Of a stretch of DNA of 64,000 bases, positions 1 through 64,000 are shown one piece after another. The DNA is from Sedimentisphaerales bacterium. Lineage in GTDB: Bacteria > Planctomycetota > Phycisphaerae > Sedimentisphaerales > Anaerobacaceae. How positions within the stretch are numbered: the stretch's first letter is position 1; each line of letters starts with the position of its first letter. Made by a program: the position numbers and the translations under genes. The notes beneath the pieces were generated by a model that worked only from the letters and a program-made list of their open reading frames with translations, did not search any database and was not told where the DNA came from. The stretch spans positions 5,472,001 through 5,536,000 of the forward strand of contig OY970194.1 of assembly GCA_963708075.1 (NCBI GenBank), read 5' to 3'.

Positions 1-4
1 CCTG

Positions 5-1849
5 ATGCAAGCGAATGGGCCTGTAATGGGACGGCTGTCGGCCGCACGTAGAGACCTTCTGCGCGGCGACTCCTGGTTTGCCGTGCTTATCTTCGCCGTG
101 GTCGGCGTGTTCATGTTCAGCCTCTTCGCGTCGGTCTGGAACAGCATCACGTTCCAGCGGGACGTGCGCAAGAAGGCCGGCGTGCAGCACCTTAAGGCGG
201 TGGGGACCGTGCTGGCCAAAGCGTCGGAGGCGTTGATGACCGTCAATGAGCTCTCGATGCTTCGGCGGGTGCTCGTCGAGGCCGGCACAGAGCACAAGCT
301 GAGATTCTGCCGGATCGTGCTGCCCGACGGCGGGGTGCTGGCCGACGCGGACCCCACGGGCATTACCGTGCTTCAGTTGCCTGCATCCTGGGCGGATGAG
401 GTCTCGCGGCCGACGGAGGACGTCAAGAAGAAGGTCGCGACTCTTACGTTTCCCTTGATTGTCACCAACCGTGGAAGCGCCACGCTGGAGCTTTCGGGGT
501 CACTCGATAGACAGGTGGAGGGCTCTCTGACGCCTCAGACGGCCCAGATGGCCATTGCGTGCCTGGCGCTGGCCAGCATGCTGCTGGTCCACCGTCACGC
601 GCGGTTCCGGCTGAAGGCCATCGGGGCCATTCAGGAGATCCTGCTGGCCGCCAAGGACGAGAGCTCGGACCTCTCGACGCTGGAGTTGGATCCGAAACTG
701 GGTGTCGAGGCGGTGGCCTGGAACCGGCTGCTGGGTGAGCGGCAGAACGTGCAGGTCAGCACGGCGATCCAGCAGGTGCGCGATATGGTGCACGAGAAGT
801 CCGGCACGGCGGGAGAACTGACGGCCGCCTTTGACGCCGTCCCGTACGGGCTGGTCTTTGTGAACGACCGGATGCAGGTGGAGCACGCCAACGGCGGCGC
901 CGCGGTGCTCCTGCAGAAGGAGCGGGCCCAAATGGTGCGCGCGGATATCTCCAGCGTGATCAGCGACGAGGGTGTGCTTGCGGGCGTGCGCGACATCCTG
1001 GCCAGTTCCACATCGAAGCGCCTGGTCATTGCCGCCGAGCAGGGCGGGTCCATGGCCAAGGGCGTGCTGAAGTACACCATCTGCCCGGTCCGGCGCGACG
1101 ACTCGCGTTTCGGACTGATCGCCATCGAGGACATTACGCAGCAGAGGGTGGCGGAGGCGGCGATGAATAGCTTCCTGGCCAAGGCGGCACACGAGCTGCG
1201 CACGCCGCTGACGAACGTCCGGCTGCTCGTCGAGGACGCCCTGGAGCGGTGCCAGGAGGACCCGACCTCCACGGGCAAGACCCTCAACGTGATCAACGAG
1301 GAGACGCAGCGCCTGGAGCGTACGGTGAACGAGATTCTCTCCGCTTCGCAGATCGAGGCGGGCTGCTTCGAGCTGCGCAACGACGACGTGCACATAGACC
1401 AGTTGCTCCAGCAGCTCAAGGCCGATCATGACCCGCAGGCGAAGGAACGCAAGATCACCCTGGAGTTCGAGCTGCCGCCCAAGCTCCCCGTTCTCCAGGC
1501 GGACCGTGACAAGATTTCCCTGGTGCTGCACAACCTGCTGGGCAACGCCCTGAAGTACACGCTGGAGGGCGGCCGCACCGTCGTTACCGCGACCGTGGAG
1601 AAGGGCCGGCTGAACGTCGCCGTTGCCGATACGGGCATCGGGATCGGCGCCGACGAGCACGAGCGGGTCTTCGAAAAGTTCTATCGGTGCAAGAACCCGC
1701 TGGCCGCCGATGTTAAGGGATCGGGCCTGGGTCTGGCGATCGCACGCGACGTGGCCAGGCTTCATGGCGGCGACATCACCCTGGAATCGGAGCTGGGCAA
1801 GGGCAGCACGTTCACCCTGACGCTGCCGATTGTCGAGGAGACCGCGTGA
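5..1849 (+). CDS. Membrane sensor histidine kinase (2 TM, PAS, HisKA, HATPase)
   Basis: H-box AHELRTPL, N-box NLLGNALKY, G1 DTGIGI, F-box FEKF, G2 GSGLGLAI; PAS-like segment with IEDIT; two hydrophobic segments. The start could alternatively be the ATG at 26. Confidence 0.93.
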   Translation: MQANGPVMGRLSAARRDLLRGDSWFAVLIFAVVGVFMFSLFASVWNSITFQRDVRKKAGVQHLKAVGTVLAKASEALMTVNELSMLRRVLVEAGTEHKLRFCRIVLPDGGVLADADPTGITVLQLPASWADEVSRPTEDVKKKVATLTFPLIVTNRGSATLELSGSLDRQVEGSLTPQTAQMAIACLALASMLLVHRHARFRLKAIGAIQEILLAAKDESSDLSTLELDPKLGVEAVAWNRLLGERQNVQVSTAIQQVRDMVHEKSGTAGELTAAFDAVPYGLVFVNDRMQVEHANGGAAVLLQKERAQMVRADISSVISDEGVLAGVRDILASSTSKRLVIAAEQGGSMAKGVLKYTICPVRRDDSRFGLIAIEDITQQRVAEAAMNSFLAKAAHELRTPLTNVRLLVEDALERCQEDPTSTGKTLNVINEETQRLERTVNEILSASQIEAGCFELRNDDVHIDQLLQQLKADHDPQAKERKITLEFELPPKLPVLQADRDKISLVLHNLLGNALKYTLEGGRTVVTATVEKGRLNVAVADTGIGIGADEHERVFEKFYRCKNPLAADVKGSGLGLAIARDVARLHGGDITLESELGKGSTFTLTLPIVEETA

Positions 1850-1850
1850 C

Positions 1851-2186
1851 ATGGAGCTACTGACGCAACAGCGAGGGGCCGTCGTGATCGTGCGGCCGAT
1901 GGGCCCGCTGACCAGCGCGGACGCGGAACCATTCAAGACGAAGGTTCGCGAGCTGATCCGGGAGAACCTGGGCCGTGTCGTGATCGACGCCTCGGCCCTG
2001 CCCTACGTGGACAGTGGCGGCCTGGAATCGCTGGCGGACGTGGCGGCCGAGCTGGCCCAGGGCGGCAAGGGACTGAAGGTCTGTGCCGCCAATCCGACGA
2101 TCCGGCAGGTGATCGAGCTGACCGGGCTGGCCCCCCAGTTCGAGCACTTTGACGACGCAAACTCGGCGGTGAGGAGCTTCCTGTGA
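1851..2186 (+). CDS. STAS-domain anti-sigma factor antagonist (SpoIIAA/RsbV-like)
   Basis: Motif ID.S.LPYVDSGGL..L with the phosphorylatable Ser; IRQVIELTGL; GAGGAG RBS before ATG 1851. Confidence 0.9.
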   Translation: MELLTQQRGAVVIVRPMGPLTSADAEPFKTKVRELIRENLGRVVIDASALPYVDSGGLESLADVAAELAQGGKGLKVCAANPTIRQVIELTGLAPQFEHFDDANSAVRSFL

Positions 2187-3949
2187 CCGTACGCGTGGCC
2201 GAATCCCGCTTTGGAGAGACACTCGTCGCGCAGGGCATCATTACCCAGGAGCAGCTCGACGGCATTCTGCTCGAGCAGAGGGCCAACGGCGGGCTCATCG
2301 GCGAGATGCTCGTCGCGCAGGGCATCGTGGATAGCTCCCGCATGCTCCAGCACCTGGCGGACCAGCTTGGCGTGCCGTTCTGCCAGTTGCGTCACGGGCT
2401 CGTGGATTTCTCCCTGCTCTCGTTGGTCAGTCCGGAGGAAGCGGAACGGCTTGAAGCTATTCCGATGTTCAAGGTCCACGACACGCTGACCGTCGCCATG
2501 GCGGAGCCGCAGTCGCTGCCGAGGATCGACAGGCTGCGCCAGTTGACCCACTGCAAAATCCGCCCCGTCCTGGCGTCACGCGCGAACATCCTTGAATACA
2601 TTCGCAAATACGCCTCCGGCAACACCGACGTGCACACGTTCCTCGCCTCGCTGAGCGAGAGCGAGGTGCAGGTTGTGGAGAGAGAGTCGGTGGACGACGG
2701 GCCGGCGACGGACCTGGACAAGATGGTCGAGGGCAGCCCGATCATCAACCTGGTGAACGTGGCGCTGCTGACGGCGATCAAGGACGGGGCCAGCGACATT
2801 CATATCGAGCCGGACAAGCAGGGGACACGCGTTCGCTACCGTATCGATGGCGTGCTGCGCGACCTGATGAAACCGCCGACGGGCCTTCACGCCGCCATCG
2901 TCTCGCGCGTCAAGGTCATCGGCCGGATGGACATCGCGGAGAAGCGGCTCCCGCAGGAGGGCCGCGTGCGGATCGTGGCGGAGGGCCGGGACATCGACCT
3001 TCGCGTCTCCAGCATGCCGACGCTGCTCGGCGAGAAGATCGTCCTCCGAATTCTCGACAAGGCCAACCTGAAGATCCGCATGGAGGACCTGGGCTTTCGG
3101 CGCGACACGCTGCAGGGCTTCGAGCGGATGCTGAGGCAGCCCTACGGCCTGGTCCTCGTGACGGGCCCGACCGGCAGCGGCAAGACCACGACCTTGTACT
3201 CGGCGCTGGACCTGATCCGCGGTCCCGAGGTCAATGTGATGACCGTCGAGGACCCGGTGGAGTACCAGCTCGACCTGGTCAACCAGATCCAGGTCCACGA
3301 GGCGATCGGGATGACGTTCGCCCGCGCGTTGCGAAGCATTCTGAGGCAGGACCCGGACATCATCATGGTGGGCGAGATCCGCGATGAGGAGACGGCGCGC
3401 GTGGCGGTGCAGGCGGCCCTGACCGGGCACGTGGTGCTGGCGACGCTGCATACGAACGACGCGCCCGGGGCGGTGGCCCGGCTATTGGATATGGGCATCG
3501 AGCCGTACCTGCTTTCCAGCGCCCTCAACGGCGTGGTCGCGCAGCGGCTGGCCCGAACGATCTGCCCGAACTGCGCCGCCAAGTACATCCCGGCGATGAC
3601 CGTGCTGCGGGACGCGGGGCTGGCGGACAAGCCGGGACGGCCCTTCCGCAAGGGCGCCGGCTGCAAGGAATGCCACAACTCGGGCTTCCGCGGCCGCGCC
3701 GGCATTTACGCGGTCATGGAAGTGACTACCGAGCTGCGAAAGCTGATTCACCGGGCGGCCCCCACGCACGAGCTTCGCGACGTGCTTCGAAAGAGCGGCG
3801 TGCTGACGCTCCGGGAGGAGGGAGTCTTGCTGGCCCTGGACGGCAAGACATGCCTGGAGGAGGTCCTCGCCACCACGCACAGCGAGGACACGAACGTCGA
3901 TGAGCCCAAGCCGGCGGCGGCCGTGACTGTGCCTTCGGAGGCCGTATGA
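2183..3949 (+). CDS. GspE/PilB-family secretion/pilus assembly ATPase
   Basis: ASDIHIEP, Walker A GPTGSGKTT, TVEDPVE, LRQDPDIIMVGEIRD, TGHVVLATLHTN, CPNC...CKEC zinc motif; N-terminal MshEN-like RFGETLVAQGII. Confidence 0.96.
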   Translation: MTVRVAESRFGETLVAQGIITQEQLDGILLEQRANGGLIGEMLVAQGIVDSSRMLQHLADQLGVPFCQLRHGLVDFSLLSLVSPEEAERLEAIPMFKVHDTLTVAMAEPQSLPRIDRLRQLTHCKIRPVLASRANILEYIRKYASGNTDVHTFLASLSESEVQVVERESVDDGPATDLDKMVEGSPIINLVNVALLTAIKDGASDIHIEPDKQGTRVRYRIDGVLRDLMKPPTGLHAAIVSRVKVIGRMDIAEKRLPQEGRVRIVAEGRDIDLRVSSMPTLLGEKIVLRILDKANLKIRMEDLGFRRDTLQGFERMLRQPYGLVLVTGPTGSGKTTTLYSALDLIRGPEVNVMTVEDPVEYQLDLVNQIQVHEAIGMTFARALRSILRQDPDIIMVGEIRDEETARVAVQAALTGHVVLATLHTNDAPGAVARLLDMGIEPYLLSSALNGVVAQRLARTICPNCAAKYIPAMTVLRDAGLADKPGRPFRKGAGCKECHNSGFRGRAGIYAVMEVTTELRKLIHRAAPTHELRDVLRKSGVLTLREEGVLLALDGKTCLEEVLATTHSEDTNVDEPKPAAAVTVPSEAV

Positions 3950-5175
3950 AACTGGCCTACAAAGCCTTCGATGGAACCGGAAAGACTGCCACGGGCATCA
4001 TCGAGGCGGATGACTCCATGACGGCGACGGAGACGCTGCGCCGCAGGGGCCTGTACGTCGCCGAGGTGATCGAGCAGAAAATGACGGTGGCCAGGCGGCA
4101 GTCGGGCCGGCGGCAGCGGCACATCTCCCGCAGCCAGAAGCTCAAGAGCATCGCCATGTTCTCCCGCCAGCTTAACGTGCTGATCTCCTCGGGAACGCAG
4201 ATCGTCGATGCGCTGCGTGCGGTGGAACGCCAGGCCCGGCCCGGACCATGGCGAGACGTCATCGACAGCCTGCGAACACGCGTGGAGGAGGGAGCCTCGC
4301 TGTCCGAGGCGATGCAGGATCACCACAACTATTTCGACGCGATCTACTGCAACCTGGTCGCCGCCGGAGAGTCCAGCGGACACCTGCGCGAGATGTTCGA
4401 CCGCCTGGCGCTGCTCAAGCAGAAGCAACTGAAGATCCGCAACTCGATCCTCGGGGCGATGATCTATCCCTGCATGCTCGTGACACTCGGGTTGTCCATC
4501 TTCGTCGGGCTGCTGCTCTTCGTCATTCCCCGGTTCTCGACCTTGTTCGAGACGATGGGTGTGCCGTTGCCCTCGAGCACCGCGGCGCTGTTGCACATCA
4601 GCACGGCGTTTCGCCACTTCTGGTGGGCGATCCTCCTGCTGCTCGGTGGAACGGTTTTCGGTGTGCGCTACTATCTGCGAACGCCCCGGGGCCGACGGTT
4701 CCGCGACGTGCTGGTCCTTCGCCTGCCATACCTCGGCCGCGTCGCCAGGAGTCTGTCGAGCGCCCAGACCATCTCTCTTCTGGGCGCGCTGCTGGACGCG
4801 AAGATTCCCGTGCTGGAAGCCCTGCGCCTGGTGCGGGGCACCGCGAGAAACGTCCTGTACCAGGAGCTGATCATGCAGGCGGAGGAATACGTGTCCAGAG
4901 GCGAGCCGATGAGCCAGGCCTTCGCGGACACTCCGCTGTTCACTCCGTCGATCTACGAGGCCATACGCAGCGGCGAGCACAGCGGCGAGATTGACCAGTT
5001 GCTGCTCCATGTCTCGAGCTTTCTGGATGAGGAGAACGAGACCATCCTCCGCTCGCTGACCAGCATCATCGAGCCGGTGATTCTGATCGTCATGGGCATC
5101 CTCGTCGGGCTGATCGCCGTCTGCATGTTCCTGCCCCTGTTCGATCTGACGGCAATGACACAAGGACAAACATAG
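3946..5175 (+). CDS. GspF/PilC-family inner-membrane platform protein
   Basis: FSRQL..LISSG, VEEGASLSEAM, AGESSGHL, AMIYP, GEHSGEI, IIEP..I...G..VGLI...MFLPLF. Confidence 0.95.
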   Translation: MKLAYKAFDGTGKTATGIIEADDSMTATETLRRRGLYVAEVIEQKMTVARRQSGRRQRHISRSQKLKSIAMFSRQLNVLISSGTQIVDALRAVERQARPGPWRDVIDSLRTRVEEGASLSEAMQDHHNYFDAIYCNLVAAGESSGHLREMFDRLALLKQKQLKIRNSILGAMIYPCMLVTLGLSIFVGLLLFVIPRFSTLFETMGVPLPSSTAALLHISTAFRHFWWAILLLLGGTVFGVRYYLRTPRGRRFRDVLVLRLPYLGRVARSLSSAQTISLLGALLDAKIPVLEALRLVRGTARNVLYQELIMQAEEYVSRGEPMSQAFADTPLFTPSIYEAIRSGEHSGEIDQLLLHVSSFLDEENETILRSLTSIIEPVILIVMGILVGLIAVCMFLPLFDLTAMTQGQT

Positions 5176-5186
5176 GCGTACTGACT

Positions 5187-6251
5187 ATGCGGATAGCTCG
5201 TCCATCGCGAACGGTCATCGGCCTGGACATCGGCCGGCGGACCATCAAGGCGGCGCAGTTGGCGCCGTCCGAAGGCGGATACCAGGTGTCCGCCCTGTCG
5301 CTGCTGCCGCGCCCGGAGCCGGAGAAGGGACTGTCCCGGGCCGACGCTGCGGCATTCCGAAAGGTCCTCGCCCGGCAGGGGTTCAGCGGCAAAAAGATTG
5401 TGGTCGCCGCGCCGGAGGAGCGCCTCGTGCGGGCCGCCCTGGAGCTGCCTTCCAAGGTCGCCGGCGCTCCCGTCGGGCAGATCGTGCGAATGGAGCTGTC
5501 ACGCCTGCACAACATCGCGCCGGATTCCTTTGAAATGACCTACTGGGAATGGCGGACTCCGGACGGGGCTAAGCCGATCACCCGGACCCTGGCGATTGGA
5601 TGTCCCCACGACGCGGCCAACGGGATCCTGGATCTCTTTGAGGTGGAGGGGTTCGACGTGGTCGCGCTGGACGCGCGAAGCGCAGCGACGGGGCGGGCCT
5701 GCGAGCCGCTCCTGTTGCCTGCCCCGCAGATCACGGCGATCGCGGATCTGGGCTGGTGCTCGACCAGCGTGCTGTTCGTATGCGGCCGCTCGCTCCTCTA
5801 CGAGAGGGTCCTGGAGGGGATCTCCATGGCCGAGCTGACGGGCAAGCTGACGGAAGTGTTCGGCATCACGTTGGAGGCCGCACAGCAGGTCGCCAATTCC
5901 GTCGGCCTCACCACGGACCAGCCGACTGGCGGCATCGACCGCGAGACGCTGGATGCCGTCGGCAAGCATCTTCGAAGCCACTTCGATAAGCTGCTCGATG
6001 AGCTGAAGGCGCCGTTCTCGTACGTGAACCATCAGTTCCCCGGGGAGGGGGTGAAGCGGCTGTTGTTGATCGGAGGCGGAGCAGCGGTCCCTCAGCTTTC
6101 CTCCTACATGCAGGGCCGGCTCAAGATTGACGTCCGGACCGCGGGACCGAGCGATCTGGCGAGCAGCCCGGTCGGACTGTTGGCCAAGGCGGGCAATCCG
6201 GCCATGACGATTGCGGTAGGCCTGGCGCGATTTGGAGGAGCCGGGGAATGA
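5187..6251 (+). CDS. pilM: PilM-like actin-fold pilus assembly protein
   Basis: IGLDIG...IKAAQL, ADLG, LLIGGGA, AVGLA; operon position. Confidence 0.88.
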   Translation: MRIARPSRTVIGLDIGRRTIKAAQLAPSEGGYQVSALSLLPRPEPEKGLSRADAAAFRKVLARQGFSGKKIVVAAPEERLVRAALELPSKVAGAPVGQIVRMELSRLHNIAPDSFEMTYWEWRTPDGAKPITRTLAIGCPHDAANGILDLFEVEGFDVVALDARSAATGRACEPLLLPAPQITAIADLGWCSTSVLFVCGRSLLYERVLEGISMAELTGKLTEVFGITLEAAQQVANSVGLTTDQPTGGIDRETLDAVGKHLRSHFDKLLDELKAPFSYVNHQFPGEGVKRLLLIGGGAAVPQLSSYMQGRLKIDVRTAGPSDLASSPVGLLAKAGNPAMTIAVGLARFGGAGE

Positions 6252-6865
6252 ACGATGTGAATCTTATACCCGCCGAACGGCTGGCCGCCAAGCGCCGCAA
6301 GGCGAGAATCTACTTGTGGGCGGTGACGTGCACAGCGTACATCGTTCTGCTGGCGGCAGGTTCGCTGGCCGCTTGTGTGTTCTGCCCCGGCCGGGATAGC
6401 GATCTGGCGGACCAGCTTGCCGCGGCCGCAGAGCAGATCAAGCAGGACAACAAGGCCATGCTGGAGCTGCGCAGGACACTGGCGGAAACGACCGCCGCAA
6501 TGGAAACTACACGGGCCATCCGCGAGCAGCCCGACTGGAGCAGGTTGCTGGCCGGACTGTCGCACGAGCTCGGCCAGGAGCTTGTCCTCACGCGCTGGCA
6601 GCTCGTGGCCACGAGGGAGGACGGCAAGGCTCTCACGGAACCCTGGACTGAGGCCCTTCTGGCCAAGCCGCTGCTCTCGCTGGTGACCACGCACCGATAC
6701 CAGTTGGTGCTCCAGGGTTTCGGCCAGACCCAGGAGTCGGTTTCCCGGTTTGCCCTGGGTCTGGAAGGGATCGGATTGTTCGAGCGGGTCCGGCTTATCA
6801 ATAGTTGCCGCCAGACATTTCTCAGCGGCCAGGCGGTGGCGTTTACGATCGAGTGTGGTTTTTAG
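6248..6865 (+). CDS. pilN: PilN-like protein
   Basis: N-terminal VNLIP (INLLP-like), one TM, coiled coil, L.LQGFG...V..F...LE...LF..V.L; follows pilM. Confidence 0.82.
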   Translation: MNDVNLIPAERLAAKRRKARIYLWAVTCTAYIVLLAAGSLAACVFCPGRDSDLADQLAAAAEQIKQDNKAMLELRRTLAETTAAMETTRAIREQPDWSRLLAGLSHELGQELVLTRWQLVATREDGKALTEPWTEALLAKPLLSLVTTHRYQLVLQGFGQTQESVSRFALGLEGIGLFERVRLINSCRQTFLSGQAVAFTIECGF

Positions 6866-6877
6866 AGGACATGCATC

Positions 6878-7465
6878 GTGCGTCGGATGTTTCCAGAGCG
6901 CTATAGCCGTTTGAAGATCGATGCAGCCGGAGTCGGCCTGTGTGCGGCGGCGTCGCTGCTGTTCTACTGGCTGACCATCCAGCCGTTTCTCCAGGGGCAG
7001 TCTCTCGCGGCCGAGCAGCGAAACGAGCTGAAAGCCCGCCAGGGCAAGACGGCCGAGTTCAAAGCGGCTATCGCCGACGTCCGGGCGCGGGTGACCGCCG
7101 TGCAGACGGACCTGGCGGCAAGCTCCATCCAGCTCGAGCCGGCGGCGCACATCAACAGACGCGTGGCCGGCCTGACGCAATTGTTCTCCGATTGCGAGCT
7201 GGACGTGGATGACGTGCAGACGGGACGTCTTTACAACGGCGTGCAGTATGATCTGGTTCCGATAACTGTTCTGGGGCGCGGGCCGTATGGACAGTGCGTC
7301 AAATTCTTCCGTGGGCTTCGCTCGCAGTTCCCGGATATGAGCATAGCTCGAATCGAGCTTTCCGGCAACGTCGCGAAGAAGGCGGAGGAAGGGACATTCC
7401 AGTTCGACTTACTCTGGTATGCCGCCCCGGACTCCGTCGCGCAGAAGGTCACGAGCGGTACATAA
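6878..7465 (+). CDS. PilO/GspM-like protein
   Basis: TM plus coiled coil, then P.TV..RGPY.....FF..L; follows pilN. Confidence 0.75.
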   Translation: MRRMFPERYSRLKIDAAGVGLCAAASLLFYWLTIQPFLQGQSLAAEQRNELKARQGKTAEFKAAIADVRARVTAVQTDLAASSIQLEPAAHINRRVAGLTQLFSDCELDVDDVQTGRLYNGVQYDLVPITVLGRGPYGQCVKFFRGLRSQFPDMSIARIELSGNVAKKAEEGTFQFDLLWYAAPDSVAQKVTSGT

Positions 7466-7491
7466 GACGCAACGCTGGAGAAATGACGGCA

Positions 7492-8013
7492 ATGGCTTTG
7501 ACAAAACGTCAAAAGACACTCATAGCGGTTTTCTTCCTGGGCCTCATCGGCCTGGGGGTGGATCGCGTTTTCCTTCGTCCACAGGGCGGCCCTGATGCGG
7601 CGTCCGCCGATTCGTCCGATAATTATGCCGTGCCCCTCTCGCCGGCCCGGGAGGCTCCCTCCCCGGCTGCGGAGGCGCAGGACCCGGGCGTGGGCGAGCG
7701 GTTGGAACAGATCTGGCCGGACCGCGAACTGAACACTGTGGAGGCAAGGGACCCCTTCTCTCTGGCCGGCTCATGGTCTGACGGCAAGGCGACCGGGCCC
7801 TCCGCCACGCCGGAGTCCGCGGAAGCGTTCGCCAGGGCCCATCCGCTTGCGGCGGTTGTCGTCTCCGGCCGGCAGTCCTATATCTCGATCGACGACCGCA
7901 TCCTGAAACTGGGAGAGCAGATCGAAGGGTACACACTCGTCTCGGTAGGGACAAAGTCCGCGGTCTTCGAGCGGCAGGGAGAACGCATCGTCCTGGAGTT
8001 GCTGAGTAAGTAG
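7492..8013 (+). CDS. Single-TM pilus/T2SS accessory protein (PilP/GspC-like)
   Basis: N-terminal TM, RDPF motif, C-terminal IDDRILKLGEQIEGYTLVSV beta domain. The start could be 7483. Confidence 0.62.
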   Translation: MALTKRQKTLIAVFFLGLIGLGVDRVFLRPQGGPDAASADSSDNYAVPLSPAREAPSPAAEAQDPGVGERLEQIWPDRELNTVEARDPFSLAGSWSDGKATGPSATPESAEAFARAHPLAAVVVSGRQSYISIDDRILKLGEQIEGYTLVSVGTKSAVFERQGERIVLELLSK

Positions 8014-8100
8014 ATTTACTTAAGTGCCTTTGCGATTGTGTCGATACCTGGGAAGTCGAGGAGAGTTCCAACAAAGTAGACGTGCTTAGGAGAAATACGC

Positions 8101-8577
8101 ATGAGAGAGCGCAGACGCACAATGAGAGATGGATTCAGCTTGCTTGAGGTAGTCATCGTGGTTGCCATCATCGCGATTCTGGCGGCGATCGGCATTCCGC
8201 GCATGAGCCGGGGCTCCAAGGGCGCCAACGATTCCGCGCTGAGCGGGGACCTGGCGGTGCTCCGTAATGCGATCGACCTTTACGCGGCCGAGCACGGCGG
8301 CGCCATGCCGGACGCGGCCACCATCGCGGATCAACTGATCAAGTACACGAATGCAAGCGGCGGCACCAGTGACACCAAGGACGCTGCGCACATCTATGGC
8401 CCCTACATTCGAAAGATTCCGCCGCTGCCCGTGGGAGCCAAGAAGACCAAGAGCGGCATTTCCGACGTCACCGGCGCCGAGATCGGGTGGATCTATACTG
8501 CCAGTACCGGGAACATCAAGGCCAATACGACGGCCACCGAGTTGGATGACGCGAGCGTCCTGTACAGCGATTATTGA
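8101..8577 (+). CDS. Major pilin/pseudopilin (GspG/PilA-like)
   Basis: Class III signal RDG|FSLLEVVIVVAIIAILAAIGIP; LRNAIDLY..EHGG; AGGAG RBS. Confidence 0.9.
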   Translation: MRERRRTMRDGFSLLEVVIVVAIIAILAAIGIPRMSRGSKGANDSALSGDLAVLRNAIDLYAAEHGGAMPDAATIADQLIKYTNASGGTSDTKDAAHIYGPYIRKIPPLPVGAKKTKSGISDVTGAEIGWIYTASTGNIKANTTATELDDASVLYSDY

Positions 8578-8658
8578 GCCGGCATAGAACCCTTCGCGCG
8601 GATGGATGCCAGGGTTTCACGGCTCCTGAAGCTTGTGCCCGGTTGATATCAGCTTGAG

Positions 8659-8693
8659 TCGGGCTGCTGCCGAAGTCATCGGCAGCGGCCCGA
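8659..8693 (+). terminator. 15-bp GC-rich hairpin after the major pilin gene (terminator or mRNA stabiliser)
   Basis: TCGGGCTGCTGCCGA-agtca-TCGGCAGCGGCCCGA with one G-U pair; no strong U-tract. Confidence 0.5.
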
Positions 8694-8775
8694 TCCTCAT
8701 TCTCGGACAGGGTATCCTCCACGTTCACGGGCAGGCCCGTACCCCTCCAAAGATCCGCCAATACGCAGGAACCCA

Positions 8776-9273
8776 ATGACGAAATTCGAAGTTCGAAATT
8801 CGAAATTCGGAATTGCAGCCGGCAGCGGCTTCAGCTTGCTGGAGCTCGTTCTCGTGGCGGGGATTATCGCCGTTGCAGCGGCGATGGCCATCCCGCGCTA
8901 CGGTGCAGCCGCCGGTCGCCACAAGGCCGATCTGGCCGCCAGGCGCGTGGCGGCGGACCTGCGCCAGGCGCAGTTGTACGCCAGGACGATCAGCAACTCC
9001 TGCACCGTCGTCTTCACCCCGGCGACGAGCACGTACCAGCTCACGGATGTTCCCGCGCTCGATGACCGCGAGGGTACATACATCGTGGATCTGAGACGGC
9101 CGCCGTATGAGGCGAGTATCGTTTCTGCAAGTTTCGGTGACACGGCCGCTCAGCAGGTTGTCTTCAGCGGATGGGGACTGCCCGACGTGGCGGGTACGGT
9201 TGTCGTAGCCGTCGGCTCCGAGCAAAGGACGATTTCTTTGGACGGCCGGACGGGGCAGGTGAGCATTCAATGA
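8776..9273 (+). CDS. Minor pilin (GspH/FimT-like)
   Basis: G|FSLLELVLV..II...AAMAIPR; A..V..DLRQAQ..A; VVF...G; TG.V C-terminus. Confidence 0.85.
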   Translation: MTKFEVRNSKFGIAAGSGFSLLELVLVAGIIAVAAAMAIPRYGAAAGRHKADLAARRVAADLRQAQLYARTISNSCTVVFTPATSTYQLTDVPALDDREGTYIVDLRRPPYEASIVSASFGDTAAQQVVFSGWGLPDVAGTVVVAVGSEQRTISLDGRTGQVSIQ

Positions 9274-10421
9274 ACAGTCCAAATGGCCATCCAGATCTCG
9301 GATTGCGGATTTCGGATTGCGGATTTGCGCCGATCGCTGCTCCTGATCATCAATCATCAATCATCAATCATCAATCCCTTGGGTACACTCTGGTCGAGAT
9401 GGTTGTGAGCATGGGAATCATGGCTGTGCTCATGCTGGCAATCGGCTCGGCCATGCTCCTCGCCGCCCGCGCGATGCCCGACGCCCGCACGGTCACAGGG
9501 GCCATCGTCGATGCCGGCGCGGCCCTCGAGCAGTTCATGACCGAGTTGCAGTACGCCGTCAGCGTCGAAAACAGCTCGGCCACGATGATCGAGTTCACGG
9601 TGGCGGACCGTGACGGCAATGACATTCCCGAGGTGATCCGTTACGAGTGGTCGGGCACGGCCGGCGCCTCGTTGACCCGGCGGTACAATGGAGGCGCTGC
9701 GGTCCGGGTCCTTGACGACGTCCGGGAGTTCGCCCTCTCCTACGATTTGGAGGCGATGGACGCCGGGACTCCCCAGAACAACGAGAGTGCGGAGATGGCG
9801 CTAGCCGGCTTCGACGCGCTGCAGCACACGGACGGTCTTCCCATCAAGAGCAGTGAATGGTACGGGCAGTATTTTCTCCCGGCTCTGCCTGCCGACGCCG
9901 TGAGTTGGAAGGTGACACGCATCAGGATCCACGGCCGGACGGACGGATCTTCATCCGGCGAGAGTCGGGTCCAGCTCCGACTGCCGACCGCCGGGAGACT
10001 GCCGAGCGGCACCGTCCTGGAGGAGAAAACGCTGATGGAATCGAGCTTTCTGGCGGGATACTCGGAGCAGGAGTTCAGCTTCCTTACCGTCACGGGGCTT
10101 TCACCGACGCAGGGGCTCTGTATCGTCGTCAAGTGGATCTCCGATCTCATCGCATGCCAGTTGCGCGGTTATCATGAGGGCGCGAGTGCGACGGACAGTT
10201 TCCTGGTCAAAACGACCGACGGCGGTGCGACCTGGTCGGCGCCGGCAGGCTGCGGCCTGAAATACACCGTCTATGGCACCGTGACCACCGTGGGGATGCC
10301 TCCGGTGCAAAACGCGTGTTGTCTCCACCGGATAAGCATCCGCCTGCGCACGGGCACGGACAGCCAGGCGACGGTGCAATGCGGCGTGCGGATGCTCAAC
10401 AACGTGGAGATGGACCCATGA
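9270..10421 (+). CDS. Minor pilin (GspJ/PilW-like) with large extra domain
   Basis: G|YTLVEMVVSMGIMAVLM; ATG overlaps the previous stop (ATGA). Confidence 0.8.
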   Translation: MNSPNGHPDLGLRISDCGFAPIAAPDHQSSIINHQSLGYTLVEMVVSMGIMAVLMLAIGSAMLLAARAMPDARTVTGAIVDAGAALEQFMTELQYAVSVENSSATMIEFTVADRDGNDIPEVIRYEWSGTAGASLTRRYNGGAAVRVLDDVREFALSYDLEAMDAGTPQNNESAEMALAGFDALQHTDGLPIKSSEWYGQYFLPALPADAVSWKVTRIRIHGRTDGSSSGESRVQLRLPTAGRLPSGTVLEEKTLMESSFLAGYSEQEFSFLTVTGLSPTQGLCIVVKWISDLIACQLRGYHEGASATDSFLVKTTDGGATWSAPAGCGLKYTVYGTVTTVGMPPVQNACCLHRISIRLRTGTDSQATVQCGVRMLNNVEMDP

Positions 10422-10999
10422 GCGTCTATAACGCAGCTTATGCAGGGGCAACCCCCTGTGGTTGCCGCCGGCGGGGGATTGGGCAGGCGCAGAGGCCTGC
10501 CCCTGCGGCGCTCCAGGACGGCGGGTTCACTATCGTGGAGGCGGTGATCTCGATGGTCATCGTCGGCGTCATGTTCGTCGCGGCGTTGAATACGGTCGGC
10601 GCTTCACGCCTGACGCAGCACCGAGCGGCGTCGATCAGCCGGGGCCGCCTGTTCACCGCGGGGCTCTTGTCGGAGGTCCGGGAGCAGAGCTACAAAGACT
10701 CCGGCGCCAGTCCGGTCTTCGGCCCCGAAGCGGACGAATCGACGGCTACGAGGGCGGATTTCGACGACGTGGACGACTACAATGGCTGGTCGGGTCCTCC
10801 GACGAACAAGGATGGGACCGCCCTGGCGAACTCCGCCGGCTGGATGCAGAGCGTCACCGTAGAATGGATCGACCCTCTCAGGCCGGACAAGACCGCGTCC
10901 AGTGAAATGAATGCCAAGCGTATCACTGTGACCACGACGTTCAACAGTGTGCCGCAAGTGACGCTGGTGGCGATCAGAACGGCGGAGGCAGCGGAATGA
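10418..10999 (+). CDS. Minor pilin (GspI/PilV/MshD-like)
   Basis: G|FTIVEAVISMVIVGV; FDDVDDYNG; KRITVT; ATGA overlap. Confidence 0.82.
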   Translation: MSVYNAAYAGATPCGCRRRGIGQAQRPAPAALQDGGFTIVEAVISMVIVGVMFVAALNTVGASRLTQHRAASISRGRLFTAGLLSEVREQSYKDSGASPVFGPEADESTATRADFDDVDDYNGWSGPPTNKDGTALANSAGWMQSVTVEWIDPLRPDKTASSEMNAKRITVTTTFNSVPQVTLVAIRTAEAAE

Positions 11000-12306
11000 T
11001 CTCAAATATCAAAAATCAAAATGACCATCGCCGAAAGCGATCCCATATTTTTGATTCTTGCCTTTTGATTTTTGCAGTGTCCCGGCGAGACAGGGGCAGC
11101 ATATACCTGCACGTGCTTGCCAGTTCGCTGCTGATCAGCGTCCTCGGCTTGGGCGCGATGCATGCGGTCCGCATCCAGATGCGCTCGTGCCGGCTGGTGC
11201 GGGACTCCGCGGAGGCAAGGAGCTGCGCGACGTCGGCCATCGAGCTGGGTATGTTGCACATCAGGACCGACAGCGCATGGCGCACCACCTGGCCCAGTGG
11301 GACGTGGATGGAGGACCAGCCGCTCGGCTCAGGCACGTTCACCCTCCAGGGCACCGACCCGGCCGACAACGACCTGGCCGACTCGCCGTATGATGCGGTC
11401 GTCCTCACCGGCATCGGCGCCGGCGGGCAGGCCCGCCATATTGCACAAGTGGTGCTTGCGCCGGTCGTCGAGCCCATTGAGGCGCTGACTTCCTGCCTGC
11501 AGGGGTCGGGTTCCCTCAGGGTCACCGGCGGCAGGAAGATCACTGCCGGCGGCGCCCCGGTCTGCACCAACGACAGGTTGGACAACGACGGCACAATCGA
11601 GGGCAGCGCCGAGGCCCAGAGCCGCGAGCATGCCGGCACGATCACAGGGAGTCTGACCGTGCCTGGCGCTGTCAAGCGCATGCCGGATGCCGATGTGATC
11701 TCCAAGTACGCGGCCAAGGGCACCGTCGTCGCCTATGCGGCCACTTGCGAGAAATTCGTCCTGGGGCCCGGATACAGTTCCTTCGGCACGGCGGACCCGA
11801 ATGGGCTCTACGTCATCAACACCAGCAACGCCAATCTGACGATCCGAAAGTGCCGGATCTACGGCACGCTGGTCGTCCTGGCAGGCAGCGGGACCGTGAC
11901 AGTGGACGATCCTGTGTTGCTTCACAACTTCCGGTCTGACTTTCCCGTGCTGCTGGTGTCCGGCAATGTGATCATCAAAAACACCAGCGCCACCACGCAG
12001 CTCTCGGAAGCGACCCATACGATGAACTTCAACCCGGCCGGCGCGCCATATAACGGCAGCACGGACACGGACAAAGCCGATACCTACCCGAACGAAATCC
12101 GTGGGCTCGTCCATGTTGAGGGCTCTTTGCGGCTGCAACAGACCGCCGCCATCATCGGCGCAGTCATCTGCAATGGCCCGATAGAGTGCGACGGGACGAA
12201 CACGATCACCTATACGCCCAGCCTCTACGCCTGCCCGCCCAAGTGGTACACCTACGTGGACGGCATGAAAGTGTCCCCCGCGAGCTGGAAGCAGGTGGTC
12301 GAGTGA
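10996..12306 (+). CDS. PilX/GspK-like minor pilin with large C-terminal beta domain
   Basis: RG|SIYLHVL...LLISVLGL without Glu5; A...A.SAIELG; last gene of the pilin cluster. Confidence 0.72.
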   Translation: MISNIKNQNDHRRKRSHIFDSCLLIFAVSRRDRGSIYLHVLASSLLISVLGLGAMHAVRIQMRSCRLVRDSAEARSCATSAIELGMLHIRTDSAWRTTWPSGTWMEDQPLGSGTFTLQGTDPADNDLADSPYDAVVLTGIGAGGQARHIAQVVLAPVVEPIEALTSCLQGSGSLRVTGGRKITAGGAPVCTNDRLDNDGTIEGSAEAQSREHAGTITGSLTVPGAVKRMPDADVISKYAAKGTVVAYAATCEKFVLGPGYSSFGTADPNGLYVINTSNANLTIRKCRIYGTLVVLAGSGTVTVDDPVLLHNFRSDFPVLLVSGNVIIKNTSATTQLSEATHTMNFNPAGAPYNGSTDTDKADTYPNEIRGLVHVEGSLRLQQTAAIIGAVICNGPIECDGTNTITYTPSLYACPPKWYTYVDGMKVSPASWKQVVE

Positions 12307-12497
12307 GAAGGCATGTAGATGCTGGCTCGTTCTCCCTGGTCACCGTCCGGCGCCTCTTCGGACGGCACCTGTTCGACTACCGGCAAGTCAAACATTGTAC
12401 ACGGGGCAACGCAGTGAAGGATCTGGCCCGCGGAGCGGAGAAACCTCTCATTCGCCGACCAGATCCTTCGCACACGCTCCTGAGAAACTGACTAGCC

Positions 12498-12576
12498 GGG
12501 TGCCATGCCTACGCTTGCGTAGACATGTCCCACTCGATAGGCAAGGCATGCTTACGCGAGCGTAAGCATGGCACCC
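12498..12576. repeat. Palindromic REP/MITE-like element, family B (GGGTGCCATG...CATGGCACCC)
   Basis: Terminal inverted repeat with internal hairpins; related copies at 17741, 19181 and 58990. Confidence 0.85.
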
Positions 12577-12653
12577 AAACCATCCCATTTCCTCCCGACA
12601 CCAGCCGCGAAGCGACGCAGTGACTCGGGATGACAAACCGTGCCACCTGCCTT

Positions 12654-12710
12654 GTTTGTAGTGTGCCCGTAAGGGCATCAAGAGAAACGCCTCACGGCGT
12701 CACTACGAAC
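12654..12710. repeat. GTAG-type REP doublet, family D (GTTYGTAGTG...CACTACRAAC)
   Basis: Inverted termini and internal hairpins; an inverted copy lies at 39917-39973. Confidence 0.8.
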
Positions 12711-12789
12711 GAAGCCTTCGGCCTTGCCGCTGCCACCCGAAGATACGGAGCTTTCAATCGTAATCGGTATCAGACACCGCACGCGAACG

Positions 12790-15159
12790 TCATCGACCAT
12801 GTCGGACGGGAGGCGCAACGGTGCCGTCGCCCTGGTCCGTGGTCCTCGGGTCCACCGGCTGATACTGCTCCTCGACTTCCGCCGGAATGTCGATCAGCAG
12901 GATCTCTCCGTCGAGCAACAGCAGGATGTCCTGGGCGAAGGCCAGCGCGCCCTGGCGGTTCTGGCCGGCCAATTGGGCGGCGATGTCGAAGAATTCGTCG
13001 GACCCGAACACGACGGTTCTGTGCGGCGTGACAATCGCCTGGATCTCCGCCAGCCGGCTGTCGATCCAGCGCCCGTCCTTGAAGTAGAACGTCAGGTCGT
13101 TCGCCTGCTGGGCGTTGACGATCCGTGTCCGCTCCATCTGCGAGTTCAGGTAGCTGCTGTCCCTGTTGAGCACGTCCTGGGCCCTCTGCATGGCCATGTT
13201 CATGCTCTGGCTCACGGCCCCTGTGCCGTCGCGGGTGGCGGCGCCCGTGTTGTAGAGGCTGTTCGTCGCCTGGCCGAGGAGCTGGGCGGCGTTGCTCAGG
13301 TCGGTGCCTTCGCGGGCGAGGAACGCCGTGTATTCCGTGATGATGCCGAACTCAGTCGAGAGCGTGATGATCGTCTCGGCCAGCTCCTTGATCTTGGCGT
13401 TGTTCGCGGTGACGGTCGGGTCGGCGCCCATCTGCCGGATGATCTCGATCAGCTCCGCGATCTTGCGGCTGGCCCACAGGCGGGGAATGAAGCCGTTGTC
13501 CTTGTCCGGCTTGTCGAACGCGAAGGTATGGGCGAACGTCCGGGGCCGGCCGAGGAAGTTGCCGCTGAATTCGAAGGTCAGAGGCGCCGCCCCGATGTAC
13601 CGGCCCAGCAGGACGAGCCGGTCGCCGTCGAACAGATCGGGCAGCACGGCGGGCAGAACGTCCTGTGTGCGGCCGACGGCTTCGTTGCCATCGGCGCTGA
13701 GCACGCGAAGTGCAGCATCCGCGAAAATCGGGCCGGTGAGGCTCTTGAACACGTTCGTCACAGCTACCTCGACGTTCTCGCCGGGCAGCACGAAGAAGGA
13801 TCGAGCCCGGGATAGTTGCGCCAGCCCGTCCAGCAGCGGCGCGTTCAGATCGACGCCGACGCCGAACGTGAAGACCCGCCGGTCAAACGGATTCGAGGTG
13901 AGCACCAGGTCCCGGATTGCCGTTTCGGCGGTGATCCCCGATGTGGGCAGGCCGTCAGTCAGGAAGAGCACGATCGGCAGCATCCCCGCCGTGGGTGCCT
14001 GGGCCAGCGCCGTCTGCAGGGCGCCATGCAGGTTGGTCATGCCCTGGGCGCTCGTCGCCCGGATGTAGCTGTGGGCCTGCGTCTCGGTGTCGGAGGACTT
14101 GATGACCGGCTGCTTTGCGAAGAGCTGGATGGCGTTGTTGTAAATGACCAGGTTGAAGGCCTCGCCGTTGTCGAGCCCGGAGACGACCTGGACCGCGGCT
14201 TCCTGGGCCTGCTTGATCTTCTCGCCGGCCATGCTGCCGGAGCGGTCGAGCACGAGCGTCAGCTCCCGTTTGATCGCGTTGACGTCTTCGGGGCGTTTGG
14301 CGGGCGTGCCGGCCAGCAGCAGGAAATAGCCGGTGTCGGCTGCGTCTTCATCGGGATACGCCAGCAGCGAGGCGTTGATGCCCTCGCCCTCCGGCAGGTA
14401 GGACAGCAGAAACGGTCCCGGCGTGAATTCCGCGTCGGGGTCGGTGATCGCGGTGACCTGGGTGGGACCGGTCCGGTGGGTGTAGATCAGGTGCGTCGGC
14501 GAATACACCGCCGAGATCGGCTGGCTGCTCTCGATACTCGCCGTGATCTTCCAGGGCACCTCGTACTGCAGGGACTCGGTGCGAGGCAGGCAGTAGTCCA
14601 CGCGATTGCCGTCGGTGCGCAGCACGTGCTCGTAGGTCAGGCGGACCTTCTGCAGGCCCTTCGGCTCGATGGGAAAGACGCTCGTGCCGATCAGGTTGTA
14701 GCCGATGAACTCGGCCAGGGCGGGGTCGCGAATCTTCGAGACCAACTGGTTGTAGATGCGCTTGGCCTCGTCTTTCGGCAGGACCTCGGCGGTGAACTGG
14801 CTGCTGGGGCCGTCGTAGGCAAAACCGCTGACCACCGCCTCATCGGCGATCGGGATGATCAACTTGGCCTCCTGCCGGGTGCTCGTGGTGTTCTGCAGGG
14901 AGATTTCGAGTGTGGTCTGTGCCGTCGCTTCGAGGATGCGGATCGTGGCGTCCACCCGCGTGATCCTGACGGCTCCCTGCTGCTGCGTCGTGTAGGCGTA
15001 CGTCCGGCTGTGCGGAATTACGACGTTGGCCGGCAGCTCGGCCTCCGTCGGATTCTGCTGCGCCTCCGCCGGCCCGGCCAGTCCCGCCAGCAGCGCGACG
15101 ACACAGGCCAGTACCGACACGATCTCCAATGGCTTGCGTGTTCTCCTTTGCGTTCTCAT
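12790..15159 (-). CDS. Secreted VIT + vWA domain protein (inter-alpha-trypsin inhibitor-like)
   Basis: Signal peptide ending AEA; VIT-like AKRIYNQLV...RDPALAE; MIDAS LDRSGSM, FLTDG, RLWA.RKI; GGAG RBS before ATG 15159. Confidence 0.9.
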   Translation of the reverse strand: MRTQRRTRKPLEIVSVLACVVALLAGLAGPAEAQQNPTEAELPANVVIPHSRTYAYTTQQQGAVRITRVDATIRILEATAQTTLEISLQNTTSTRQEAKLIIPIADEAVVSGFAYDGPSSQFTAEVLPKDEAKRIYNQLVSKIRDPALAEFIGYNLIGTSVFPIEPKGLQKVRLTYEHVLRTDGNRVDYCLPRTESLQYEVPWKITASIESSQPISAVYSPTHLIYTHRTGPTQVTAITDPDAEFTPGPFLLSYLPEGEGINASLLAYPDEDAADTGYFLLLAGTPAKRPEDVNAIKRELTLVLDRSGSMAGEKIKQAQEAAVQVVSGLDNGEAFNLVIYNNAIQLFAKQPVIKSSDTETQAHSYIRATSAQGMTNLHGALQTALAQAPTAGMLPIVLFLTDGLPTSGITAETAIRDLVLTSNPFDRRVFTFGVGVDLNAPLLDGLAQLSRARSFFVLPGENVEVAVTNVFKSLTGPIFADAALRVLSADGNEAVGRTQDVLPAVLPDLFDGDRLVLLGRYIGAAPLTFEFSGNFLGRPRTFAHTFAFDKPDKDNGFIPRLWASRKIAELIEIIRQMGADPTVTANNAKIKELAETIITLSTEFGIITEYTAFLAREGTDLSNAAQLLGQATNSLYNTGAATRDGTGAVSQSMNMAMQRAQDVLNRDSSYLNSQMERTRIVNAQQANDLTFYFKDGRWIDSRLAEIQAIVTPHRTVVFGSDEFFDIAAQLAGQNRQGALAFAQDILLLLDGEILLIDIPAEVEEQYQPVDPRTTDQGDGTVAPPVRHGR

Positions 15160-15629
15160 TTCTCCGCCCTTTCCAAATGAATGACCGTATGATGACACCC
15201 GGGTTCACACACCCGCGGCGAAAACATCACGCCGGCAGAATGCCTCTACAGCCGGGTGGCAGCGGCAAGCGCAGCCTGCCGATGGCTTCACCAGGCCTGT
15301 CGGAGCCATAGAGGGACTTTAAGGAAAGAAATGGAAACTCATGCCGAAACCCTTCCAAACGATTCCGCTCCGCCGCCGCACAGCATAGACCGCTTGCGTC
15401 TTTGCTGCCGGGCGACAAGAGCAACCCGTACATCGAAGGGCCGGGCCGGTAGGATATGAAGAAAAACACACTTATGATGGCAAACCCGAATTATGAAAGA
15501 CAAACACCGGCCTGCCTTTCACTCGCACTGCTATTTTACCCCCCTCATACGCCGGACCGCAACTTTTGTTTTGGCCTTTTTGGGCATTCTCGCCTGCATG
15601 TTGCTTGATGGCACGAGAGGGACTTTTCA

Positions 15630-15658
15630 TTGCCGTCCGGGGACTCCGCATATATGAT
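15630..15658 (+). promoter_or_regulatory. Putative sigma70 promoter of the SSS operon
   Basis: TTGCCG-N17-TATGAT. Confidence 0.4.
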
Positions 15659-15718
15659 GGGCTGCCAACCGGTGGTGTGACCGGCGACTGATTGCCAGGG
15701 ACATACGGAGCGTGGCCA

Positions 15719-17239
15719 GTGCTGCACGGAATTGACTATTTCGTTGTCATCGCCTACCTCGTGGGCATCATGGTGCTGGGGCTGTACTTCGCAAGATTCG
15801 TGCGGTCGGCGGACGACTTTTTCCTGTCGGGCAAGACGCTGCCGTTCTGGGCCGTAGGCATGTCCATCGTCGCCACCGACATCAGCGCCATGGATTTCGT
15901 GGGCGTCTCGGGGCAATCCTACCGCTTCGGGGTCGCCGTGGGCAACTTCGACTGGCTGGGCTCGATGCCGGCCATGCTCCTGGCGGCGTTCATCTTCATC
16001 CCGTACTTCTGGAAGGCCGGCCTGTACACGATCCCCGAATACCTGGGCCGCCGGTATAACGACGGCGTCCGTGCCGTGGCGTCTATGACGTGGATCGTCT
16101 TCTTCGCCCTCGATCTGGGTGTGTTGTTCTGGGCGGCGGCGGTCATGTTCGAGCCGCTGATGGGCTGGCCGCCGTGGTTCTCGATCGTTGCGACAGCCCT
16201 TGTCGTCGGCCTCTACACCTTCTTCGGCGGCCTGACCGCTGTGGTGATGACTGACGTCGTGCAGATGATCATCATGTTCGTGGGCGGGGCGACGGTCCTT
16301 GTTGTCGGCCTCTACCATGCCGGCGGCTGGAGCGGCCTGACGGACAAGATCGCCGCCATGGGTGACGCCTATCAGAATCACTTCGAGCTGGTCCAACCCA
16401 TCGACACGCAAACCCCGTTTCCATGGACGGGCATCCTCTTTGGACTGACCCTCGTCATGTCCAATGCGTACATGATCGGCAACCAGGCCATCGTGCAGCG
16501 CTGCCTGGCGACCAAGAGCGTCTGGCACGCCAAAGCGAGCATGCTTACCGGCGCGTTCTTCAAGATGTTCATCCCCATGCTGGTCATGTTCCCGGGACTG
16601 ATCGCAATGGCCATGTACCCCGGGATGGAGGATGGGGACCAGGCGTTTCCTACGTTGGTGAAGAACTTGTTGCCGCCGGGACTGCGCGGGTTGCTGTTCG
16701 CCGGTTTTCTGGCCGGCCTGATGTCCACCATCGACTCGATCCTGAACTCCACGGCGACCCTCTGGACCAAGGACATTTACCAGAGGTGGCTGAAGAAGGA
16801 TGCAAGCGATCGCCACTACATGGCCGTAGGGCAGATAGCCACAGTGCTCCTGCTGATCTTCGGCGTGATCACTTCGCCACTGAGCAAGCAATTCCCGGGC
16901 ATTTACGTTGCCATTCAGACGTTCCTGTCGTTCTTCCAGGGCCCGGCGTTCTCCGTCCTGCTGCTGGGGATGTTCTGGCGCCGTGCCACACAGTGGGGCG
17001 GCCTGGTCGGACTGGTCGGCGGCATATCCACCTCGGCCCTGCTCTATATATTCAAAGGCAGCCTGTTCACGATCCAGGACCCGTTCCTGTACGTCTCATG
17101 GTGGTCCTTCGTGGCAGGCGTGCTGCTCAACGTGGCGGTGAGCCTGGCGACGCGGCCGCACCCGCAGGGGCGACTGGCCGGGCTCGTGTTCGGGTTGCCA
17201 AAGGAACCCAAGGGCAGTTGTGAGGCGGCGGTATGTTGA
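15719..17239 (+). CDS. Sodium:solute symporter (SSS/SLC5, sugar type)
   Basis: DDFFLSGKTLPFWAVGMSIVATDIS, TIPEYLGRRY, GGL.AVV.TDVVQ, NQAIVQRCLA, AGLMSTIDS.LNS. GTG start inferred. Confidence 0.93.
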   Translation: MLHGIDYFVVIAYLVGIMVLGLYFARFVRSADDFFLSGKTLPFWAVGMSIVATDISAMDFVGVSGQSYRFGVAVGNFDWLGSMPAMLLAAFIFIPYFWKAGLYTIPEYLGRRYNDGVRAVASMTWIVFFALDLGVLFWAAAVMFEPLMGWPPWFSIVATALVVGLYTFFGGLTAVVMTDVVQMIIMFVGGATVLVVGLYHAGGWSGLTDKIAAMGDAYQNHFELVQPIDTQTPFPWTGILFGLTLVMSNAYMIGNQAIVQRCLATKSVWHAKASMLTGAFFKMFIPMLVMFPGLIAMAMYPGMEDGDQAFPTLVKNLLPPGLRGLLFAGFLAGLMSTIDSILNSTATLWTKDIYQRWLKKDASDRHYMAVGQIATVLLLIFGVITSPLSKQFPGIYVAIQTFLSFFQGPAFSVLLLGMFWRRATQWGGLVGLVGGISTSALLYIFKGSLFTIQDPFLYVSWWSFVAGVLLNVAVSLATRPHPQGRLAGLVFGLPKEPKGSCEAAVC

Positions 17240-17442
17240 ACTTCGACTGGCTCAAATGGGTGCCGATGCCGGCGGCCAAGGCCGTGTTTCTGGCCCTGTT
17301 CGTATTCTCCGGCCTGCTCGTGCTGACGATCCCGAAGACCTCGATCCTTGAGGGCGTTGAGAGCCCGCGGTGGTGGCACAACCTCAAGCTCTGGGCCCTC
17401 GGCGTGCTGGCCATCATCTTCACGATCTATCTCATCTTCTGA
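17233..17442 (+). CDS. Small two-TM membrane protein
   Basis: 69 aa with two hydrophobic helices, WWHNLKLWA; overlaps the SSS stop; GAGG RBS. Confidence 0.75.
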   Translation: MLNFDWLKWVPMPAAKAVFLALFVFSGLLVLTIPKTSILEGVESPRWWHNLKLWALGVLAIIFTIYLIF

Positions 17443-17454
17443 CAGAGGGCAGCA

Positions 17455-17679
17455 ATGGCAGAGGCTCCAAACCACGATGATCCGCGAGTGCTCCATGACG
17501 TGCAGATCAACAACGCGCTCGGCATCTTCCTGGTCTTCTTCGGCCTGGTGGTCCTTGTGTCGATCTTCTTCACCGACACGGGAATCGGCAAACTCACAAA
17601 TCTTGGGGCCGGAGCCATCATCGGCGGTATCGGCGCCACCATGATGTACAAGGCCCGCCGTCTCAAAGAGCGCCGGTGA
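17455..17679 (+). CDS. Small two-TM membrane protein
   Basis: 74 aa with two hydrophobic helices and a basic tail; GAGGG RBS; host-like codon usage. Confidence 0.75.
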   Translation: MAEAPNHDDPRVLHDVQINNALGIFLVFFGLVVLVSIFFTDTGIGKLTNLGAGAIIGGIGATMMYKARRLKERR

Positions 17680-17740
17680 CGCCGATCAGGGATTCGCGTT
17701 CTTTCCTGATGACTTCTGACAAGCGACGCCACCAATGACC

Positions 17741-17819
17741 GGGTGCCATGCTTACACTTGCGTAAGCATGCTTCGTCCATCGAATCAGACATGTCTACGC
17801 AAGCGTAGACATGGCACCC
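17741..17819. repeat. Family B palindromic repeat
   Basis: GGGTGCCATGCTTAC...GTAGACATGGCACCC. Confidence 0.87.
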
Positions 17820-17850
17820 GACCTTGACGACACCAGCCGCTGATAGTTCG

Positions 17851-19131
17851 TCACGTGCGCTTCAGCTCGTCGGCGTTGTCGTGGATCTTCTGGATCGCTT
17901 CGAGGATCGTGTCCATGTCGGCCTTGGTGCCCATCAGGGCGGTGAAGTGGAGGCACACGGACTGCTTATCGTGAATCCGGTCGCAGACGGGCAGCTTGAA
18001 TCGCTTCGGGTCGATCCGTTTCCAGTGCCGCTCCGTCAGCTTGTACCGCCAGGGCTTGGTGTGCGGGGCGTACAGGGAGCACGCATTGAGCGGCTGGTAG
18101 CTGGCCTCGACGCTGCGCCCGATCTCGGCAGCCAGGGCTTTGCGGAACTGAGTCACGGGGACGTTCCTGAATGGCTTTTGGTTGTACCGGAAGGAGAAGT
18201 TGTAGAAGGCTTGGGCGGTTTCGCGGTCGTCCCGGCGCATCGGCTGCACGCCGGGAATCCCGGAAAGCTGCGCGTTGAAGTAGGTGGCGTTCTTCTCGCG
18301 TACCTTGTTGTCCCGGGACAGCCGGTGCAGGGATTCGGTGAGCAACGCGGCTTGGAACTCCGTGATCCGGTAGTTGCCCGATTGGATGAAGTTGCCCTCG
18401 TCGCCGTAAATGCCCGCGCCTTTGTCTGCCGCCCCTTTCTGCTCGGGGCGCCGACCGCAATTGCGAAGGGCATCGAGCTTCTCCCAGAGCTCGGGGTCGC
18501 TGGTGGTCAGGGCCCCGCCTTCGCCGGCGGTCATGAGCTTGGACAGCTGGAAGCTGAAGCTGCCGATGTCGCCGATGCTGCCGGCCTTCATGCCGTTCCA
18601 CTCGCCGCCGTGCTTGTGAGCGCAGTCCTCGATGACGCGCAGGCCATGGCGCTCGGCGATCTGCAGGATGGCGTCCATGTCGGCCATGCAGCCGTAGAGG
18701 TGGACGGGGATAATCGCCCTGGTCGCCGGGGTGATCGCCGCCTCGATTGCCGCCGGGTCGATGCACCAGGTGTCCTCGGTGACATCGACGATGACCGGGA
18801 CGGCGTTGATATCGAGGGCCGCGGCTGCCGTTGCCTGCCAGGTCAGCCCCGGCACGATGACTTCATCGCCGTACCCGATCCCGCAGGCCTCCAGGGCCAG
18901 TTGCAGCGTGACGGTCCCGTTCGCCAGCGACAGCGCATTCCGGCTGCCGATATACCCGGCGAAGGCCTTGTTGAACCGCTTCTCGGCAGGCCCGTTGTAC
19001 GACCAGACGCCGCTGCGCAGCACGCCGAGCAGCGCCTTCTCGTCCCGCTTGTCCCAGACCGGCCACTTCGGCCACGGATTGCGTTTGACATTTCGTACCG
19101 GCGTCCCGCCGTTGATCGCTAATCGGCCCAT
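17851..19131 (-). CDS. DegT/DnrJ/EryC1/StrS PLP-dependent aminotransferase
   Basis: LAINGG.PV, NGTVTL.LAL, GDEVIVP, IIPVHLYG, IEDCAH, SFQLSKLMTAGEGGA (PLP lysine), GNYRITEFQAA. Confidence 0.95.
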   Translation of the reverse strand: MGRLAINGGTPVRNVKRNPWPKWPVWDKRDEKALLGVLRSGVWSYNGPAEKRFNKAFAGYIGSRNALSLANGTVTLQLALEACGIGYGDEVIVPGLTWQATAAAALDINAVPVIVDVTEDTWCIDPAAIEAAITPATRAIIPVHLYGCMADMDAILQIAERHGLRVIEDCAHKHGGEWNGMKAGSIGDIGSFSFQLSKLMTAGEGGALTTSDPELWEKLDALRNCGRRPEQKGAADKGAGIYGDEGNFIQSGNYRITEFQAALLTESLHRLSRDNKVREKNATYFNAQLSGIPGVQPMRRDDRETAQAFYNFSFRYNQKPFRNVPVTQFRKALAAEIGRSVEASYQPLNACSLYAPHTKPWRYKLTERHWKRIDPKRFKLPVCDRIHDKQSVCLHFTALMGTKADMDTILEAIQKIHDNADELKRT

Positions 19132-19180
19132 GATCGTGTCCTTCTCTGACCAGTTCTGATGAATACGTCGGCAACGTCCG

Positions 19181-19259
19181 GGGTGCCATGCTTACGCTCG
19201 CGTAAGCATGCCTTGCTTATCGACTCGAACATGTCTACGCAAGCGTAGACATGGCACCC
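19181..19259. repeat. Family B palindromic repeat
   Basis: Same length and orientation as 17741-17819, with near-identical arms. Confidence 0.87.
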
Positions 19260-19362
19260 GGCATTACGTTCTTTGGCACACCACACTACCCGATGGGCCC
19301 ACATCTTTCAATCATCGCCACTCATCCTTGCGTAGTTTCCGGGAATCCGATAGGATTTCAGG

Positions 19363-22010
19363 CATGGACGAGTACGGACGAGAGCTCTCTGAAGCGTGGC
19401 GGATTCGGGCTTGCAGTGAGGTTGGCGTCCCTGGTGACAGGGTGTCTCTGTCCAGCTTTGATACCCACGACTGGGTGCCGGCGGCCGTTCCCGGCACGAT
19501 CCTGGCGGCACTGGTTGCGGCGGGCAGGTACGAAGACCCGTACTTCGGGATGAACCTCAGGAACATACCACGCGAGCCATTCGAGCGATCGTGGTGGTAC
19601 AGGACGGAAATCCGTCTCTCGGAGGCCCAGGCGCACGAGACGGTCCTCCTGGAATTCGATGGGATCAACTATGCAGCCAACATTTGGCTGAACGGCCGAC
19701 AGGTCGCCGCAGCGGAAGACAGGAGAGGCGCATTCCGCCGATTCCAATACGATGTCTCGAATCTGGTCAGGCACAACGTCAATGTCCTTGCGGTCGAGGT
19801 GATCCCTCCGAAGCCGGGGGACTTCACGATCGGCTTCGTGGACTGGAACCCGCCGGCCCCGGATCGCAACATGGGCCTCTTCCGGCCGGTTCGGCTTCGC
19901 TTCTGCAACGGCGTGTCCATCGAGAATCTCTTCGTGCAGACCGGCCTGGATCTCGCTACACTCGCCGAGGCCGATCTGACAGTCACCGCCGACCTTGTAA
20001 ATCACAGTAATGAAGCCATCAGGGGCATTCTGGAGGGCTGCATCGAAGGAATCCGTTTCTCGCTCAACGTGCGCCTGCAGGCGCACGAGAATAGGACAGT
20101 GACCTTCACCGCAGATGAGTACCCGCAGCTTCGCGTCACCAAACCACGCCTATGGTGGCCGCATGACCTCGGCACGCCGGAGCTGTATCCGTTGGAGCTG
20201 AGATTTGTCGTTGGCTCGCAGGTTCTCGGATGCCGCGTCGGTCCGCTTCGGCATCCGCGAGGTGGCGGACTACCGGACGCCGGAAGGCCATCGCGGGTTC
20301 AAGGTCAACGGCCGGGAGGTGCTCATCAAGGGCGCGGGCTGGACGGATGATCTGCTGCTGGCGGACACGCCGGAGACTATTGATGCCGAGCTGCGCTACG
20401 TGCGCCATATGAATCTCAACTGCATCCGCTGCGAGAACATCTGGGGCAAGGACGGGACGCTGTACGACCTGTGCGACCAGTACGGCATCCTCATGATGGT
20501 CGGCTGGAGCTGCCAGTGGGAGCACGAGCAGTACCTCGGCAAGCCCGTCGATGAGCGCTACGGCGGGGTCGTCTCGCCCGAAGACATCGAGCTCGTGAGC
20601 CAGTGCTGGCAGGACCAGCTCCTGTGGCTGCGCAACCATCCGAGCATCTATGTCTGGGCCGTCGCCAGCGATAAGACCTGCGCACCCGATCTCGAAAAGC
20701 GGTACATGGAGATCTTCCGTAAATACGACCGGAGGCGTCCCCATCTGGCCTCCACCGGAGGCGTGGGCAGCGAGCAAGCCATCGTGACGTGTGAGCGGAT
20801 CGTCAGCGAGATCAGCGGCTGCTCCGGCATGAAAATGCTCGGGCCTTATGAGTACACGCCGCCAGTCTACTGGTACACGGATACCCGCCGGGGCGGCGCA
20901 TACGGTTTCAACACAGAGACCTCGCCGGGAGCGGTAGTGCCTACGCTCGAAAGCCTGAAGAAGATGCTGTCGCCGGAGCACCTGTGGCCCATCGACGAGT
21001 ACTGGCACTTCCATTGCGGCCTGAACGAATTCACCACGCTGGACCAGTATCGCGGCGCACTGGCGAGGCGATACGGTGAGGCGAAGACGGTCGAGGAGTT
21101 CGCCCGCAAGGCGCAGACGCTGAACTACGAGCTGATGCGACCAATGTTCGAGGCCTTCCGCGTCAACCGCCGCCGGGCCACCGGCGTCATCCAATGGATG
21201 CTCAACGCCGCCTGGCCCAAGATGTGGTGGCAGCTCTACGACTGGTACCTTATGCCCACCGGCGCGTTTTACGGGGCGAAGAAGGCCTGCCAGCCGCTAC
21301 AGCTCATCTACAACTACGGCGATAGAAGCATCTACTTAGCGGATGATCCGTCTGCAACTGTAGGGTGGGTTCTCAACCCACGCAGTCACGCAGCCGGTGC
21401 GTTCCTGACGCGTGGGTTGAGAACCCACCCTACGGGTCTCACGGCCGAGATACGCGTCTACGATATCGAGTCGAGGCTCTTCCTGGCGGCGCACCTGGCG
21501 ATAGAGGCGGGGCACGATCCATCAAAAAGCATGTTCACGCTACCCCGTTTTGAGACCATCAGTACAACGTACTTTCTTTCCCTGCGGCTGCTGGATCCGG
21601 CGGACGCGCAGATCGCCGACAATTTCTATTGGCTCTCCACGCAAGCTGATGTGCTGGACTACGAGGCCAAGGTCACGCCCTGGGAGTACTTCACGCCGAG
21701 CAAGGGCTACGCCGATCTGACGATGCTCAACTCTCTGCCGCCTGCGGAGGTGGATGTCGCGCATCACCTTGAGACTGTCGGCGACAAGGGCAGGATCACG
21801 GTCGAGCTGGCAAATCACGGCGACAGGATCGCGTTCTTCATCGAGCTGCTGCTGACCGACGCAGTTACGCGCGAGCCCATCGTCCCGATCTTCTGGCAGG
21901 ACAACTACGTGACTCTCCTGCCGAACGAGACGAAGACACTGACAGCCACGTTTCCGTCGATAGAGCCACAGCCCATTCTTACGGTCCGTGGCTGGAATGT
22001 CAGCGGATGA
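19363..22010 (+). CDS. GH2 glycoside hydrolase, exo-beta-D-glucosaminidase (CsxA)/beta-mannosidase-like; one frameshift near 20223
   Basis: ORF 19208-20350 gives the N-terminus (VPGT, FDGINY.A.IWLNG, WNPPAPDRNMGL, LWWP..LG.PELY); ORF 20205-22010 continues FGIRE, LRNHPSI..W, SGMKMLGPY.Y.PP.YWY, FNTETS, WMLN..WP, DNYVTLLP.E. Removing one base at GGTTCTCG joins them. Confidence 0.88.
21360..21433. repeat. GTAG-type REP doublet, family A, in-frame inside the GH2 gene
   Basis: Perfect 24-bp inverted arms GTAGGGTGGGTTCTCAACCCACGC / GCGTGGGTTGAGAACCCACCCTAC; intergenic relatives at 30600 and 46700. Confidence 0.92.
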
Positions 22011-24168
22011 CGCCGAGGTGGCGGCCGAGCCAGTAGGGCAGGAGGTAGATGTCGGGGGCGAATTCTTCGCGGCCGGCGTCGCCGCCGTCGAGGTTGAAGG
22101 CGTTGCCGTTGTGCTTGCTCATCGGCCGCTCGTCGGGCGGCAGGACCCCCTTCGTAGTCCACCCGCGGAAATTGGGACCCAGGAATTCGAGGTCCTTGCG
22201 GCCGCTGTTGCGCACGGTCCAACTGATCGTGTCGAGCGGAAATTCTTTCAGGGTCCAGATCGATTCTTCGAGATCGAATTCCTTGGCCCCGGTGTCGGCG
22301 TAGATGAAATTCCACAGCGGATTCCTCTCCGGGCGCTCGATCTCCCAGTGCTCCCGGATTGCCCGGCGATATTTCTCGCGCAGCTCGTCTGTGAATGCGT
22401 AGCGGTACAGGTTCCAGTAGGTCAGAAACGCCAGCTCATCATCGCTGTGGTTCCACTCCGTCGTCAGGTCGATGCCGGGGACGCGGCCGAGTTCCGTTAT
22501 CGGGATCACGATGTTGTCGAGATAACCGTACTTCTCGAATAGCTCGTAGGCTTTCTGCTTGTACAGCTCTTTGCCTGTGAAGTGATACGCCGCCTGCAGG
22601 AAGGAGATGATCTCGGCGGAATTGAGCCGCCGGTCGCCCACCTGGCGCGGGAAGCGATTGACGTACTCGGGATTCCACCGGCCCCACTGGGTGGGCTTGC
22701 CGTCGTAGTCGATGAGGTACCAGTTGTTGCGGACGATGTGGGCCATGATGGCGTCCATGAGTGTGACGGCCCGGTCTCGCCACGCTTTGTCCGGAACGAT
22801 CTCCGCAAAAATCGTGTAGGCGAAGAAATGTCCTACGATCTCATCACTGCTGGTCGTCGCCTTCCAGACCCAGTGCCTGTCCTCGGCGGGCTGCCAGCGG
22901 GATTTGTCCGAGACCTGGTACCCCGCCCGGTCGAAGGATCGAGCCGGAAAGCCTTCCATCGGCGTAATCTCGCTGAGTCGCTCCATCGCCTCGAAGGACT
23001 CATAGCAGTTCCGCAGCGCCGCGTCCGACTTCGTGACGGCGTATCGGAACAACTCACCGGCCAGATACATCGCCGTCCACAGGCCGTCATTATCCGTGTC
23101 GATCAACGTGCCGGTCGATAAATCGCCGGCCTCACTCATCACCAGCGCGCTGTTGAATCCGTACCGGATGTGGCGCTGCCGCATGGCCCTGTCGAAATGA
23201 TCTGCCTTCTCCGCGAGTGTCATCTCCTTGAAGCGGATGACATTAAGCCCCTTCTCCGTCAGCACGAGCACGGAGTCCCTGAGTCCCGGCGCAATATCAA
23301 TGGCCATATCATCCACGAGCCATCGCTTCGACGCGTAACAATCGATTCGCCCATCGGGGTGCAGAGAGAACGCTCCCTCAGGCGTTCCGAACCAGATCGT
23401 ATCGCCAATGGCCCTGATGGTTCGTATGTCCGTGCACGGCAGCTTGTTCAGGAGGTCCCCCAGTGGCCGGAGGGAATTCGGATCCCACTGGCTGTACCCA
23501 TAGGCTGTCCCCACCAGGAGGGTCCGGCCGTCCCTTGAGAAGTCAAAACAGTTCACCTGCATCATCTCGAAGAAGAGCGTTCTGTTCATATTCCGCCCGA
23601 GCTCTTCAATCGTGCCGCGCGTCAGCATCAGGTATCGCTCTCGCTCGCCGTAGAATACCCCCTGCTTTACGTCAGATGCCCGCTGCTTCCAGTCCTGAAC
23701 CGGCTTGCCGTTGTGAAAGAGAACGCTTTGCTTGTCGCCTACAACGAGGAAATCGGAGTCCTTACCCATGACCAGCCGGTGGGCGCCGGACACCTGATGC
23801 TCTACGAGGAGCTTCCCGGCCCAGGCGTTGCTCAGAACGAACTCGTCCGTCAGATAGACGAACTGCCCGTCGTGCGTCTCCATGTCCACGATGTGCATGT
23901 CTGCAAGCGGTCGGTGAAGACGATCCGGCACAAGCCGGCCCTCATGGACTTGCAGCAGCCCTTTGTCCGATAGCACGCTGATGCGGCCGTTGCGGTCGGC
24001 GCGGACCTTCAGCAGCTTCGCGTCACCCACGCCCGGGCCCAGTGGCACCTTTTCACTGAAGTCCTGACGAAAAGGTTGGTCAACGTAGGCGTTCTGCGCG
24101 CCGGCGCTCATGGCGAATACACAGCCAAGGAATATAGTGAGAACCATTGAGTTTTGCCTGCGTTTCAT
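22000..24168 (-). CDS. Secreted hypothetical protein (beta-propeller-like N-half, helical C-half)
   Basis: 722 aa with signal peptide AGA|Q; IWFGT propeller-like repeat; DNDGLWTAMYL, TSSDE, WNHSDDELAFL acidic motifs. Confidence 0.8.
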   Translation of the reverse strand: MKRRQNSMVLTIFLGCVFAMSAGAQNAYVDQPFRQDFSEKVPLGPGVGDAKLLKVRADRNGRISVLSDKGLLQVHEGRLVPDRLHRPLADMHIVDMETHDGQFVYLTDEFVLSNAWAGKLLVEHQVSGAHRLVMGKDSDFLVVGDKQSVLFHNGKPVQDWKQRASDVKQGVFYGERERYLMLTRGTIEELGRNMNRTLFFEMMQVNCFDFSRDGRTLLVGTAYGYSQWDPNSLRPLGDLLNKLPCTDIRTIRAIGDTIWFGTPEGAFSLHPDGRIDCYASKRWLVDDMAIDIAPGLRDSVLVLTEKGLNVIRFKEMTLAEKADHFDRAMRQRHIRYGFNSALVMSEAGDLSTGTLIDTDNDGLWTAMYLAGELFRYAVTKSDAALRNCYESFEAMERLSEITPMEGFPARSFDRAGYQVSDKSRWQPAEDRHWVWKATTSSDEIVGHFFAYTIFAEIVPDKAWRDRAVTLMDAIMAHIVRNNWYLIDYDGKPTQWGRWNPEYVNRFPRQVGDRRLNSAEIISFLQAAYHFTGKELYKQKAYELFEKYGYLDNIVIPITELGRVPGIDLTTEWNHSDDELAFLTYWNLYRYAFTDELREKYRRAIREHWEIERPERNPLWNFIYADTGAKEFDLEESIWTLKEFPLDTISWTVRNSGRKDLEFLGPNFRGWTTKGVLPPDERPMSKHNGNAFNLDGGDAGREEFAPDIYLLPYWLGRHLGVIR

Positions 24169-24283
24169 AGTCTGACGCTCCTTACGGCCGAAATCCCGGT
24201 ACGCTTCAGTTCTGCCCAGAGCATGGAAACACTCTTATCTACCACACTCAGGAACGCCGTCAAGATGCTTCATCTTGTCGCGG

Positions 24284-25030
24284 TCAGAACAGCAGCTTGA
24301 TGGCGGCGGCGGCGGCGAGGATCTGGACGACGCTGTTGAAGGCCTTCTGGGGAATTCGCCGGAGAAAGAGAATACCGGCGACGGAGCCGGCGGCGATCAG
24401 CGGCAGCATCATGAGGTCGAGCCGGACGGATTCGCGCGTGATGAGGTCCAGGTTCGCGCTGAAGGGGACCTTGAGCCAGTTGACGGCGAAGAAGAACCAG
24501 GCGCTGGTGCCGACGAAGGCGAGCTTGGGCAGGCGCATGGCGAGCAGGTAGATGACCATGACCGGTCCGGCGGCGTTGGCCATCATCGTGGTCACTCCCG
24601 CGACGAAGCCGAGCGCCATGGCGAACCACCATTGCGTCGGGACAGGGGCGTCCTCGCCCCGCAGGCGGGTGCGCCAATAATTGACGCCGAGCATGACCAG
24701 CACGATGACGCCCATGATCGGCTGGAGCATCTCGTTCGTGACGAAGCGCATGGCCTGCCAGCCCGCCATGATGCCCGCGAATGCCGAGGGCAGCAGCCGG
24801 ATCACGTGCCCCCATTCCGCCGCTTGGCGGTAGTACGCCGCCGCGAAGAGGTCGCCCAGGATGAGAATGCCCAGCAGGATCCCGGTGGACTCGCGCGTGT
24901 GGCTGGAAAAGACCATCGCCATCAGCGGGATGGGGAGGATGCCAAGTCCCGGCAGGCCGGTCTTGCTCACGCCGACCAGGAAGGCGCACAGGCCCACGAT
25001 AAACCAACTCGATGAGTTCAGATCAAACAC
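24284..25030 (-). CDS. TauE/SafE (sulfite exporter, DUF81) membrane protein
   Basis: GVSKTGLPG, GD..A..YYR, TTMMANAAGPVM..YLL, FVGT.AWFF..VNWLKVPF. Confidence 0.9.
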   Translation of the reverse strand: MFDLNSSSWFIVGLCAFLVGVSKTGLPGLGILPIPLMAMVFSSHTRESTGILLGILILGDLFAAAYYRQAAEWGHVIRLLPSAFAGIMAGWQAMRFVTNEMLQPIMGVIVLVMLGVNYWRTRLRGEDAPVPTQWWFAMALGFVAGVTTMMANAAGPVMVIYLLAMRLPKLAFVGTSAWFFFAVNWLKVPFSANLDLITRESVRLDLMMLPLIAAGSVAGILFLRRIPQKAFNSVVQILAAAAAIKLLF

Positions 25031-25160
25031 ACACTACCCCGACCATTCACTGACACAACGGCCACGCCCGCACTTGCGGGTCGTGCACTGTAGCCGTTTT
25101 GACGCCGCCCCGCAATCGCTTTTGTGCTGAGCCTGACTCGTATCTCTGAAAAGTAGATAT

Positions 25161-25254
25161 GGGTGGCAGCGGCAAGCGCGAGCTTGCCGATGGCTCTTGG
25201 GGTCCGAGGAACACCATCGGCAAGCTGCGCAGGCTCCGCTTGCCGCTGCCACCC
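25161..25254. repeat. Palindromic repeat family C (GGGTGGCAGCGGCAAG...CTTGCCGCTGCCACCC)
   Basis: Terminal inverted repeats; full or half copies at 12723, 15254, 38705, 40018, 49306, 55171, 57263 and, diverged, 63436. Confidence 0.87.
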
Positions 25255-25359
25255 GGATGTGCATGTCCATTGCTGTGACCGGCGTGCTTGACGGCATGGA
25301 GGCCGCTGATAGAATGGCGGGTGATTGGGACCGGTGTCGAGAATGGAAAGGGCAGGGAC

Positions 25360-25758
25360 ATGGTGAATGGACTCTCCGGCCGCATGGTTGCGGCTGTCAC
25401 GTTGCTTGTCGTCGCGGCGATGCTTGCAGGATGTCAACAGCCGCAAACCCCGGATGAGAAACAGGCCAGACTCCTGGCGGCAGAGAATATCCAGCTCAAG
25501 GAGCGTCTGACCAGTCAGCAGGCACGGGTGGAAACGGCGCAGAAACAGCAAGGCCAGAAGCTCCAGCAGCAGGAGCAGGAATTGTCGAAATGCCGGGCCC
25601 GCGCGGAGCAGTTGCAGAAGGACCTCGAAAAGGGCATCGCCGAGCGCGTTCAAGACGTCACGACAAAAGTGATGGACGAGAACGTTCGGCTGCGCAAAGA
25701 GATCGAGCGACTTCAGTCGGAAATCGAAAAGCTCAAAGCCGATCCGAATCGATCATAG
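25360..25758 (+). CDS. Coiled-coil lipoprotein, unknown function
   Basis: Lipobox LAG|C then a Q/E/K-rich heptad coiled coil; upstream TTGACG-N16-TAGAAT at 25288-25315. Confidence 0.8.
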   Translation: MVNGLSGRMVAAVTLLVVAAMLAGCQQPQTPDEKQARLLAAENIQLKERLTSQQARVETAQKQQGQKLQQQEQELSKCRARAEQLQKDLEKGIAERVQDVTTKVMDENVRLRKEIERLQSEIEKLKADPNRS

Positions 25759-25798
25759 GTCCCATAGGTCCTGTTCGTCCTATCGGTCCTATCCCGCC

Positions 25799-27577
25799 CT
25801 ATACTTCCGCGTAAGCACAGACTCTGCGAACCGCCTCGACGCAACTGGGGAGGTTGCCCTGCAAGTGGTGTCGCTGCATGGCGGCGGCGACGAGTCCGAC
25901 GAACATGGGCTGCGGCCGCAAGGGTCGCGACGTCAGGCACGGATGGGCCTGGGTCCCCATGAAGAACGGATGGGTGGGCAGTTCCAGGATTTGCATGATG
26001 GGCTGGTCGGGGGCCCTGCCGGAGAAGACCAGGCCGCCGCCCTCGAGCGTCTCGATGTAGCGGGGATCGACCTCGTAGCGGTGGCGGAATCGCATGCGGA
26101 CCGCGTCCTTCTGGCCGAAGAGGTCCCACGCCAGAGTCTGCGGCGTGATCTTGATGTCCCTGCCGCCGAGGCGCATGTTGCCGCCCAGGCCCTCGATCTT
26201 CTTCTGCTCGGGCAGCGTGTCGATCACCGGCTCAGGGGTCTTTGCGTCCAGCTCCGTGCTGTTGGCGTCCTTCAGGCCGCAGACGTTGCGGGCGAACTCG
26301 ATCACCGCCATCTGGAACCCGAAGCACAGGCCCAGGTAGGGCAGGTCGTTCTCGCGGGCGTGCCTGACGCAGGCGATCTTGCCCTCGGCGCCGCGGGAGC
26401 CGAAGCCGCCGGGGACAATGATGCCGTCCACTTCGGCCAGGTGCCGCCGGGCGTTTTCATCCGTGATGGACGTGGTCTCGATCCACTTGATCTTCACGTC
26501 GCAGCCCAGAGCGATGCCCGCGTGCTCCAGCGCGTGGATGATCGAGGCGTAGCTGTCGCGGACGGAGGTGTACTTGCCGGTGATGCCGATGGTGGTTTCG
26601 TATTTAGCCGTGCCGATCTTGTCGGTGAAATCGCACCACTTGGCCCAGGCCTTTCGCTCGTGGCGCAGGTTGATGCGGTCCTCGATCTTGAGCAGTCGCA
26701 GGACCTCGAAATCGAGGCCATTTTCGCGGAGCATGGCGGGGATCATGTAAATGCTCGCCGAATCGTGCAGGCTGATCACCCGCTCCAGGGGCACGTTGCT
26801 GTACACGCTGATCTTCTGGCGGGCCTTCTCGTTGACGGGGTTGGTGGCCCGGCAGACGATGATGTCCGGTTGGATGCCGAGTTGCATGACCTGCTTGATG
26901 CCGAGCTGGGCGGCCTTGGATTTCTGCTCGCCGAGCGCCGGCGGCTCCATGATGTAGGTCAGGGCGACGCAACAACTGCTTCCCGGCCCTTCCTCGTAGG
27001 TGAGCTCTCGCATGGCCTCGATGAAGTAGGCGTTTTCGAGGTCGCCGACGGTGCCGCCGATCTCGACGAAGACGACGTCGGCCTTGCTGTCGGCGGCGAG
27101 CTGCCGCAATCGCAGTTTCACTTCGCCGGTCACGTGCGGGATCATCTGCACGTCCCGGCCGAGGTAATCGCCGTGGCGCTCCTTGTGGAGCACGGAGCTG
27201 AAGATCTGGCCGCTGGTGGCGAAATTGGCCCGGCTCAGGTCCTGGTCGAGAATCCGCTCGTACGTGCCCAGGTCCATGTCCGTCTCCATGCCGTCGTCGA
27301 GGACGAAGACCTCGCCGTGGCGGAAGGGATTGAGCGTGCCGGAGTCGATGTTGAGGTAGCCTTCGAGTTTGATGGGCGCGACCTTGAGGCCCTTGTCCTG
27401 CAGCAGCTTGGCCAGGCATGAGGAGAAAATCCCCTTGCCCAGCCCGCTCATCACCGTGCCCATGACGAACACATAGCGGGTCTTGCCCTTCTTGTAGTTC
27501 GCCGGCATCGGCGCGAAGAACTCGCTCTCCGTTGACGTGTCGCTGATCTTCGTAAACAGTTCCCTGCTATCCACCAT
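25799..27577 (-). CDS. pyrG: CTP synthase
   Basis: SGLGKG, GTLNPFRHGEVFVLDDGMETDMDLGTYER, VQMIPHVTGE, EIGGTVGD, VPGGFGSRG, GLCFG, GGNMRLG, RHRYEV, TQAHP. The start could be 27604 or 27622. Confidence 0.97.
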   Translation of the reverse strand: MVDSRELFTKISDTSTESEFFAPMPANYKKGKTRYVFVMGTVMSGLGKGIFSSCLAKLLQDKGLKVAPIKLEGYLNIDSGTLNPFRHGEVFVLDDGMETDMDLGTYERILDQDLSRANFATSGQIFSSVLHKERHGDYLGRDVQMIPHVTGEVKLRLRQLAADSKADVVFVEIGGTVGDLENAYFIEAMRELTYEEGPGSSCCVALTYIMEPPALGEQKSKAAQLGIKQVMQLGIQPDIIVCRATNPVNEKARQKISVYSNVPLERVISLHDSASIYMIPAMLRENGLDFEVLRLLKIEDRINLRHERKAWAKWCDFTDKIGTAKYETTIGITGKYTSVRDSYASIIHALEHAGIALGCDVKIKWIETTSITDENARRHLAEVDGIIVPGGFGSRGAEGKIACVRHARENDLPYLGLCFGFQMAVIEFARNVCGLKDANSTELDAKTPEPVIDTLPEQKKIEGLGGNMRLGGRDIKITPQTLAWDLFGQKDAVRMRFRHRYEVDPRYIETLEGGGLVFSGRAPDQPIMQILELPTHPFFMGTQAHPCLTSRPLRPQPMFVGLVAAAMQRHHLQGNLPSCVEAVRRVCAYAEV

Positions 27578-27590
27578 CTGAGTTCCAACC

Positions 27591-28364
27591 TCAAAAAGCT
27601 CCATGCTTCTCGGCTCTATCATCCTTGATTCGCCCCAAATATCTCTTTACAAATGCAGCGTACTGCTCGGGGGTATCGATGCCCTCGCAGGTGTGCTCGA
27701 CCTTGCCGACGAGAATCGTGAAGCCGTTCTCGATGGCCCGGAGTTGCTCCAACTTCTCCAGCTTCTCCAACAGCGTCTGCGGCAGCGCGGTGATCCTCAA
27801 TAGAAAATCCCTGCGATAGGCGTAGATTCCAATATGACGCAGATAATGACTCACATCGCCCACGCCCGCATGCTCCCGGTCATAGGGAATGGGACTTCGG
27901 GAGAAATAGATCGCTTTTCCTCTCGCGTCCACTATTACCTTTACCACGTTGGGGTCGGCGATTTGTTCACGAGTCGTAAAGGCGGCCGCTAATGTGGCCA
28001 TCGGGGCATCGGGGTTGTCGAGCAACAGCCGGGTTAAGTAATCGATGTGCTCGGGATTGATCTGGGGCTCATCGCCCTGGACGTTGATCACGATCTCGGC
28101 GTCGCTCTCGCCGACGGCCTCGGCGATACGGTCTGTGCCGCTCTGGTGATTCGGCGAGGTCAGGATGCACTCGGCGCCGAACGTGCGGGCGGCCTGCACG
28201 ATCTTTTCATCGTCGGCGGCGATCACCACGCGTTGCGGCAGCTTCGCCTTGCGGGCCTGCTCCCACGTGTGCTGGATGAGGTACTTGCCCGTATCTTGGG
28301 CGAGAACTTTCGCGGGGAATCTGGTGGACGCGTAGCGAGCCGGAATACAGACTACAATTTTCAC
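27591..28364 (-). CDS. kdsB: 3-deoxy-manno-octulosonate cytidylyltransferase
   Basis: IPARYASTRFP.K.L, HQSGTDRIAE, NVQGDEP, DPNVVKV, YFSRSPIP, HIGIYAY, LEKLEQLRAIENG. Confidence 0.97.
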   Translation of the reverse strand: MKIVVCIPARYASTRFPAKVLAQDTGKYLIQHTWEQARKAKLPQRVVIAADDEKIVQAARTFGAECILTSPNHQSGTDRIAEAVGESDAEIVINVQGDEPQINPEHIDYLTRLLLDNPDAPMATLAAAFTTREQIADPNVVKVIVDARGKAIYFSRSPIPYDREHAGVGDVSHYLRHIGIYAYRRDFLLRITALPQTLLEKLEKLEQLRAIENGFTILVGKVEHTCEGIDTPEQYAAFVKRYLGRIKDDRAEKHGAF

Positions 28365-28756
28365 AGTGCCCTACATCCGAACGCCAACCCTCTTGCACGA
28401 CGATTCGGTAACGCATTCAACTCGGAAAGGACCTTCCCGTTGTGGCGACATGCCCCAACACGTACAGCCGCTATGATAAGCGTTGGGCCCAGCCGTGTCA
28501 ACGGCTGGACCGATTGATTATTGATGATGGATGATTGGTGTACACGGTGGCCTGACCATGCGCAGGGAGGCCTCTCACCCCCAGCCGGATTCCCCGGCCA
28601 TGCTCTGAATGACAAGGAAAGCTGCACTCGCCTCCACAATAATCCATCATTAATCATCCATCATCCATGCGTCGCGGGGCTTGCAGTCTGCGGAGGGGGG
28701 AGTATACTGCATCGACGGTTGGTTTGGGGCATTCAGCAGAATTAAGGGGATTTTGC

Positions 28757-30463
28757 ATGACGGCAGGTATTCTCGCCGCGGGTCGCATGGCCATCGGGAC
28801 CGCCGATCTGGCCGTAATCGTTCTCTATCTCGTGGTCATTGTGGGCTTGGGCTGCTGGGTGGGCCTGCGCCGCCGCAAGGGCGAAGTGGGCCGAAGCTAC
28901 TTCCTCGCCGGCGGCACGCTGACCTGGCCGATCATCGGCCTGGCCCTGTTCTCCACGAACATCTCGACCATCCACCTGGTCAGCCAGGCCCAGGAAGGCT
29001 ACATGAACGGCTTGGCCTACGGCAACTTCGAGTGGATGGCGCCGTTTCTGCTGATTACCCTGTCGCTGTTCTTTGCCCCGTTCTACTTCCGGTCGAAGGT
29101 CGCGACGTTGCCGGACTTCCTGGAGCAAAGGTACAGCCGGGGCGCTCGGGACTGGCTGGCCGTGCTGTCTATCGTCTCGGCCATCGTGATTCACATTGGA
29201 TTCACGCTCTACACCGGCGCTGTCGTGCTGGAGGGCCTGTTCGGCGTTCCCATCATGTACAGCATCGTGATTGCCGCCGTACTGACGGGCCTGTACACGA
29301 TCGTTGGCGGCCTCCTGGCGGTGGTGCTTACGGAGTCGCTGCAGACGATCATCCTGCTGGCCGGCGCGATTACGATCACGGCGGTGGCGTACGTCAAGGC
29401 AGGCGGCTGGTCGGGGATTACGGCGAACGTCGATCCGGTGAAGCTGACGATGCTTCGCCCGAAGGGCGATCCCGCGAACCTGCCTTGGCTGTCGGTCTTC
29501 CTGGGTTATCCGGTGATCGGGCTGTGGTACTGGTGCGCCGACCAGACGATTGTCCAGCGTGTGCTTGGGGCCAAGGACGAGAACCACGCCCGGGTCGGAC
29601 CGCTCTTTGCCGGGTTCATCAAGATCCTGCCCGTATTCATCTTCGTCTTCCCCGGGACGATTGCCTTGGCGCTGATCAAACAGGGCAAGCTGCCGCCGCT
29701 GGAGGACTCGAAGGATGTCTATGCGTTCATGATCACGAATCTTCTGCCGTCTGGCCTGAAGGGCCTGATGGCGGCGGCCCTGCTGGCGGCCCTGATGAGC
29801 ACGGTCTCCGGAGCGCTGAACTCCATCGCGACGCTGTTCAGCTACGACCTGTATCGGCGGTGGCGGCCGAATACGCCGGACCGTCAACTGGTCATCATCG
29901 GCCGGATCGCCACCTTTGTCGCGATGGTTCTCGCCATCCTGTGGTCGCCGTTCATCGCCAAGTTCGAGAGCATCTACCAGGGCTCGAATACGGTGATCTG
30001 CTACATCGCGCCGCCGATTACGACGGTATTCATCTGGGGCGTGTTCTGGCGTCGGGCGTCGAGCCGGGGGGCCCTGGCCACGTTGACCATAGGATCGTTC
30101 CTTGGCCTAGTGGTGTTCCTGCTGGATTGGTTCAAGGACAAAACGCCAGCCTTTGTCGCGAGGCCTGCTGAGTGGATAGCAGGTCGCTTCGGATGGGAGT
30201 TGTCTGAGCGGTTTTATGCGGGTACCGGTTGGCCGGTTCAGTTCATGTACGCGGCGTTCGGCCTGTTCGTGATTTGCTCGGCCGTTCTGGTGGTCACCTC
30301 CCTGATCTGGCCGCACAAGCACACGCCGCAGAGCGAGAAGCTCGTCTGGAAGCACCCCTGGGAGGCCCTGAGCAGTCCCGGCTGGAAAGGAGTGCTCAAT
30401 TACAAGCTCCTGGCGGGTGTGCTCTTTGTCGTGATGGTCACGCTCTATATCGTTTTCGCGTAG
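28757..30463 (+). CDS. Sodium:solute symporter (SGLT-like)
   Basis: YFLAGGTLTWP.IG.ALFSTNIS, TLPDFLEQRY, GGL.AVV.TE, WYWCADQTIVQRVL, AALMST.SG.LNS. Confidence 0.94.
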   Translation: MTAGILAAGRMAIGTADLAVIVLYLVVIVGLGCWVGLRRRKGEVGRSYFLAGGTLTWPIIGLALFSTNISTIHLVSQAQEGYMNGLAYGNFEWMAPFLLITLSLFFAPFYFRSKVATLPDFLEQRYSRGARDWLAVLSIVSAIVIHIGFTLYTGAVVLEGLFGVPIMYSIVIAAVLTGLYTIVGGLLAVVLTESLQTIILLAGAITITAVAYVKAGGWSGITANVDPVKLTMLRPKGDPANLPWLSVFLGYPVIGLWYWCADQTIVQRVLGAKDENHARVGPLFAGFIKILPVFIFVFPGTIALALIKQGKLPPLEDSKDVYAFMITNLLPSGLKGLMAAALLAALMSTVSGALNSIATLFSYDLYRRWRPNTPDRQLVIIGRIATFVAMVLAILWSPFIAKFESIYQGSNTVICYIAPPITTVFIWGVFWRRASSRGALATLTIGSFLGLVVFLLDWFKDKTPAFVARPAEWIAGRFGWELSERFYAGTGWPVQFMYAAFGLFVICSAVLVVTSLIWPHKHTPQSEKLVWKHPWEALSSPGWKGVLNYKLLAGVLFVVMVTLYIVFA

Positions 30464-30599
30464 GCGTGAGTGGAATCGGCCCGAAGAGGCTTCGACGGAA
30501 CGGGCCTTTCCGTATGTCACCCCCGCGCAGGCGGGGGTCCGGAATGGTGCCGAACGTAGCTGGATTCCCGATCCTCTGAAGAAAGCGGGGGATCGATAT

Positions 30600-30673
30600 G
30601 TAGGGTGGGTTCTCAACCCACGCGTCAAGAACGTTTCGCTCCGATAACCGCGTGGGTCAAGGACCCACCCTAC
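30600..30673. repeat. GTAG-type REP doublet, family A
   Basis: GTAGGGTGGGTTCTCAACCCACGCG...CGCGTGGGTCAAGGACCCACCCTAC. Confidence 0.9.
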
Positions 30674-30732
30674 AAGCGGCGCTCAAGTTAGATGTATGTG
30701 ATTGAGTCATTCACTTTTCAGGAGGTTGTCCC

Positions 30733-31542
30733 ATGGGACTTAGGAGAAGTCCGAGTTTGACGGTTCTGATGGTTGCCCTGGCGGCGATCCTTCTGGCGGG
30801 GTGCTGCTCGAAGTGTTCGAGGTGCCCGTTTGCCAAGCCGCAGGTCCAGCGGCATGGGGCCGTGATCGCCATCCCCGCCGAGAGCATCCCGGAGTACAAG
30901 CGGCTGCACGCGGACACCTGGCCCGGCGTCCTCAAGGCCATCGACAAGGCCAATATCCACAACTACTCGATCTACCTCGGCGAGGTCGCTCCCGGTGAGC
31001 ACTACCTGTTCAGCTACTCCGAGTACACCGGCCGGAACTACAAGGCGGACACGGCCAAGATCGCCAAAGACAAGACCACGCAGGAGTGGTGGAAGCACAC
31101 CGACCCCCTGCAAAAGCCCCTGCCGACGAAGAAGGAGGGCGAGTGGTGGGCGGCGTGGGAAGAGGTTTTCCATCATACCGGCCCGGCGTATAAGAAGAGC
31201 GACATCAAGTCGCGACATGGCTCGATCATCGGCATGCCCGAGAAGAACATCCTCGCCTACACGCAGTTGCACGCGGCGGTCTGGCCCGGCGTGCTCGCGG
31301 CCATCGACAAGGCCAACATCCGCAACTACTCCATCTACCTCGGCCAGGTCAAGCCCGGCGAGTACCTGCTCTTCAGCTACTTCGAGTACGTCGGGGACGA
31401 CTTCAAAGCCGACATGGCGGGCATCGCCGACAAGGTGACCAAGACCTGGTGGAGCTACACCGATCCGCTGCAGATCCGCCTGCCCGGCACGCCCGAGGGC
31501 GAGCAGTGGAAAGGCACGGAAGAGGTTTTCCACACGAACTGA
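30733..31542 (+). CDS. Lipoprotein with two tandem L-rhamnose mutarotase (RhaM/DUF718) domains
   Basis: Lipobox LAG|C; two copies of Y..LH...WPGVL.AIDKANI.NYSIYL...LFSY.EY.G.....D.A.IA....T..WW..TDPLQ...W...EEVFH. Confidence 0.88.
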   Translation: MGLRRSPSLTVLMVALAAILLAGCCSKCSRCPFAKPQVQRHGAVIAIPAESIPEYKRLHADTWPGVLKAIDKANIHNYSIYLGEVAPGEHYLFSYSEYTGRNYKADTAKIAKDKTTQEWWKHTDPLQKPLPTKKEGEWWAAWEEVFHHTGPAYKKSDIKSRHGSIIGMPEKNILAYTQLHAAVWPGVLAAIDKANIRNYSIYLGQVKPGEYLLFSYFEYVGDDFKADMAGIADKVTKTWWSYTDPLQIRLPGTPEGEQWKGTEEVFHTN

Positions 31543-31552
31543 AGAAGAATGA

Positions 31553-31587
31553 GTCCTATAGGTCCTATTCGTCCTATACGTCCTATG
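31553..31587. repeat. Degenerate 9-nt tandem repeat (GTCCTATnn)x4
   Basis: gtcctatag gtcctattc gtcctatac gtcctatg; similar array at 25754-25791. Confidence 0.75.
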
Positions 31588-31607
31588 CTCTTTTGAGGGC
31601 CCAAGCC

Positions 31608-32033
31608 ATGCTTAAGAACGTCCCCCCGATCCTGTCGCCGGAACTGATGAAGACTCTGATGGAGATGGGCCACGGCGACGAGATTGTGCTGGCCGACGGC
31701 AATTTTCCGGCCGCCAGTGTCGCGCGCCGTCTGGTCCGCTGTGACGGTCACGGCGTGCCCGAGCTGCTGGAAGCCGTCCTGAAGCTCTTGCCCCTGGATA
31801 TCTACGTGGACCGGCCGGTCGGCTTGATGGCCGTCGTACCGGGCGACAAAACAAAGCCAACCATCTGGGAACAGTACCGGACGATCCTCAAAAACAGCGG
31901 CGAGAAGTTCTCCGACTTCGAATTCATCGAGCGGTTCGCCTTCTACGAGCGGGCCAGACAGGCCTACGCCGTCGTCGCGACCAGCGAAAAGGCCCTCTAC
32001 GCCAACGTCATCCTGAAAAAAGGAGTCCTCTGA
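31608..32033 (+). CDS. fucU: RbsD/FucU family L-fucose mutarotase
   Basis: MLK.VPPILSPEL...L.EMGHGDEIVLADGNFP, ERFAFYERA..AYAVVATSE.ALYANVILKKGV. Confidence 0.93.
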   Translation: MLKNVPPILSPELMKTLMEMGHGDEIVLADGNFPAASVARRLVRCDGHGVPELLEAVLKLLPLDIYVDRPVGLMAVVPGDKTKPTIWEQYRTILKNSGEKFSDFEFIERFAFYERARQAYAVVATSEKALYANVILKKGVL

Positions 32034-32207
32034 AGAGCGTTGAACTGCCTGACAGTAGGCGAGTGGTCTCAGACTGTGGGCGCTGGGCCATGATCGGGGG
32101 ACAGGGCGCACACGCCTTTGCTGGCTTATCTGAGCCAGTCCTATCTGTGGCACCAGAGAGCGGTATCCGGAGACGCAACATTATCCTGCAAAAAATAGAA
32201 AAGATCC

Positions 32208-32235
32208 TTGACACTGCGGGCGAATGTCCCACAAT
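32208..32235 (+). promoter_or_regulatory. Putative sigma70 promoter of the lower-GC island
   Basis: TTGACA-N16-CACAAT preceded by an A-tract (AAAAAATAGAAAA). Confidence 0.45.
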
Positions 32236-32582
32236 GGCAATCGTTGCGTTGCGCGAGGCAACCGGGCTGCGGAGAACGAGCCCAACTGATGAGACTATCT
32301 TGGTGCGCAGGTGAATTGAGCAGTTCTCATACAGATGCTTTGAGGGAACATCTCCTACCATAGCGCGATAGAATCCAGAGGTGCCTTAGGCGAAAGCCAA
32401 CGCGGATCCCTCCGCGAATGGGTGGTGCATGGGGACTTCTCAGAATGTGCGCATCCATTTCGTGCGCGTTCCGTATCGTTCCGTATGGGTGAAAGGTGGT
32501 GGTGTCTTATGAAATAACACAATTGTGCGCGTACAAAAGAATTTGGTCGGAGAAAGTGCAACTTTTTGTAGGGAGGCGAATC

Positions 32583-33512
32583 ATGAAGGTCGAAGTCTAC
32601 AAACTGATTCTCGGGTTGGTCTTAGTCAGCCTTATGGGATTGTTGTACAGCGACGATTGCTTCGGTTACGAGTATGAGTATACGTGGAGTTGGGATATCA
32701 GCAACCCTGAACCAGAAAGCTGGAGCGTCGCTCAGATGGGCTCTGGGTGGAAGTATTACGTAGCGCGGGGCCATTCGGGAGATGCGACGGCCGATCCAGC
32801 CCCAGAAGATCCCGAACAAGACCCACCTCCCGCACAAATTGATTTTTCGTGCCTCGCCAGTGCATATGCCAACGCGGACGTCTTGAATCTATCTTCCGGC
32901 AGCCTAAGCGCGAGCCATCAGTCGGGGTCGGGTGTCCGCGAGTGGTGGGATTGGACTGGTCCCGCCGGTAGCGAGCCCAACGTAAGATTCGTGATTAGCT
33001 ACGAGTACGGTGGAGACAGTGGTGCTTCAGCTGAGGTGCATGGGGAAGGCGTTTCCAGCGATCAACTAGGACCGGGGTGCGCAGGATGCTCGTACGCTGA
33101 GACAAACGCCGGTGGAGGCATGGCGGGCAATGATTATGAGTATCCCATCGTGGATTTCGCGGCACGTGGCCAAGGAGGGGGATATCTGGGCGGGACAGCA
33201 TTCGCGTGGGGTTCCGCGTACATTGACCCAGAGCTATCGGGCGATTGGACATCCATTGGGGACTCAGACCCCGGTGACTACATTTACGGTGGTGGGGCAA
33301 GCGTTGGCGTCGCTCGCCATGTCGGATCGTTTGGGACAACGTACAACATGCATCGTCTGAAGGTTTCACGAGGCGTTAGCTGCGACGCTCTTGCCGGCGC
33401 ATGGGCCTCATCGACGGGAGGCAGTGAAACATGGATTGCTGCTGGCCCAGCGGAGCCCGTCCACAGTGGTGCTGTGCTATATACAGACGTCGGCGTGGGG
33501 TGGGAGCCGTAA
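32583..33512 (+). CDS. Secreted Gly/Ser/Ala-rich hypothetical protein
   Basis: GGGAGG RBS, signal peptide, acidic aromatic-rich mature part; atypical codon usage. Confidence 0.7.
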   Translation: MKVEVYKLILGLVLVSLMGLLYSDDCFGYEYEYTWSWDISNPEPESWSVAQMGSGWKYYVARGHSGDATADPAPEDPEQDPPPAQIDFSCLASAYANADVLNLSSGSLSASHQSGSGVREWWDWTGPAGSEPNVRFVISYEYGGDSGASAEVHGEGVSSDQLGPGCAGCSYAETNAGGGMAGNDYEYPIVDFAARGQGGGYLGGTAFAWGSAYIDPELSGDWTSIGDSDPGDYIYGGGASVGVARHVGSFGTTYNMHRLKVSRGVSCDALAGAWASSTGGSETWIAAGPAEPVHSGAVLYTDVGVGWEP

Positions 33513-33724
33513 CTTCTGCCCAAGTAGCCCCTGATCTGATGGCTATACGGGAAAAGGTCTTCTTTGAGAGAGGTCTGATCGATGAGACATGTGTGCCGGG
33601 AACAAGCAGGACGATGATTGCTCGCGTTCCCGGCACATCCTCAATCCTCTCAGAGGATTCATCTGAATTGCGCTGTTGAGCGATTCGTTGAAACGCGGAT
33701 AGCTAACACATAGGAGGACTTAAG

Positions 33725-34045
33725 ATGCAGAGGTTTCAACCACAGTGGAAGCGATGTTTGTCAATTTGGCTTATTGCCGGTGTTCTCGCGAGCCTCAATC
33801 TGTTGATTTATTGCAGTACCAAGTCGAATGCTGGTGACACGACGAAGTATGTGCTCCAACAAGAGGGTGCCATATCCAGGCCTGCTGAGCAACAGGTTCC
33901 GCAGGCTAGGCCCCAGGCTGATGTTGGTGGAGTCTATGAAGCATCGCTCGAAATGAAGGAGAATGTGGATTTTCTTCTTACCCCAGCAATGGTGATGCAA
34001 GAAGTGGTGTCCTATGAGTCTGTGATTACTTATACCTCGGAGTAG
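33725..34045 (+). CDS. Hypothetical single-TM/exported protein
   Basis: AGGAGG RBS before the ATG; N-terminal hydrophobic segment. Confidence 0.6.
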   Translation: MQRFQPQWKRCLSIWLIAGVLASLNLLIYCSTKSNAGDTTKYVLQQEGAISRPAEQQVPQARPQADVGGVYEASLEMKENVDFLLTPAMVMQEVVSYESVITYTSE

Positions 34046-34054
34046 ACAAACGCT

Positions 34055-35827
34055 ATGAAAGTGGGTATGAATCATTCGTCAGTCACGCTCCCTGTCTCGG
34101 GTCCATTGATAGTCATGACCCTGGTTCTGAGTGGATTGACAAATGCCCAGGTGGTGGCCCCAACCGGCAAGGCGCTGGGTGTCCTTCGATTCGACGCGAT
34201 CCTCGAACTTAATGCTCCCATCATGGAGACCCATGTGGTTTTCTTTGCACGGTATTGGGTTGGTCGGGATCATTATAGCGTTGGAGTAGTCTGGGCGGAG
34301 CCACATGAGGGAAACATCAACTTCCCATGTTACCCTGTGACTCTGGCGATAGAAAGCGACCGGGAGAAGTTCAGTCTCTCGCATCAAGTGCACCAAGGTC
34401 CAAATGCGCCATTTCCAAAGCCTGTTGGAAGACGGGGCCTCTTTCAGCACAGATTCAACGCATACGACCTGAATGAAATCAGGTTTGCTGAGGCCGATGC
34501 CACAGCTTCCCGGCTTTACACCCCCGATTTGGATCTCTCTTCCCTCCCCCAGGACGGCTGGACAGAGCGTGAACTATCGAATCGTGGCGAGGGTGTCGGA
34601 GATATAGGAGATATCCGGAAAATCAAGATCTTGACGCGTAGTGGACGATTGGAGGAAATGACGCTACTGGACAAAGACAACGAGGTTCTTAAGACGGTTG
34701 ACTACGAGTGGCGCGAGACGGAGTCCGGGTGGGCTGTTCAGTCTGAGAGAATTGCGCTTCCCTCAAGGCTGCTCGCAGCGGGTGGCGAGGGGACTACGGT
34801 GACAGTCAAGATGCACGGCAAGGAGCGTGTGCTCAATGAATTCGCCATTCGCCATCACGCAGGCGGACGCAGTGCAACGGTCCAGTACGAATCCACGAAA
34901 TTGGGCAGCGAGACGATCACAGTACCCGTTCGCATCGTCGTCAAAAGGACTGCTGACGGCTTGCTGTTACGTTCTGTGCGCATGTTCAACTTTGCGCGCG
35001 TGAACCAAGGTGCGACTGAATGTGCCCAGGCGGCCCGGCGCTTTGCCGCCCTCAGCGGCGGCGAAGAGCGCTGTCGGCAGATGCTTCTTAAATACTGGTT
35101 GAAGGATCCGTCCGATGTCAATCAGGCGGATGCGGAGGTCCTTAAGTCACTGCATCTTGACTTCACGCGCCAAGCTACCGAGGAAATAGAACCCGCTATG
35201 GCTCTAAAGCGCATCAACAAGTGCTTTGAAGTGGATTGGATGCTTGGAGATGGGACCACCCTGAAGACCGACTATTCGCACTACCTATCCATCTTGAAAG
35301 AATCGGACTTGAGCAAGACCATGTTGTTCGGGGGGTGGAGTGTGATCGAAACTAGTGTAAGGTGGGGTTTCCTTCGCCCGGCGAACGAGATGCTGCGCAC
35401 CTGGGTCGATGCAGTAGTCCCGATGCAGAATGTGGATTCTCTCCTCGAATTTGCACATTCGCAGTGTGAGCGTTCCCGTCTGTGGAGCACTGTTGTCCTG
35501 GCAGAGAGGTTACGTCAGAGCCCCTGTAGCACGGAACAGCGCTTTGAGATAGAGGCTTTGCGCTGTGAAGCGATCATAAAGTTGGTGACATCAATCGAGC
35601 GTGCTGAGGCTGTCAAAAGCGATTTCGTTGTTATGCAAGCGGGGTGGGTGGCATCGCAAATTGACTTGGCGACGCTTCGCAAGATGGGACGTGAAAGCTT
35701 GGCCGAGAGTAAGCTTCTCTATGCCCGGCTCACTGAACCATCGAACAGGTGCAACGCTCTTAAAAGCCGGATCGAAATGACGGCTCAACGCGTTTTAGAG
35801 AAGAACGCCTCCCAGGAGGACCAGTAG
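34055..35827 (+). CDS. Exported hypothetical protein (beta-rich N-half, helical C-half)
   Basis: 590-aa ORF with signal-like N-terminus (TNA|Q); no family recognised. Confidence 0.72.
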   Translation: MKVGMNHSSVTLPVSGPLIVMTLVLSGLTNAQVVAPTGKALGVLRFDAILELNAPIMETHVVFFARYWVGRDHYSVGVVWAEPHEGNINFPCYPVTLAIESDREKFSLSHQVHQGPNAPFPKPVGRRGLFQHRFNAYDLNEIRFAEADATASRLYTPDLDLSSLPQDGWTERELSNRGEGVGDIGDIRKIKILTRSGRLEEMTLLDKDNEVLKTVDYEWRETESGWAVQSERIALPSRLLAAGGEGTTVTVKMHGKERVLNEFAIRHHAGGRSATVQYESTKLGSETITVPVRIVVKRTADGLLLRSVRMFNFARVNQGATECAQAARRFAALSGGEERCRQMLLKYWLKDPSDVNQADAEVLKSLHLDFTRQATEEIEPAMALKRINKCFEVDWMLGDGTTLKTDYSHYLSILKESDLSKTMLFGGWSVIETSVRWGFLRPANEMLRTWVDAVVPMQNVDSLLEFAHSQCERSRLWSTVVLAERLRQSPCSTEQRFEIEALRCEAIIKLVTSIERAEAVKSDFVVMQAGWVASQIDLATLRKMGRESLAESKLLYARLTEPSNRCNALKSRIEMTAQRVLEKNASQEDQ

Positions 35828-36020
35828 CGACCTCGCCCTCCCGCTCCAATGCCGAGAGGTTATTCCTTACCGATGGCACGCCATTTCGCGGGGAAACGGC
35901 CATGAACATACTCTCTCGTTGGAAGTCATAGCCCAAGAGTCCATAAGAAACTGCCGGGATCAGTCCAATCCGCGATCGCAAATCCGCAATCTGGCCGTCC
36001 CATAATCTGCAACTGGGCCC

Positions 36021-36049
36021 TTGACACGCGGGCGGGGCGGGGGTAGAAT
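36021..36049 (+). promoter_or_regulatory. Near-consensus sigma70 promoter
   Basis: TTGACA-N17-TAGAAT about 290 nt upstream of 36339. Confidence 0.65.
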
Positions 36050-36338
36050 TGATGGTTCGGTGAAGGACTGTCTCAATCGTGGGCCGGCACCGGGTGGAGT
36101 GGTTTAATCCGGCACGGCGGACAGCCTTTTGCATCTCATTGCGGCAGAAAAGGGTAAAAACATCGCACGGGAAGTGCCGAAGAAGGGAACAGTTATCGAG
36201 GCACGCGCATCTGTGCTTGGTACTGCGGCGGAATCGTGGGTGCAGCAGATCCATGGCAGGGCCAATGATGCATCCGGAGACTGCCGGTGGTGGGTAGAAT
36301 CGCCCATGTGGCGATAGAAGCTGATAAGGAGCCGCACA

Positions 36339-37199
36339 ATGGGTAAGCGTAAAGCGTTCACGCTGATCGAGTTGCTGGTTGTCATCGCGATCATCGCACT
36401 GCTGATGTCCATCCTCATGCCGGCCCTCGGCCGCGTGAGGAGGCAGGCCCGAGCAACAGCCTGCCTGGCGCAGCTCAAACAGTGGGGTTTGGCGTTTTCC
36501 CTGTATTGCCAGGACAACGACGGGTATTTCTTTAGCGGGGAGGTCCAGGGAGGCACCGCCAGCGTCGCCGCCACCATCGACGGAGTGACGAAATCGTGGA
36601 ATATAGGATCCGGCGGATTCTGGCGAATCACCATGGCGCCGTACTCCAAGGACCCGAAGATGTGGTGCTGCCCCCAGGCCCTCAAACCACTACCGGCCAA
36701 CAGTGCCACTATACCAGCAGGCGGCTGGACGTACGTGGCATGGAAGGTGGACGGCACCGTAGGCAGCTACGGCCTCAACGGCTGGGTCCTGAATTGCAAA
36801 GCCGCGAAGCAACCGGGCAACCGCACGACTGTATGGGGGCGGGCGGACAATGGTCGGCATTGGGGCGCCCCTCCGTCCCAGTACAGCAACGACGTGCCCG
36901 TATTTTCAGAGGGTTGGTGGGTGGACTTCTGGCCGCTTGACATTGACAACCCGCCGGCAGTCGAAGGGGGCCCGCAGGATATTGTCGGTCGCGACGAGAT
37001 GATCCGCGCTTGTGTCAATCGGCACGACGGCTTTGCGAACTCCGTATTCTGCGACTGGAGCGTAAGGAAGGTCGGCCTCAAGGAGCTGTGGACCCTCAAG
37101 TGGCACAAGACCTACAACACCCGCGGGCACTATACGAAGGGCGGCGGGATAATTGAGTCGGAATGGCCGCAGTGGATGAGGCACTTCAAGGAATACTGA
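36339..37199 (+). CDS. Prepilin-type N-terminal cleavage/methylation protein (DUF1559/H-X9-DG-like)
   Basis: [29 protein letters not shown]....C...LKQ; SYGLN; RHDGFANSVFCDWSV. Confidence 0.9.
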   Translation: MGKRKAFTLIELLVVIAIIALLMSILMPALGRVRRQARATACLAQLKQWGLAFSLYCQDNDGYFFSGEVQGGTASVAATIDGVTKSWNIGSGGFWRITMAPYSKDPKMWCCPQALKPLPANSATIPAGGWTYVAWKVDGTVGSYGLNGWVLNCKAAKQPGNRTTVWGRADNGRHWGAPPSQYSNDVPVFSEGWWVDFWPLDIDNPPAVEGGPQDIVGRDEMIRACVNRHDGFANSVFCDWSVRKVGLKELWTLKWHKTYNTRGHYTKGGGIIESEWPQWMRHFKEY

Positions 37200-37292
37200 C
37201 AAATGATTGCCGATCCGGGCCTTCATGCGATGGCTGGGCGGTGTTTTTGACGATAGTGGGTGCTGACGCAGAATCGTGTAAGGAGCCGTACT

Positions 37293-38153
37293 ATGGACAA
37301 GAGCAGAAAAGGCTTTACGTTGATCGAATTGCTGGTCGTAATCGCCATCATTGCGTTGTTGATGGCCATCCTGATGCCTGCGCTGCAGCGGGCCAAAGAG
37401 CAGGGCCAGCGAGCGGTCTGCATGGGTACTCTCAAGCAGTTGACGCTCTGCTGGATCATGTACTCGGACGCCAACGACGATAGGCTGGTGAACGGCGAGG
37501 CCGGATTCCAACCCAATACCACGACCCACGTGAAGGAAATCGCCTGGGTCGGCAGGTGCTGGAAGGAGCCGTACAATTCGCCGACCGGCAAGCAATGGGC
37601 TATCGAGGGCACCAACGGCCAGAAAGCCAATATCATGAACGGCTCCATGTGGAGCTACACACAGGAACTCGACATGTATGCCTGTCCAACCGGTATCCGT
37701 GGCGAGTTGCTCACATACAACCTCATGGACGGCGTCAACGGCATGCCAAGGAACGGGACGCACACCAACGGCGTGGCCACGATTGGACCCAACGGCAAGA
37801 AAATGTGGGTCAAGAAGCGCGCCGAAATCGACCAGCCGACCTATAGATTGGTTTTCATCGACGAAGGCGCATCGACACCCGACAGCTTTGCCGTGAACTG
37901 GAACAGCAGCGTCACCACGTGGTGGGATGACCCGCCGGTCCGCCATGGGGACGGCACCGTCGTGTCATTTGCCGACGGCCACGTCGAGCACAAGAAGTGG
38001 AAGGCCGCGCAGACAATCAGCTTTGGCAGGCAGTATGCCAACTACAAGAGCCCCAACGGGTTCACTGCGTCAACCCCGGAGGAATTGAGCGATATCGAGT
38101 TCATTCACAAGGGCTGCTGGGGTCAGTCACATTCCAGTTTCCCCAAGTATTGA
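37293..38153 (+). CDS. Prepilin-type protein with H-X9-DG motif
   Basis: [47 protein letters not shown]. Confidence 0.92.
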
Positions 38154-38277
38154 GCGATTGGACCCTGGCGCAGCGAATGGGTGACCTGTTCGATCATCGC
38201 CTTGATAACCTGCTCGTGAATCGCAAACACACAGGCACAGTCCGATGGATTGTGCCTGTTTCATTTGTGCCGGCTGG

Positions 38278-38475
38278 TCAATCGGGGGGTCTGCAGGTGA
38301 GTACGACGGCCAGGAGGATGTGCCGCAGGCGGTCCAGGCTGACCGCATCGAGGTAGTCGTCCGTGAAGTCGAGCTTGAGGGCGTCCTGGAAGCCCTTGAT
38401 CTGCATCTTCAGCTCCTCCCTGCTGAGAGTAGCGATGGCGACCACACTGTGTTCGAAGTAGCTGCGAGCGTCCAC
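38278..38475 (-). CDS. Small hypothetical protein
   Basis: 65 aa with host-like codon usage and amphipathic LKLDFTDDYLDAVSLDRLRHILLA; AAGG upstream of the GTG start. Confidence 0.65.
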   Translation of the reverse strand: MDARSYFEHSVVAIATLSREELKMQIKGFQDALKLDFTDDYLDAVSLDRLRHILLAVVLTCRPPD

Positions 38476-38704
38476 TTGTCCAAGCCTTACAATGGTTTGT
38501 CATTGCGGCTTGCGCTGTCCCGTCTTGCCGCCGCACAAGAGCTATCGGCCGCCCCGGCACGCGCGCTTCTGCGAAACCTGAGGCACGCTCGGCAATCCCC
38601 TCCAACAGCCAATTATTGGGCACAGAATTTTTTGTCGCCGGCGCGGCCGTCTGATAATCTGATACGATGGTTTTGGGAATCTTCGCGGCCTGGTGTCAGC
38701 ACTT

Positions 38705-38785
38705 GGGTGGCAGCGGCAAGCGCCGGCTTGCCGATGGTTTGCCCATCCGCCATCGGCAAAGCCTTCGACCTTGCCGCTGCCACCC
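38705..38785. repeat. Family C palindromic repeat
   Basis: GGGTGGCAGCGGCAAG...CTTGCCGCTGCCACCC. Confidence 0.87.
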
Positions 38786-38833
38786 GGAGACGTACTGTTT
38801 GCTGCAAGACTCACTCATAATCGTCTTGATGCC

Positions 38834-39886
38834 ATGAATATAGATCAGCTTGATTACGAGCTGCCGTCCGAGTTGATCGCGCAGGAGCCCGCTGCGGTGC
38901 GCAGCGAGTCCCGGCTGCTGGTGCTGGATCGGGCGACAGGGGGGCTGACGGACACGCGGTTCAGCCGGGTGGGCGACTTTCTGCGCCCGGGCGACTGCCT
39001 CGTCCTCAACGATACCCGCGTGCTGCCGGCGCGGTTTTTCGCCCGCCGCCGGACGGGGGGCAGGCTGGAAGGCCTGTTCCTGCGCACGACCGACATGCCT
39101 GAAGTCTGGGAGGTGATGCTCAAAGGCCAGCGCCGGCTCAAGTCGAGGGAGCACATCCAGCTCCAGAGCCGCGATGGATGGGATTACTGCCCGGCGGAAG
39201 TGCTCGCGAAAAAGTCTGATGGCGTCTGCCTGCTGGCCGTACCGGGAAAACCAACTCCGGAGGCGGTGCTTGCAGAGATCGGTTTTCCTCCGCTGCCGCC
39301 CTACATCCGCCGGGACCGCGACTTGGACAAAGCCCTCATTGACCGCGAGCGGTATCAGACCGTGTACGCCCGCCATCCGGGAGCCATAGCCGCCCCGACC
39401 GCCGGCCTGCACTTCACGCAGGAGCTGATTCAGCATCTGCAGGAGCAACAGGTGCGCTTCGCCCGCGTCACCCTGCACGTCGGCGCCGGCACGTTCAAGC
39501 CGATCGCGACCGAGCGCGTCGAAGATCATCCCATCCATCAGGAGTGGTACCGGATCGATGAGGAAAACGCGGCCGTCATCAACGCTGCCCGCGACGGCGG
39601 CGGACGCATCATCGCCATCGGCACGACCGCCGTGCGGACCCTGGAAACCGTCGCCGATGCCGGCCGGGTGAGCCCCGGCGCAGGCACGACGGACATTTTC
39701 ATCACGCCCGGCTACACCTTCAAAATCATCGATGCGATGATCACGAACTTTCACCTGCCCAGGTCCACGCTGCTCGCCCTGGTCGCCGCGTTCGCCGGCC
39801 TGGAGGAAATCCACAAGGCCTATCGCCACGCGATCGAGCAACGCTACCGCTTCTACTCCTATGGCGACGCCATGCTGATCATCTGA
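38834..39886 (+). CDS. queA: S-adenosylmethionine:tRNA ribosyltransferase-isomerase
   Basis: DYELP.ELIAQEP, LNDTRVLPAR, PLPPYIRR, YQTVYA, AAPTAGLHF, TLHVGAGTF, TNFHLPRSTL, YRFYSYGDAM. Confidence 0.98.
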   Translation: MNIDQLDYELPSELIAQEPAAVRSESRLLVLDRATGGLTDTRFSRVGDFLRPGDCLVLNDTRVLPARFFARRRTGGRLEGLFLRTTDMPEVWEVMLKGQRRLKSREHIQLQSRDGWDYCPAEVLAKKSDGVCLLAVPGKPTPEAVLAEIGFPPLPPYIRRDRDLDKALIDRERYQTVYARHPGAIAAPTAGLHFTQELIQHLQEQQVRFARVTLHVGAGTFKPIATERVEDHPIHQEWYRIDEENAAVINAARDGGGRIIAIGTTAVRTLETVADAGRVSPGAGTTDIFITPGYTFKIIDAMITNFHLPRSTLLALVAAFAGLEEIHKAYRHAIEQRYRFYSYGDAMLII

Positions 39887-39916
39887 CGAACTGCGAGAGT
39901 GGCATCGTCAATCGCT

Positions 39917-39973
39917 GTTCGTAGTGACGCCGAGAGGCGTTCCTGCGTATGCCCTTACGGGCACACTACAAAC
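39917..39973. repeat. GTAG-type REP doublet, family D
   Basis: Inverted relative of 12654-12710. Confidence 0.8.
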
Positions 39974-40416
39974 AAAGCCCGCGGCTTTGGCGAAGGCCTG
40001 CTTGAATGCGCCAACGACCATCGGCACGCTGCGCTTGCCGCTGCCACACGGAGAACACGCTGCTTTTCACGGGCCTTTGGAGATTCTCCTGCCGCGCTTT
40101 AAGGAAATGCCTTACGACTCATCGCACAGTGCCGCACCGTATGTATGCACAGGTACGGCTCGTGCTGAAGGAGTGGGTGCGATTTCGTTACGCCATGGGG
40201 GTGGATATGACGGAAGCCGGATCAAGGTCAGTTGCCGACACTCAATCGTTCGTGGAAACGGATGTTGATGTCTGAGTAGCTCCGCCGGCAAGAGTATTGT
40301 GCAGTGCCGGTCGCTGCGATGCAGTCAACAGGAATTGCCTCCGAGAGCATCGTCCGGCCGGCGGAGGGGCGCCTCCTGGGAGAGGCGCCCCATATTTGAA
40401 CTGGAATTGAAGAAAC

Positions 40417-42396
40417 ATGGTAACACAGAAGTTCACAGGCGAAACCGTCTCCCCCGGGGCGGCCAAAGGACGCCTGGTATTCTTTCAGGATGAGTATGAC
40501 TATGGCTTCTCTGGATTGGAAGAGGCGGCCACAGGCGATGTGCAGCGGCAAATCGCCCGGTTCGAGGACCATGTGGAGTTTCTTGTCAAGGAGTTGACGG
40601 AAGCGGTCTATGTTCTGGAGCACGAGTCGGCGATCGAAGAGGCGGAGATCCTCAGGACTCATATCTATCTGGTCAAGGACCCCAAGTTCCATCAGGACGT
40701 GCGCCAGGAGATCATCGAGCATGGGCGGGCGGCGGAAACCGCTATCGAGGCTACGCTGCGCAAGATGATCGTCGCCTTCGAGCGCTCGGAGAATGATCTG
40801 ATTTCCGAGCGGGCCGGCGATATCCGCGACATCCTCAGCCGGTTGAGCCGGCGGGTGAACCAGCAGAGCCGTCAGGCCTTCGAGGCGCTGCGGGGATCGG
40901 GAGCGATCGTTCTGGCGACAAGGGAGCTGTTGCCCTCGATCGTGCTGGAAGCACGGCATAGCAGCGTCGTGGGTTTCGTGGTCGAGCGGGGCAGCGGCTT
41001 ATCTCACGCCGCTATCCTGGCCAAGTCGCTCGGCTTTCCAATGATCCGCGTGGATGACCTGCGGGCGCTGGAGACGGCGGCGAACCAGGAGGTGCTCATC
41101 GATGCGACGAACGGCAGCATTGTCGTAGCGCCAGGCATACAGGAGGTCGTGCAGAGCCTGGACCCGGCCTCCTCACTGGGCAGGCTGGACCGCGCCACAC
41201 TGCCGGCTCGATTATGGGTGAACGTTGCCGATCCCGGCCAAGTGTCGTCGGGACTGCTCGAGAGGGTCGAGGGCGTCGGGCTCTATCGCACCGAGGTCCT
41301 GTTCATGGAGCAGACGGATGATTTCCCGAGCGAGCAGCAGCAGTACGAGGTGTATAAGTCGCTCTTTGAGACGTGCCGGCCGGACCATCCTGTGACCATT
41401 CGCACGGCCGACATCGGCGGCGACAAGACGCTGCCCTATTTCTCGTTCGGTTCCAGGGAAAATCCCTATCTGAGCATACGGGCCTTGCGGGTCTACCGCG
41501 AGCACCCGGAGATCTTCATCATCCAGATGCGGGCCATCCTGCGGGCGGCGGTCAATGCTTCGGGGCTGCGCGTGATGTACCCCATGGTCGCAAGCGTGGA
41601 GGACCTTGCCTTCCTCCGCAAGCTGATCACCGAAGTGATTCGCAGCCTGGAGGCCCGCGGCGAGACGTACCAGAGCAATTTCCAGCAGGGGATCATGATC
41701 GAGGTCCCCTCGGCGGTCTGGAACTGCAAAGAGCTTCTCGACGTGGTCGATTTTGCCAGCGTGGGCACGAACGATCTGCTCCAGTACTTCTTCGCAGTCA
41801 ATCGCGACGACATCGACGCCACCCAGGGCTACCGGGTGCAGAACCCCGTGGCGTTGCAGATGCTCAAGCACATCGTCGATTGTGCGGGCAAGGCGGGCAA
41901 GCCGTTGAGCATCTGCGGCGAGATCGCCTCGGACCCGCAATTGGTGCCCCTGCTGATCGGGCTCGGCTTTCACGACCTGAGCGTCGATGTTCACTTCGTT
42001 TCGCAGATCGAGCAGATCATATCGGGCCTGGACCTTGCCGCGTGCGAGCGGCTGGCGGACCAGTGCCTCAAGGCGCACAGCTCCCAGGAAGTGAGAAAGC
42101 TGTTGAGCGACTCCGTCGTCACGCGAAAGTCCACGGGCAATGGCGGCACACCCGGCCACGGCCGCGCGATCGATCCGGTGTGCGAGATCCTGATGGACAT
42201 CGCCGACAGCAGCCTGGCCATCACGCGCGAGGGTCGAACGCTGTATTTCTGCTCCGCACGATGCCGGGATGAGTACTTCCGCCGGGAGTTGTACAACGTT
42301 GAACGTGCGGTGAATCCGTCCGGCAAGCTGTACACTATCGCAGTCGCTCCGGAGGGCTGGGCGGCAGCCTGGCGAGGTGGGAAAAGTCTCCAATGA
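40417..42396 (+). CDS. PTS enzyme I-like PEP-protein phosphotransferase fused to a C-terminal YHS/TRASH domain
   Basis: ERAGDIRDI, phospho-His motif SHAAILAKSLG, VGLYRTE.LF, RTADIGGDK, ENPYL..RALR, MIEVPSA, SVGTNDL.QY, CGE; then DPVC-x22-YFCSARC-type YHS motif at about 42166-42285. Confidence 0.92.
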   Translation: MVTQKFTGETVSPGAAKGRLVFFQDEYDYGFSGLEEAATGDVQRQIARFEDHVEFLVKELTEAVYVLEHESAIEEAEILRTHIYLVKDPKFHQDVRQEIIEHGRAAETAIEATLRKMIVAFERSENDLISERAGDIRDILSRLSRRVNQQSRQAFEALRGSGAIVLATRELLPSIVLEARHSSVVGFVVERGSGLSHAAILAKSLGFPMIRVDDLRALETAANQEVLIDATNGSIVVAPGIQEVVQSLDPASSLGRLDRATLPARLWVNVADPGQVSSGLLERVEGVGLYRTEVLFMEQTDDFPSEQQQYEVYKSLFETCRPDHPVTIRTADIGGDKTLPYFSFGSRENPYLSIRALRVYREHPEIFIIQMRAILRAAVNASGLRVMYPMVASVEDLAFLRKLITEVIRSLEARGETYQSNFQQGIMIEVPSAVWNCKELLDVVDFASVGTNDLLQYFFAVNRDDIDATQGYRVQNPVALQMLKHIVDCAGKAGKPLSICGEIASDPQLVPLLIGLGFHDLSVDVHFVSQIEQIISGLDLAACERLADQCLKAHSSQEVRKLLSDSVVTRKSTGNGGTPGHGRAIDPVCEILMDIADSSLAITREGRTLYFCSARCRDEYFRRELYNVERAVNPSGKLYTIAVAPEGWAAAWRGGKSLQ

Positions 42397-44595
42397 AATC
42401 GCAGAGCGATTCAAACGATAACAAGGCGTCGCACGAGCACGTCACGGAGCACGTGGAACACGTCCGGCACGGCGAACGATACGAGCGCGTGCATCGCCAT
42501 CCGAAGCCCGAGCACCATGAAGCCGCCGGGCGCAAGAGCACATAGCGCACGAGAAGGACCAGTTGGCGGCCCATGCTCTGCACGGTCCTCACGCAGGCGG
42601 CCACGCGGCTCATCACTCCCACATGGTGGAGGACTTCCGCAGGCGATTCTGGATCTCCCTCGCGGCGACGGTGCCCATCGTGGTTCTCTCGCCGATGGTT
42701 CAGGAGATGCTTGGCTTTCGGCTCGCCTTTCCGGGCGACGTGTGGGTCCTGTTCGCCCTCTCCACGTTCGTCTTCTTCTACGGCGGCCGGCCCTTCCTGA
42801 AAGGGCTTGTCGATGAGCTGCGGGACCGGCTGCCGGGCATGATGACGCTGATCGGCCTGGCTATCACCGTCGCGTATGCGTACAGCAGCCTGGTCGTCTT
42901 CGGCCTGCGCGGGCAGCTCTTCTTCTGGGAGCTGGCCACGCTGATCGACATCATGTTGCTGGGCCACTGGATCGAGATGCGCTCCGTGATGGGCGCGTCG
43001 AGGGCGCTGGAGGATTTGGCCAGGTTGCTGCCGGCCGAGGCGCATCGGCTCGAGGCGGACGGCTCTGTTCGGGACGTCCCGCTGGGTCAACTGCAGCAAG
43101 GGGACAACGTGCTGGTCCGCCCCGGCGAGAGGATTCCCGCCGACGGCCGGATCGTCTATGGTGAAAGCGAAATTGACGAGTCCATGATTACCGGCGAGTC
43201 CCGGCCGGTCGCCAGGAAACAGGACGACCAGGTGATCGGCGGCTCCGTCAACGGCACCGGCTCGCTGACCATCGACGTGACCCGGACGGGTGAGGATTCC
43301 TACCTGTCGCAAGTGGTCAAGCTCGTCGAGCAGGCCTCCGCCGGCAAGTCTCGGCGCAGGGCTTGGCGGACAAGGCCGCGTTCGCGCTCACCGTGATCGC
43401 CCTGGCGGTCGGCACAATCACACTCGTCGTGTGGCTGGTTCTCGGCCAGCGGTTCGCCTTCGCCCTGGAGCGGATGGTCACCGTGATGGTCATCACGTGT
43501 CCGCACGCCCTCGGACTGGCGGTGCCGCTGGTGGTCGCGATGATCACCGCGGTGTCGGCCCGTAACGGCCTGCTGATCCGCAATAGAATCCAGTTCGAAA
43601 ACGCCCGTAACCTCGACACGGTCGTCTTCGACAAGACGGGAACGCTGACGAAAGGGCAGTTCGGCGTCAGCGACGTGGTCAGCTTCGGCGGCTGGAGCCG
43701 GGACGACCTGCTGCGAAAGGCCGCCTCCATCGAGCAGAACTCGGAACACTCCATCGCCCGGGGCATCGTGCGCCAGGCACAGGAGAAGGGCTTGCCGCTC
43801 GCGAGCGTCACCAACTTCGACTCCATCCCCGGACAAGGCGCGAAAGCGGCCGTGGATGGGGAGGAGATTTACATCGGCAATATGCGAATCCTCGCGAGCG
43901 CCCGCGCCGATGCAAGTCGGGTGCTGACGAAAGTCGATGAGATCGCCTCGCAGGGCAAGACGATCGTGCTCGTCGCCGCCGGCGGCAAGGTCCATGGGCT
44001 GATCGCCCTGGCGGACATCATCCGCGAGGAGTCCCGGCAGGCTGTCGCGATGCTCAGGCAGCAGAACCTGCAGGTCGCCATGATTACCGGCGACAACGAA
44101 GCCACCGCCCGCTATGTGGCCGGGGAACTCGGGCTCGATACGTACTTTGCCGAGGTCCTGCCCGACCGGAAATCGCAGAAGATCAAGGAGCTTCAGGAGC
44201 AGGGCAGGCGAGTGGCCATGGTCGGCGACGGCGTGAACGACGCCCCGGCGCTGGCGCAGGCCGACGTGGGCATCGCGATCGGGGCGGGAACGGACGTGGC
44301 CATCGAGACGGCCGACGTCATTCTCGTCGAGAACGATCCGCGGGACGTGGCCGACGTGATTTCGCTCTCGCGGCTGGCGAATCGCAAGATGATGCAGAAC
44401 CTCGTCTGGGCGACGGGCTACAACGTGATCGCCATTCCGCTGGCAGCCGGCGTGCTGTATGGGTACGGCATCATCCTGCCGCCTGCCGTCGGGGCCCTGG
44501 TCATGTCCCTGAGCACCGTCATCGTAGCCATCAACGCCCGGCTCATCCGCTACGGCAAACGCGGCAACAGGATGGCCGGGGGAGAATATCGATGA
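42393..44595 (+). CDS. Copper-translocating P1B-type ATPase (CopB-like, His-rich N-terminus); frameshifts near 42529 and 43353
   Basis: ATG 42393 overlaps the EI stop and reads MKSQSDSNDNKASHEHVTEHVEHVRH...; PGMMTLI, LLGHWIEM, TGES, CPH, DKTGT, SEH, TGDN, GDGVNDAP, YN, MSLST. Adding one G at each of two G-runs restores one frame. Confidence 0.92.
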
Positions 44596-44732
44596 AACCC
44601 GGCGGGCCGTTGAGCATCGAGCACAGGCTGATCGAGCGGATGGTCAGGCTGCTCGCCGACGAGCTGCGGGCGATGATCCACGAGAAATACCGGAGACTCG
44701 TGGAAGAGAACGAAAAGGCGCTGGCGCGTTGA
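44592..44732 (+). pseudogene. 46-aa remnant of a hemerythrin/HHE cation-binding protein (internal deletion)
   Basis: MKPGGPLSIEHRLIERMVRLLADELRAMIHEKYRRLVEENEKALAR: resembles the N-terminal GPL..EHRLIERM and C-terminal MIHEKY..VE of that family joined directly; ATGA-coupled to the ATPase. Confidence 0.55.
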
Positions 44733-44767
44733 GAATTTTCGGGTGCAGGGAAAACCGGGGACTGAAA

Positions 44768-45826
44768 ATGGATACCAGTCATATACTTTCTGCGAGCGAT
44801 CTGTACCGCTGGGTCGATGACCTCGTCGGCCGGTTCCGCGTGTTCGGGCCGGTCCTTCAGAAGAGAAACCAGACCACGTTCGAGCCGATCCACGACAGCG
44901 GACAACTGAACCTCGACTACTGCAGCACGATGCTCGGCCCGCGGTCATTCATCTACCCGTCCGTACAGAAGCTCCTCGAGATCGACCACAAGACAAACGC
45001 GTACAAGGTCGTCGATCCTGGGCCGGAGCAGACGCAACTGATTTTCGCCATCCACCCGTGCGATATGCACGCGATCACTGTGCTTGACAGGACTTTCCTC
45101 GGCTATTTTCAAGATTATTACTACTCCAAGCTGCGGGAGGAAACGTTTACAGTGGTGCTGAACTGTAATCGGGCCTGTGACAAGGGATTCTGTCCGTCGA
45201 TGGGCACGGGCCCGTTCCTGCGGATTCAGGAAGGGTACGATGTCGAGATGACCTCTCTGGGTGACGAGTTTCTGCTGGAGAGTGGCTCCGAGCGAGGCCG
45301 CGAGCTGATCGAGGCCGCCCCGGGCGTCAGGACCGCGAGTGAGGAACACCTGCAAAGGAAGGCGGCGATCGAGGAGCAGGCGACGGCCTCTTTCAAAAAG
45401 AGTATCGATACAGACGGTCTACCCGAGCTATTGATGCAAACTCTCGATCACCCGGTATACAAGGAGGTCGCCGACGAGCGCTGCCTCGGGTGCACGAATT
45501 GCACGATGGTCTGCCCGACGTGCTACTGCTACAACGTCGTGGATCGCTCGGACTTCGGCCCCGAGCCGATTGAGCGGAGGCGGCAGTGGGATTCGTGCCA
45601 GGACCTGTACTTCGCACAGGTCCACACGGGCAATTTCCGCGCGCCGCAACAGGCCCGCCTGCGGCAGTTTCTCACCCACAAGCTGGGCACATGGCTCGAG
45701 CAATACGGGTGCTTCGGTTGTATTGGCTGCGGCCGCTGCATGACCTGGTGTCCCACGGAGATCGACATCACGGAAATGGCCAAGGAGATTCAACGCGCCC
45801 CGGCGAGGGGATTGGAGCAGGAGTAG
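44768..45826 (+). CDS. Sulfhydrogenase-type beta subunit (4Fe-4S dicluster, HydB/AsrA-like)
   Basis: HPCD..AI..LD, C...CDKGFC, CLGCTNCTMVCPTCYC, WDSC, CIGCGRCMTWCP. Confidence 0.9.
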   Translation: MDTSHILSASDLYRWVDDLVGRFRVFGPVLQKRNQTTFEPIHDSGQLNLDYCSTMLGPRSFIYPSVQKLLEIDHKTNAYKVVDPGPEQTQLIFAIHPCDMHAITVLDRTFLGYFQDYYYSKLREETFTVVLNCNRACDKGFCPSMGTGPFLRIQEGYDVEMTSLGDEFLLESGSERGRELIEAAPGVRTASEEHLQRKAAIEEQATASFKKSIDTDGLPELLMQTLDHPVYKEVADERCLGCTNCTMVCPTCYCYNVVDRSDFGPEPIERRRQWDSCQDLYFAQVHTGNFRAPQQARLRQFLTHKLGTWLEQYGCFGCIGCGRCMTWCPTEIDITEMAKEIQRAPARGLEQE

Positions 45827-46690
45827 ATGACGATGAGCAGACTGGCTGTCAATCCGTTAGTCGCCGAGCTGGCTCGCGTCGAGGGAAAAGTCGAGGAAAC
45901 CGCCGACACGATTTCGCTGCGGTTTTCGCACATCAGTTCTGAGCCGCTGGCTTATAAGCCCGGCCAATTCAATATGATCGGCTTCCCGGGATTTGGCGAG
46001 GCGCCATTCTCGTTCAGCTCCCTGGATGCCGGCGATGGGACATTCGTTCACACGATCCGTGCGGCGGGAAATGTGGTCTCCGCCTTGCAGCGGCTTGAGC
46101 GGGGCGATCAGTTGGCATTCCGCGGCCCGTTCGGCACCGGCTGGCCACTCAAGGGCGCCCGGGGCAAAAACCTGCTCATCGTGGCCGGCGGGATCGGCAT
46201 GGCCCCCCTGCGCCCGGTCGTGTACTACGTGCTGAAGAACCGGGACAGCTTTCGCGATGTCTATCTGCTCTACGGGGCGAAGAAATCCGATGATCTGCTG
46301 TACGAGCGAGAGTTTGCCCGTTGGAGCGAGGAGATGACCGTGCTGCTGGCCGCCGAGCAGAGCCTGCCCTCGACCAGATCGAGGGTGCAGGGCGAGTTTA
46401 ATCTGCCGGTCCACGAGGGTCTTGTGACGAAGCTGTTCAAGTCTGTGCATGTACCGCTGCCCGAGACGATCACGTTCACGTGCGGGCCTCAGGTCATGAT
46501 CAAATTCGTCGCCGGCTTGCTGATCCTCGACGGGCAGCGGCCGGACGATATCTACCTCTCTCTCGAACGCAGAATGAAGTGCGGCATCGGGCATTGCGGC
46601 CATTGCCAGATCGGCGCCAGGTACGTCTGCCAGGACGGCCCGGTCTTCCCTCTGGCCGATATCACCCGGTTTCAGGACACTCTGCTTTAG
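45827..46690 (+). CDS. Sulfhydrogenase-type gamma subunit (FAD/NAD(P)-binding, 2Fe-2S)
   Basis: PGQFNM, GEAPFS, RGPFGTGW, AGGIGMAPLR, CGP.VM, LERRMKCGIGHCGHCQ, CQDGPV. Confidence 0.92.
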   Translation: MTMSRLAVNPLVAELARVEGKVEETADTISLRFSHISSEPLAYKPGQFNMIGFPGFGEAPFSFSSLDAGDGTFVHTIRAAGNVVSALQRLERGDQLAFRGPFGTGWPLKGARGKNLLIVAGGIGMAPLRPVVYYVLKNRDSFRDVYLLYGAKKSDDLLYEREFARWSEEMTVLLAAEQSLPSTRSRVQGEFNLPVHEGLVTKLFKSVHVPLPETITFTCGPQVMIKFVAGLLILDGQRPDDIYLSLERRMKCGIGHCGHCQIGARYVCQDGPVFPLADITRFQDTLL

Positions 46691-46699
46691 GAGCAGTCT

Positions 46700-46770
46700 G
46701 TAGGGTGGGTCCTTGACCCACGCGTTTGCCATCGAGGGTTCCTGCCGCGTGGGTTAAGAACCCACCCTAC
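46700..46770. repeat. GTAG-type REP doublet, family A
   Basis: GTAGGGTGGGTCCTTGACCCACGCG...CGCGTGGGTTAAGAACCCACCCTAC inside the hydrogenase operon. Confidence 0.9.
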
Positions 46771-46804
46771 ATGTTGGCGTGACATCTTTTCGGAAGATCG
46801 AGTT

Positions 46805-47593
46805 ATGAGCGACGGCAAACCCAGGATCGGGGTGTTCAAATACAGTTGCTGTGCGGGCTGTGAGTTCCAGTTGATCTTCTTTCAGAAGTACGTACTGGAG
46901 ACGTTCGAGACCGCCGAGATCATTTATTGCCCGATGCTGCAATCCGGCGGCGTGGAGGACGGTCCCTTCGACGTGGCGCTGATCGAAGGGACGGTCACGG
47001 AGGACTGGCAGGCGGAGCAGTTGAGGAAGGTCCGGAGCATCAGCAAGTGGGTGATCCCCATCGGCTCCTGCGCCGTCTGCGGCGGTGTGCCGGCGATCAA
47101 GAACACACAGGAGGAATACCTCGTTCAGAATCGAGTCTACGCGGACACGTCCAAGGTGCATTCGGTCCGGGCGCACTCCATCGACCAATATGTCCCCGTG
47201 GACGGCTATATCAAGGGCTGCCCGATGGGCGATCGCGACCTGACGGAATTCGTGACCTCGCTGCTGCTGGGCAAGCGGCCGGATTTCCTGTGCTCGGCCG
47301 TCTGCGTCGAATGCAAGCTCAAGGGCAACATCTGCGTGCTGGTCGCGTACGGCTGGCCCTGCATGGGGCCGGTGACCAACTCCGGCTGCGGCGCCCTGTG
47401 CCCCTCCCATGACCGAGCCTGCTACGGCTGTTGGGGGCCCATGGCCTCCGCCAATTCCAGGGCGCTGGCCAACCGGTTCTCGCGGCTGGGACTCACGCCT
47501 GAGGACGTGTACAGGAAGTTTACGGAATTCGGGGAACCCACCAGGGAATGGAAAGCCGGACAGGTGAGAAAGTGGGAAGTCGCACAAAAATAG
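46805..47593 (+). CDS. [NiFe]-hydrogenase small (delta) subunit, group 3b-like
   Basis: SCCAGCE, IEG, GSCA..GG, GCP, CVECK...C...CMGPVT..GC.A.CP....CYGCWG. Confidence 0.92.
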   Translation: MSDGKPRIGVFKYSCCAGCEFQLIFFQKYVLETFETAEIIYCPMLQSGGVEDGPFDVALIEGTVTEDWQAEQLRKVRSISKWVIPIGSCAVCGGVPAIKNTQEEYLVQNRVYADTSKVHSVRAHSIDQYVPVDGYIKGCPMGDRDLTEFVTSLLLGKRPDFLCSAVCVECKLKGNICVLVAYGWPCMGPVTNSGCGALCPSHDRACYGCWGPMASANSRALANRFSRLGLTPEDVYRKFTEFGEPTREWKAGQVRKWEVAQK

Positions 47594-48830
47594 AAGTGAA
47601 TTACATAGCGAGGGTGGAAGGCGAGGCGGCGCTGGCTGTGGAGCTCGATGGCGAGACGTTCCTGCAATTGAAGATTTTCGAGCCCCCGCGGTTTTTCGAG
47701 GGCTTTCTCGTCGGCCGCAAGTATGACGAGGTCGGGGACATCGTCTCGCGGATCTGCGGGATCTGCCCGGTGTCCCACATGATCACGGCGATCCAGGCCG
47801 TTGAGAGAGCCACGGGGATCGAGGTCAGCGAGCAGACACTGACGCTGCGGCGGCTCATGTGCCTCAGCCAGATCGTCGCCAGCCACCTGGTGCACTTGTA
47901 CGTGCTGGCAATGCCGGACTATTACGGCTTTCCCGGAATCGTCGGTATGCAGGAGCGATTCGGCGACCGGCTCCTGCGGCTGATGCGGATGAAGGACGTG
48001 GTGAACAAGCTGACCGGTATCATCGGCGGCCGGGCGCTGCACCCGGTGACCGCGTTGCCCGGCGGCTTTACGGCAATCCCGAAGCAACGGGATTTTGCCG
48101 ACGTTCTGGAGGAACTGAAAGCGATCCGGCAGGACGCCGCGCAGGTGGTCCACGACGTCGCCGATTTCAAGATGCCCGACTTCCACGCGGATTGTGAGCA
48201 CCTGGCCCTTAATGTCGAGCAGCGGTACGCGATCAACGGTGGCACGATCGTCTCCGACAAGGGGCTGGCCATCGAGATCGAGCAGTACGGCGAGTATTTC
48301 CATGAGACCGAAGTCCCGTATGCGTTCACCAAGAAATCCACGATTGGGGACCAGACCACGATCCGGGTCGGTGCCCTGGCAAGGATGAACAACAAATTCG
48401 ACAAACTCCAGGAAGGTACGAAATCGCTCGCGCGGGAGATCGGCTTCTCGCCGCCGGATGATAATCCGTTTCATAACAACCTGGCGCAGAGCCTTGAGGT
48501 GGTGGACGGGGTCGAGCAGTGCATCCAGATCCTTGAGAACCGCCTCATTCGAGGACGAGGAGATTTACGCAAGCCCGGAGGCGGGCGAGGGCGGCGCGAT
48601 GACCGAGGCGCCTTCGCGGCCTGCTGTACCACTGGTACAGGATCGACAGGCAGGGAGTCGTCGAGGAGGCCAACATCGTTACGCCCACCTCTCACAACTT
48701 CCGGGTCATCGAGAGGGACCTGAAGGAGTTGGTCACCCGGCACCGGGACCTGGAGTCATCCACGCTGCGGCTTCTGTGCGAACAGCTCGTGCGGGCCTAC
48801 GACCCGTGTTTCTCCTGTTCCGTGCATTGA
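47548..48830 (+). CDS. [NiFe]-hydrogenase large (alpha) subunit, group 3b-like; frameshifts near 48540 and 48613
   Basis: ARVEGE, PRFFE, L1 RICGICPVSH, GRALHP, VGALAR; after removing two bases EAPRGLLYHWY, IVTPT, L2 RAYDPCFSCSVH then TGA at 48828-48830. The start may be GTG 47572. Confidence 0.92.
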
Positions 48831-48867
48831 ATCATAAATAGATAATCGTGAACCCCAGGGGTGTAAC

Positions 48868-49275
48868 ATGATCGAGTATGGATTCGTCAAAGAGCTGGAT
48901 ATGGATTTTGAATCGGCCCTGGAAACGGTGAAAAACTCGCTGAGAGAGGAAGGCTTCAACATCCTGACGGCCATCGACGTCCGGGAGAAACTACAGGAGA
49001 AGCTCGGCGTCGATTTCCCGAAGTACGTGATCCTCGGCGCATGCGACGCCACCAGTGCGCACAAGGCGCTGATGGTGGAAGAGAATATTGGGTTGATGCT
49101 GCCCTGCAATGTGGTCGTGCACGAGAGCGACGGCAAGACCGTCGTGGCGGCGATCCGGCCGACCGTCGCCATGCAGATGATCGATAATCTCGATCTGCGG
49201 CGCATCGCCAAAGATGTCGAGCGCAGGCTCAAGCACGTCATCGACTCCCTCCAGCCGGTGGAGGCACTGACATAG
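48868..49275 (+). CDS. DUF302 domain protein
   Basis: L..EGF.IL..IDV...L..KLG..F..Y.ILGAC, IGLMLPCNVVV. Confidence 0.9.
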   Translation: MIEYGFVKELDMDFESALETVKNSLREEGFNILTAIDVREKLQEKLGVDFPKYVILGACDATSAHKALMVEENIGLMLPCNVVVHESDGKTVVAAIRPTVAMQMIDNLDLRRIAKDVERRLKHVIDSLQPVEALT

Positions 49276-49470
49276 GTCACAGACTGCCCGCCGGCAAATA
49301 ACGGCGGGTGGCAGCGGCAAGCAGAGAGAGGCGGAGCTTGCCGATGCCACCCAGCACAGTGCCCTAAAACTCGCACAGACGCGCGCGGACCGCCGGATTT
49401 TTTGTGCTGGACTTGTGACCACCCATCGGGTATCAGCGAAGTCAGCTTTGATAACTGGGGCGCCCCCCTG

Positions 49471-51474
49471 ATGGAGGACAAGGCCATGCAGGAGTCTGAC
49501 CGTGCGGCAATTGTGCGTTGGTGGTTGTGTGCAGGACTCGTGGCTCTTGCGCTGCGGCCCGGGAGCGCTCTGGCGGAGGAGACCGACAGCACCATCCCTT
49601 GGCCGCGTCAGTACAAGATCAAGCCCCATGAGAAAGACCGTTTGACTGCGGCCGACGTTGTCGGACCGGATGGAATCGTGTACCCCAACTGGACCCGGTG
49701 CGGCGTGCAGGGGGGTATCCCGACAGTGGAGGTCGTGGCGAACGTCGAAGACTTCGGGGCTGTGGCCGATGACGATCTGGACGACTCGAAGGCCCTCCAG
49801 GAGGCCTGTGACCGCGCGGGCCGCACGGGTGGCGCTGTCCTGATTGGCGAAGGGACGTACCGCCTGGATCGGCCCGTGACCGTTCGGCATGACAAGGTGG
49901 TCATCAGAGGCAAAGGTCCGTCACGGACTCGCCTGATCTTCCGGTATGCGATCCCCAAAGAAGGAGTGACCTTCTTCAGCCCTCCTGCCGACTCGCGCAT
50001 AGGCGGGGATACGCGGATCGAGTTGCACTGCCTGCCCGCGGGCCTTGCGAAGATGACGCTGATGATTGACGGCACCACGATTGGCGCCTGGGCCTCAGGC
50101 CAGCACTCGGGGAACACCTTCAGTTTTGCCGTGTACGCAAGAGCAATCCCTAAAGAGGTGCCCGATGGCCGACACACGCTCAAAGGCATCGCGGAATACC
50201 GGGACGGCTCCAGGCGAGTCGCTGAGATCCCCATCGTCCTCGATCGTACGTTCAAGGACAGGCGATTCGTCCCCGACTCGCGGGCGGCCATAACGTTCGC
50301 GGGACAAGGGACGGTTGGCGAGAAGCTGGAGCTCGCAAGCGATGGCAAACGGGGGGATGCCGAGCTGCACTTGCAGAGCACGGGAGACTTGAAAACCGGC
50401 GATTGCATCTTCATCGATGGCCCGGCGACGAGCCGATGGAAGAAGCTGACCCGAAATGCGTGCGAGTGGGGCATGTACCGCAACTATGAAGCTGTCGTTA
50501 CAGGCATCGCCGGCGGGTCTGTCTCCATCAGTCAGCCGCTGCGCATTGAGTTTCCGGTGATCGACGGTTCGTACGTGCAGAAGGTCGTCCCGATCCAACG
50601 CTGCGGAATCGAGGACCTCTACCTGGAGCAGACCGAGAATCTGTGGATCACGGGCGTGCTGTTCGCCCACGGGTGGAACTGCTGGGCGCGCGGCGTGACG
50701 GTGAAGAAATGCGGGCGGTTTCCCGTCTACGGCTCGATGGCCAAGTGGTGCGAGATCCGGGACTGCACCTTCGATGACGCCTGGTTCAAAGGCGGTGGGG
50801 GGACGGCGTACACGGGCTGGGATCGCTGCTGGGATTGTCTGATGGAAAACGTCGAAACCTTCCAAATGCGACACGCGCCTTTGTTTCAGTGGGCGGCCAG
50901 CGGATGCGTCATCCGCAAGAGCACGTTTCATGAGAGTGATGCTCAGTGGCACGCCGGCTGGACGAATGAGAATCTGATCGAGCAATGCGTCGTGGAATCC
51001 GTCCAGGGTCACGGCGGGTACGGCTATGGCATGTGGGCCTCGCCGCCGGAAGATACGGCACACGGGCCGAATGGACCCCGGAACGTCGTCTACAACTGCG
51101 ATATCCGCTCGCAAAAAGCCGGGGTCTGGATGGGCGGCATGAACGAGAATTGGTTGATCCTGCACAACCGGTTCACCATCGACGGCGGCCCCGGCGTCTT
51201 TGCCAAGGCGACCAGCTTCGATCACATCGTCAAGGGAAACGTTTTCGTATTGAAAGATGGCAAGTCGCCGATGATCCAACTGGCCGCTGCGGATTGCATA
51301 GGCGTTGAGGTGGTCGGCAACAGTCTCTATGGAGGCAACGGTCACTTCGTGTCAGGCCAGGCACAGCCGGTTTTGTCCGAAGAGAACCAGGCATTTCCGC
51401 TCTCGCCCGCCTCCCGGCCGCAACCCCAGGTGCCATCAATCTATGAGTGGCAGCGCCGGAATCAAGACCATTGA
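49471..51474 (+). CDS. Secreted right-handed beta-helix protein (pectate lyase 3/GH28-like fold)
   Basis: Signal peptide ALA|E; NVEDFGAVADD..DDSKALQ.A.D, V.IGEGTY.L, GIEDL, repeated parallel beta-helix turns. The start could be 49486. Confidence 0.8.
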   Translation: MEDKAMQESDRAAIVRWWLCAGLVALALRPGSALAEETDSTIPWPRQYKIKPHEKDRLTAADVVGPDGIVYPNWTRCGVQGGIPTVEVVANVEDFGAVADDDLDDSKALQEACDRAGRTGGAVLIGEGTYRLDRPVTVRHDKVVIRGKGPSRTRLIFRYAIPKEGVTFFSPPADSRIGGDTRIELHCLPAGLAKMTLMIDGTTIGAWASGQHSGNTFSFAVYARAIPKEVPDGRHTLKGIAEYRDGSRRVAEIPIVLDRTFKDRRFVPDSRAAITFAGQGTVGEKLELASDGKRGDAELHLQSTGDLKTGDCIFIDGPATSRWKKLTRNACEWGMYRNYEAVVTGIAGGSVSISQPLRIEFPVIDGSYVQKVVPIQRCGIEDLYLEQTENLWITGVLFAHGWNCWARGVTVKKCGRFPVYGSMAKWCEIRDCTFDDAWFKGGGGTAYTGWDRCWDCLMENVETFQMRHAPLFQWAASGCVIRKSTFHESDAQWHAGWTNENLIEQCVVESVQGHGGYGYGMWASPPEDTAHGPNGPRNVVYNCDIRSQKAGVWMGGMNENWLILHNRFTIDGGPGVFAKATSFDHIVKGNVFVLKDGKSPMIQLAAADCIGVEVVGNSLYGGNGHFVSGQAQPVLSEENQAFPLSPASRPQPQVPSIYEWQRRNQDH

Positions 51475-51618
51475 GTCGGATGGGTGCCTGGATTGTCGTA
51501 ACTTCAAGCGTGGGTAGACGTTGCAGTCCGCCACGAAAACGGGTATCCTGACACGGCCGTTGTGCAGGCGGCATTTTGGGTCCGCCGGGCCTATGGTAGT
51601 TGACTAGGAGTGCAGATC

Positions 51619-52590
51619 ATGAAAAATGCGCTGTGGATTGTTCTGTTTGTCGTTGTGGCCGGCTTGCTGGTGGCTGTGGGAGTGCTCCGCAAGGGCGGCG
51701 GTGAGACGCCCAGGCGAATCGGGGTCGTGCCCAAGGAGACGGCATCGGTGTACTGGGAGGGCGTCCGGCAGGGGGCGCTGAAGGCGGGGCAAGAGGAGAA
51801 GTATGAGATTCTCTGGAACGGTCCGGAGATCGAGACGGACTGCGAGCGGCAGATTCAGATCGTCGAGGACATGATCGCCCAGAAGGTCGCCGGCATCGTC
51901 CTGGCCCCGAGCAATCGCAAGGCTCTTGTCCCGGCCGTCGAGAAGACCTACGGGAAGAACATCCCCTGCGTAATCGTCGATTCCGGCGTAGAGACCGACA
52001 AGTACCTCTCCTATATGGCCACGGACAACCGCAAGGGCGGCGTTCTGGCCGCCAAACGCATCGGCGAAATCCTCGGCGGCAAGGGCCGGATCATCGTCGT
52101 GGCGTGGACGCCCAACTCCGCCTCCACGGACGCGCGCCTCGAGGGCTTCCGCGAGACGCTGGCAAAGGAATTCCCCGGCATGGAGATCGTTGACACGCAA
52201 TTCCCCAACCCGCCCACGATGGACAAGGCCCGCGACGTCACCCAGGACATGCTGACGCGGAACAATGATGTGGCGGGCATCTTCGCCTGCAACGCCACGA
52301 CGGCCGGCGGCGCGCTGACGGCCCTGCGGGACTTCCAGAAGGGCGAGAAGAAGATCAAGATGGTCGGGTTTGACGCCTGGCCGCTGCTCGTGGACGGGCT
52401 GAAGGAGGGCGACCTCGACAGCCTGATCATTCAGAACCCCTTCAAAATGGGCTACGAGGGCGTCAAGGCGATTGTCCGCCAGATCAAGGGCGAGCAGGTC
52501 CCCAAAGAGGTGGATACGGGCGTCGAGCTGATCACGAAGGACGGGCTCAGCGACCCCAGGATCAAGGAGTTGCTCGAATCGCAGATATGA
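51619..52590 (+). CDS. Sugar ABC transporter substrate-binding protein (RbsB-like)
   Basis: IGVVPK, YWEGVRQGA, GIVLAPS, ATDN.KGG, R.EGF, GFD, QNPFKMGY, VDTGV. The start could be GTG 51610. Confidence 0.92.
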   Translation: MKNALWIVLFVVVAGLLVAVGVLRKGGGETPRRIGVVPKETASVYWEGVRQGALKAGQEEKYEILWNGPEIETDCERQIQIVEDMIAQKVAGIVLAPSNRKALVPAVEKTYGKNIPCVIVDSGVETDKYLSYMATDNRKGGVLAAKRIGEILGGKGRIIVVAWTPNSASTDARLEGFRETLAKEFPGMEIVDTQFPNPPTMDKARDVTQDMLTRNNDVAGIFACNATTAGGALTALRDFQKGEKKIKMVGFDAWPLLVDGLKEGDLDSLIIQNPFKMGYEGVKAIVRQIKGEQVPKEVDTGVELITKDGLSDPRIKELLESQI

Positions 52591-52696
52591 CCGGCACAGG
52601 TGAGAAGTATGATTTTTGATGGTTGATTTTTGATTTTGGAGGTCCGCACACATCAACAATCACAAATCAGAAATCACACTTCCAACGGCCCTGCGC

Positions 52697-54172
52697 ATGA
52701 CGGGTATCTCCAAGCGGTTCGGCCCCGTGCAGGCGGTGCGGGATGTCCATCTGGCCGTCCGCAAGGGCACGGTGCACGCGCTGGTCGGCGAGAATGGCGC
52801 GGGCAAATCCACACTCATGAAAATCCTTGCCGGCGTGTATCAGCCCGACTCCGGCTCCATCGAGATTCACGGGCGGTCCGCGATCTTCACGAATCCCGCT
52901 CAGGCCATCGAGGCGGGTGTCTCGATGATCTATCAGGAGTTGGACCTGGCCGAGCATCTGACGGCGGCCGAGAATATTTACCTTGGCGCCGAGCCCAAAG
53001 GGTCCCTGCCGTTTACGATCAGTCACAAACAGATGCTCGCAAGGGCAAACGAGCTCGCCGGGCGATTTCACTTCGAGATCGATGCCGGCGCCAAGGTCGA
53101 GGACCTTCCCACCGGTGACTGCCAGATCGTCGAGATTCTCAAGGCCCTGCGCCGCAACGCCTCGATCATTGTCATGGACGAGCCCACGTCCTCGCTCTCG
53201 GAGCGCGAGGCGGAAAGGCTCTTCGAGGTCGTTCGCCGGCTCCGCAGCGAGGGGCTCTCGATCATCTACATCTCGCACCGGCTGGAAGAGATCGTCGATC
53301 TGGCCGACGAGGTCAGCGTCCTGCGCGACGGGGAACTCGTTACGTCCGAGGCCATGACGAGCCTGGACATTCCGAAGATCGTGCACCACATGGTGGGACG
53401 CGAGCTGACGGACTTCTTCCCGCAGCGCAGCATCAGCCTCGGCGAGGTCCTCGTTCAGGTCACGGACCTGTCCTCCGAGGCGGGCATTCGCGACATCGGG
53501 TTCGAGGTCCGCCGGGGCGAGATCGTCGGCATGGCCGGCCTGGTGGGCGCCGGCAGGACCGAGGTCGCCCGGGCCATCTTCGGCGTGGACAAGAAGACGA
53601 CCGGCCGGGTCGTCCTCGACGGCCGGGAATTGAATATCGACTCGCCCGCCGAGGCTATCGCCAGCGGCATTGCTTTGCTCACGGAGGATCGCAAGCGGAC
53701 TGGCCTGTGCCTGGAGCTGCCCTGCAGTTGGAATATCACGCTGCCGAACCTCGGCCAGATCGGTTTCAAGCCATTCATCAAGCCGGCGCAGGAGACCCGG
53801 ATCGCGGCCGAAGTGGGCTCGCGCATCGCGGTCAAGTGGTCCTCGCCGCAAGCGCCCGCCAGCTCCCTGTCCGGCGGCAACCAGCAGAAGCTGCTCATCG
53901 CCCGCTGGCTTCTGGCCGACTCGAAATTCATGATCTTCGACGAGCCCACGCGGGGTATCGACGTCGGGGCCAAGATCGAGGTCTATACCCTGCTCAACAA
54001 ACTCGCCGAGCAGGGCAAGGCGATCCTGTTCATCTCCTCCGAGTTGCCCGAGTTGTTCGGCGTCGCGGACCGAATCCTTGTGATGCGCCGGGGAAAGCTG
54101 GTCGGCAACCTTGTGACCGCGGAGACGACGCCTGAGGGAGTGATGCACCTGGCCGCTGTGGAGGAAAACTGA
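52697..54172 (+). CDS. Sugar ABC transporter ATP-binding protein (RbsA-like, two ABC domains)
   Basis: GENGAGKSTL, MDEPTSSL, ISHRLEE, GLVGAGRTE, EDRK..GL, LSGGNQQK, DEPTRGIDVGAK. Confidence 0.96.
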   Translation: MTGISKRFGPVQAVRDVHLAVRKGTVHALVGENGAGKSTLMKILAGVYQPDSGSIEIHGRSAIFTNPAQAIEAGVSMIYQELDLAEHLTAAENIYLGAEPKGSLPFTISHKQMLARANELAGRFHFEIDAGAKVEDLPTGDCQIVEILKALRRNASIIVMDEPTSSLSEREAERLFEVVRRLRSEGLSIIYISHRLEEIVDLADEVSVLRDGELVTSEAMTSLDIPKIVHHMVGRELTDFFPQRSISLGEVLVQVTDLSSEAGIRDIGFEVRRGEIVGMAGLVGAGRTEVARAIFGVDKKTTGRVVLDGRELNIDSPAEAIASGIALLTEDRKRTGLCLELPCSWNITLPNLGQIGFKPFIKPAQETRIAAEVGSRIAVKWSSPQAPASSLSGGNQQKLLIARWLLADSKFMIFDEPTRGIDVGAKIEVYTLLNKLAEQGKAILFISSELPELFGVADRILVMRRGKLVGNLVTAETTPEGVMHLAAVEEN

Positions 54173-55129
54173 ATGAACAAATTCACGCGACAATTGCTGC
54201 CCTTTGCAGGGTTGATTCTGCTCGTTGCCGTCCTGGCGGCTCTCAAGCCGAACACATTTGCGACGGCCGAGAACTTCTTCAACGTCCTGAGCCGCTCCAG
54301 CGTCAACGGCATCATCGCGATGGGCATGACGGCTGTCATCATCTCCGGCGGCATCGACCTGTCCGTCGGCTCGATGATGGCCCTGTGCGGTATGGTCGCG
54401 GGACTGATCATGACGAAACACGGCGAGATCGTCCCCACCATCGGACTGATGTGGATCGGGACGTTCGCCGGCGTCGGCACGGGGCTTCTCTGCGGCCTGC
54501 TCAACGGCGGCCTGATCACCAAGCTCAACCTGCCGCCCTTCATCGTCACGCTCGGCACGATGAGCGCCTTTCGCGGCATCTCCTACGTGATGAACAAGGG
54601 CATGATGTTCGACGTGCCTACCTACAAATTCCTCGGCCAGGCCACCCTGGGCGGCATCCCGGTCAACGTGCTGATCTTCCTTCTGATCGTTCTGCTCGCG
54701 TTCTTCCTTCTGCGGTACACGCCGCTGGGCCGGTACACCTACGCGATCGGCTCGAACCGCCAGGCCGCGTATCACGCCGGCGTGAACGTGGACCGCAACC
54801 TGCTGGCGATCTACACTCTCACCGGCCTGTTCGTCGGCATCGCCGCCATGATCGCCACCAGCCGAACCGTTTCCGCCCAGCCGACCGCGGGCATCAGCCT
54901 GGAGCTCGACATCATCGCCGCCGTCGTCATCGGAGGCGCCAGCCTCTCCGGCGGCCGGGGCACCATCATCGGCACGATTATCGGAACCCTGCTCATCAGC
55001 TTCCTTCGCAACGGCCTGACCCTGCTCGGCATCTCCACCAATATCCAGCTCGTCGTCATTGGCGCCATCATCATCACCGCCGTCGCCGTCGACCAGATGG
55101 CCCGAGCCAAAGCCGTCGAAAGCCGGTAG
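54173..55129 (+). CDS. Sugar ABC transporter permease (RbsC-like)
   Basis: GGIDLSVGS, PPFIVTLG, GRYTYAIGSN, ELDIIAAVVIGGASLSGG.G. Confidence 0.96.
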   Translation: MNKFTRQLLPFAGLILLVAVLAALKPNTFATAENFFNVLSRSSVNGIIAMGMTAVIISGGIDLSVGSMMALCGMVAGLIMTKHGEIVPTIGLMWIGTFAGVGTGLLCGLLNGGLITKLNLPPFIVTLGTMSAFRGISYVMNKGMMFDVPTYKFLGQATLGGIPVNVLIFLLIVLLAFFLLRYTPLGRYTYAIGSNRQAAYHAGVNVDRNLLAIYTLTGLFVGIAAMIATSRTVSAQPTAGISLELDIIAAVVIGGASLSGGRGTIIGTIIGTLLISFLRNGLTLLGISTNIQLVVIGAIIITAVAVDQMARAKAVESR

Positions 55130-55490
55130 CACCGATTACAATCGGGTATCTCGGGTATCTCGTCCCTCCCGGGTGGCAGCGGCAGATGGAGTCTGACGAT
55201 GGTGGGTGGGCTGCCATTCATTGCATCGAATGAATAGCGATGGGAGTGGTCCACGAAGAGCGTCCGAAAACATCGACTCCTTCGGTTCGCCAGTCCCTAT
55301 TTGCGTCCATCGAAGCACGCCGGCGACTGGTCCGGAAAGACCCCATAGGTAATACGAGATTGTTTATGGGGCGACTGCTGCCGGTCGTCGGGATGGGCAT
55401 TTGGGGTTAAAGCGGCATCGGTGCCCTGTCGAACTCTATCCCAGGGTTTCATACCCTGCAACGATAAGGTCCTTGTGAACGTGGAGACCT

Positions 55491-56123
55491 ATGAGTCAGA
55501 CTGAACGACAGAAACGGCTTCGCCTGCTGGTCAAGAAGCTCAACCGGGAACGCAAGCGGCAGGCGAACAAGGTGGATATCCTGTGCAATGACCTGATCGG
55601 CGCACAGCGGGAGTTCATGCACCGGCTGAACCAGATCGGCTTTGCCGCCCGTTTCTACAAGGGCCTGCTGGGCGCCGCGGACCTCAGGACTGTGGTCGTT
55701 CATGCCGGCCGGCTCCTCCGGGAGGAGCTGCACGGCGCTCGCGTCGTGTTCTTTCTGCGCCAGGGCGACGGCGGCGAGACGCGCCCCTGGGACGTGGACC
55801 CGGCGTGTGGCGACTGCGAAGACGTGAGGTTGGAGGACTACCTGACGCCGGGCCTGGCGGCGGGCATCTCCAAATCGAATCGCCTGTGCACGATGGACGA
55901 TCTGTTCGGCATGGGCCTGGAGGGCAACCGCCAGGTGCTCAATGGGCTCTCGGCCGTCACGGTCCCGCTCAGCGATCTGGGGCGGTCTCTGGGCTTCGTG
56001 CTCCTGTGCCGGACGACGGATCACCCGCTTCACAACGACGAGGTAGAGAGGGTGACTCTCGTCGCCTGCGGCCTGTCCCAAGCCATCCGAACCTGCGGCG
56101 TGCCTTCACTGCCACGGGAATAA
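55491..56123 (+). CDS. Hypothetical protein (coiled-coil N-terminus, GAF-like C-terminus)
   Basis: GGAG RBS; AVTVPL....RSLGFVLL..........EVE......L..AI resembles the end of a GAF domain. Confidence 0.7.
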   Translation: MSQTERQKRLRLLVKKLNRERKRQANKVDILCNDLIGAQREFMHRLNQIGFAARFYKGLLGAADLRTVVVHAGRLLREELHGARVVFFLRQGDGGETRPWDVDPACGDCEDVRLEDYLTPGLAAGISKSNRLCTMDDLFGMGLEGNRQVLNGLSAVTVPLSDLGRSLGFVLLCRTTDHPLHNDEVERVTLVACGLSQAIRTCGVPSLPRE

Positions 56124-56413
56124 CGGCTGAAACCGGCTCCCCCGATGGCGTCGGCCAGTAGGAAGTGTCCTTCCCAAGGCCGCGAATTCCCCATTTGCGG
56201 GCCCAACACCGCGTCCCGATCGTAGCGACATAATCGCGACCTGCCCAAGAATTTGCTTGCATTTTGGTCGGGTGGGCCTATAATCCTGCACAGCGTTCGC
56301 AGCGAGGCGGTGTCCCCCCGCCCGATCTCACGCCGGCCTGCTGCCATGACGCCGGGGGATGCGGTGCGTTCTCATCTCCGATAGACCAAACAGCCGTAAT
56401 AGGGGATCCAGAC

Positions 56414-57124
56414 ATGAACGAGGGACCGGTAAGCCAGGGTGCGATGATCGAAACCACCGACTGCCTTGAGGCCGTGGGTGTCTTCCGAGGGTGGAAGAAT
56501 CTGTTCTTTCTGATTATGGTGGTCTGTCTGCTGCTGGTGCAAGCGGCTTTCTGGCTTGTGGATCTGAAGATGGTTCCGGCAGGTGGAGATGGTTCAGCTC
56601 CCGTGGTCAGTACCGCGCCGGCCGATGCGAACGCCGTCGCAGGTGCGGCCGCCGAACCCAACCAGCCTTCCCGCCGCGTTGCCGATGTGGCCAAGCTGCC
56701 CGCCCAACTCCTTGGGAGGCTCGACGCCGGGCATCTGGCACGCGCCCTTGAGCTTATCAACGGCATCCTGATCGTCGCCGTCGTGCTCTACGTCCTGGCG
56801 ATGTTCTTCAACCTGATCGTCTCGCTGGTCGGCAGGCTGGGCGGCATCCGGCACATCTCCCGCGCCTTCTTCCTGTCCGTGATCGTGCTCGTGCTCGTCA
56901 TCCCGTGGCAGACAGTGGTCGGCTCGCGCGTGCCCGGCGTGCTGTACACCCTGCCCGAGCTGCTCGATTGGATGGCAGGCAAGAACGAGAGCCTGTTCAA
57001 CACAGTCATGTACTACCTCCGCTTCAGCGGCTACTGGCTGGCCTTCCTGCTGCTGGCGCTCATCTGCCAGTTGCGAAGCGCCCGCTGGACCAAGTCCATC
57101 CTCCGCCGGCTGGAGATCATCTGA
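56414..57124 (+). CDS. Hypothetical membrane protein (about 4 TM)
   Basis: Hydrophobic helices with host-like codons; upstream TTGCAT-N16-TATAAT at 56257-56284. Confidence 0.75.
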   Translation: MNEGPVSQGAMIETTDCLEAVGVFRGWKNLFFLIMVVCLLLVQAAFWLVDLKMVPAGGDGSAPVVSTAPADANAVAGAAAEPNQPSRRVADVAKLPAQLLGRLDAGHLARALELINGILIVAVVLYVLAMFFNLIVSLVGRLGGIRHISRAFFLSVIVLVLVIPWQTVVGSRVPGVLYTLPELLDWMAGKNESLFNTVMYYLRFSGYWLAFLLLALICQLRSARWTKSILRRLEII

Positions 57125-57329
57125 CCTTCCGCTATGGCTGAGCAGGTCTTTTGTGCCGGTGACAGTAAGTCTGTCTGCGCAGACGTTCTGCGCCTCATAG
57201 CCGGGACTCACATCAGTACCACGACCATTCTGACAGTGTATGTAGAGAATAGCGATTACGATGGGTGGCAGCGGCAAGCTCCGAAGACTCCTGCCACCCG
57301 ATACCCACAAGATTAGCGTAGCGGCAGTA

Positions 57330-58959
57330 TCAGAATCGTTGTCTCATACTGTGCAGGCCGGAGGCGCCGGTGGGCTCGGGAGGGGCGGGGGTGACGATTT
57401 GGGGGGTGGAGCCGGCGTCGTAGCAGCGGACGGTGAAGGTGTGCTCGCCCGGCTCGAACGGCCAGTCGTAGCGCCAGAGCACCCAGGTCACCTCTGATAG
57501 TGGTGTGCGCAGGGCTGCCTGCTGCCAGGGGCCTTCATCGACCTGCACCTCGACCCGCGAGATTCCCCTGGCGCCGGCGTGGGCGATCCCGCCGATGGGC
57601 ACGGGCGTCCCGCGATCCGCATAGACGATATTCATATTCATCCCGACCGTGTCGATGACGGATGTGGCTTTCATCCGGGCGACCTCGTCCCACCCGCGAA
57701 CGACCCAGTAGCCCGGCTCCCAGCGGTCCGTCGCCTCGATGGTCTCGATCCACTTGGGCTGCTTCATGCCGTACACGTCGGGGATGTAGATCCGCAGTGG
57801 GAAGCCGTGCCCGACCGGCAGCGGCACGCCGTCCCACGCATAGGCCAGCATCACCCGCTCATCCGACCTGGCGATCTCCAGCGGGACGACCTCGTAGAAC
57901 GCATCGGCCGAGCGAATCTTCAGGTGCGTGGCCTCGGGCTTGAGGCCGAGGTCCGCCAGCAGGCGCTGCAGGCTCACGCCGGTCCAGCGGGTCGTGCCGA
58001 TCAGGTCGCCGCCGACGGGGTTGGAGATACACGACAGGGTAATGAACTGGTGCATCGGCTCGTAGTGCCGCAGCTCGTCAAGCGTCAATGCCAGTGGCTT
58101 CTCAACCAGTCCCTCAACCTTCAGCCGCCACTCTTGCTCGTCGATCCTCGGTGGGATTGTGTTGATGTCGATGCGGTAGTGCTGTTCGAGGTGCGTGTAC
58201 TCCGCCCGCGTCCCCGGCGCAGGCTCGACGGCGGCGCCGGCGTTGGGCAGGGGGTGCGTGGCGGACCATCGCTCGCCGCCTGCCGCCGTGGCCTCTCTGC
58301 TCCGGCGGCTTTGCGACAGCGCGCCGACCACCGCCCCGGTCACTGTGATCGCTGCGGTCATGCCACCGAGCCGGATCAGGAACCGCCGCCGGCTGACCCG
58401 CTCCGCGAAAGGAGGCGCCGCCGAAGTGCTCTCCGCGGAAACGCTGGCTGCAAGGAGTTGTTGGTAAACCCAGCCGAAGGTCACGCCCCAGAGAATGAAA
58501 ACGGCAAGGATCCAGATTGCGCTGATGGTCGGTGAGACCTCGGCCGTATGGCTGAGGGAGCGGCTGATGAGCATGACGGGAACACCCACGGCGATGCCCA
58601 TGATGAGCCCCAAAGGATAGGCGAATCGGCCTCGAAGTGCGCAAGAGGGCGAAGAGCACTGCTCCGGCGACCACACCCGTGACGAACAGGCCGGTGATCC
58701 CCATCGCCTGCTCGGCCATCTTGGCGACAACGGACGTCGGACCCAGGTTTAGCGCCCGAATGACCGCCACCATCGATCCGATGCCGAAGGCGATGACCCT
58801 GCCGGGCAGGACGCGGGCGACCCAGTCGAACACGTCAAACGGGACAAACGGCAGCCCGGCGAGCTGCCAGCCGGCATAGAACACGGCGATCAGCGCCGCC
58901 GTCAGCATGGCTCCTACCAGTGCCCCCGCAAAAATCCCCGGCCGTCTCAGTGGCTTCAT
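57330..58959 (-). CDS. Membrane-anchored molybdopterin oxidoreductase, sulfite oxidase family; frameshift near 58640
   Basis: N-terminal TMs in ORF 58114-58968; internal Tat-like SRRRFL; YRID, TLSCISNPVGG.LIG...WTGV.L, HGFPLR..IP..YGMKQPKW, VEV..D...W, W..WRY.W in ORF 57330-58730. Confidence 0.88.
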
Positions 58960-58989
58960 GGTCCACACCCCTTCTTAAGTCAGGAAGAC

Positions 58990-59069
58990 GGGTGCCATGT
59001 TCGTGCTTGCGTGGACACGTTTCCGCGATCGCGATAAGACATGCTTGCGCAAGCATAAGCATGGCACCC
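58990..59069. repeat. Family B palindromic repeat (diverged)
   Basis: GGGTGCCATG...CATGGCACCC. Confidence 0.8.
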
Positions 59070-59304
59070 GGCACGGTAATCATGGTTTCCACTCCACCAT
59101 ATCGGCGCGATTCGCTCAATGAGCCTTTTCCCTACACCCGACCGAGCGATGATCGCGAACTCTCCACGTAGAGCCTGCCCCTGACCCGATCAGGAGTCGT
59201 GCGTCCCCGCACGCGCCCCTGGGTGGAAGTAGTCGCACGCACAATGTAAGGGTGCGGTCGGCATGCGGTGGCGACGTGTGGCCGCCGTGTGCGGACCGTC
59301 CCTC

Positions 59305-59517
59305 TTTCGTCCCTTAGGGGACTGGCTTTTATCCTTGGCCCCGGTTCCCCAGCGATAAATCGCTGGGCTATTCTCTATCGCCCTGCGGGCTTGGACTGTG
59401 CCCCAGTCCTCTTGCCTCGGCCCATTCGCCCCACAGGGGCGAGCGATAATAGCCCACCGTTTCAACGGTGGGTACCGATAGCCAATTATATTCCAAAGCC
59501 CCGCAGGGGCGAAAGAA
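59305..59517. repeat. Pair of multi-hairpin MITE/REP-like elements
   Basis: Hairpins GTCCC-ttag-GGGAC, CCCAGCGAT-aa-ATCGCTGGG, GCCCC-aca-GGGGC, CCCACCGTT-tc-AACGGTGGG, GCCCC-gca-GGGGC; two related units in opposite orientation. Confidence 0.65.
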
Positions 59518-59692
59518 GACTGCGCTCTTGTGTCCGGTGGGATCGCAACCCGCCACCCAATGCCGGCCGCACACCAATGCAAAAATGCAAATATGTTAGT
59601 TGACAGAAAACGGCCATCATGTATGATTGTACATGCGTGCTACGCTGTGACGCCCCGGTGTGCCGGGACCATCGAACCGGAAGGGAGAACGC

Positions 59693-60547
59693 ATGGCCGG
59701 ACCGTGCTGTGACAATTGCGTGTATTCCGTCTGTGATCCGGAGCTGACGAAGCGACTGCTGTGGCTGGGCGAGCCGATCGTGCCGAGGTGCGCCAACCAT
59801 CCTTTCTGGCCGGGCCGGTTGCACGACGTGCCGGGCGTCCCCTGCCCGAATTACCGCCGCAAGCCCGCCTTGCCCGCAGGCGACGTCCGCATGATCCCGC
59901 TGGGCGACGGCTTCTACGCCTACGTTGACGCCGCCGACTACGAATGGCTCAGCCAATGGAAGTGGCACCTGCACAGCGGCGGATACGCCGGGCGCAGCGA
60001 GAAGGGCAAGACGATCCTCATGCACCGCCAGATCATGCGCCCGCCAAAGGGGATGCTCGTAGACCACGCCGACGGCAGCAAGGCCAACAACTGCCGGTCC
60101 AATCTCCGCTTCTGCAACCGCTCTGAGAACCAGCGCAACTCGCGTAAGAAGACCGGCTCGGCCTCCCGATACAAAGGGGTCTTCTACGACAAGCGATGCA
60201 ACAAGTGGTTCGCCAGGTATCGCCAGAACGGCAAATATCACGGGCTCGGCTATTTCGACCTGGAGGTCGATGCGGCCCGCGCGTACGACTATGCCGCCGT
60301 CCTGCACTACGGCCAGTTCGCCCGCCCGAACTTCCCCGAAGAATGGCCCCCCAACCGCCGAGCCCAGCTCCTTGCCCAGCACGACGGGGCGAAGAGCGAA
60401 AGCAAGAAGGGAGGAAGGTCAGAAGGTAAGAAGGCCGGAACGGCCAAAGCCAAGAAAGCAGAATCTCGTAGGGGCGAATCATCATTCGCCCGCAAATCTT
60501 CACCACGGAGGACACGGAGACCACGAAGAAAACGCAACCGCGGATGA
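59693..60547 (+). CDS. HNH endonuclease-AP2 domain protein with Cys-rich N-terminus
   Basis: CCDNC....C..C.NHP...CPNY; MHRQIM, VDHADG...NNCRSNLR.C...EN.RN; SRYKGV, LGYF..EVDAARAYD.AA..HYGQFA..NF; promoter-like TTGACA-N16-TATGAT at 59600-59627. Confidence 0.88.
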   Translation: MAGPCCDNCVYSVCDPELTKRLLWLGEPIVPRCANHPFWPGRLHDVPGVPCPNYRRKPALPAGDVRMIPLGDGFYAYVDAADYEWLSQWKWHLHSGGYAGRSEKGKTILMHRQIMRPPKGMLVDHADGSKANNCRSNLRFCNRSENQRNSRKKTGSASRYKGVFYDKRCNKWFARYRQNGKYHGLGYFDLEVDAARAYDYAAVLHYGQFARPNFPEEWPPNRRAQLLAQHDGAKSESKKGGRSEGKKAGTAKAKKAESRRGESSFARKSSPRRTRRPRRKRNRG

Positions 60548-60929
60548 ACCAGATGAACGCTGCGAAGGAGCCGCGACACGGCAACGGCGAGAGCCGGTAT
60601 GGTGGGCTCCGCCCACCGGTTCTTCTGACAACCGACAACTGACTACCGACTACTGGCCTTCCATCCGCAGATTTCGCCGATTGACGCAGATTTTGTAGGG
60701 TGTGCATCGCACACCGATTCCCTTTCGTGCCAGGCATGTCATTCCCGCCGAGTCGGGAATCCAGGTCTCTTCACCGCGAAGAACTGGAGGCCACGAAGGG
60801 GAACGCGCAGGCGGATCGGAATTCACAAGAAATATCTGACATCTTCAATTCTCCTGCGTGTCAGAATGTGAAATGTGTAGGTGTGACCCCCTATTTCTGC
60901 GTTGCAGGGCTGTATTAGGACGCAGTTGC

Positions 60930-60959
60930 TTGACACTTGGCCCCTAATAATGGTATGAT
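60930..60959 (+). promoter_or_regulatory. Putative sigma70 promoter (extended -10)
   Basis: TTGACA-N18-TATGAT with the TGn extension. Confidence 0.5.
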
Positions 60960-61001
60960 GATCTGTGTGCCGTTATTGACCGTCGATGGAGAGAACCACC
61001 A

Positions 61002-61283
61002 ATGAAAGCGAAGAAACGCGAGATCATGCTTATGGTCTTGGTAACCCTGATTCCCACTGTGTGGACTGTTGTGCAAGATGGGGACAAGCCAAGTGAAACC
61101 GTTCCACCATTCAAGTACACCGTAGTAGACGAAGGCGACACGCTTCGCGGCCTGCAAGAAGTAAAAGTTGCCACGGAGGACTTGAGACTGGGGGTGGAAC
61201 GACTCGGCTTGACTAGGCAGACCGCTTATAGCCTTGCCAAGAAGTGTATGACTGTCGAGCTTGGCAGGGGCACTACGGCATAG
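61002..61283 (+). CDS. Small hypothetical exported protein, possibly truncated
   Basis: GGAGA RBS, basic then hydrophobic N-terminus; lower GC. Confidence 0.45.
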   Translation: MKAKKREIMLMVLVTLIPTVWTVVQDGDKPSETVPPFKYTVVDEGDTLRGLQEVKVATEDLRLGVERLGLTRQTAYSLAKKCMTVELGRGTTA

Positions 61284-61299
61284 TGTGAAGGTTTATTGC

Positions 61300-62130
61300 A
61301 TGAGCATACGCAAGAGGTTCGGTGAAATCTTTGGTGTGGAGGACGGTCTTGAAGACGAAAGGAAGCGGTTCGTTGAAAGGGTAAATCAGGCCATCTTCCA
61401 CCGCATAGATACGGAGAGACCAGTTAGTTGGGAGTTCAATTATCCCGAGTTGTTCAGAGCCGTATGTTTTGAATTGGGTATTAATGCTCATACCATTCCG
61501 CCAAGAAGAAGGATGCTCACAACTAATGAGCCTTTACCCGCCGAGATAAGGACTCTGACAGACGGCACTTTCACTGCAACGCTTGTGGTGCTATGTGCCA
61601 TGTACCAACATCTGGCGGAAAAAGGTCCGTACGAAAGTCAAGAATGGTTGTCCCAAGAGATTGAAAAGGTGCTGTCCCGTTGCACCTGTGATATCGGAGT
61701 CCGATGGAAGGAAGGATTCTTCTATTTAGCCGGTGCGGAGGAGTTAGACAAACCTCTTATTGAGGATGCGCTGACCTGGTTAAGGGACTACCCGAGTGAA
61801 GAGAAGGACTACCGAGCTGCTTTACATCATTACACAGCGCGAGATTCCTTAGCTGATGTTGTCACGAACTGCTACTCGGCCGTAGAGGGACTGGCAAGGA
61901 GTGTGCTCGGGAACAGGAAAACGCTGGACAAGAACAAGGATGAGTTACTGGCCAAAATAGGTCTGTCAAACGGATGGAAGTCGTTGATGGCCAATTACAT
62001 CAACTATGCTCATGACTACCGGCACTCGTCCGAGACAAGGCATACAATAACGAAGCAAGAGGCCGAAGCGTACTTGTACATGACGGGTTTGATAATCCGG
62101 CTGACCATTGAATCCGGTTTGGCCACATGA
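61300..62130 (+). CDS. Hypothetical protein, AbiJ/Abi_C (HEPN-like) candidate
   Basis: Lower GC; C-terminal helical domain ADVVTNCYSAVEGLAR...TL...NYAHDYRHS......EAEAYLY..G.IIR. Confidence 0.6.
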   Translation: MSIRKRFGEIFGVEDGLEDERKRFVERVNQAIFHRIDTERPVSWEFNYPELFRAVCFELGINAHTIPPRRRMLTTNEPLPAEIRTLTDGTFTATLVVLCAMYQHLAEKGPYESQEWLSQEIEKVLSRCTCDIGVRWKEGFFYLAGAEELDKPLIEDALTWLRDYPSEEKDYRAALHHYTARDSLADVVTNCYSAVEGLARSVLGNRKTLDKNKDELLAKIGLSNGWKSLMANYINYAHDYRHSSETRHTITKQEAEAYLYMTGLIIRLTIESGLAT

Positions 62131-62274
62131 CACATGAGGCGAATCTGGGGACGCCATACTCAATTCAGGACCAAAATAAGTAAGCTGTCCCCGGATTTCC
62201 CTTTGGGGACGAGGAGGGAGGTGGGGCCGCGTCTTTAATCATATAATTATCTGAGCAGTTCGAATGAAAAAGAC

Positions 62275-62461
62275 AGTTGTCGGTTGCTGGTTGCTCGTTG
62301 TTGGTTGATAGCTGTAATCGGCGGAAGAGGAACGGGGGCGTTGGATTTTTGATTTATGATTTATGGTTGGGCAGGAGGCCCCGGTTGCGGATTTGGGATT
62401 TCGGATTGCGGAATGAGGCCGGTTGTTGGTTGCCGGTTGCCAGTTGTCGGTTTGAAATCCG
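62275..62461. repeat. Cluster of degenerate 7-nt tandem repeats
   Basis: Units such as GTTGTCG/GTTGCTG/GTTGCCG, GATTTTT/GATTTAT and GGATTGC/GGATTTC; same class at 28511-28668, 35966-35992, 52609-52678, 60623-60655 and 63203-63290. Confidence 0.75.
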
Positions 62462-62591
62462 TGTCGAGTAAGAGCCCTCAGTCCAAGGCGGGCTCGCGGC
62501 GGGATAGGATTTGGCGGTTGCTGCGTCCGGCCGGCGAGCTTATAATCGTTTCAGATACAGGTTAAGCCGGGCAGTCGTTCTTGAGGAGTAT

Positions 62592-62819
62592 ATGACGTTC
62601 ACACGTATTACAATCGATCCGGAGAAGATGGGCGGGGTTCCATGCATTCGGGACCTGCGCATGCCGGTGGCGACTGTCGTGGCGATGGTCGCTGAGGGCA
62701 TGACCGAGGAGGAGATCCTCGAGGCGCATCCCACCCTGGAGCAGGAGGATATCCGCGAAGCTCTGCGGTACGCCGCTGAGGCTGTCAAGGAGCGGGCCTT
62801 GCCCTTGACCAGTGCATGA
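62592..62819 (+). CDS. DUF433 antitoxin
   Basis: RITIDPEKMGGVPCIRDLRMPV..V.....G....EIL..HP.L..EDI.EAL.YAA; promoter-like TTGCTG-N17-TATAAT at 62518-62546. Confidence 0.92.
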   Translation: MTFTRITIDPEKMGGVPCIRDLRMPVATVVAMVAEGMTEEEILEAHPTLEQEDIREALRYAAEAVKERALPLTSA

Positions 62820-63187
62820 GATTCCTTGTGGATAATCCGGTCTCGCCGCTGGTGGCTGCATCGCTTTGCCGAGACGGCCATGATGCCGTTCACGTCCTTG
62901 ACTATGGGCTTCAGGCGGCATCGGATGCCGCCATCTTTGAGCGTGCGTCGCAGGAGGATCGAATCGTCGTGACGAGCGACACAGATTTCGGCCTCTTGGC
63001 GGCGCGGACCGGGGTACGCAAGCCTTCCATTATCCTGTTCCACCACAGCTTCTCTCACCGGCCGAGCGAACAGGCAAGAATCCTTGTCAGAAACCTTCCA
63101 CCGCTTCGCGCCGCGCTGGAACAGGGAAGTTTAGTCGTGCTCGAAAGCCATCGTATTCGGATTCGTTCGCTCCCGATCATCGGCTAA
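62816..63187 (+). CDS. DUF5615 PIN-like toxin
   Basis: MRFLVD...S..V...L...GHDAVHV..GL..ASD..I...A..EDRIVVT.DTDFG; ATGA overlap with DUF433. Confidence 0.92.
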   Translation: MRFLVDNPVSPLVAASLCRDGHDAVHVLDYGLQAASDAAIFERASQEDRIVVTSDTDFGLLAARTGVRKPSIILFHHSFSHRPSEQARILVRNLPPLRAALEQGSLVVLESHRIRIRSLPIIG

Positions 63188-63741
63188 GGGGCGGGACGGC
63201 GTTTGGATTGCGGATTGAAGAGGCAGGGATCGGGAGTTGGGGATCAGGGGCCTGTGCTTTGTGATTTACGATTTTTGATTTACGATTGCGGGGGCAACCC
63301 GAGTCGCGTGCCTTCTCCGTGATCTCCGTGCCTCGGTGGTGAAGAAAGTAGTTGTCGGTTTTCGGTTGTCATTTCTCAGAAGATGGATTCCTGCTTTTGC
63401 AGGGTACGTGTTTAGCGTGAAGCCGACCGTTCGCCGGGTGGCACCGCCAAACTCGTTTGACGGTGCTCATTCGACCGAGTCTGGTCAATCGGGACCCCCA
63501 CGGGCAAACAAGTTTGCCCGTGCCACCCAGGACTGGGCGCATCCAGGCTAAACACGTACGTCGCAGGAATGACAGAATCGGAATCCCTGTTCATCGGTGT
63601 GAATTCGTGTCGAACAGGTGAGGGCGGGCGAATGTGATTCGCCCCTACGAGGGTGGCGTGGGTCGGGTTTGGGCCGTTTGGCCCGGCGGATGTGCGGCGG
63701 GAGGCTTTACAGGGCGGTTGGCGAAGCTATACTGGCTGAGT

Positions 63742-64000
63742 ATGGTTGGAAATGAAGAAAATACTGTGGGGCTGGTGGAGACCCGGACGATTCGCGTTGT
63801 CGAGCAGGATAATCCGCTCCTGCTGGACTGTGGCAAGAAACTCGGGCCGATTGATGTCGCCTACGAGACCTACGGGCAACTCAATCAGGCGGGCGATAAC
63901 GCTATCCTCATTTGCCACGCGTTGAGCGGCAACGCCCATGTGGCGGGCTACCATAACGCGGCCGACGAGAAGCCGGGGTGGTGGGAGAGCATGGTCGGGC
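63742..64000 (+). CDS. metX: Homoserine O-acetyltransferase (5' part, runs off the window)
   Basis: L.LDCG..LGP.DVAYETYGQLN...DNAILICHALSGNAHVAG......KPGWWESMVG. Confidence 0.93.
   Translation, partial: MVGNEENTVGLVETRTIRVVEQDNPLLLDCGKKLGPIDVAYETYGQLNQAGDNAILICHALSGNAHVAGYHNAADEKPGWWESMVG

Follow-up and report, generated by a model that had tools for sequence, protein, structure and literature searches.

Why should a PTS enzyme I (EI) carry a metal-binding YHS domain and lie next to a gene for a copper ATPase? The question was raised by an earlier note on the window (the whole 64,000-nucleotide stretch analyzed here), which described a full-length EI fused to a YHS/TRASH domain and translationally coupled to a His-rich CPH-type ATPase. 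It proposed either a metal-sensing PTS branch or an EI that donates phosphate to, or regulates, the ATPase. The features of the locus are listed in Table 1.

Table 1. Features of the EI-YHS locus in the window
Feature	Coordinates	Strand	Evidence or remark
EI-YHS fusion protein of 659 aa, belonging to the metal-island EI clade	40417..42396	+	PF05524, PF00391, PF02896; TIGR01417 above cut-off; trees
His197, phospho-accepting His, aligned to E. coli EI His189	41005..41007	+	Alignment; His in 117/117 homologues covering the position
Shortened linker D229-G286 that joins the N-terminal half to the C-terminal half; other EIs have ~13 residues more	41101..41274	+	Span comparison
YHS/TRASH domain, ligands D586, C589, C612, C616	42172..42264	+	Ligands invariant in alignment A1
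CopB-type P1B-ATPase (CPH, His-rich N-terminus) in three frames, breaks near 42530 and 43354; ATG overlaps EI stop	42393..44595	+	
Hemerythrin-domain gene remnant, lacking residues 29-159 of the L108 orthologue	44592..44732	+	Comparison with L108
NiFe sulfhydrogenase-like four-gene cluster (beta, gamma, delta, alpha); alpha split near 48539 and 48614	44729..48830	+	Same order in L108
DUF302 gene; two further clade loci that carry copper genes have one as well	48868..49275	+	

The protein proved to be a full-length EI, as claimed. The HPr-binding helical, phospho-His, and PEP-binding barrel domains were all located within a single chain, and a profile search gave 389 bits for TIGR01417 against a cut-off of 341.7. 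The Pfam scan found these three EI domains only, with no ATP-grasp or substrate domain. In the alignment with the solved E. coli EI, the phospho-His codon lay at the expected position, and the PEP-site residues and C500 had their counterparts, in agreement with the barrel motifs and the CGE cysteine read from the sequence earlier. Equivalents of the catalytic His, R296, R332, R358, E431, N454, D455, R465, and Cys502 of E. coli EI, which we take to be catalytic and PEP-site residues, were kept in the window protein, and the catalytic residues were invariant across 117–120 homologues. For eight sequence pairs, dN/dS was 0.09–0.20 in the EI core and 0.10–0.34 in YHS. By its sequence, EI-YHS has intact catalytic residues and is under purifying selection.

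Several known identities were rejected. PEP synthase or PPDK was discarded because the ATP-grasp nucleotide-binding domain was missing and scores were far under the family cut-offs. A housekeeping PtsI orthologue was not indicated either (NF008382, 315.6 versus 824), and a ptsH gene was present in 0 of 39 clade loci, compared with 61 of 130 other EI loci. PtsI (E. coli structure 2HWG) shares the three-domain architecture, the fold, and all catalytic residues with EI-YHS; however, EI-YHS is only about 30% identical to it, carries the C-terminal YHS domain and the 13-residue shorter linker, has the E350, Y122, and T187 positions replaced, and is a rare, accessory enzyme. PtsP/EI-Ntr (GAF-EI) is likewise an EI paralogue that bears an extra sensory domain and is not tied to sugar uptake, but in EI-YHS the putative sensor is C-terminal; the N-terminal GAF was absent, the NF008283 score was 339 versus 583, and the branch was separate in the quick trees made for the PtsI/PtsP placement that the earlier note had called for. 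The idea of metal-dependent dimerization through loss of R400 was dropped because R400 is unconserved in other EIs too and no supporting paper was found.

The predicted C-terminal YHS domain was also borne out. The ligand pattern Asp/Cys-x2-Cys ... Cys-x3-Cys was present in the window, although the domain scored 21.5 bits against Pfam YHS (PF04945), below the gathering cut-off of 30.3. Homologous YHS domains exceeded this cut-off (e.g., P0073, 39.4 bits), and all 18 aligned YHS domains matched PF04945 at E values up to 0.01. The isolated domain was modeled with a pLDDT of 84.8; its top structural matches were YacG, chains of the large ribosomal subunit, presumably eL24, and an FCS finger, with Z scores of 4.0–4.8 that are low because the domain is small. 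In the full-length model, YHS had a pLDDT of 55–75 and was uninformative on contacts. The EI/YHS junction was spanned without gaps by short-read contigs from two studies, X1 (41560–42249; it may come from the window's source sample) and X3 (42039–42317), and the D-C-C-C ligands were kept in 106 of the 120 nearest homologues. The fusion is real, and an artefact was ruled out on these grounds. The other 14 homologues, including 7 of the 19 closest, lacked an intact YHS, and the trees showed repeated loss within the clade; across deep branches the ligands were retained, with purifying selection. Acquisition of YHS coincided with the 13-residue linker deletion (span 56–62 in 58 EI-YHS sequences, 67–71 in 6 sister sequences, and 65–72 in 69 other EIs) and was accompanied by the new conserved residues W267 and C550. 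A YHS domain fused to a thioredoxin-reductase-like enzyme was encoded in the same islands.

In quick trees, EI-YHS formed a distinct clade of about 28 clusters at 50% identity. It is a rare, accessory EI, present alongside a housekeeping EI in every genome checked; one HPr and a second EI were found in all 29 (24/24, 4/4, and the window's own genome), and an HPr-independent enzyme of HPr-less genomes was rejected because no such genome was among them. No dedicated second HPr was found in the genomes searched. As the earlier note had observed, the window locus contained no HPr match; a separate ptsH-ptsI pair, whose presence it had asked to be checked, was found elsewhere in the genome, which also encodes a separate, long EI extended at its N-terminus. 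The same genome gave six EIIA matches and none for the three EIIC families searched, so that its PTS, as far as these profiles indicate, has no sugar permease and is probably non-transporting. Occurrence of EI-YHS was patchy (6 of 23 same-genus genomes). A search for plasmid or isolate members of the clade was unsuccessful, the best plasmid match, at 33% identity, belonging to ordinary EIs.

Comparison of 39 clade loci with 130 other EI loci tied the clade to metals. Genes for metal efflux, oxidases, or regulators were found in 18 of 39 versus 6 of 130, and island genes in 21 of 39 versus 0 of 130. Two limits apply to these counts: the island markers were picked from loci of the clade itself, and the loci are not independent of each other. 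Once the markers were fixed, they were present in five of seven further loci. Neighbor genes were reshuffled while the metal theme persisted; none was common to even half of the 39 clade loci, the PII-like gene being found in 8 and the ICMT-like gene in 13. Twelve clade loci were without metal evidence, including a seven-locus YHS-bearing sub-branch adjoining the window's own lineage. Wider flanks of 12 regions, mostly at loci without metal genes, added only a second copper ATPase (L049) and a non-P1B ATPase (L189). No island boundary was found around the window operon, where the repeats were short dispersed elements. A sister clade without YHS occupied the same heavy-metal islands, so the metal link is older than the fusion; for this reason, and given the 14 homologues without an intact YHS, the enzyme's tie to metals does not come from YHS.

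Of 38 clade loci, 4 had a CsoR-type box in the 400 nt upstream (scores 16–23), versus 1 of 124 controls (score 11.8). The boxes overlapped TTGACA-N17/18-TATATT promoters, matched the S. aureus site ATACCtataGGGGGTAC (PMC10233261, PMC5947656), and were confined to one sub-branch, and all four genomes concerned encoded C-H-C CsoR proteins. The putative CsoR regulon, defined by a promoter-overlapping operator and a C-H-C CsoR, comprised L037, L042, L049, L203, L040, L045, and L047; csoR was not found in the genome of L040. In the window, a loose look-alike at 40189 was attributed to chance, being one of 26 genome-wide, in a genome (92.8% complete) where a PF02583 search found no CsoR. No sigma-70 promoter match was found upstream of the window EI. 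A riboswitch scan of the window and 22 of the 39 clade loci found a single switch near an EI, the fluoride riboswitch of L189, where the EI follows enolase in the operon. Known CsoR regulons and copper islands (copA/copB, cus, mco, PII-NG) share the operator sequence, the C-H-C repressor, and neighbor genes with the clade loci, but no PTS EI was found in them in the searches made.

Taken with the published YHS copper switch, gene context across phyla and the one-branch operators make a metal-linked PTS branch well supported. The precedent is the adenylyl cyclase of M. phlei, a dimeric signaling enzyme in which a C-terminal YHS with Asp and three Cys acts as a copper on-switch (PMC4626032); EI-YHS has another catalytic domain and output and a longer tether (about 20 residues). 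In the reading we prefer, to which we give slightly less than an even chance, EI-YHS is an accessory EI that would be induced by metal stress, would autophosphorylate from PEP on His197, and would hand the phosphate to the host's sole HPr. Changed phosphorylation of stand-alone and fused EIIAs would follow, in a seemingly permease-free PTS. By analogy with the cyclase, copper on the YHS cysteines would turn the enzyme on as a second, post-translational copper input, and the neighboring CopB would be a fellow island gene rather than a substrate. A sharper version, in which EI-YHS is a CsoR-induced, metal-activated, copper-gated second entry into a purely regulatory PTS, so that the phosphorylation of the single HPr and of the EIIA-fused transporters and DNA-binding proteins would report copper stress beside carbon status, we regard as a tentative possibility. 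The loci without metal evidence, the fluoride-riboswitch member, and the want of a convincing operator in the window speak against the preferred reading, as do the confinement of the CsoR boxes to one sub-branch, the missing YHS in some close homologues and the whole sister clade, and the replacement of Tyr122 on the HPr-contact surface.

Toxic ions (Cu, Hg, Cd, fluoride) might instead inhibit the housekeeping EI or reduce PEP levels, and a stress-induced extra EI could sustain HPr/EIIA phosphorylation by dosage or tolerance, with YHS as a metal sponge or structural add-on. This is somewhat unlikely in our view. It would accommodate the YHS-less sister clade, the repeated loss of YHS, the thioredoxin-reductase-like fusion, and the member behind enolase; fluoride is reported to inhibit enolase and hence the PEP supply to the PTS (PMC5508371), and copper to inhibit GAPDH (PMC6350627). 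However, the catalytic Cys was kept in 120 of 120 homologues, so there was no obvious desensitization, and the deep retention of the ligands and the changes linked to YHS gain fit poorly with a mere add-on. That the EI phosphorylates an island protein or a small molecule instead of HPr is improbable. The PII-like gene, often directly upstream (within 260 nt in six loci), would be a candidate, ptsH is never adjacent, and clade-specific changes were found in the helical domain and R355 loop (E350 to Q, new H357/R361/H363, and loss of Tyr122, part of the HPr-contact surface; the F73 position was altered as well). Yet no neighbor was universal, every genome checked encoded an HPr, the helices keep the acidic and arginine residues at the core of the HPr contact (D88, R132, D135), and the protein has no substrate domain.

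Direct phosphorylation or regulation of the copper ATPase, as the earlier note proposed, is the reading we find hardest to credit. The coupling it described exists in the window as an ATGA overlap at 42393–42396 but is lineage-specific, arising from a 30-residue EI tail restricted to the closest homologues; in L108, 22 nt separate the two genes. In the window, L108, L056, L049, and L203, no more than about 450 nt separated a P1B-ATPase from the EI core, whereas 25 of the 39 clade loci had none in the locus DNA covered and the 14 with one encoded three types (CPH, CPC, and APC). With no majority neighbor in addition, a dedicated EI-ATPase link is not supported, and the earlier interpretation holds in part. 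P-type ATPases are phosphorylated on their aspartate from ATP, which also speaks against the EI as donor. The signatures of P1B-3 (CopB) ATPases are CPH, YN-x4-P, MxxST, DKTGT, and a His-rich N-terminus, and all were present in the window; the CPH-type assignment thus holds, but the frame is broken in this assembly, a point absent from the earlier note. Compared with the intact L108 orthologue (742 aa, TIGR01511 above cut-off), one base was missing near each break, and hydA was likewise split; the operon runs on past the hemerythrin remnant into the sulfhydrogenase-like cluster and the DUF302 gene. These splits, the hemerythrin deletion, the patchy distribution, and the 12 loci without metal evidence could mark the EI as a hitch-hiker on mobile islands, with no metal-stress role and a decaying operon in the window. 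We consider this very improbable: EI-YHS is the first gene behind the CsoR-box promoter in L037, L042, and L203, the metal theme outlasts the reshuffling, and selection is purifying. Moreover, 5 of 36 genes tested in this assembly were split, 3 of them elsewhere, relatives' contigs had a gap over two of the window breaks, and the three-piece copB probably reflects assembly errors.

To our knowledge, PTS phosphorelays have been described as taking their inputs from carbon and nitrogen status. If the preferred reading, a metal-induced accessory EI, is correct, this clade of metal islands and CsoR regulons, spread over several phyla, would add metal stress to them, a role would emerge for the PTS without permeases that many uncultured bacteria from sediments possess, and YHS domains could be tested biochemically in a second case. 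The data suggest that metal stress may feed into the central PEP phosphorelay through EI-YHS.

By sequence, the window protein is a genuine enzyme I (EI). It scores above the TIGR01417 cut-off and below the PtsI and PtsP equivalog cut-offs, and H197, R291, R329, R355, E429, N452, D453, R463, and C500 align with the solved structure of Escherichia coli EI at positions that we take to be its catalytic set; the 120 best homologues show no or almost no variation at them. The tail carries the YHS ligands D586, C589, C612, and C616. In isolation it reached 21.5 bits against the Pfam YHS model, below the cut-off; aligned with stand-alone and CopA-fused YHS domains, it shared four invariant ligands (18/18), and its predicted structure resembles a small treble clef. 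The fusion described in the earlier note was borne out: contigs of two studies span the EI/YHS junction gap-free, and the ligand set is intact in 106 of the 120 homologues, the remaining 14 having degenerate or shortened tails.

When the protein was placed in a PtsI/PtsP tree, as the earlier note had proposed, EI-YHS proteins formed a distinct clade (SH-aLRT 100) beside a YHS-less sister clade (100; both joined, 99), separate from the PtsI and the long EI of the same genome in these quick, midpoint-rooted trees. Among 1.84 billion cluster representatives searched with a profile, about 28 clusters scored above 495 bits; ordinary EIs begin at 466 bits and continue below. The clade is rare, with a patchy distribution: it occurs in 6/23 genomes of the same genus and 0/17 other close relatives, in 1/400 genomes of the phylum and 1/300 of the class (only three to four candidates scored per genome), and in 5/92, 6/131, 1/131, 3/21, 1/14, and 1/9 genomes of other groups, the centre genome being counted in each. 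Record titles, which may be imprecise for MAGs, name Planctomycetota, Spirochaetota, Rhodothermota, Myxococcota, Bacillota, Calditrichota, and Deferribacterota. Where the YHS domain was gained, the linker is shorter by about 13 residues, and W267 and C550 are conserved; EI-YHS and the sister clade share Q at the position of E. coli E350, as well as H357, R361, and H363.

Gene neighbourhoods were compared between 39 clade loci and 130 other EI loci of comparable length. Metal efflux, oxidase, or regulator genes were present at 18/39 versus 6/130 loci, a P1B-ATPase at 14/39 versus 1/130, and accessory island genes (Pfam names PII-like, ICMT-like, DUF5676, DUF2933, DUF302, SHOCT, and RseC) at 21/39 versus 0/130. 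Because the markers were picked from loci of the clade itself, and these loci are related to one another, no p-value is attached to this enrichment. Seven loci were found after marker choice: four contained a P1B-ATPase (with a mer cluster at one and an ArsR gene at one), one island genes, and one general-stress genes, and one was a 2.8-kb contig with nothing else. Markers were also present at 7/8 sister-clade loci; at one of these, L207, a separate YHS gene lies immediately 3' of EI, possibly a pre-fusion state. Clustering of metal pumps with PII-like genes of this kind is described in PMC7726332. An MMPL, LolA-like, and porin-like trio also recurs in the metal islands (L040, L042, L204, and L205).

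Counting operators, metal evidence was found at 27/39 clade loci. The other 12 comprise one seven-locus branch, three loci from a second small branch, and two short contigs. The seven-locus branch adjoins PRC-barrel and other stress genes; in L028, L029, L030, L032, L035, L038, and L109, EI-YHS is tail to tail with a PRC-barrel gene, surrounded by trehalose, VKOR, AI-2E, and SPW genes and no copper genes. In L189, one of the three small-branch loci, the last YHS ligand of EI-YHS is His, and the gene follows enolase in an operon with a fluoride riboswitch (51.6 bits versus 34) at its head.

A CsoR-type operator matrix, trained on six sites, none directly upstream of an EI, matched within 400 nt of the EI start at 4/38 clade loci (scores 16.4-22.7) versus 1/124 controls (11.8). 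Across whole loci, matches of at least 13 were common in both sets (9/39 versus 25/130), whereas matches of at least 17 occurred at 7/39 versus 0/130, one of the seven (L038) inside a gene. EI is the first gene after the box in L037, L042, and L203, and belongs to an operon headed by the box in L040, L045, and L047. In both loci scanned, the boxes overlap sigma-70 promoter matches of 11 out of 12. CsoR-family genes were found in 8/22 genomes, including those of 6/7 operator loci, all encoding Cys-His-Cys, which we take to be the CsoR fingerprint. By sequence, the clade boxes fit the Staphylococcus aureus CsoR site as given in PMC10233261 and PMC5947656. All operator cases fall within one sub-branch; the window locus and its genome gave no convincing support for a CsoR operator or csoR gene.

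Coordinates of EI-YHS and of associated or neighbouring features
Source	Position	Strand	Feature
Window	40417-42396		EI-YHS, 659 residues, three Pfam domains of enzyme I
Window	32496-35827		Lower GC (~54%), three ORFs
Window	36339-38153		Upstream of queA, tandem gene pair with N-terminal FTLIELLVV prepilin-type motif (by eye)
Window	38704-38790; 40022-40054; 46699-46771; 49305-49357		Intergenic short palindromic/dispersed repeats, some joined to each other by contigs
Window	44729-48830		Four-gene NiFe sulfhydrogenase-like cluster, one run with copB and hemerythrin
L108 (relative)	15005-19065		Same cluster and arrangement
Window	59348-59472		Two Acido-Lenti-1 RNA matches, inverted orientation
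Own genome, C1	3631782-3635520		Second NiFe sulfhydrogenase-like cluster
Own genome, C1	4127254-4132688		Second copper cluster: YHS-fused CopA, DUF302, Met-rich small proteins
L189	15635-15696 to 704	(-)	Fluoride riboswitch heading long operon: two dynamin-like GTPases, HEAT and FGE-like proteins, enolase, EI-YHS, Na/H exchanger, DUF190, MFS transporter
L039; L033; L034	11893-12936; 2653-3696; 12334-13440		Thioredoxin-reductase-like flavoprotein with N-terminal YHS, directly or closely downstream of EI-YHS
L042; L048; L204; L203	11973-14312; 5329-7710; 5114-7522; 1-1123		Large membrane protein with spermidine-synthase-like domain, recurrent in metal islands
L040; L047; L045	2777-3127; 4682-5026; 7925-8290		Recurrent 115-120 aa protein between CsoR box and EI-YHS; no Pfam match; HMA-like by eye, without N-terminal CxxC

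As the earlier note had observed for the window locus, no HPr gene accompanies EI-YHS: ptsH was present at 0/39 clade loci versus 61/130 others. The separate housekeeping system whose presence that note had left to be checked was found, every carrier examined having a second EI together with a single full-length HPr (24/24, 4/4, and the window's own genome). In this genome (92.8% complete) there are also six matches to EIIA, of which some are joined to membrane or helix-turn-helix segments (labelled by eye), and there is no match to the EIIC families PF02378, PF03611, and PF03609. Since HPr is always present and no neighbour is common enough to be a dedicated acceptor, the simplest route would run from PEP through EI-YHS to the shared HPr and on to EIIA proteins. 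In the HPr-binding helices, Y122 is lost and D88, R132, and D135 are kept. For the YHS domain, a copper switch is the leading candidate role, given that a Mycobacterium phlei cyclase with the same C-terminal Asp-Cys-Cys-Cys set is turned on specifically by 1-10 micromolar Cu (PMC4626032). The mechanism as a whole, EI-YHS feeding shared HPr under a copper switch, is put forward tentatively, a shade short of an even chance. A plainer back-up enzyme, favoured by the YHS-less sister clade, YHS losses, and the fluoride operon, is unlikely but deserves weight, and action on an acceptor other than HPr appears improbable.

Direct action on the ATPase, the least probable reading, draws on the coupling reported in the earlier note. 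The overlap of the copB ATG with the EI stop and the CPH type of this CopB ATPase stand, but the window copB is split over three frames. Against direct action, a P1B-ATPase accompanies only 14 of the 39 clade loci. Relative to L108, where this gene order is intact, copB lacks single bases near 42530 and 43354, hydA has two bases too many, and residues 29-159 are missing from the hemerythrin gene. Of 36 genes set against those of relatives, five are split in this assembly, three of them outside the EI-YHS operon, and relatives' contigs across 42971-43654 and 48554-48705 show one gap each, at positions within these spans; the one-base breaks are therefore likely assembly errors. That EI-YHS merely hitch-hikes on the islands is also very improbable, by a hair less so than direct action on the ATPase; over eight pairs, dN/dS lay at 0.09-0.20 in the core and at 0.10-0.34 in the 39 codons of the YHS domain, synonymous sites being saturated to some extent.

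Within the literature searched, which included few subscription papers, no link of YHS or of a CsoR regulon to a phosphotransferase was found: copper-YHS papers did not concern EI by title or abstract, and EI, ptsI, and PTS papers did not concern YHS. Automatic annotation already labels some fragments 'EI component/YHS domain-containing protein'. Judged from its sequences and gene contexts, EI-YHS is new in its architecture, its clade, and its regulatory context.
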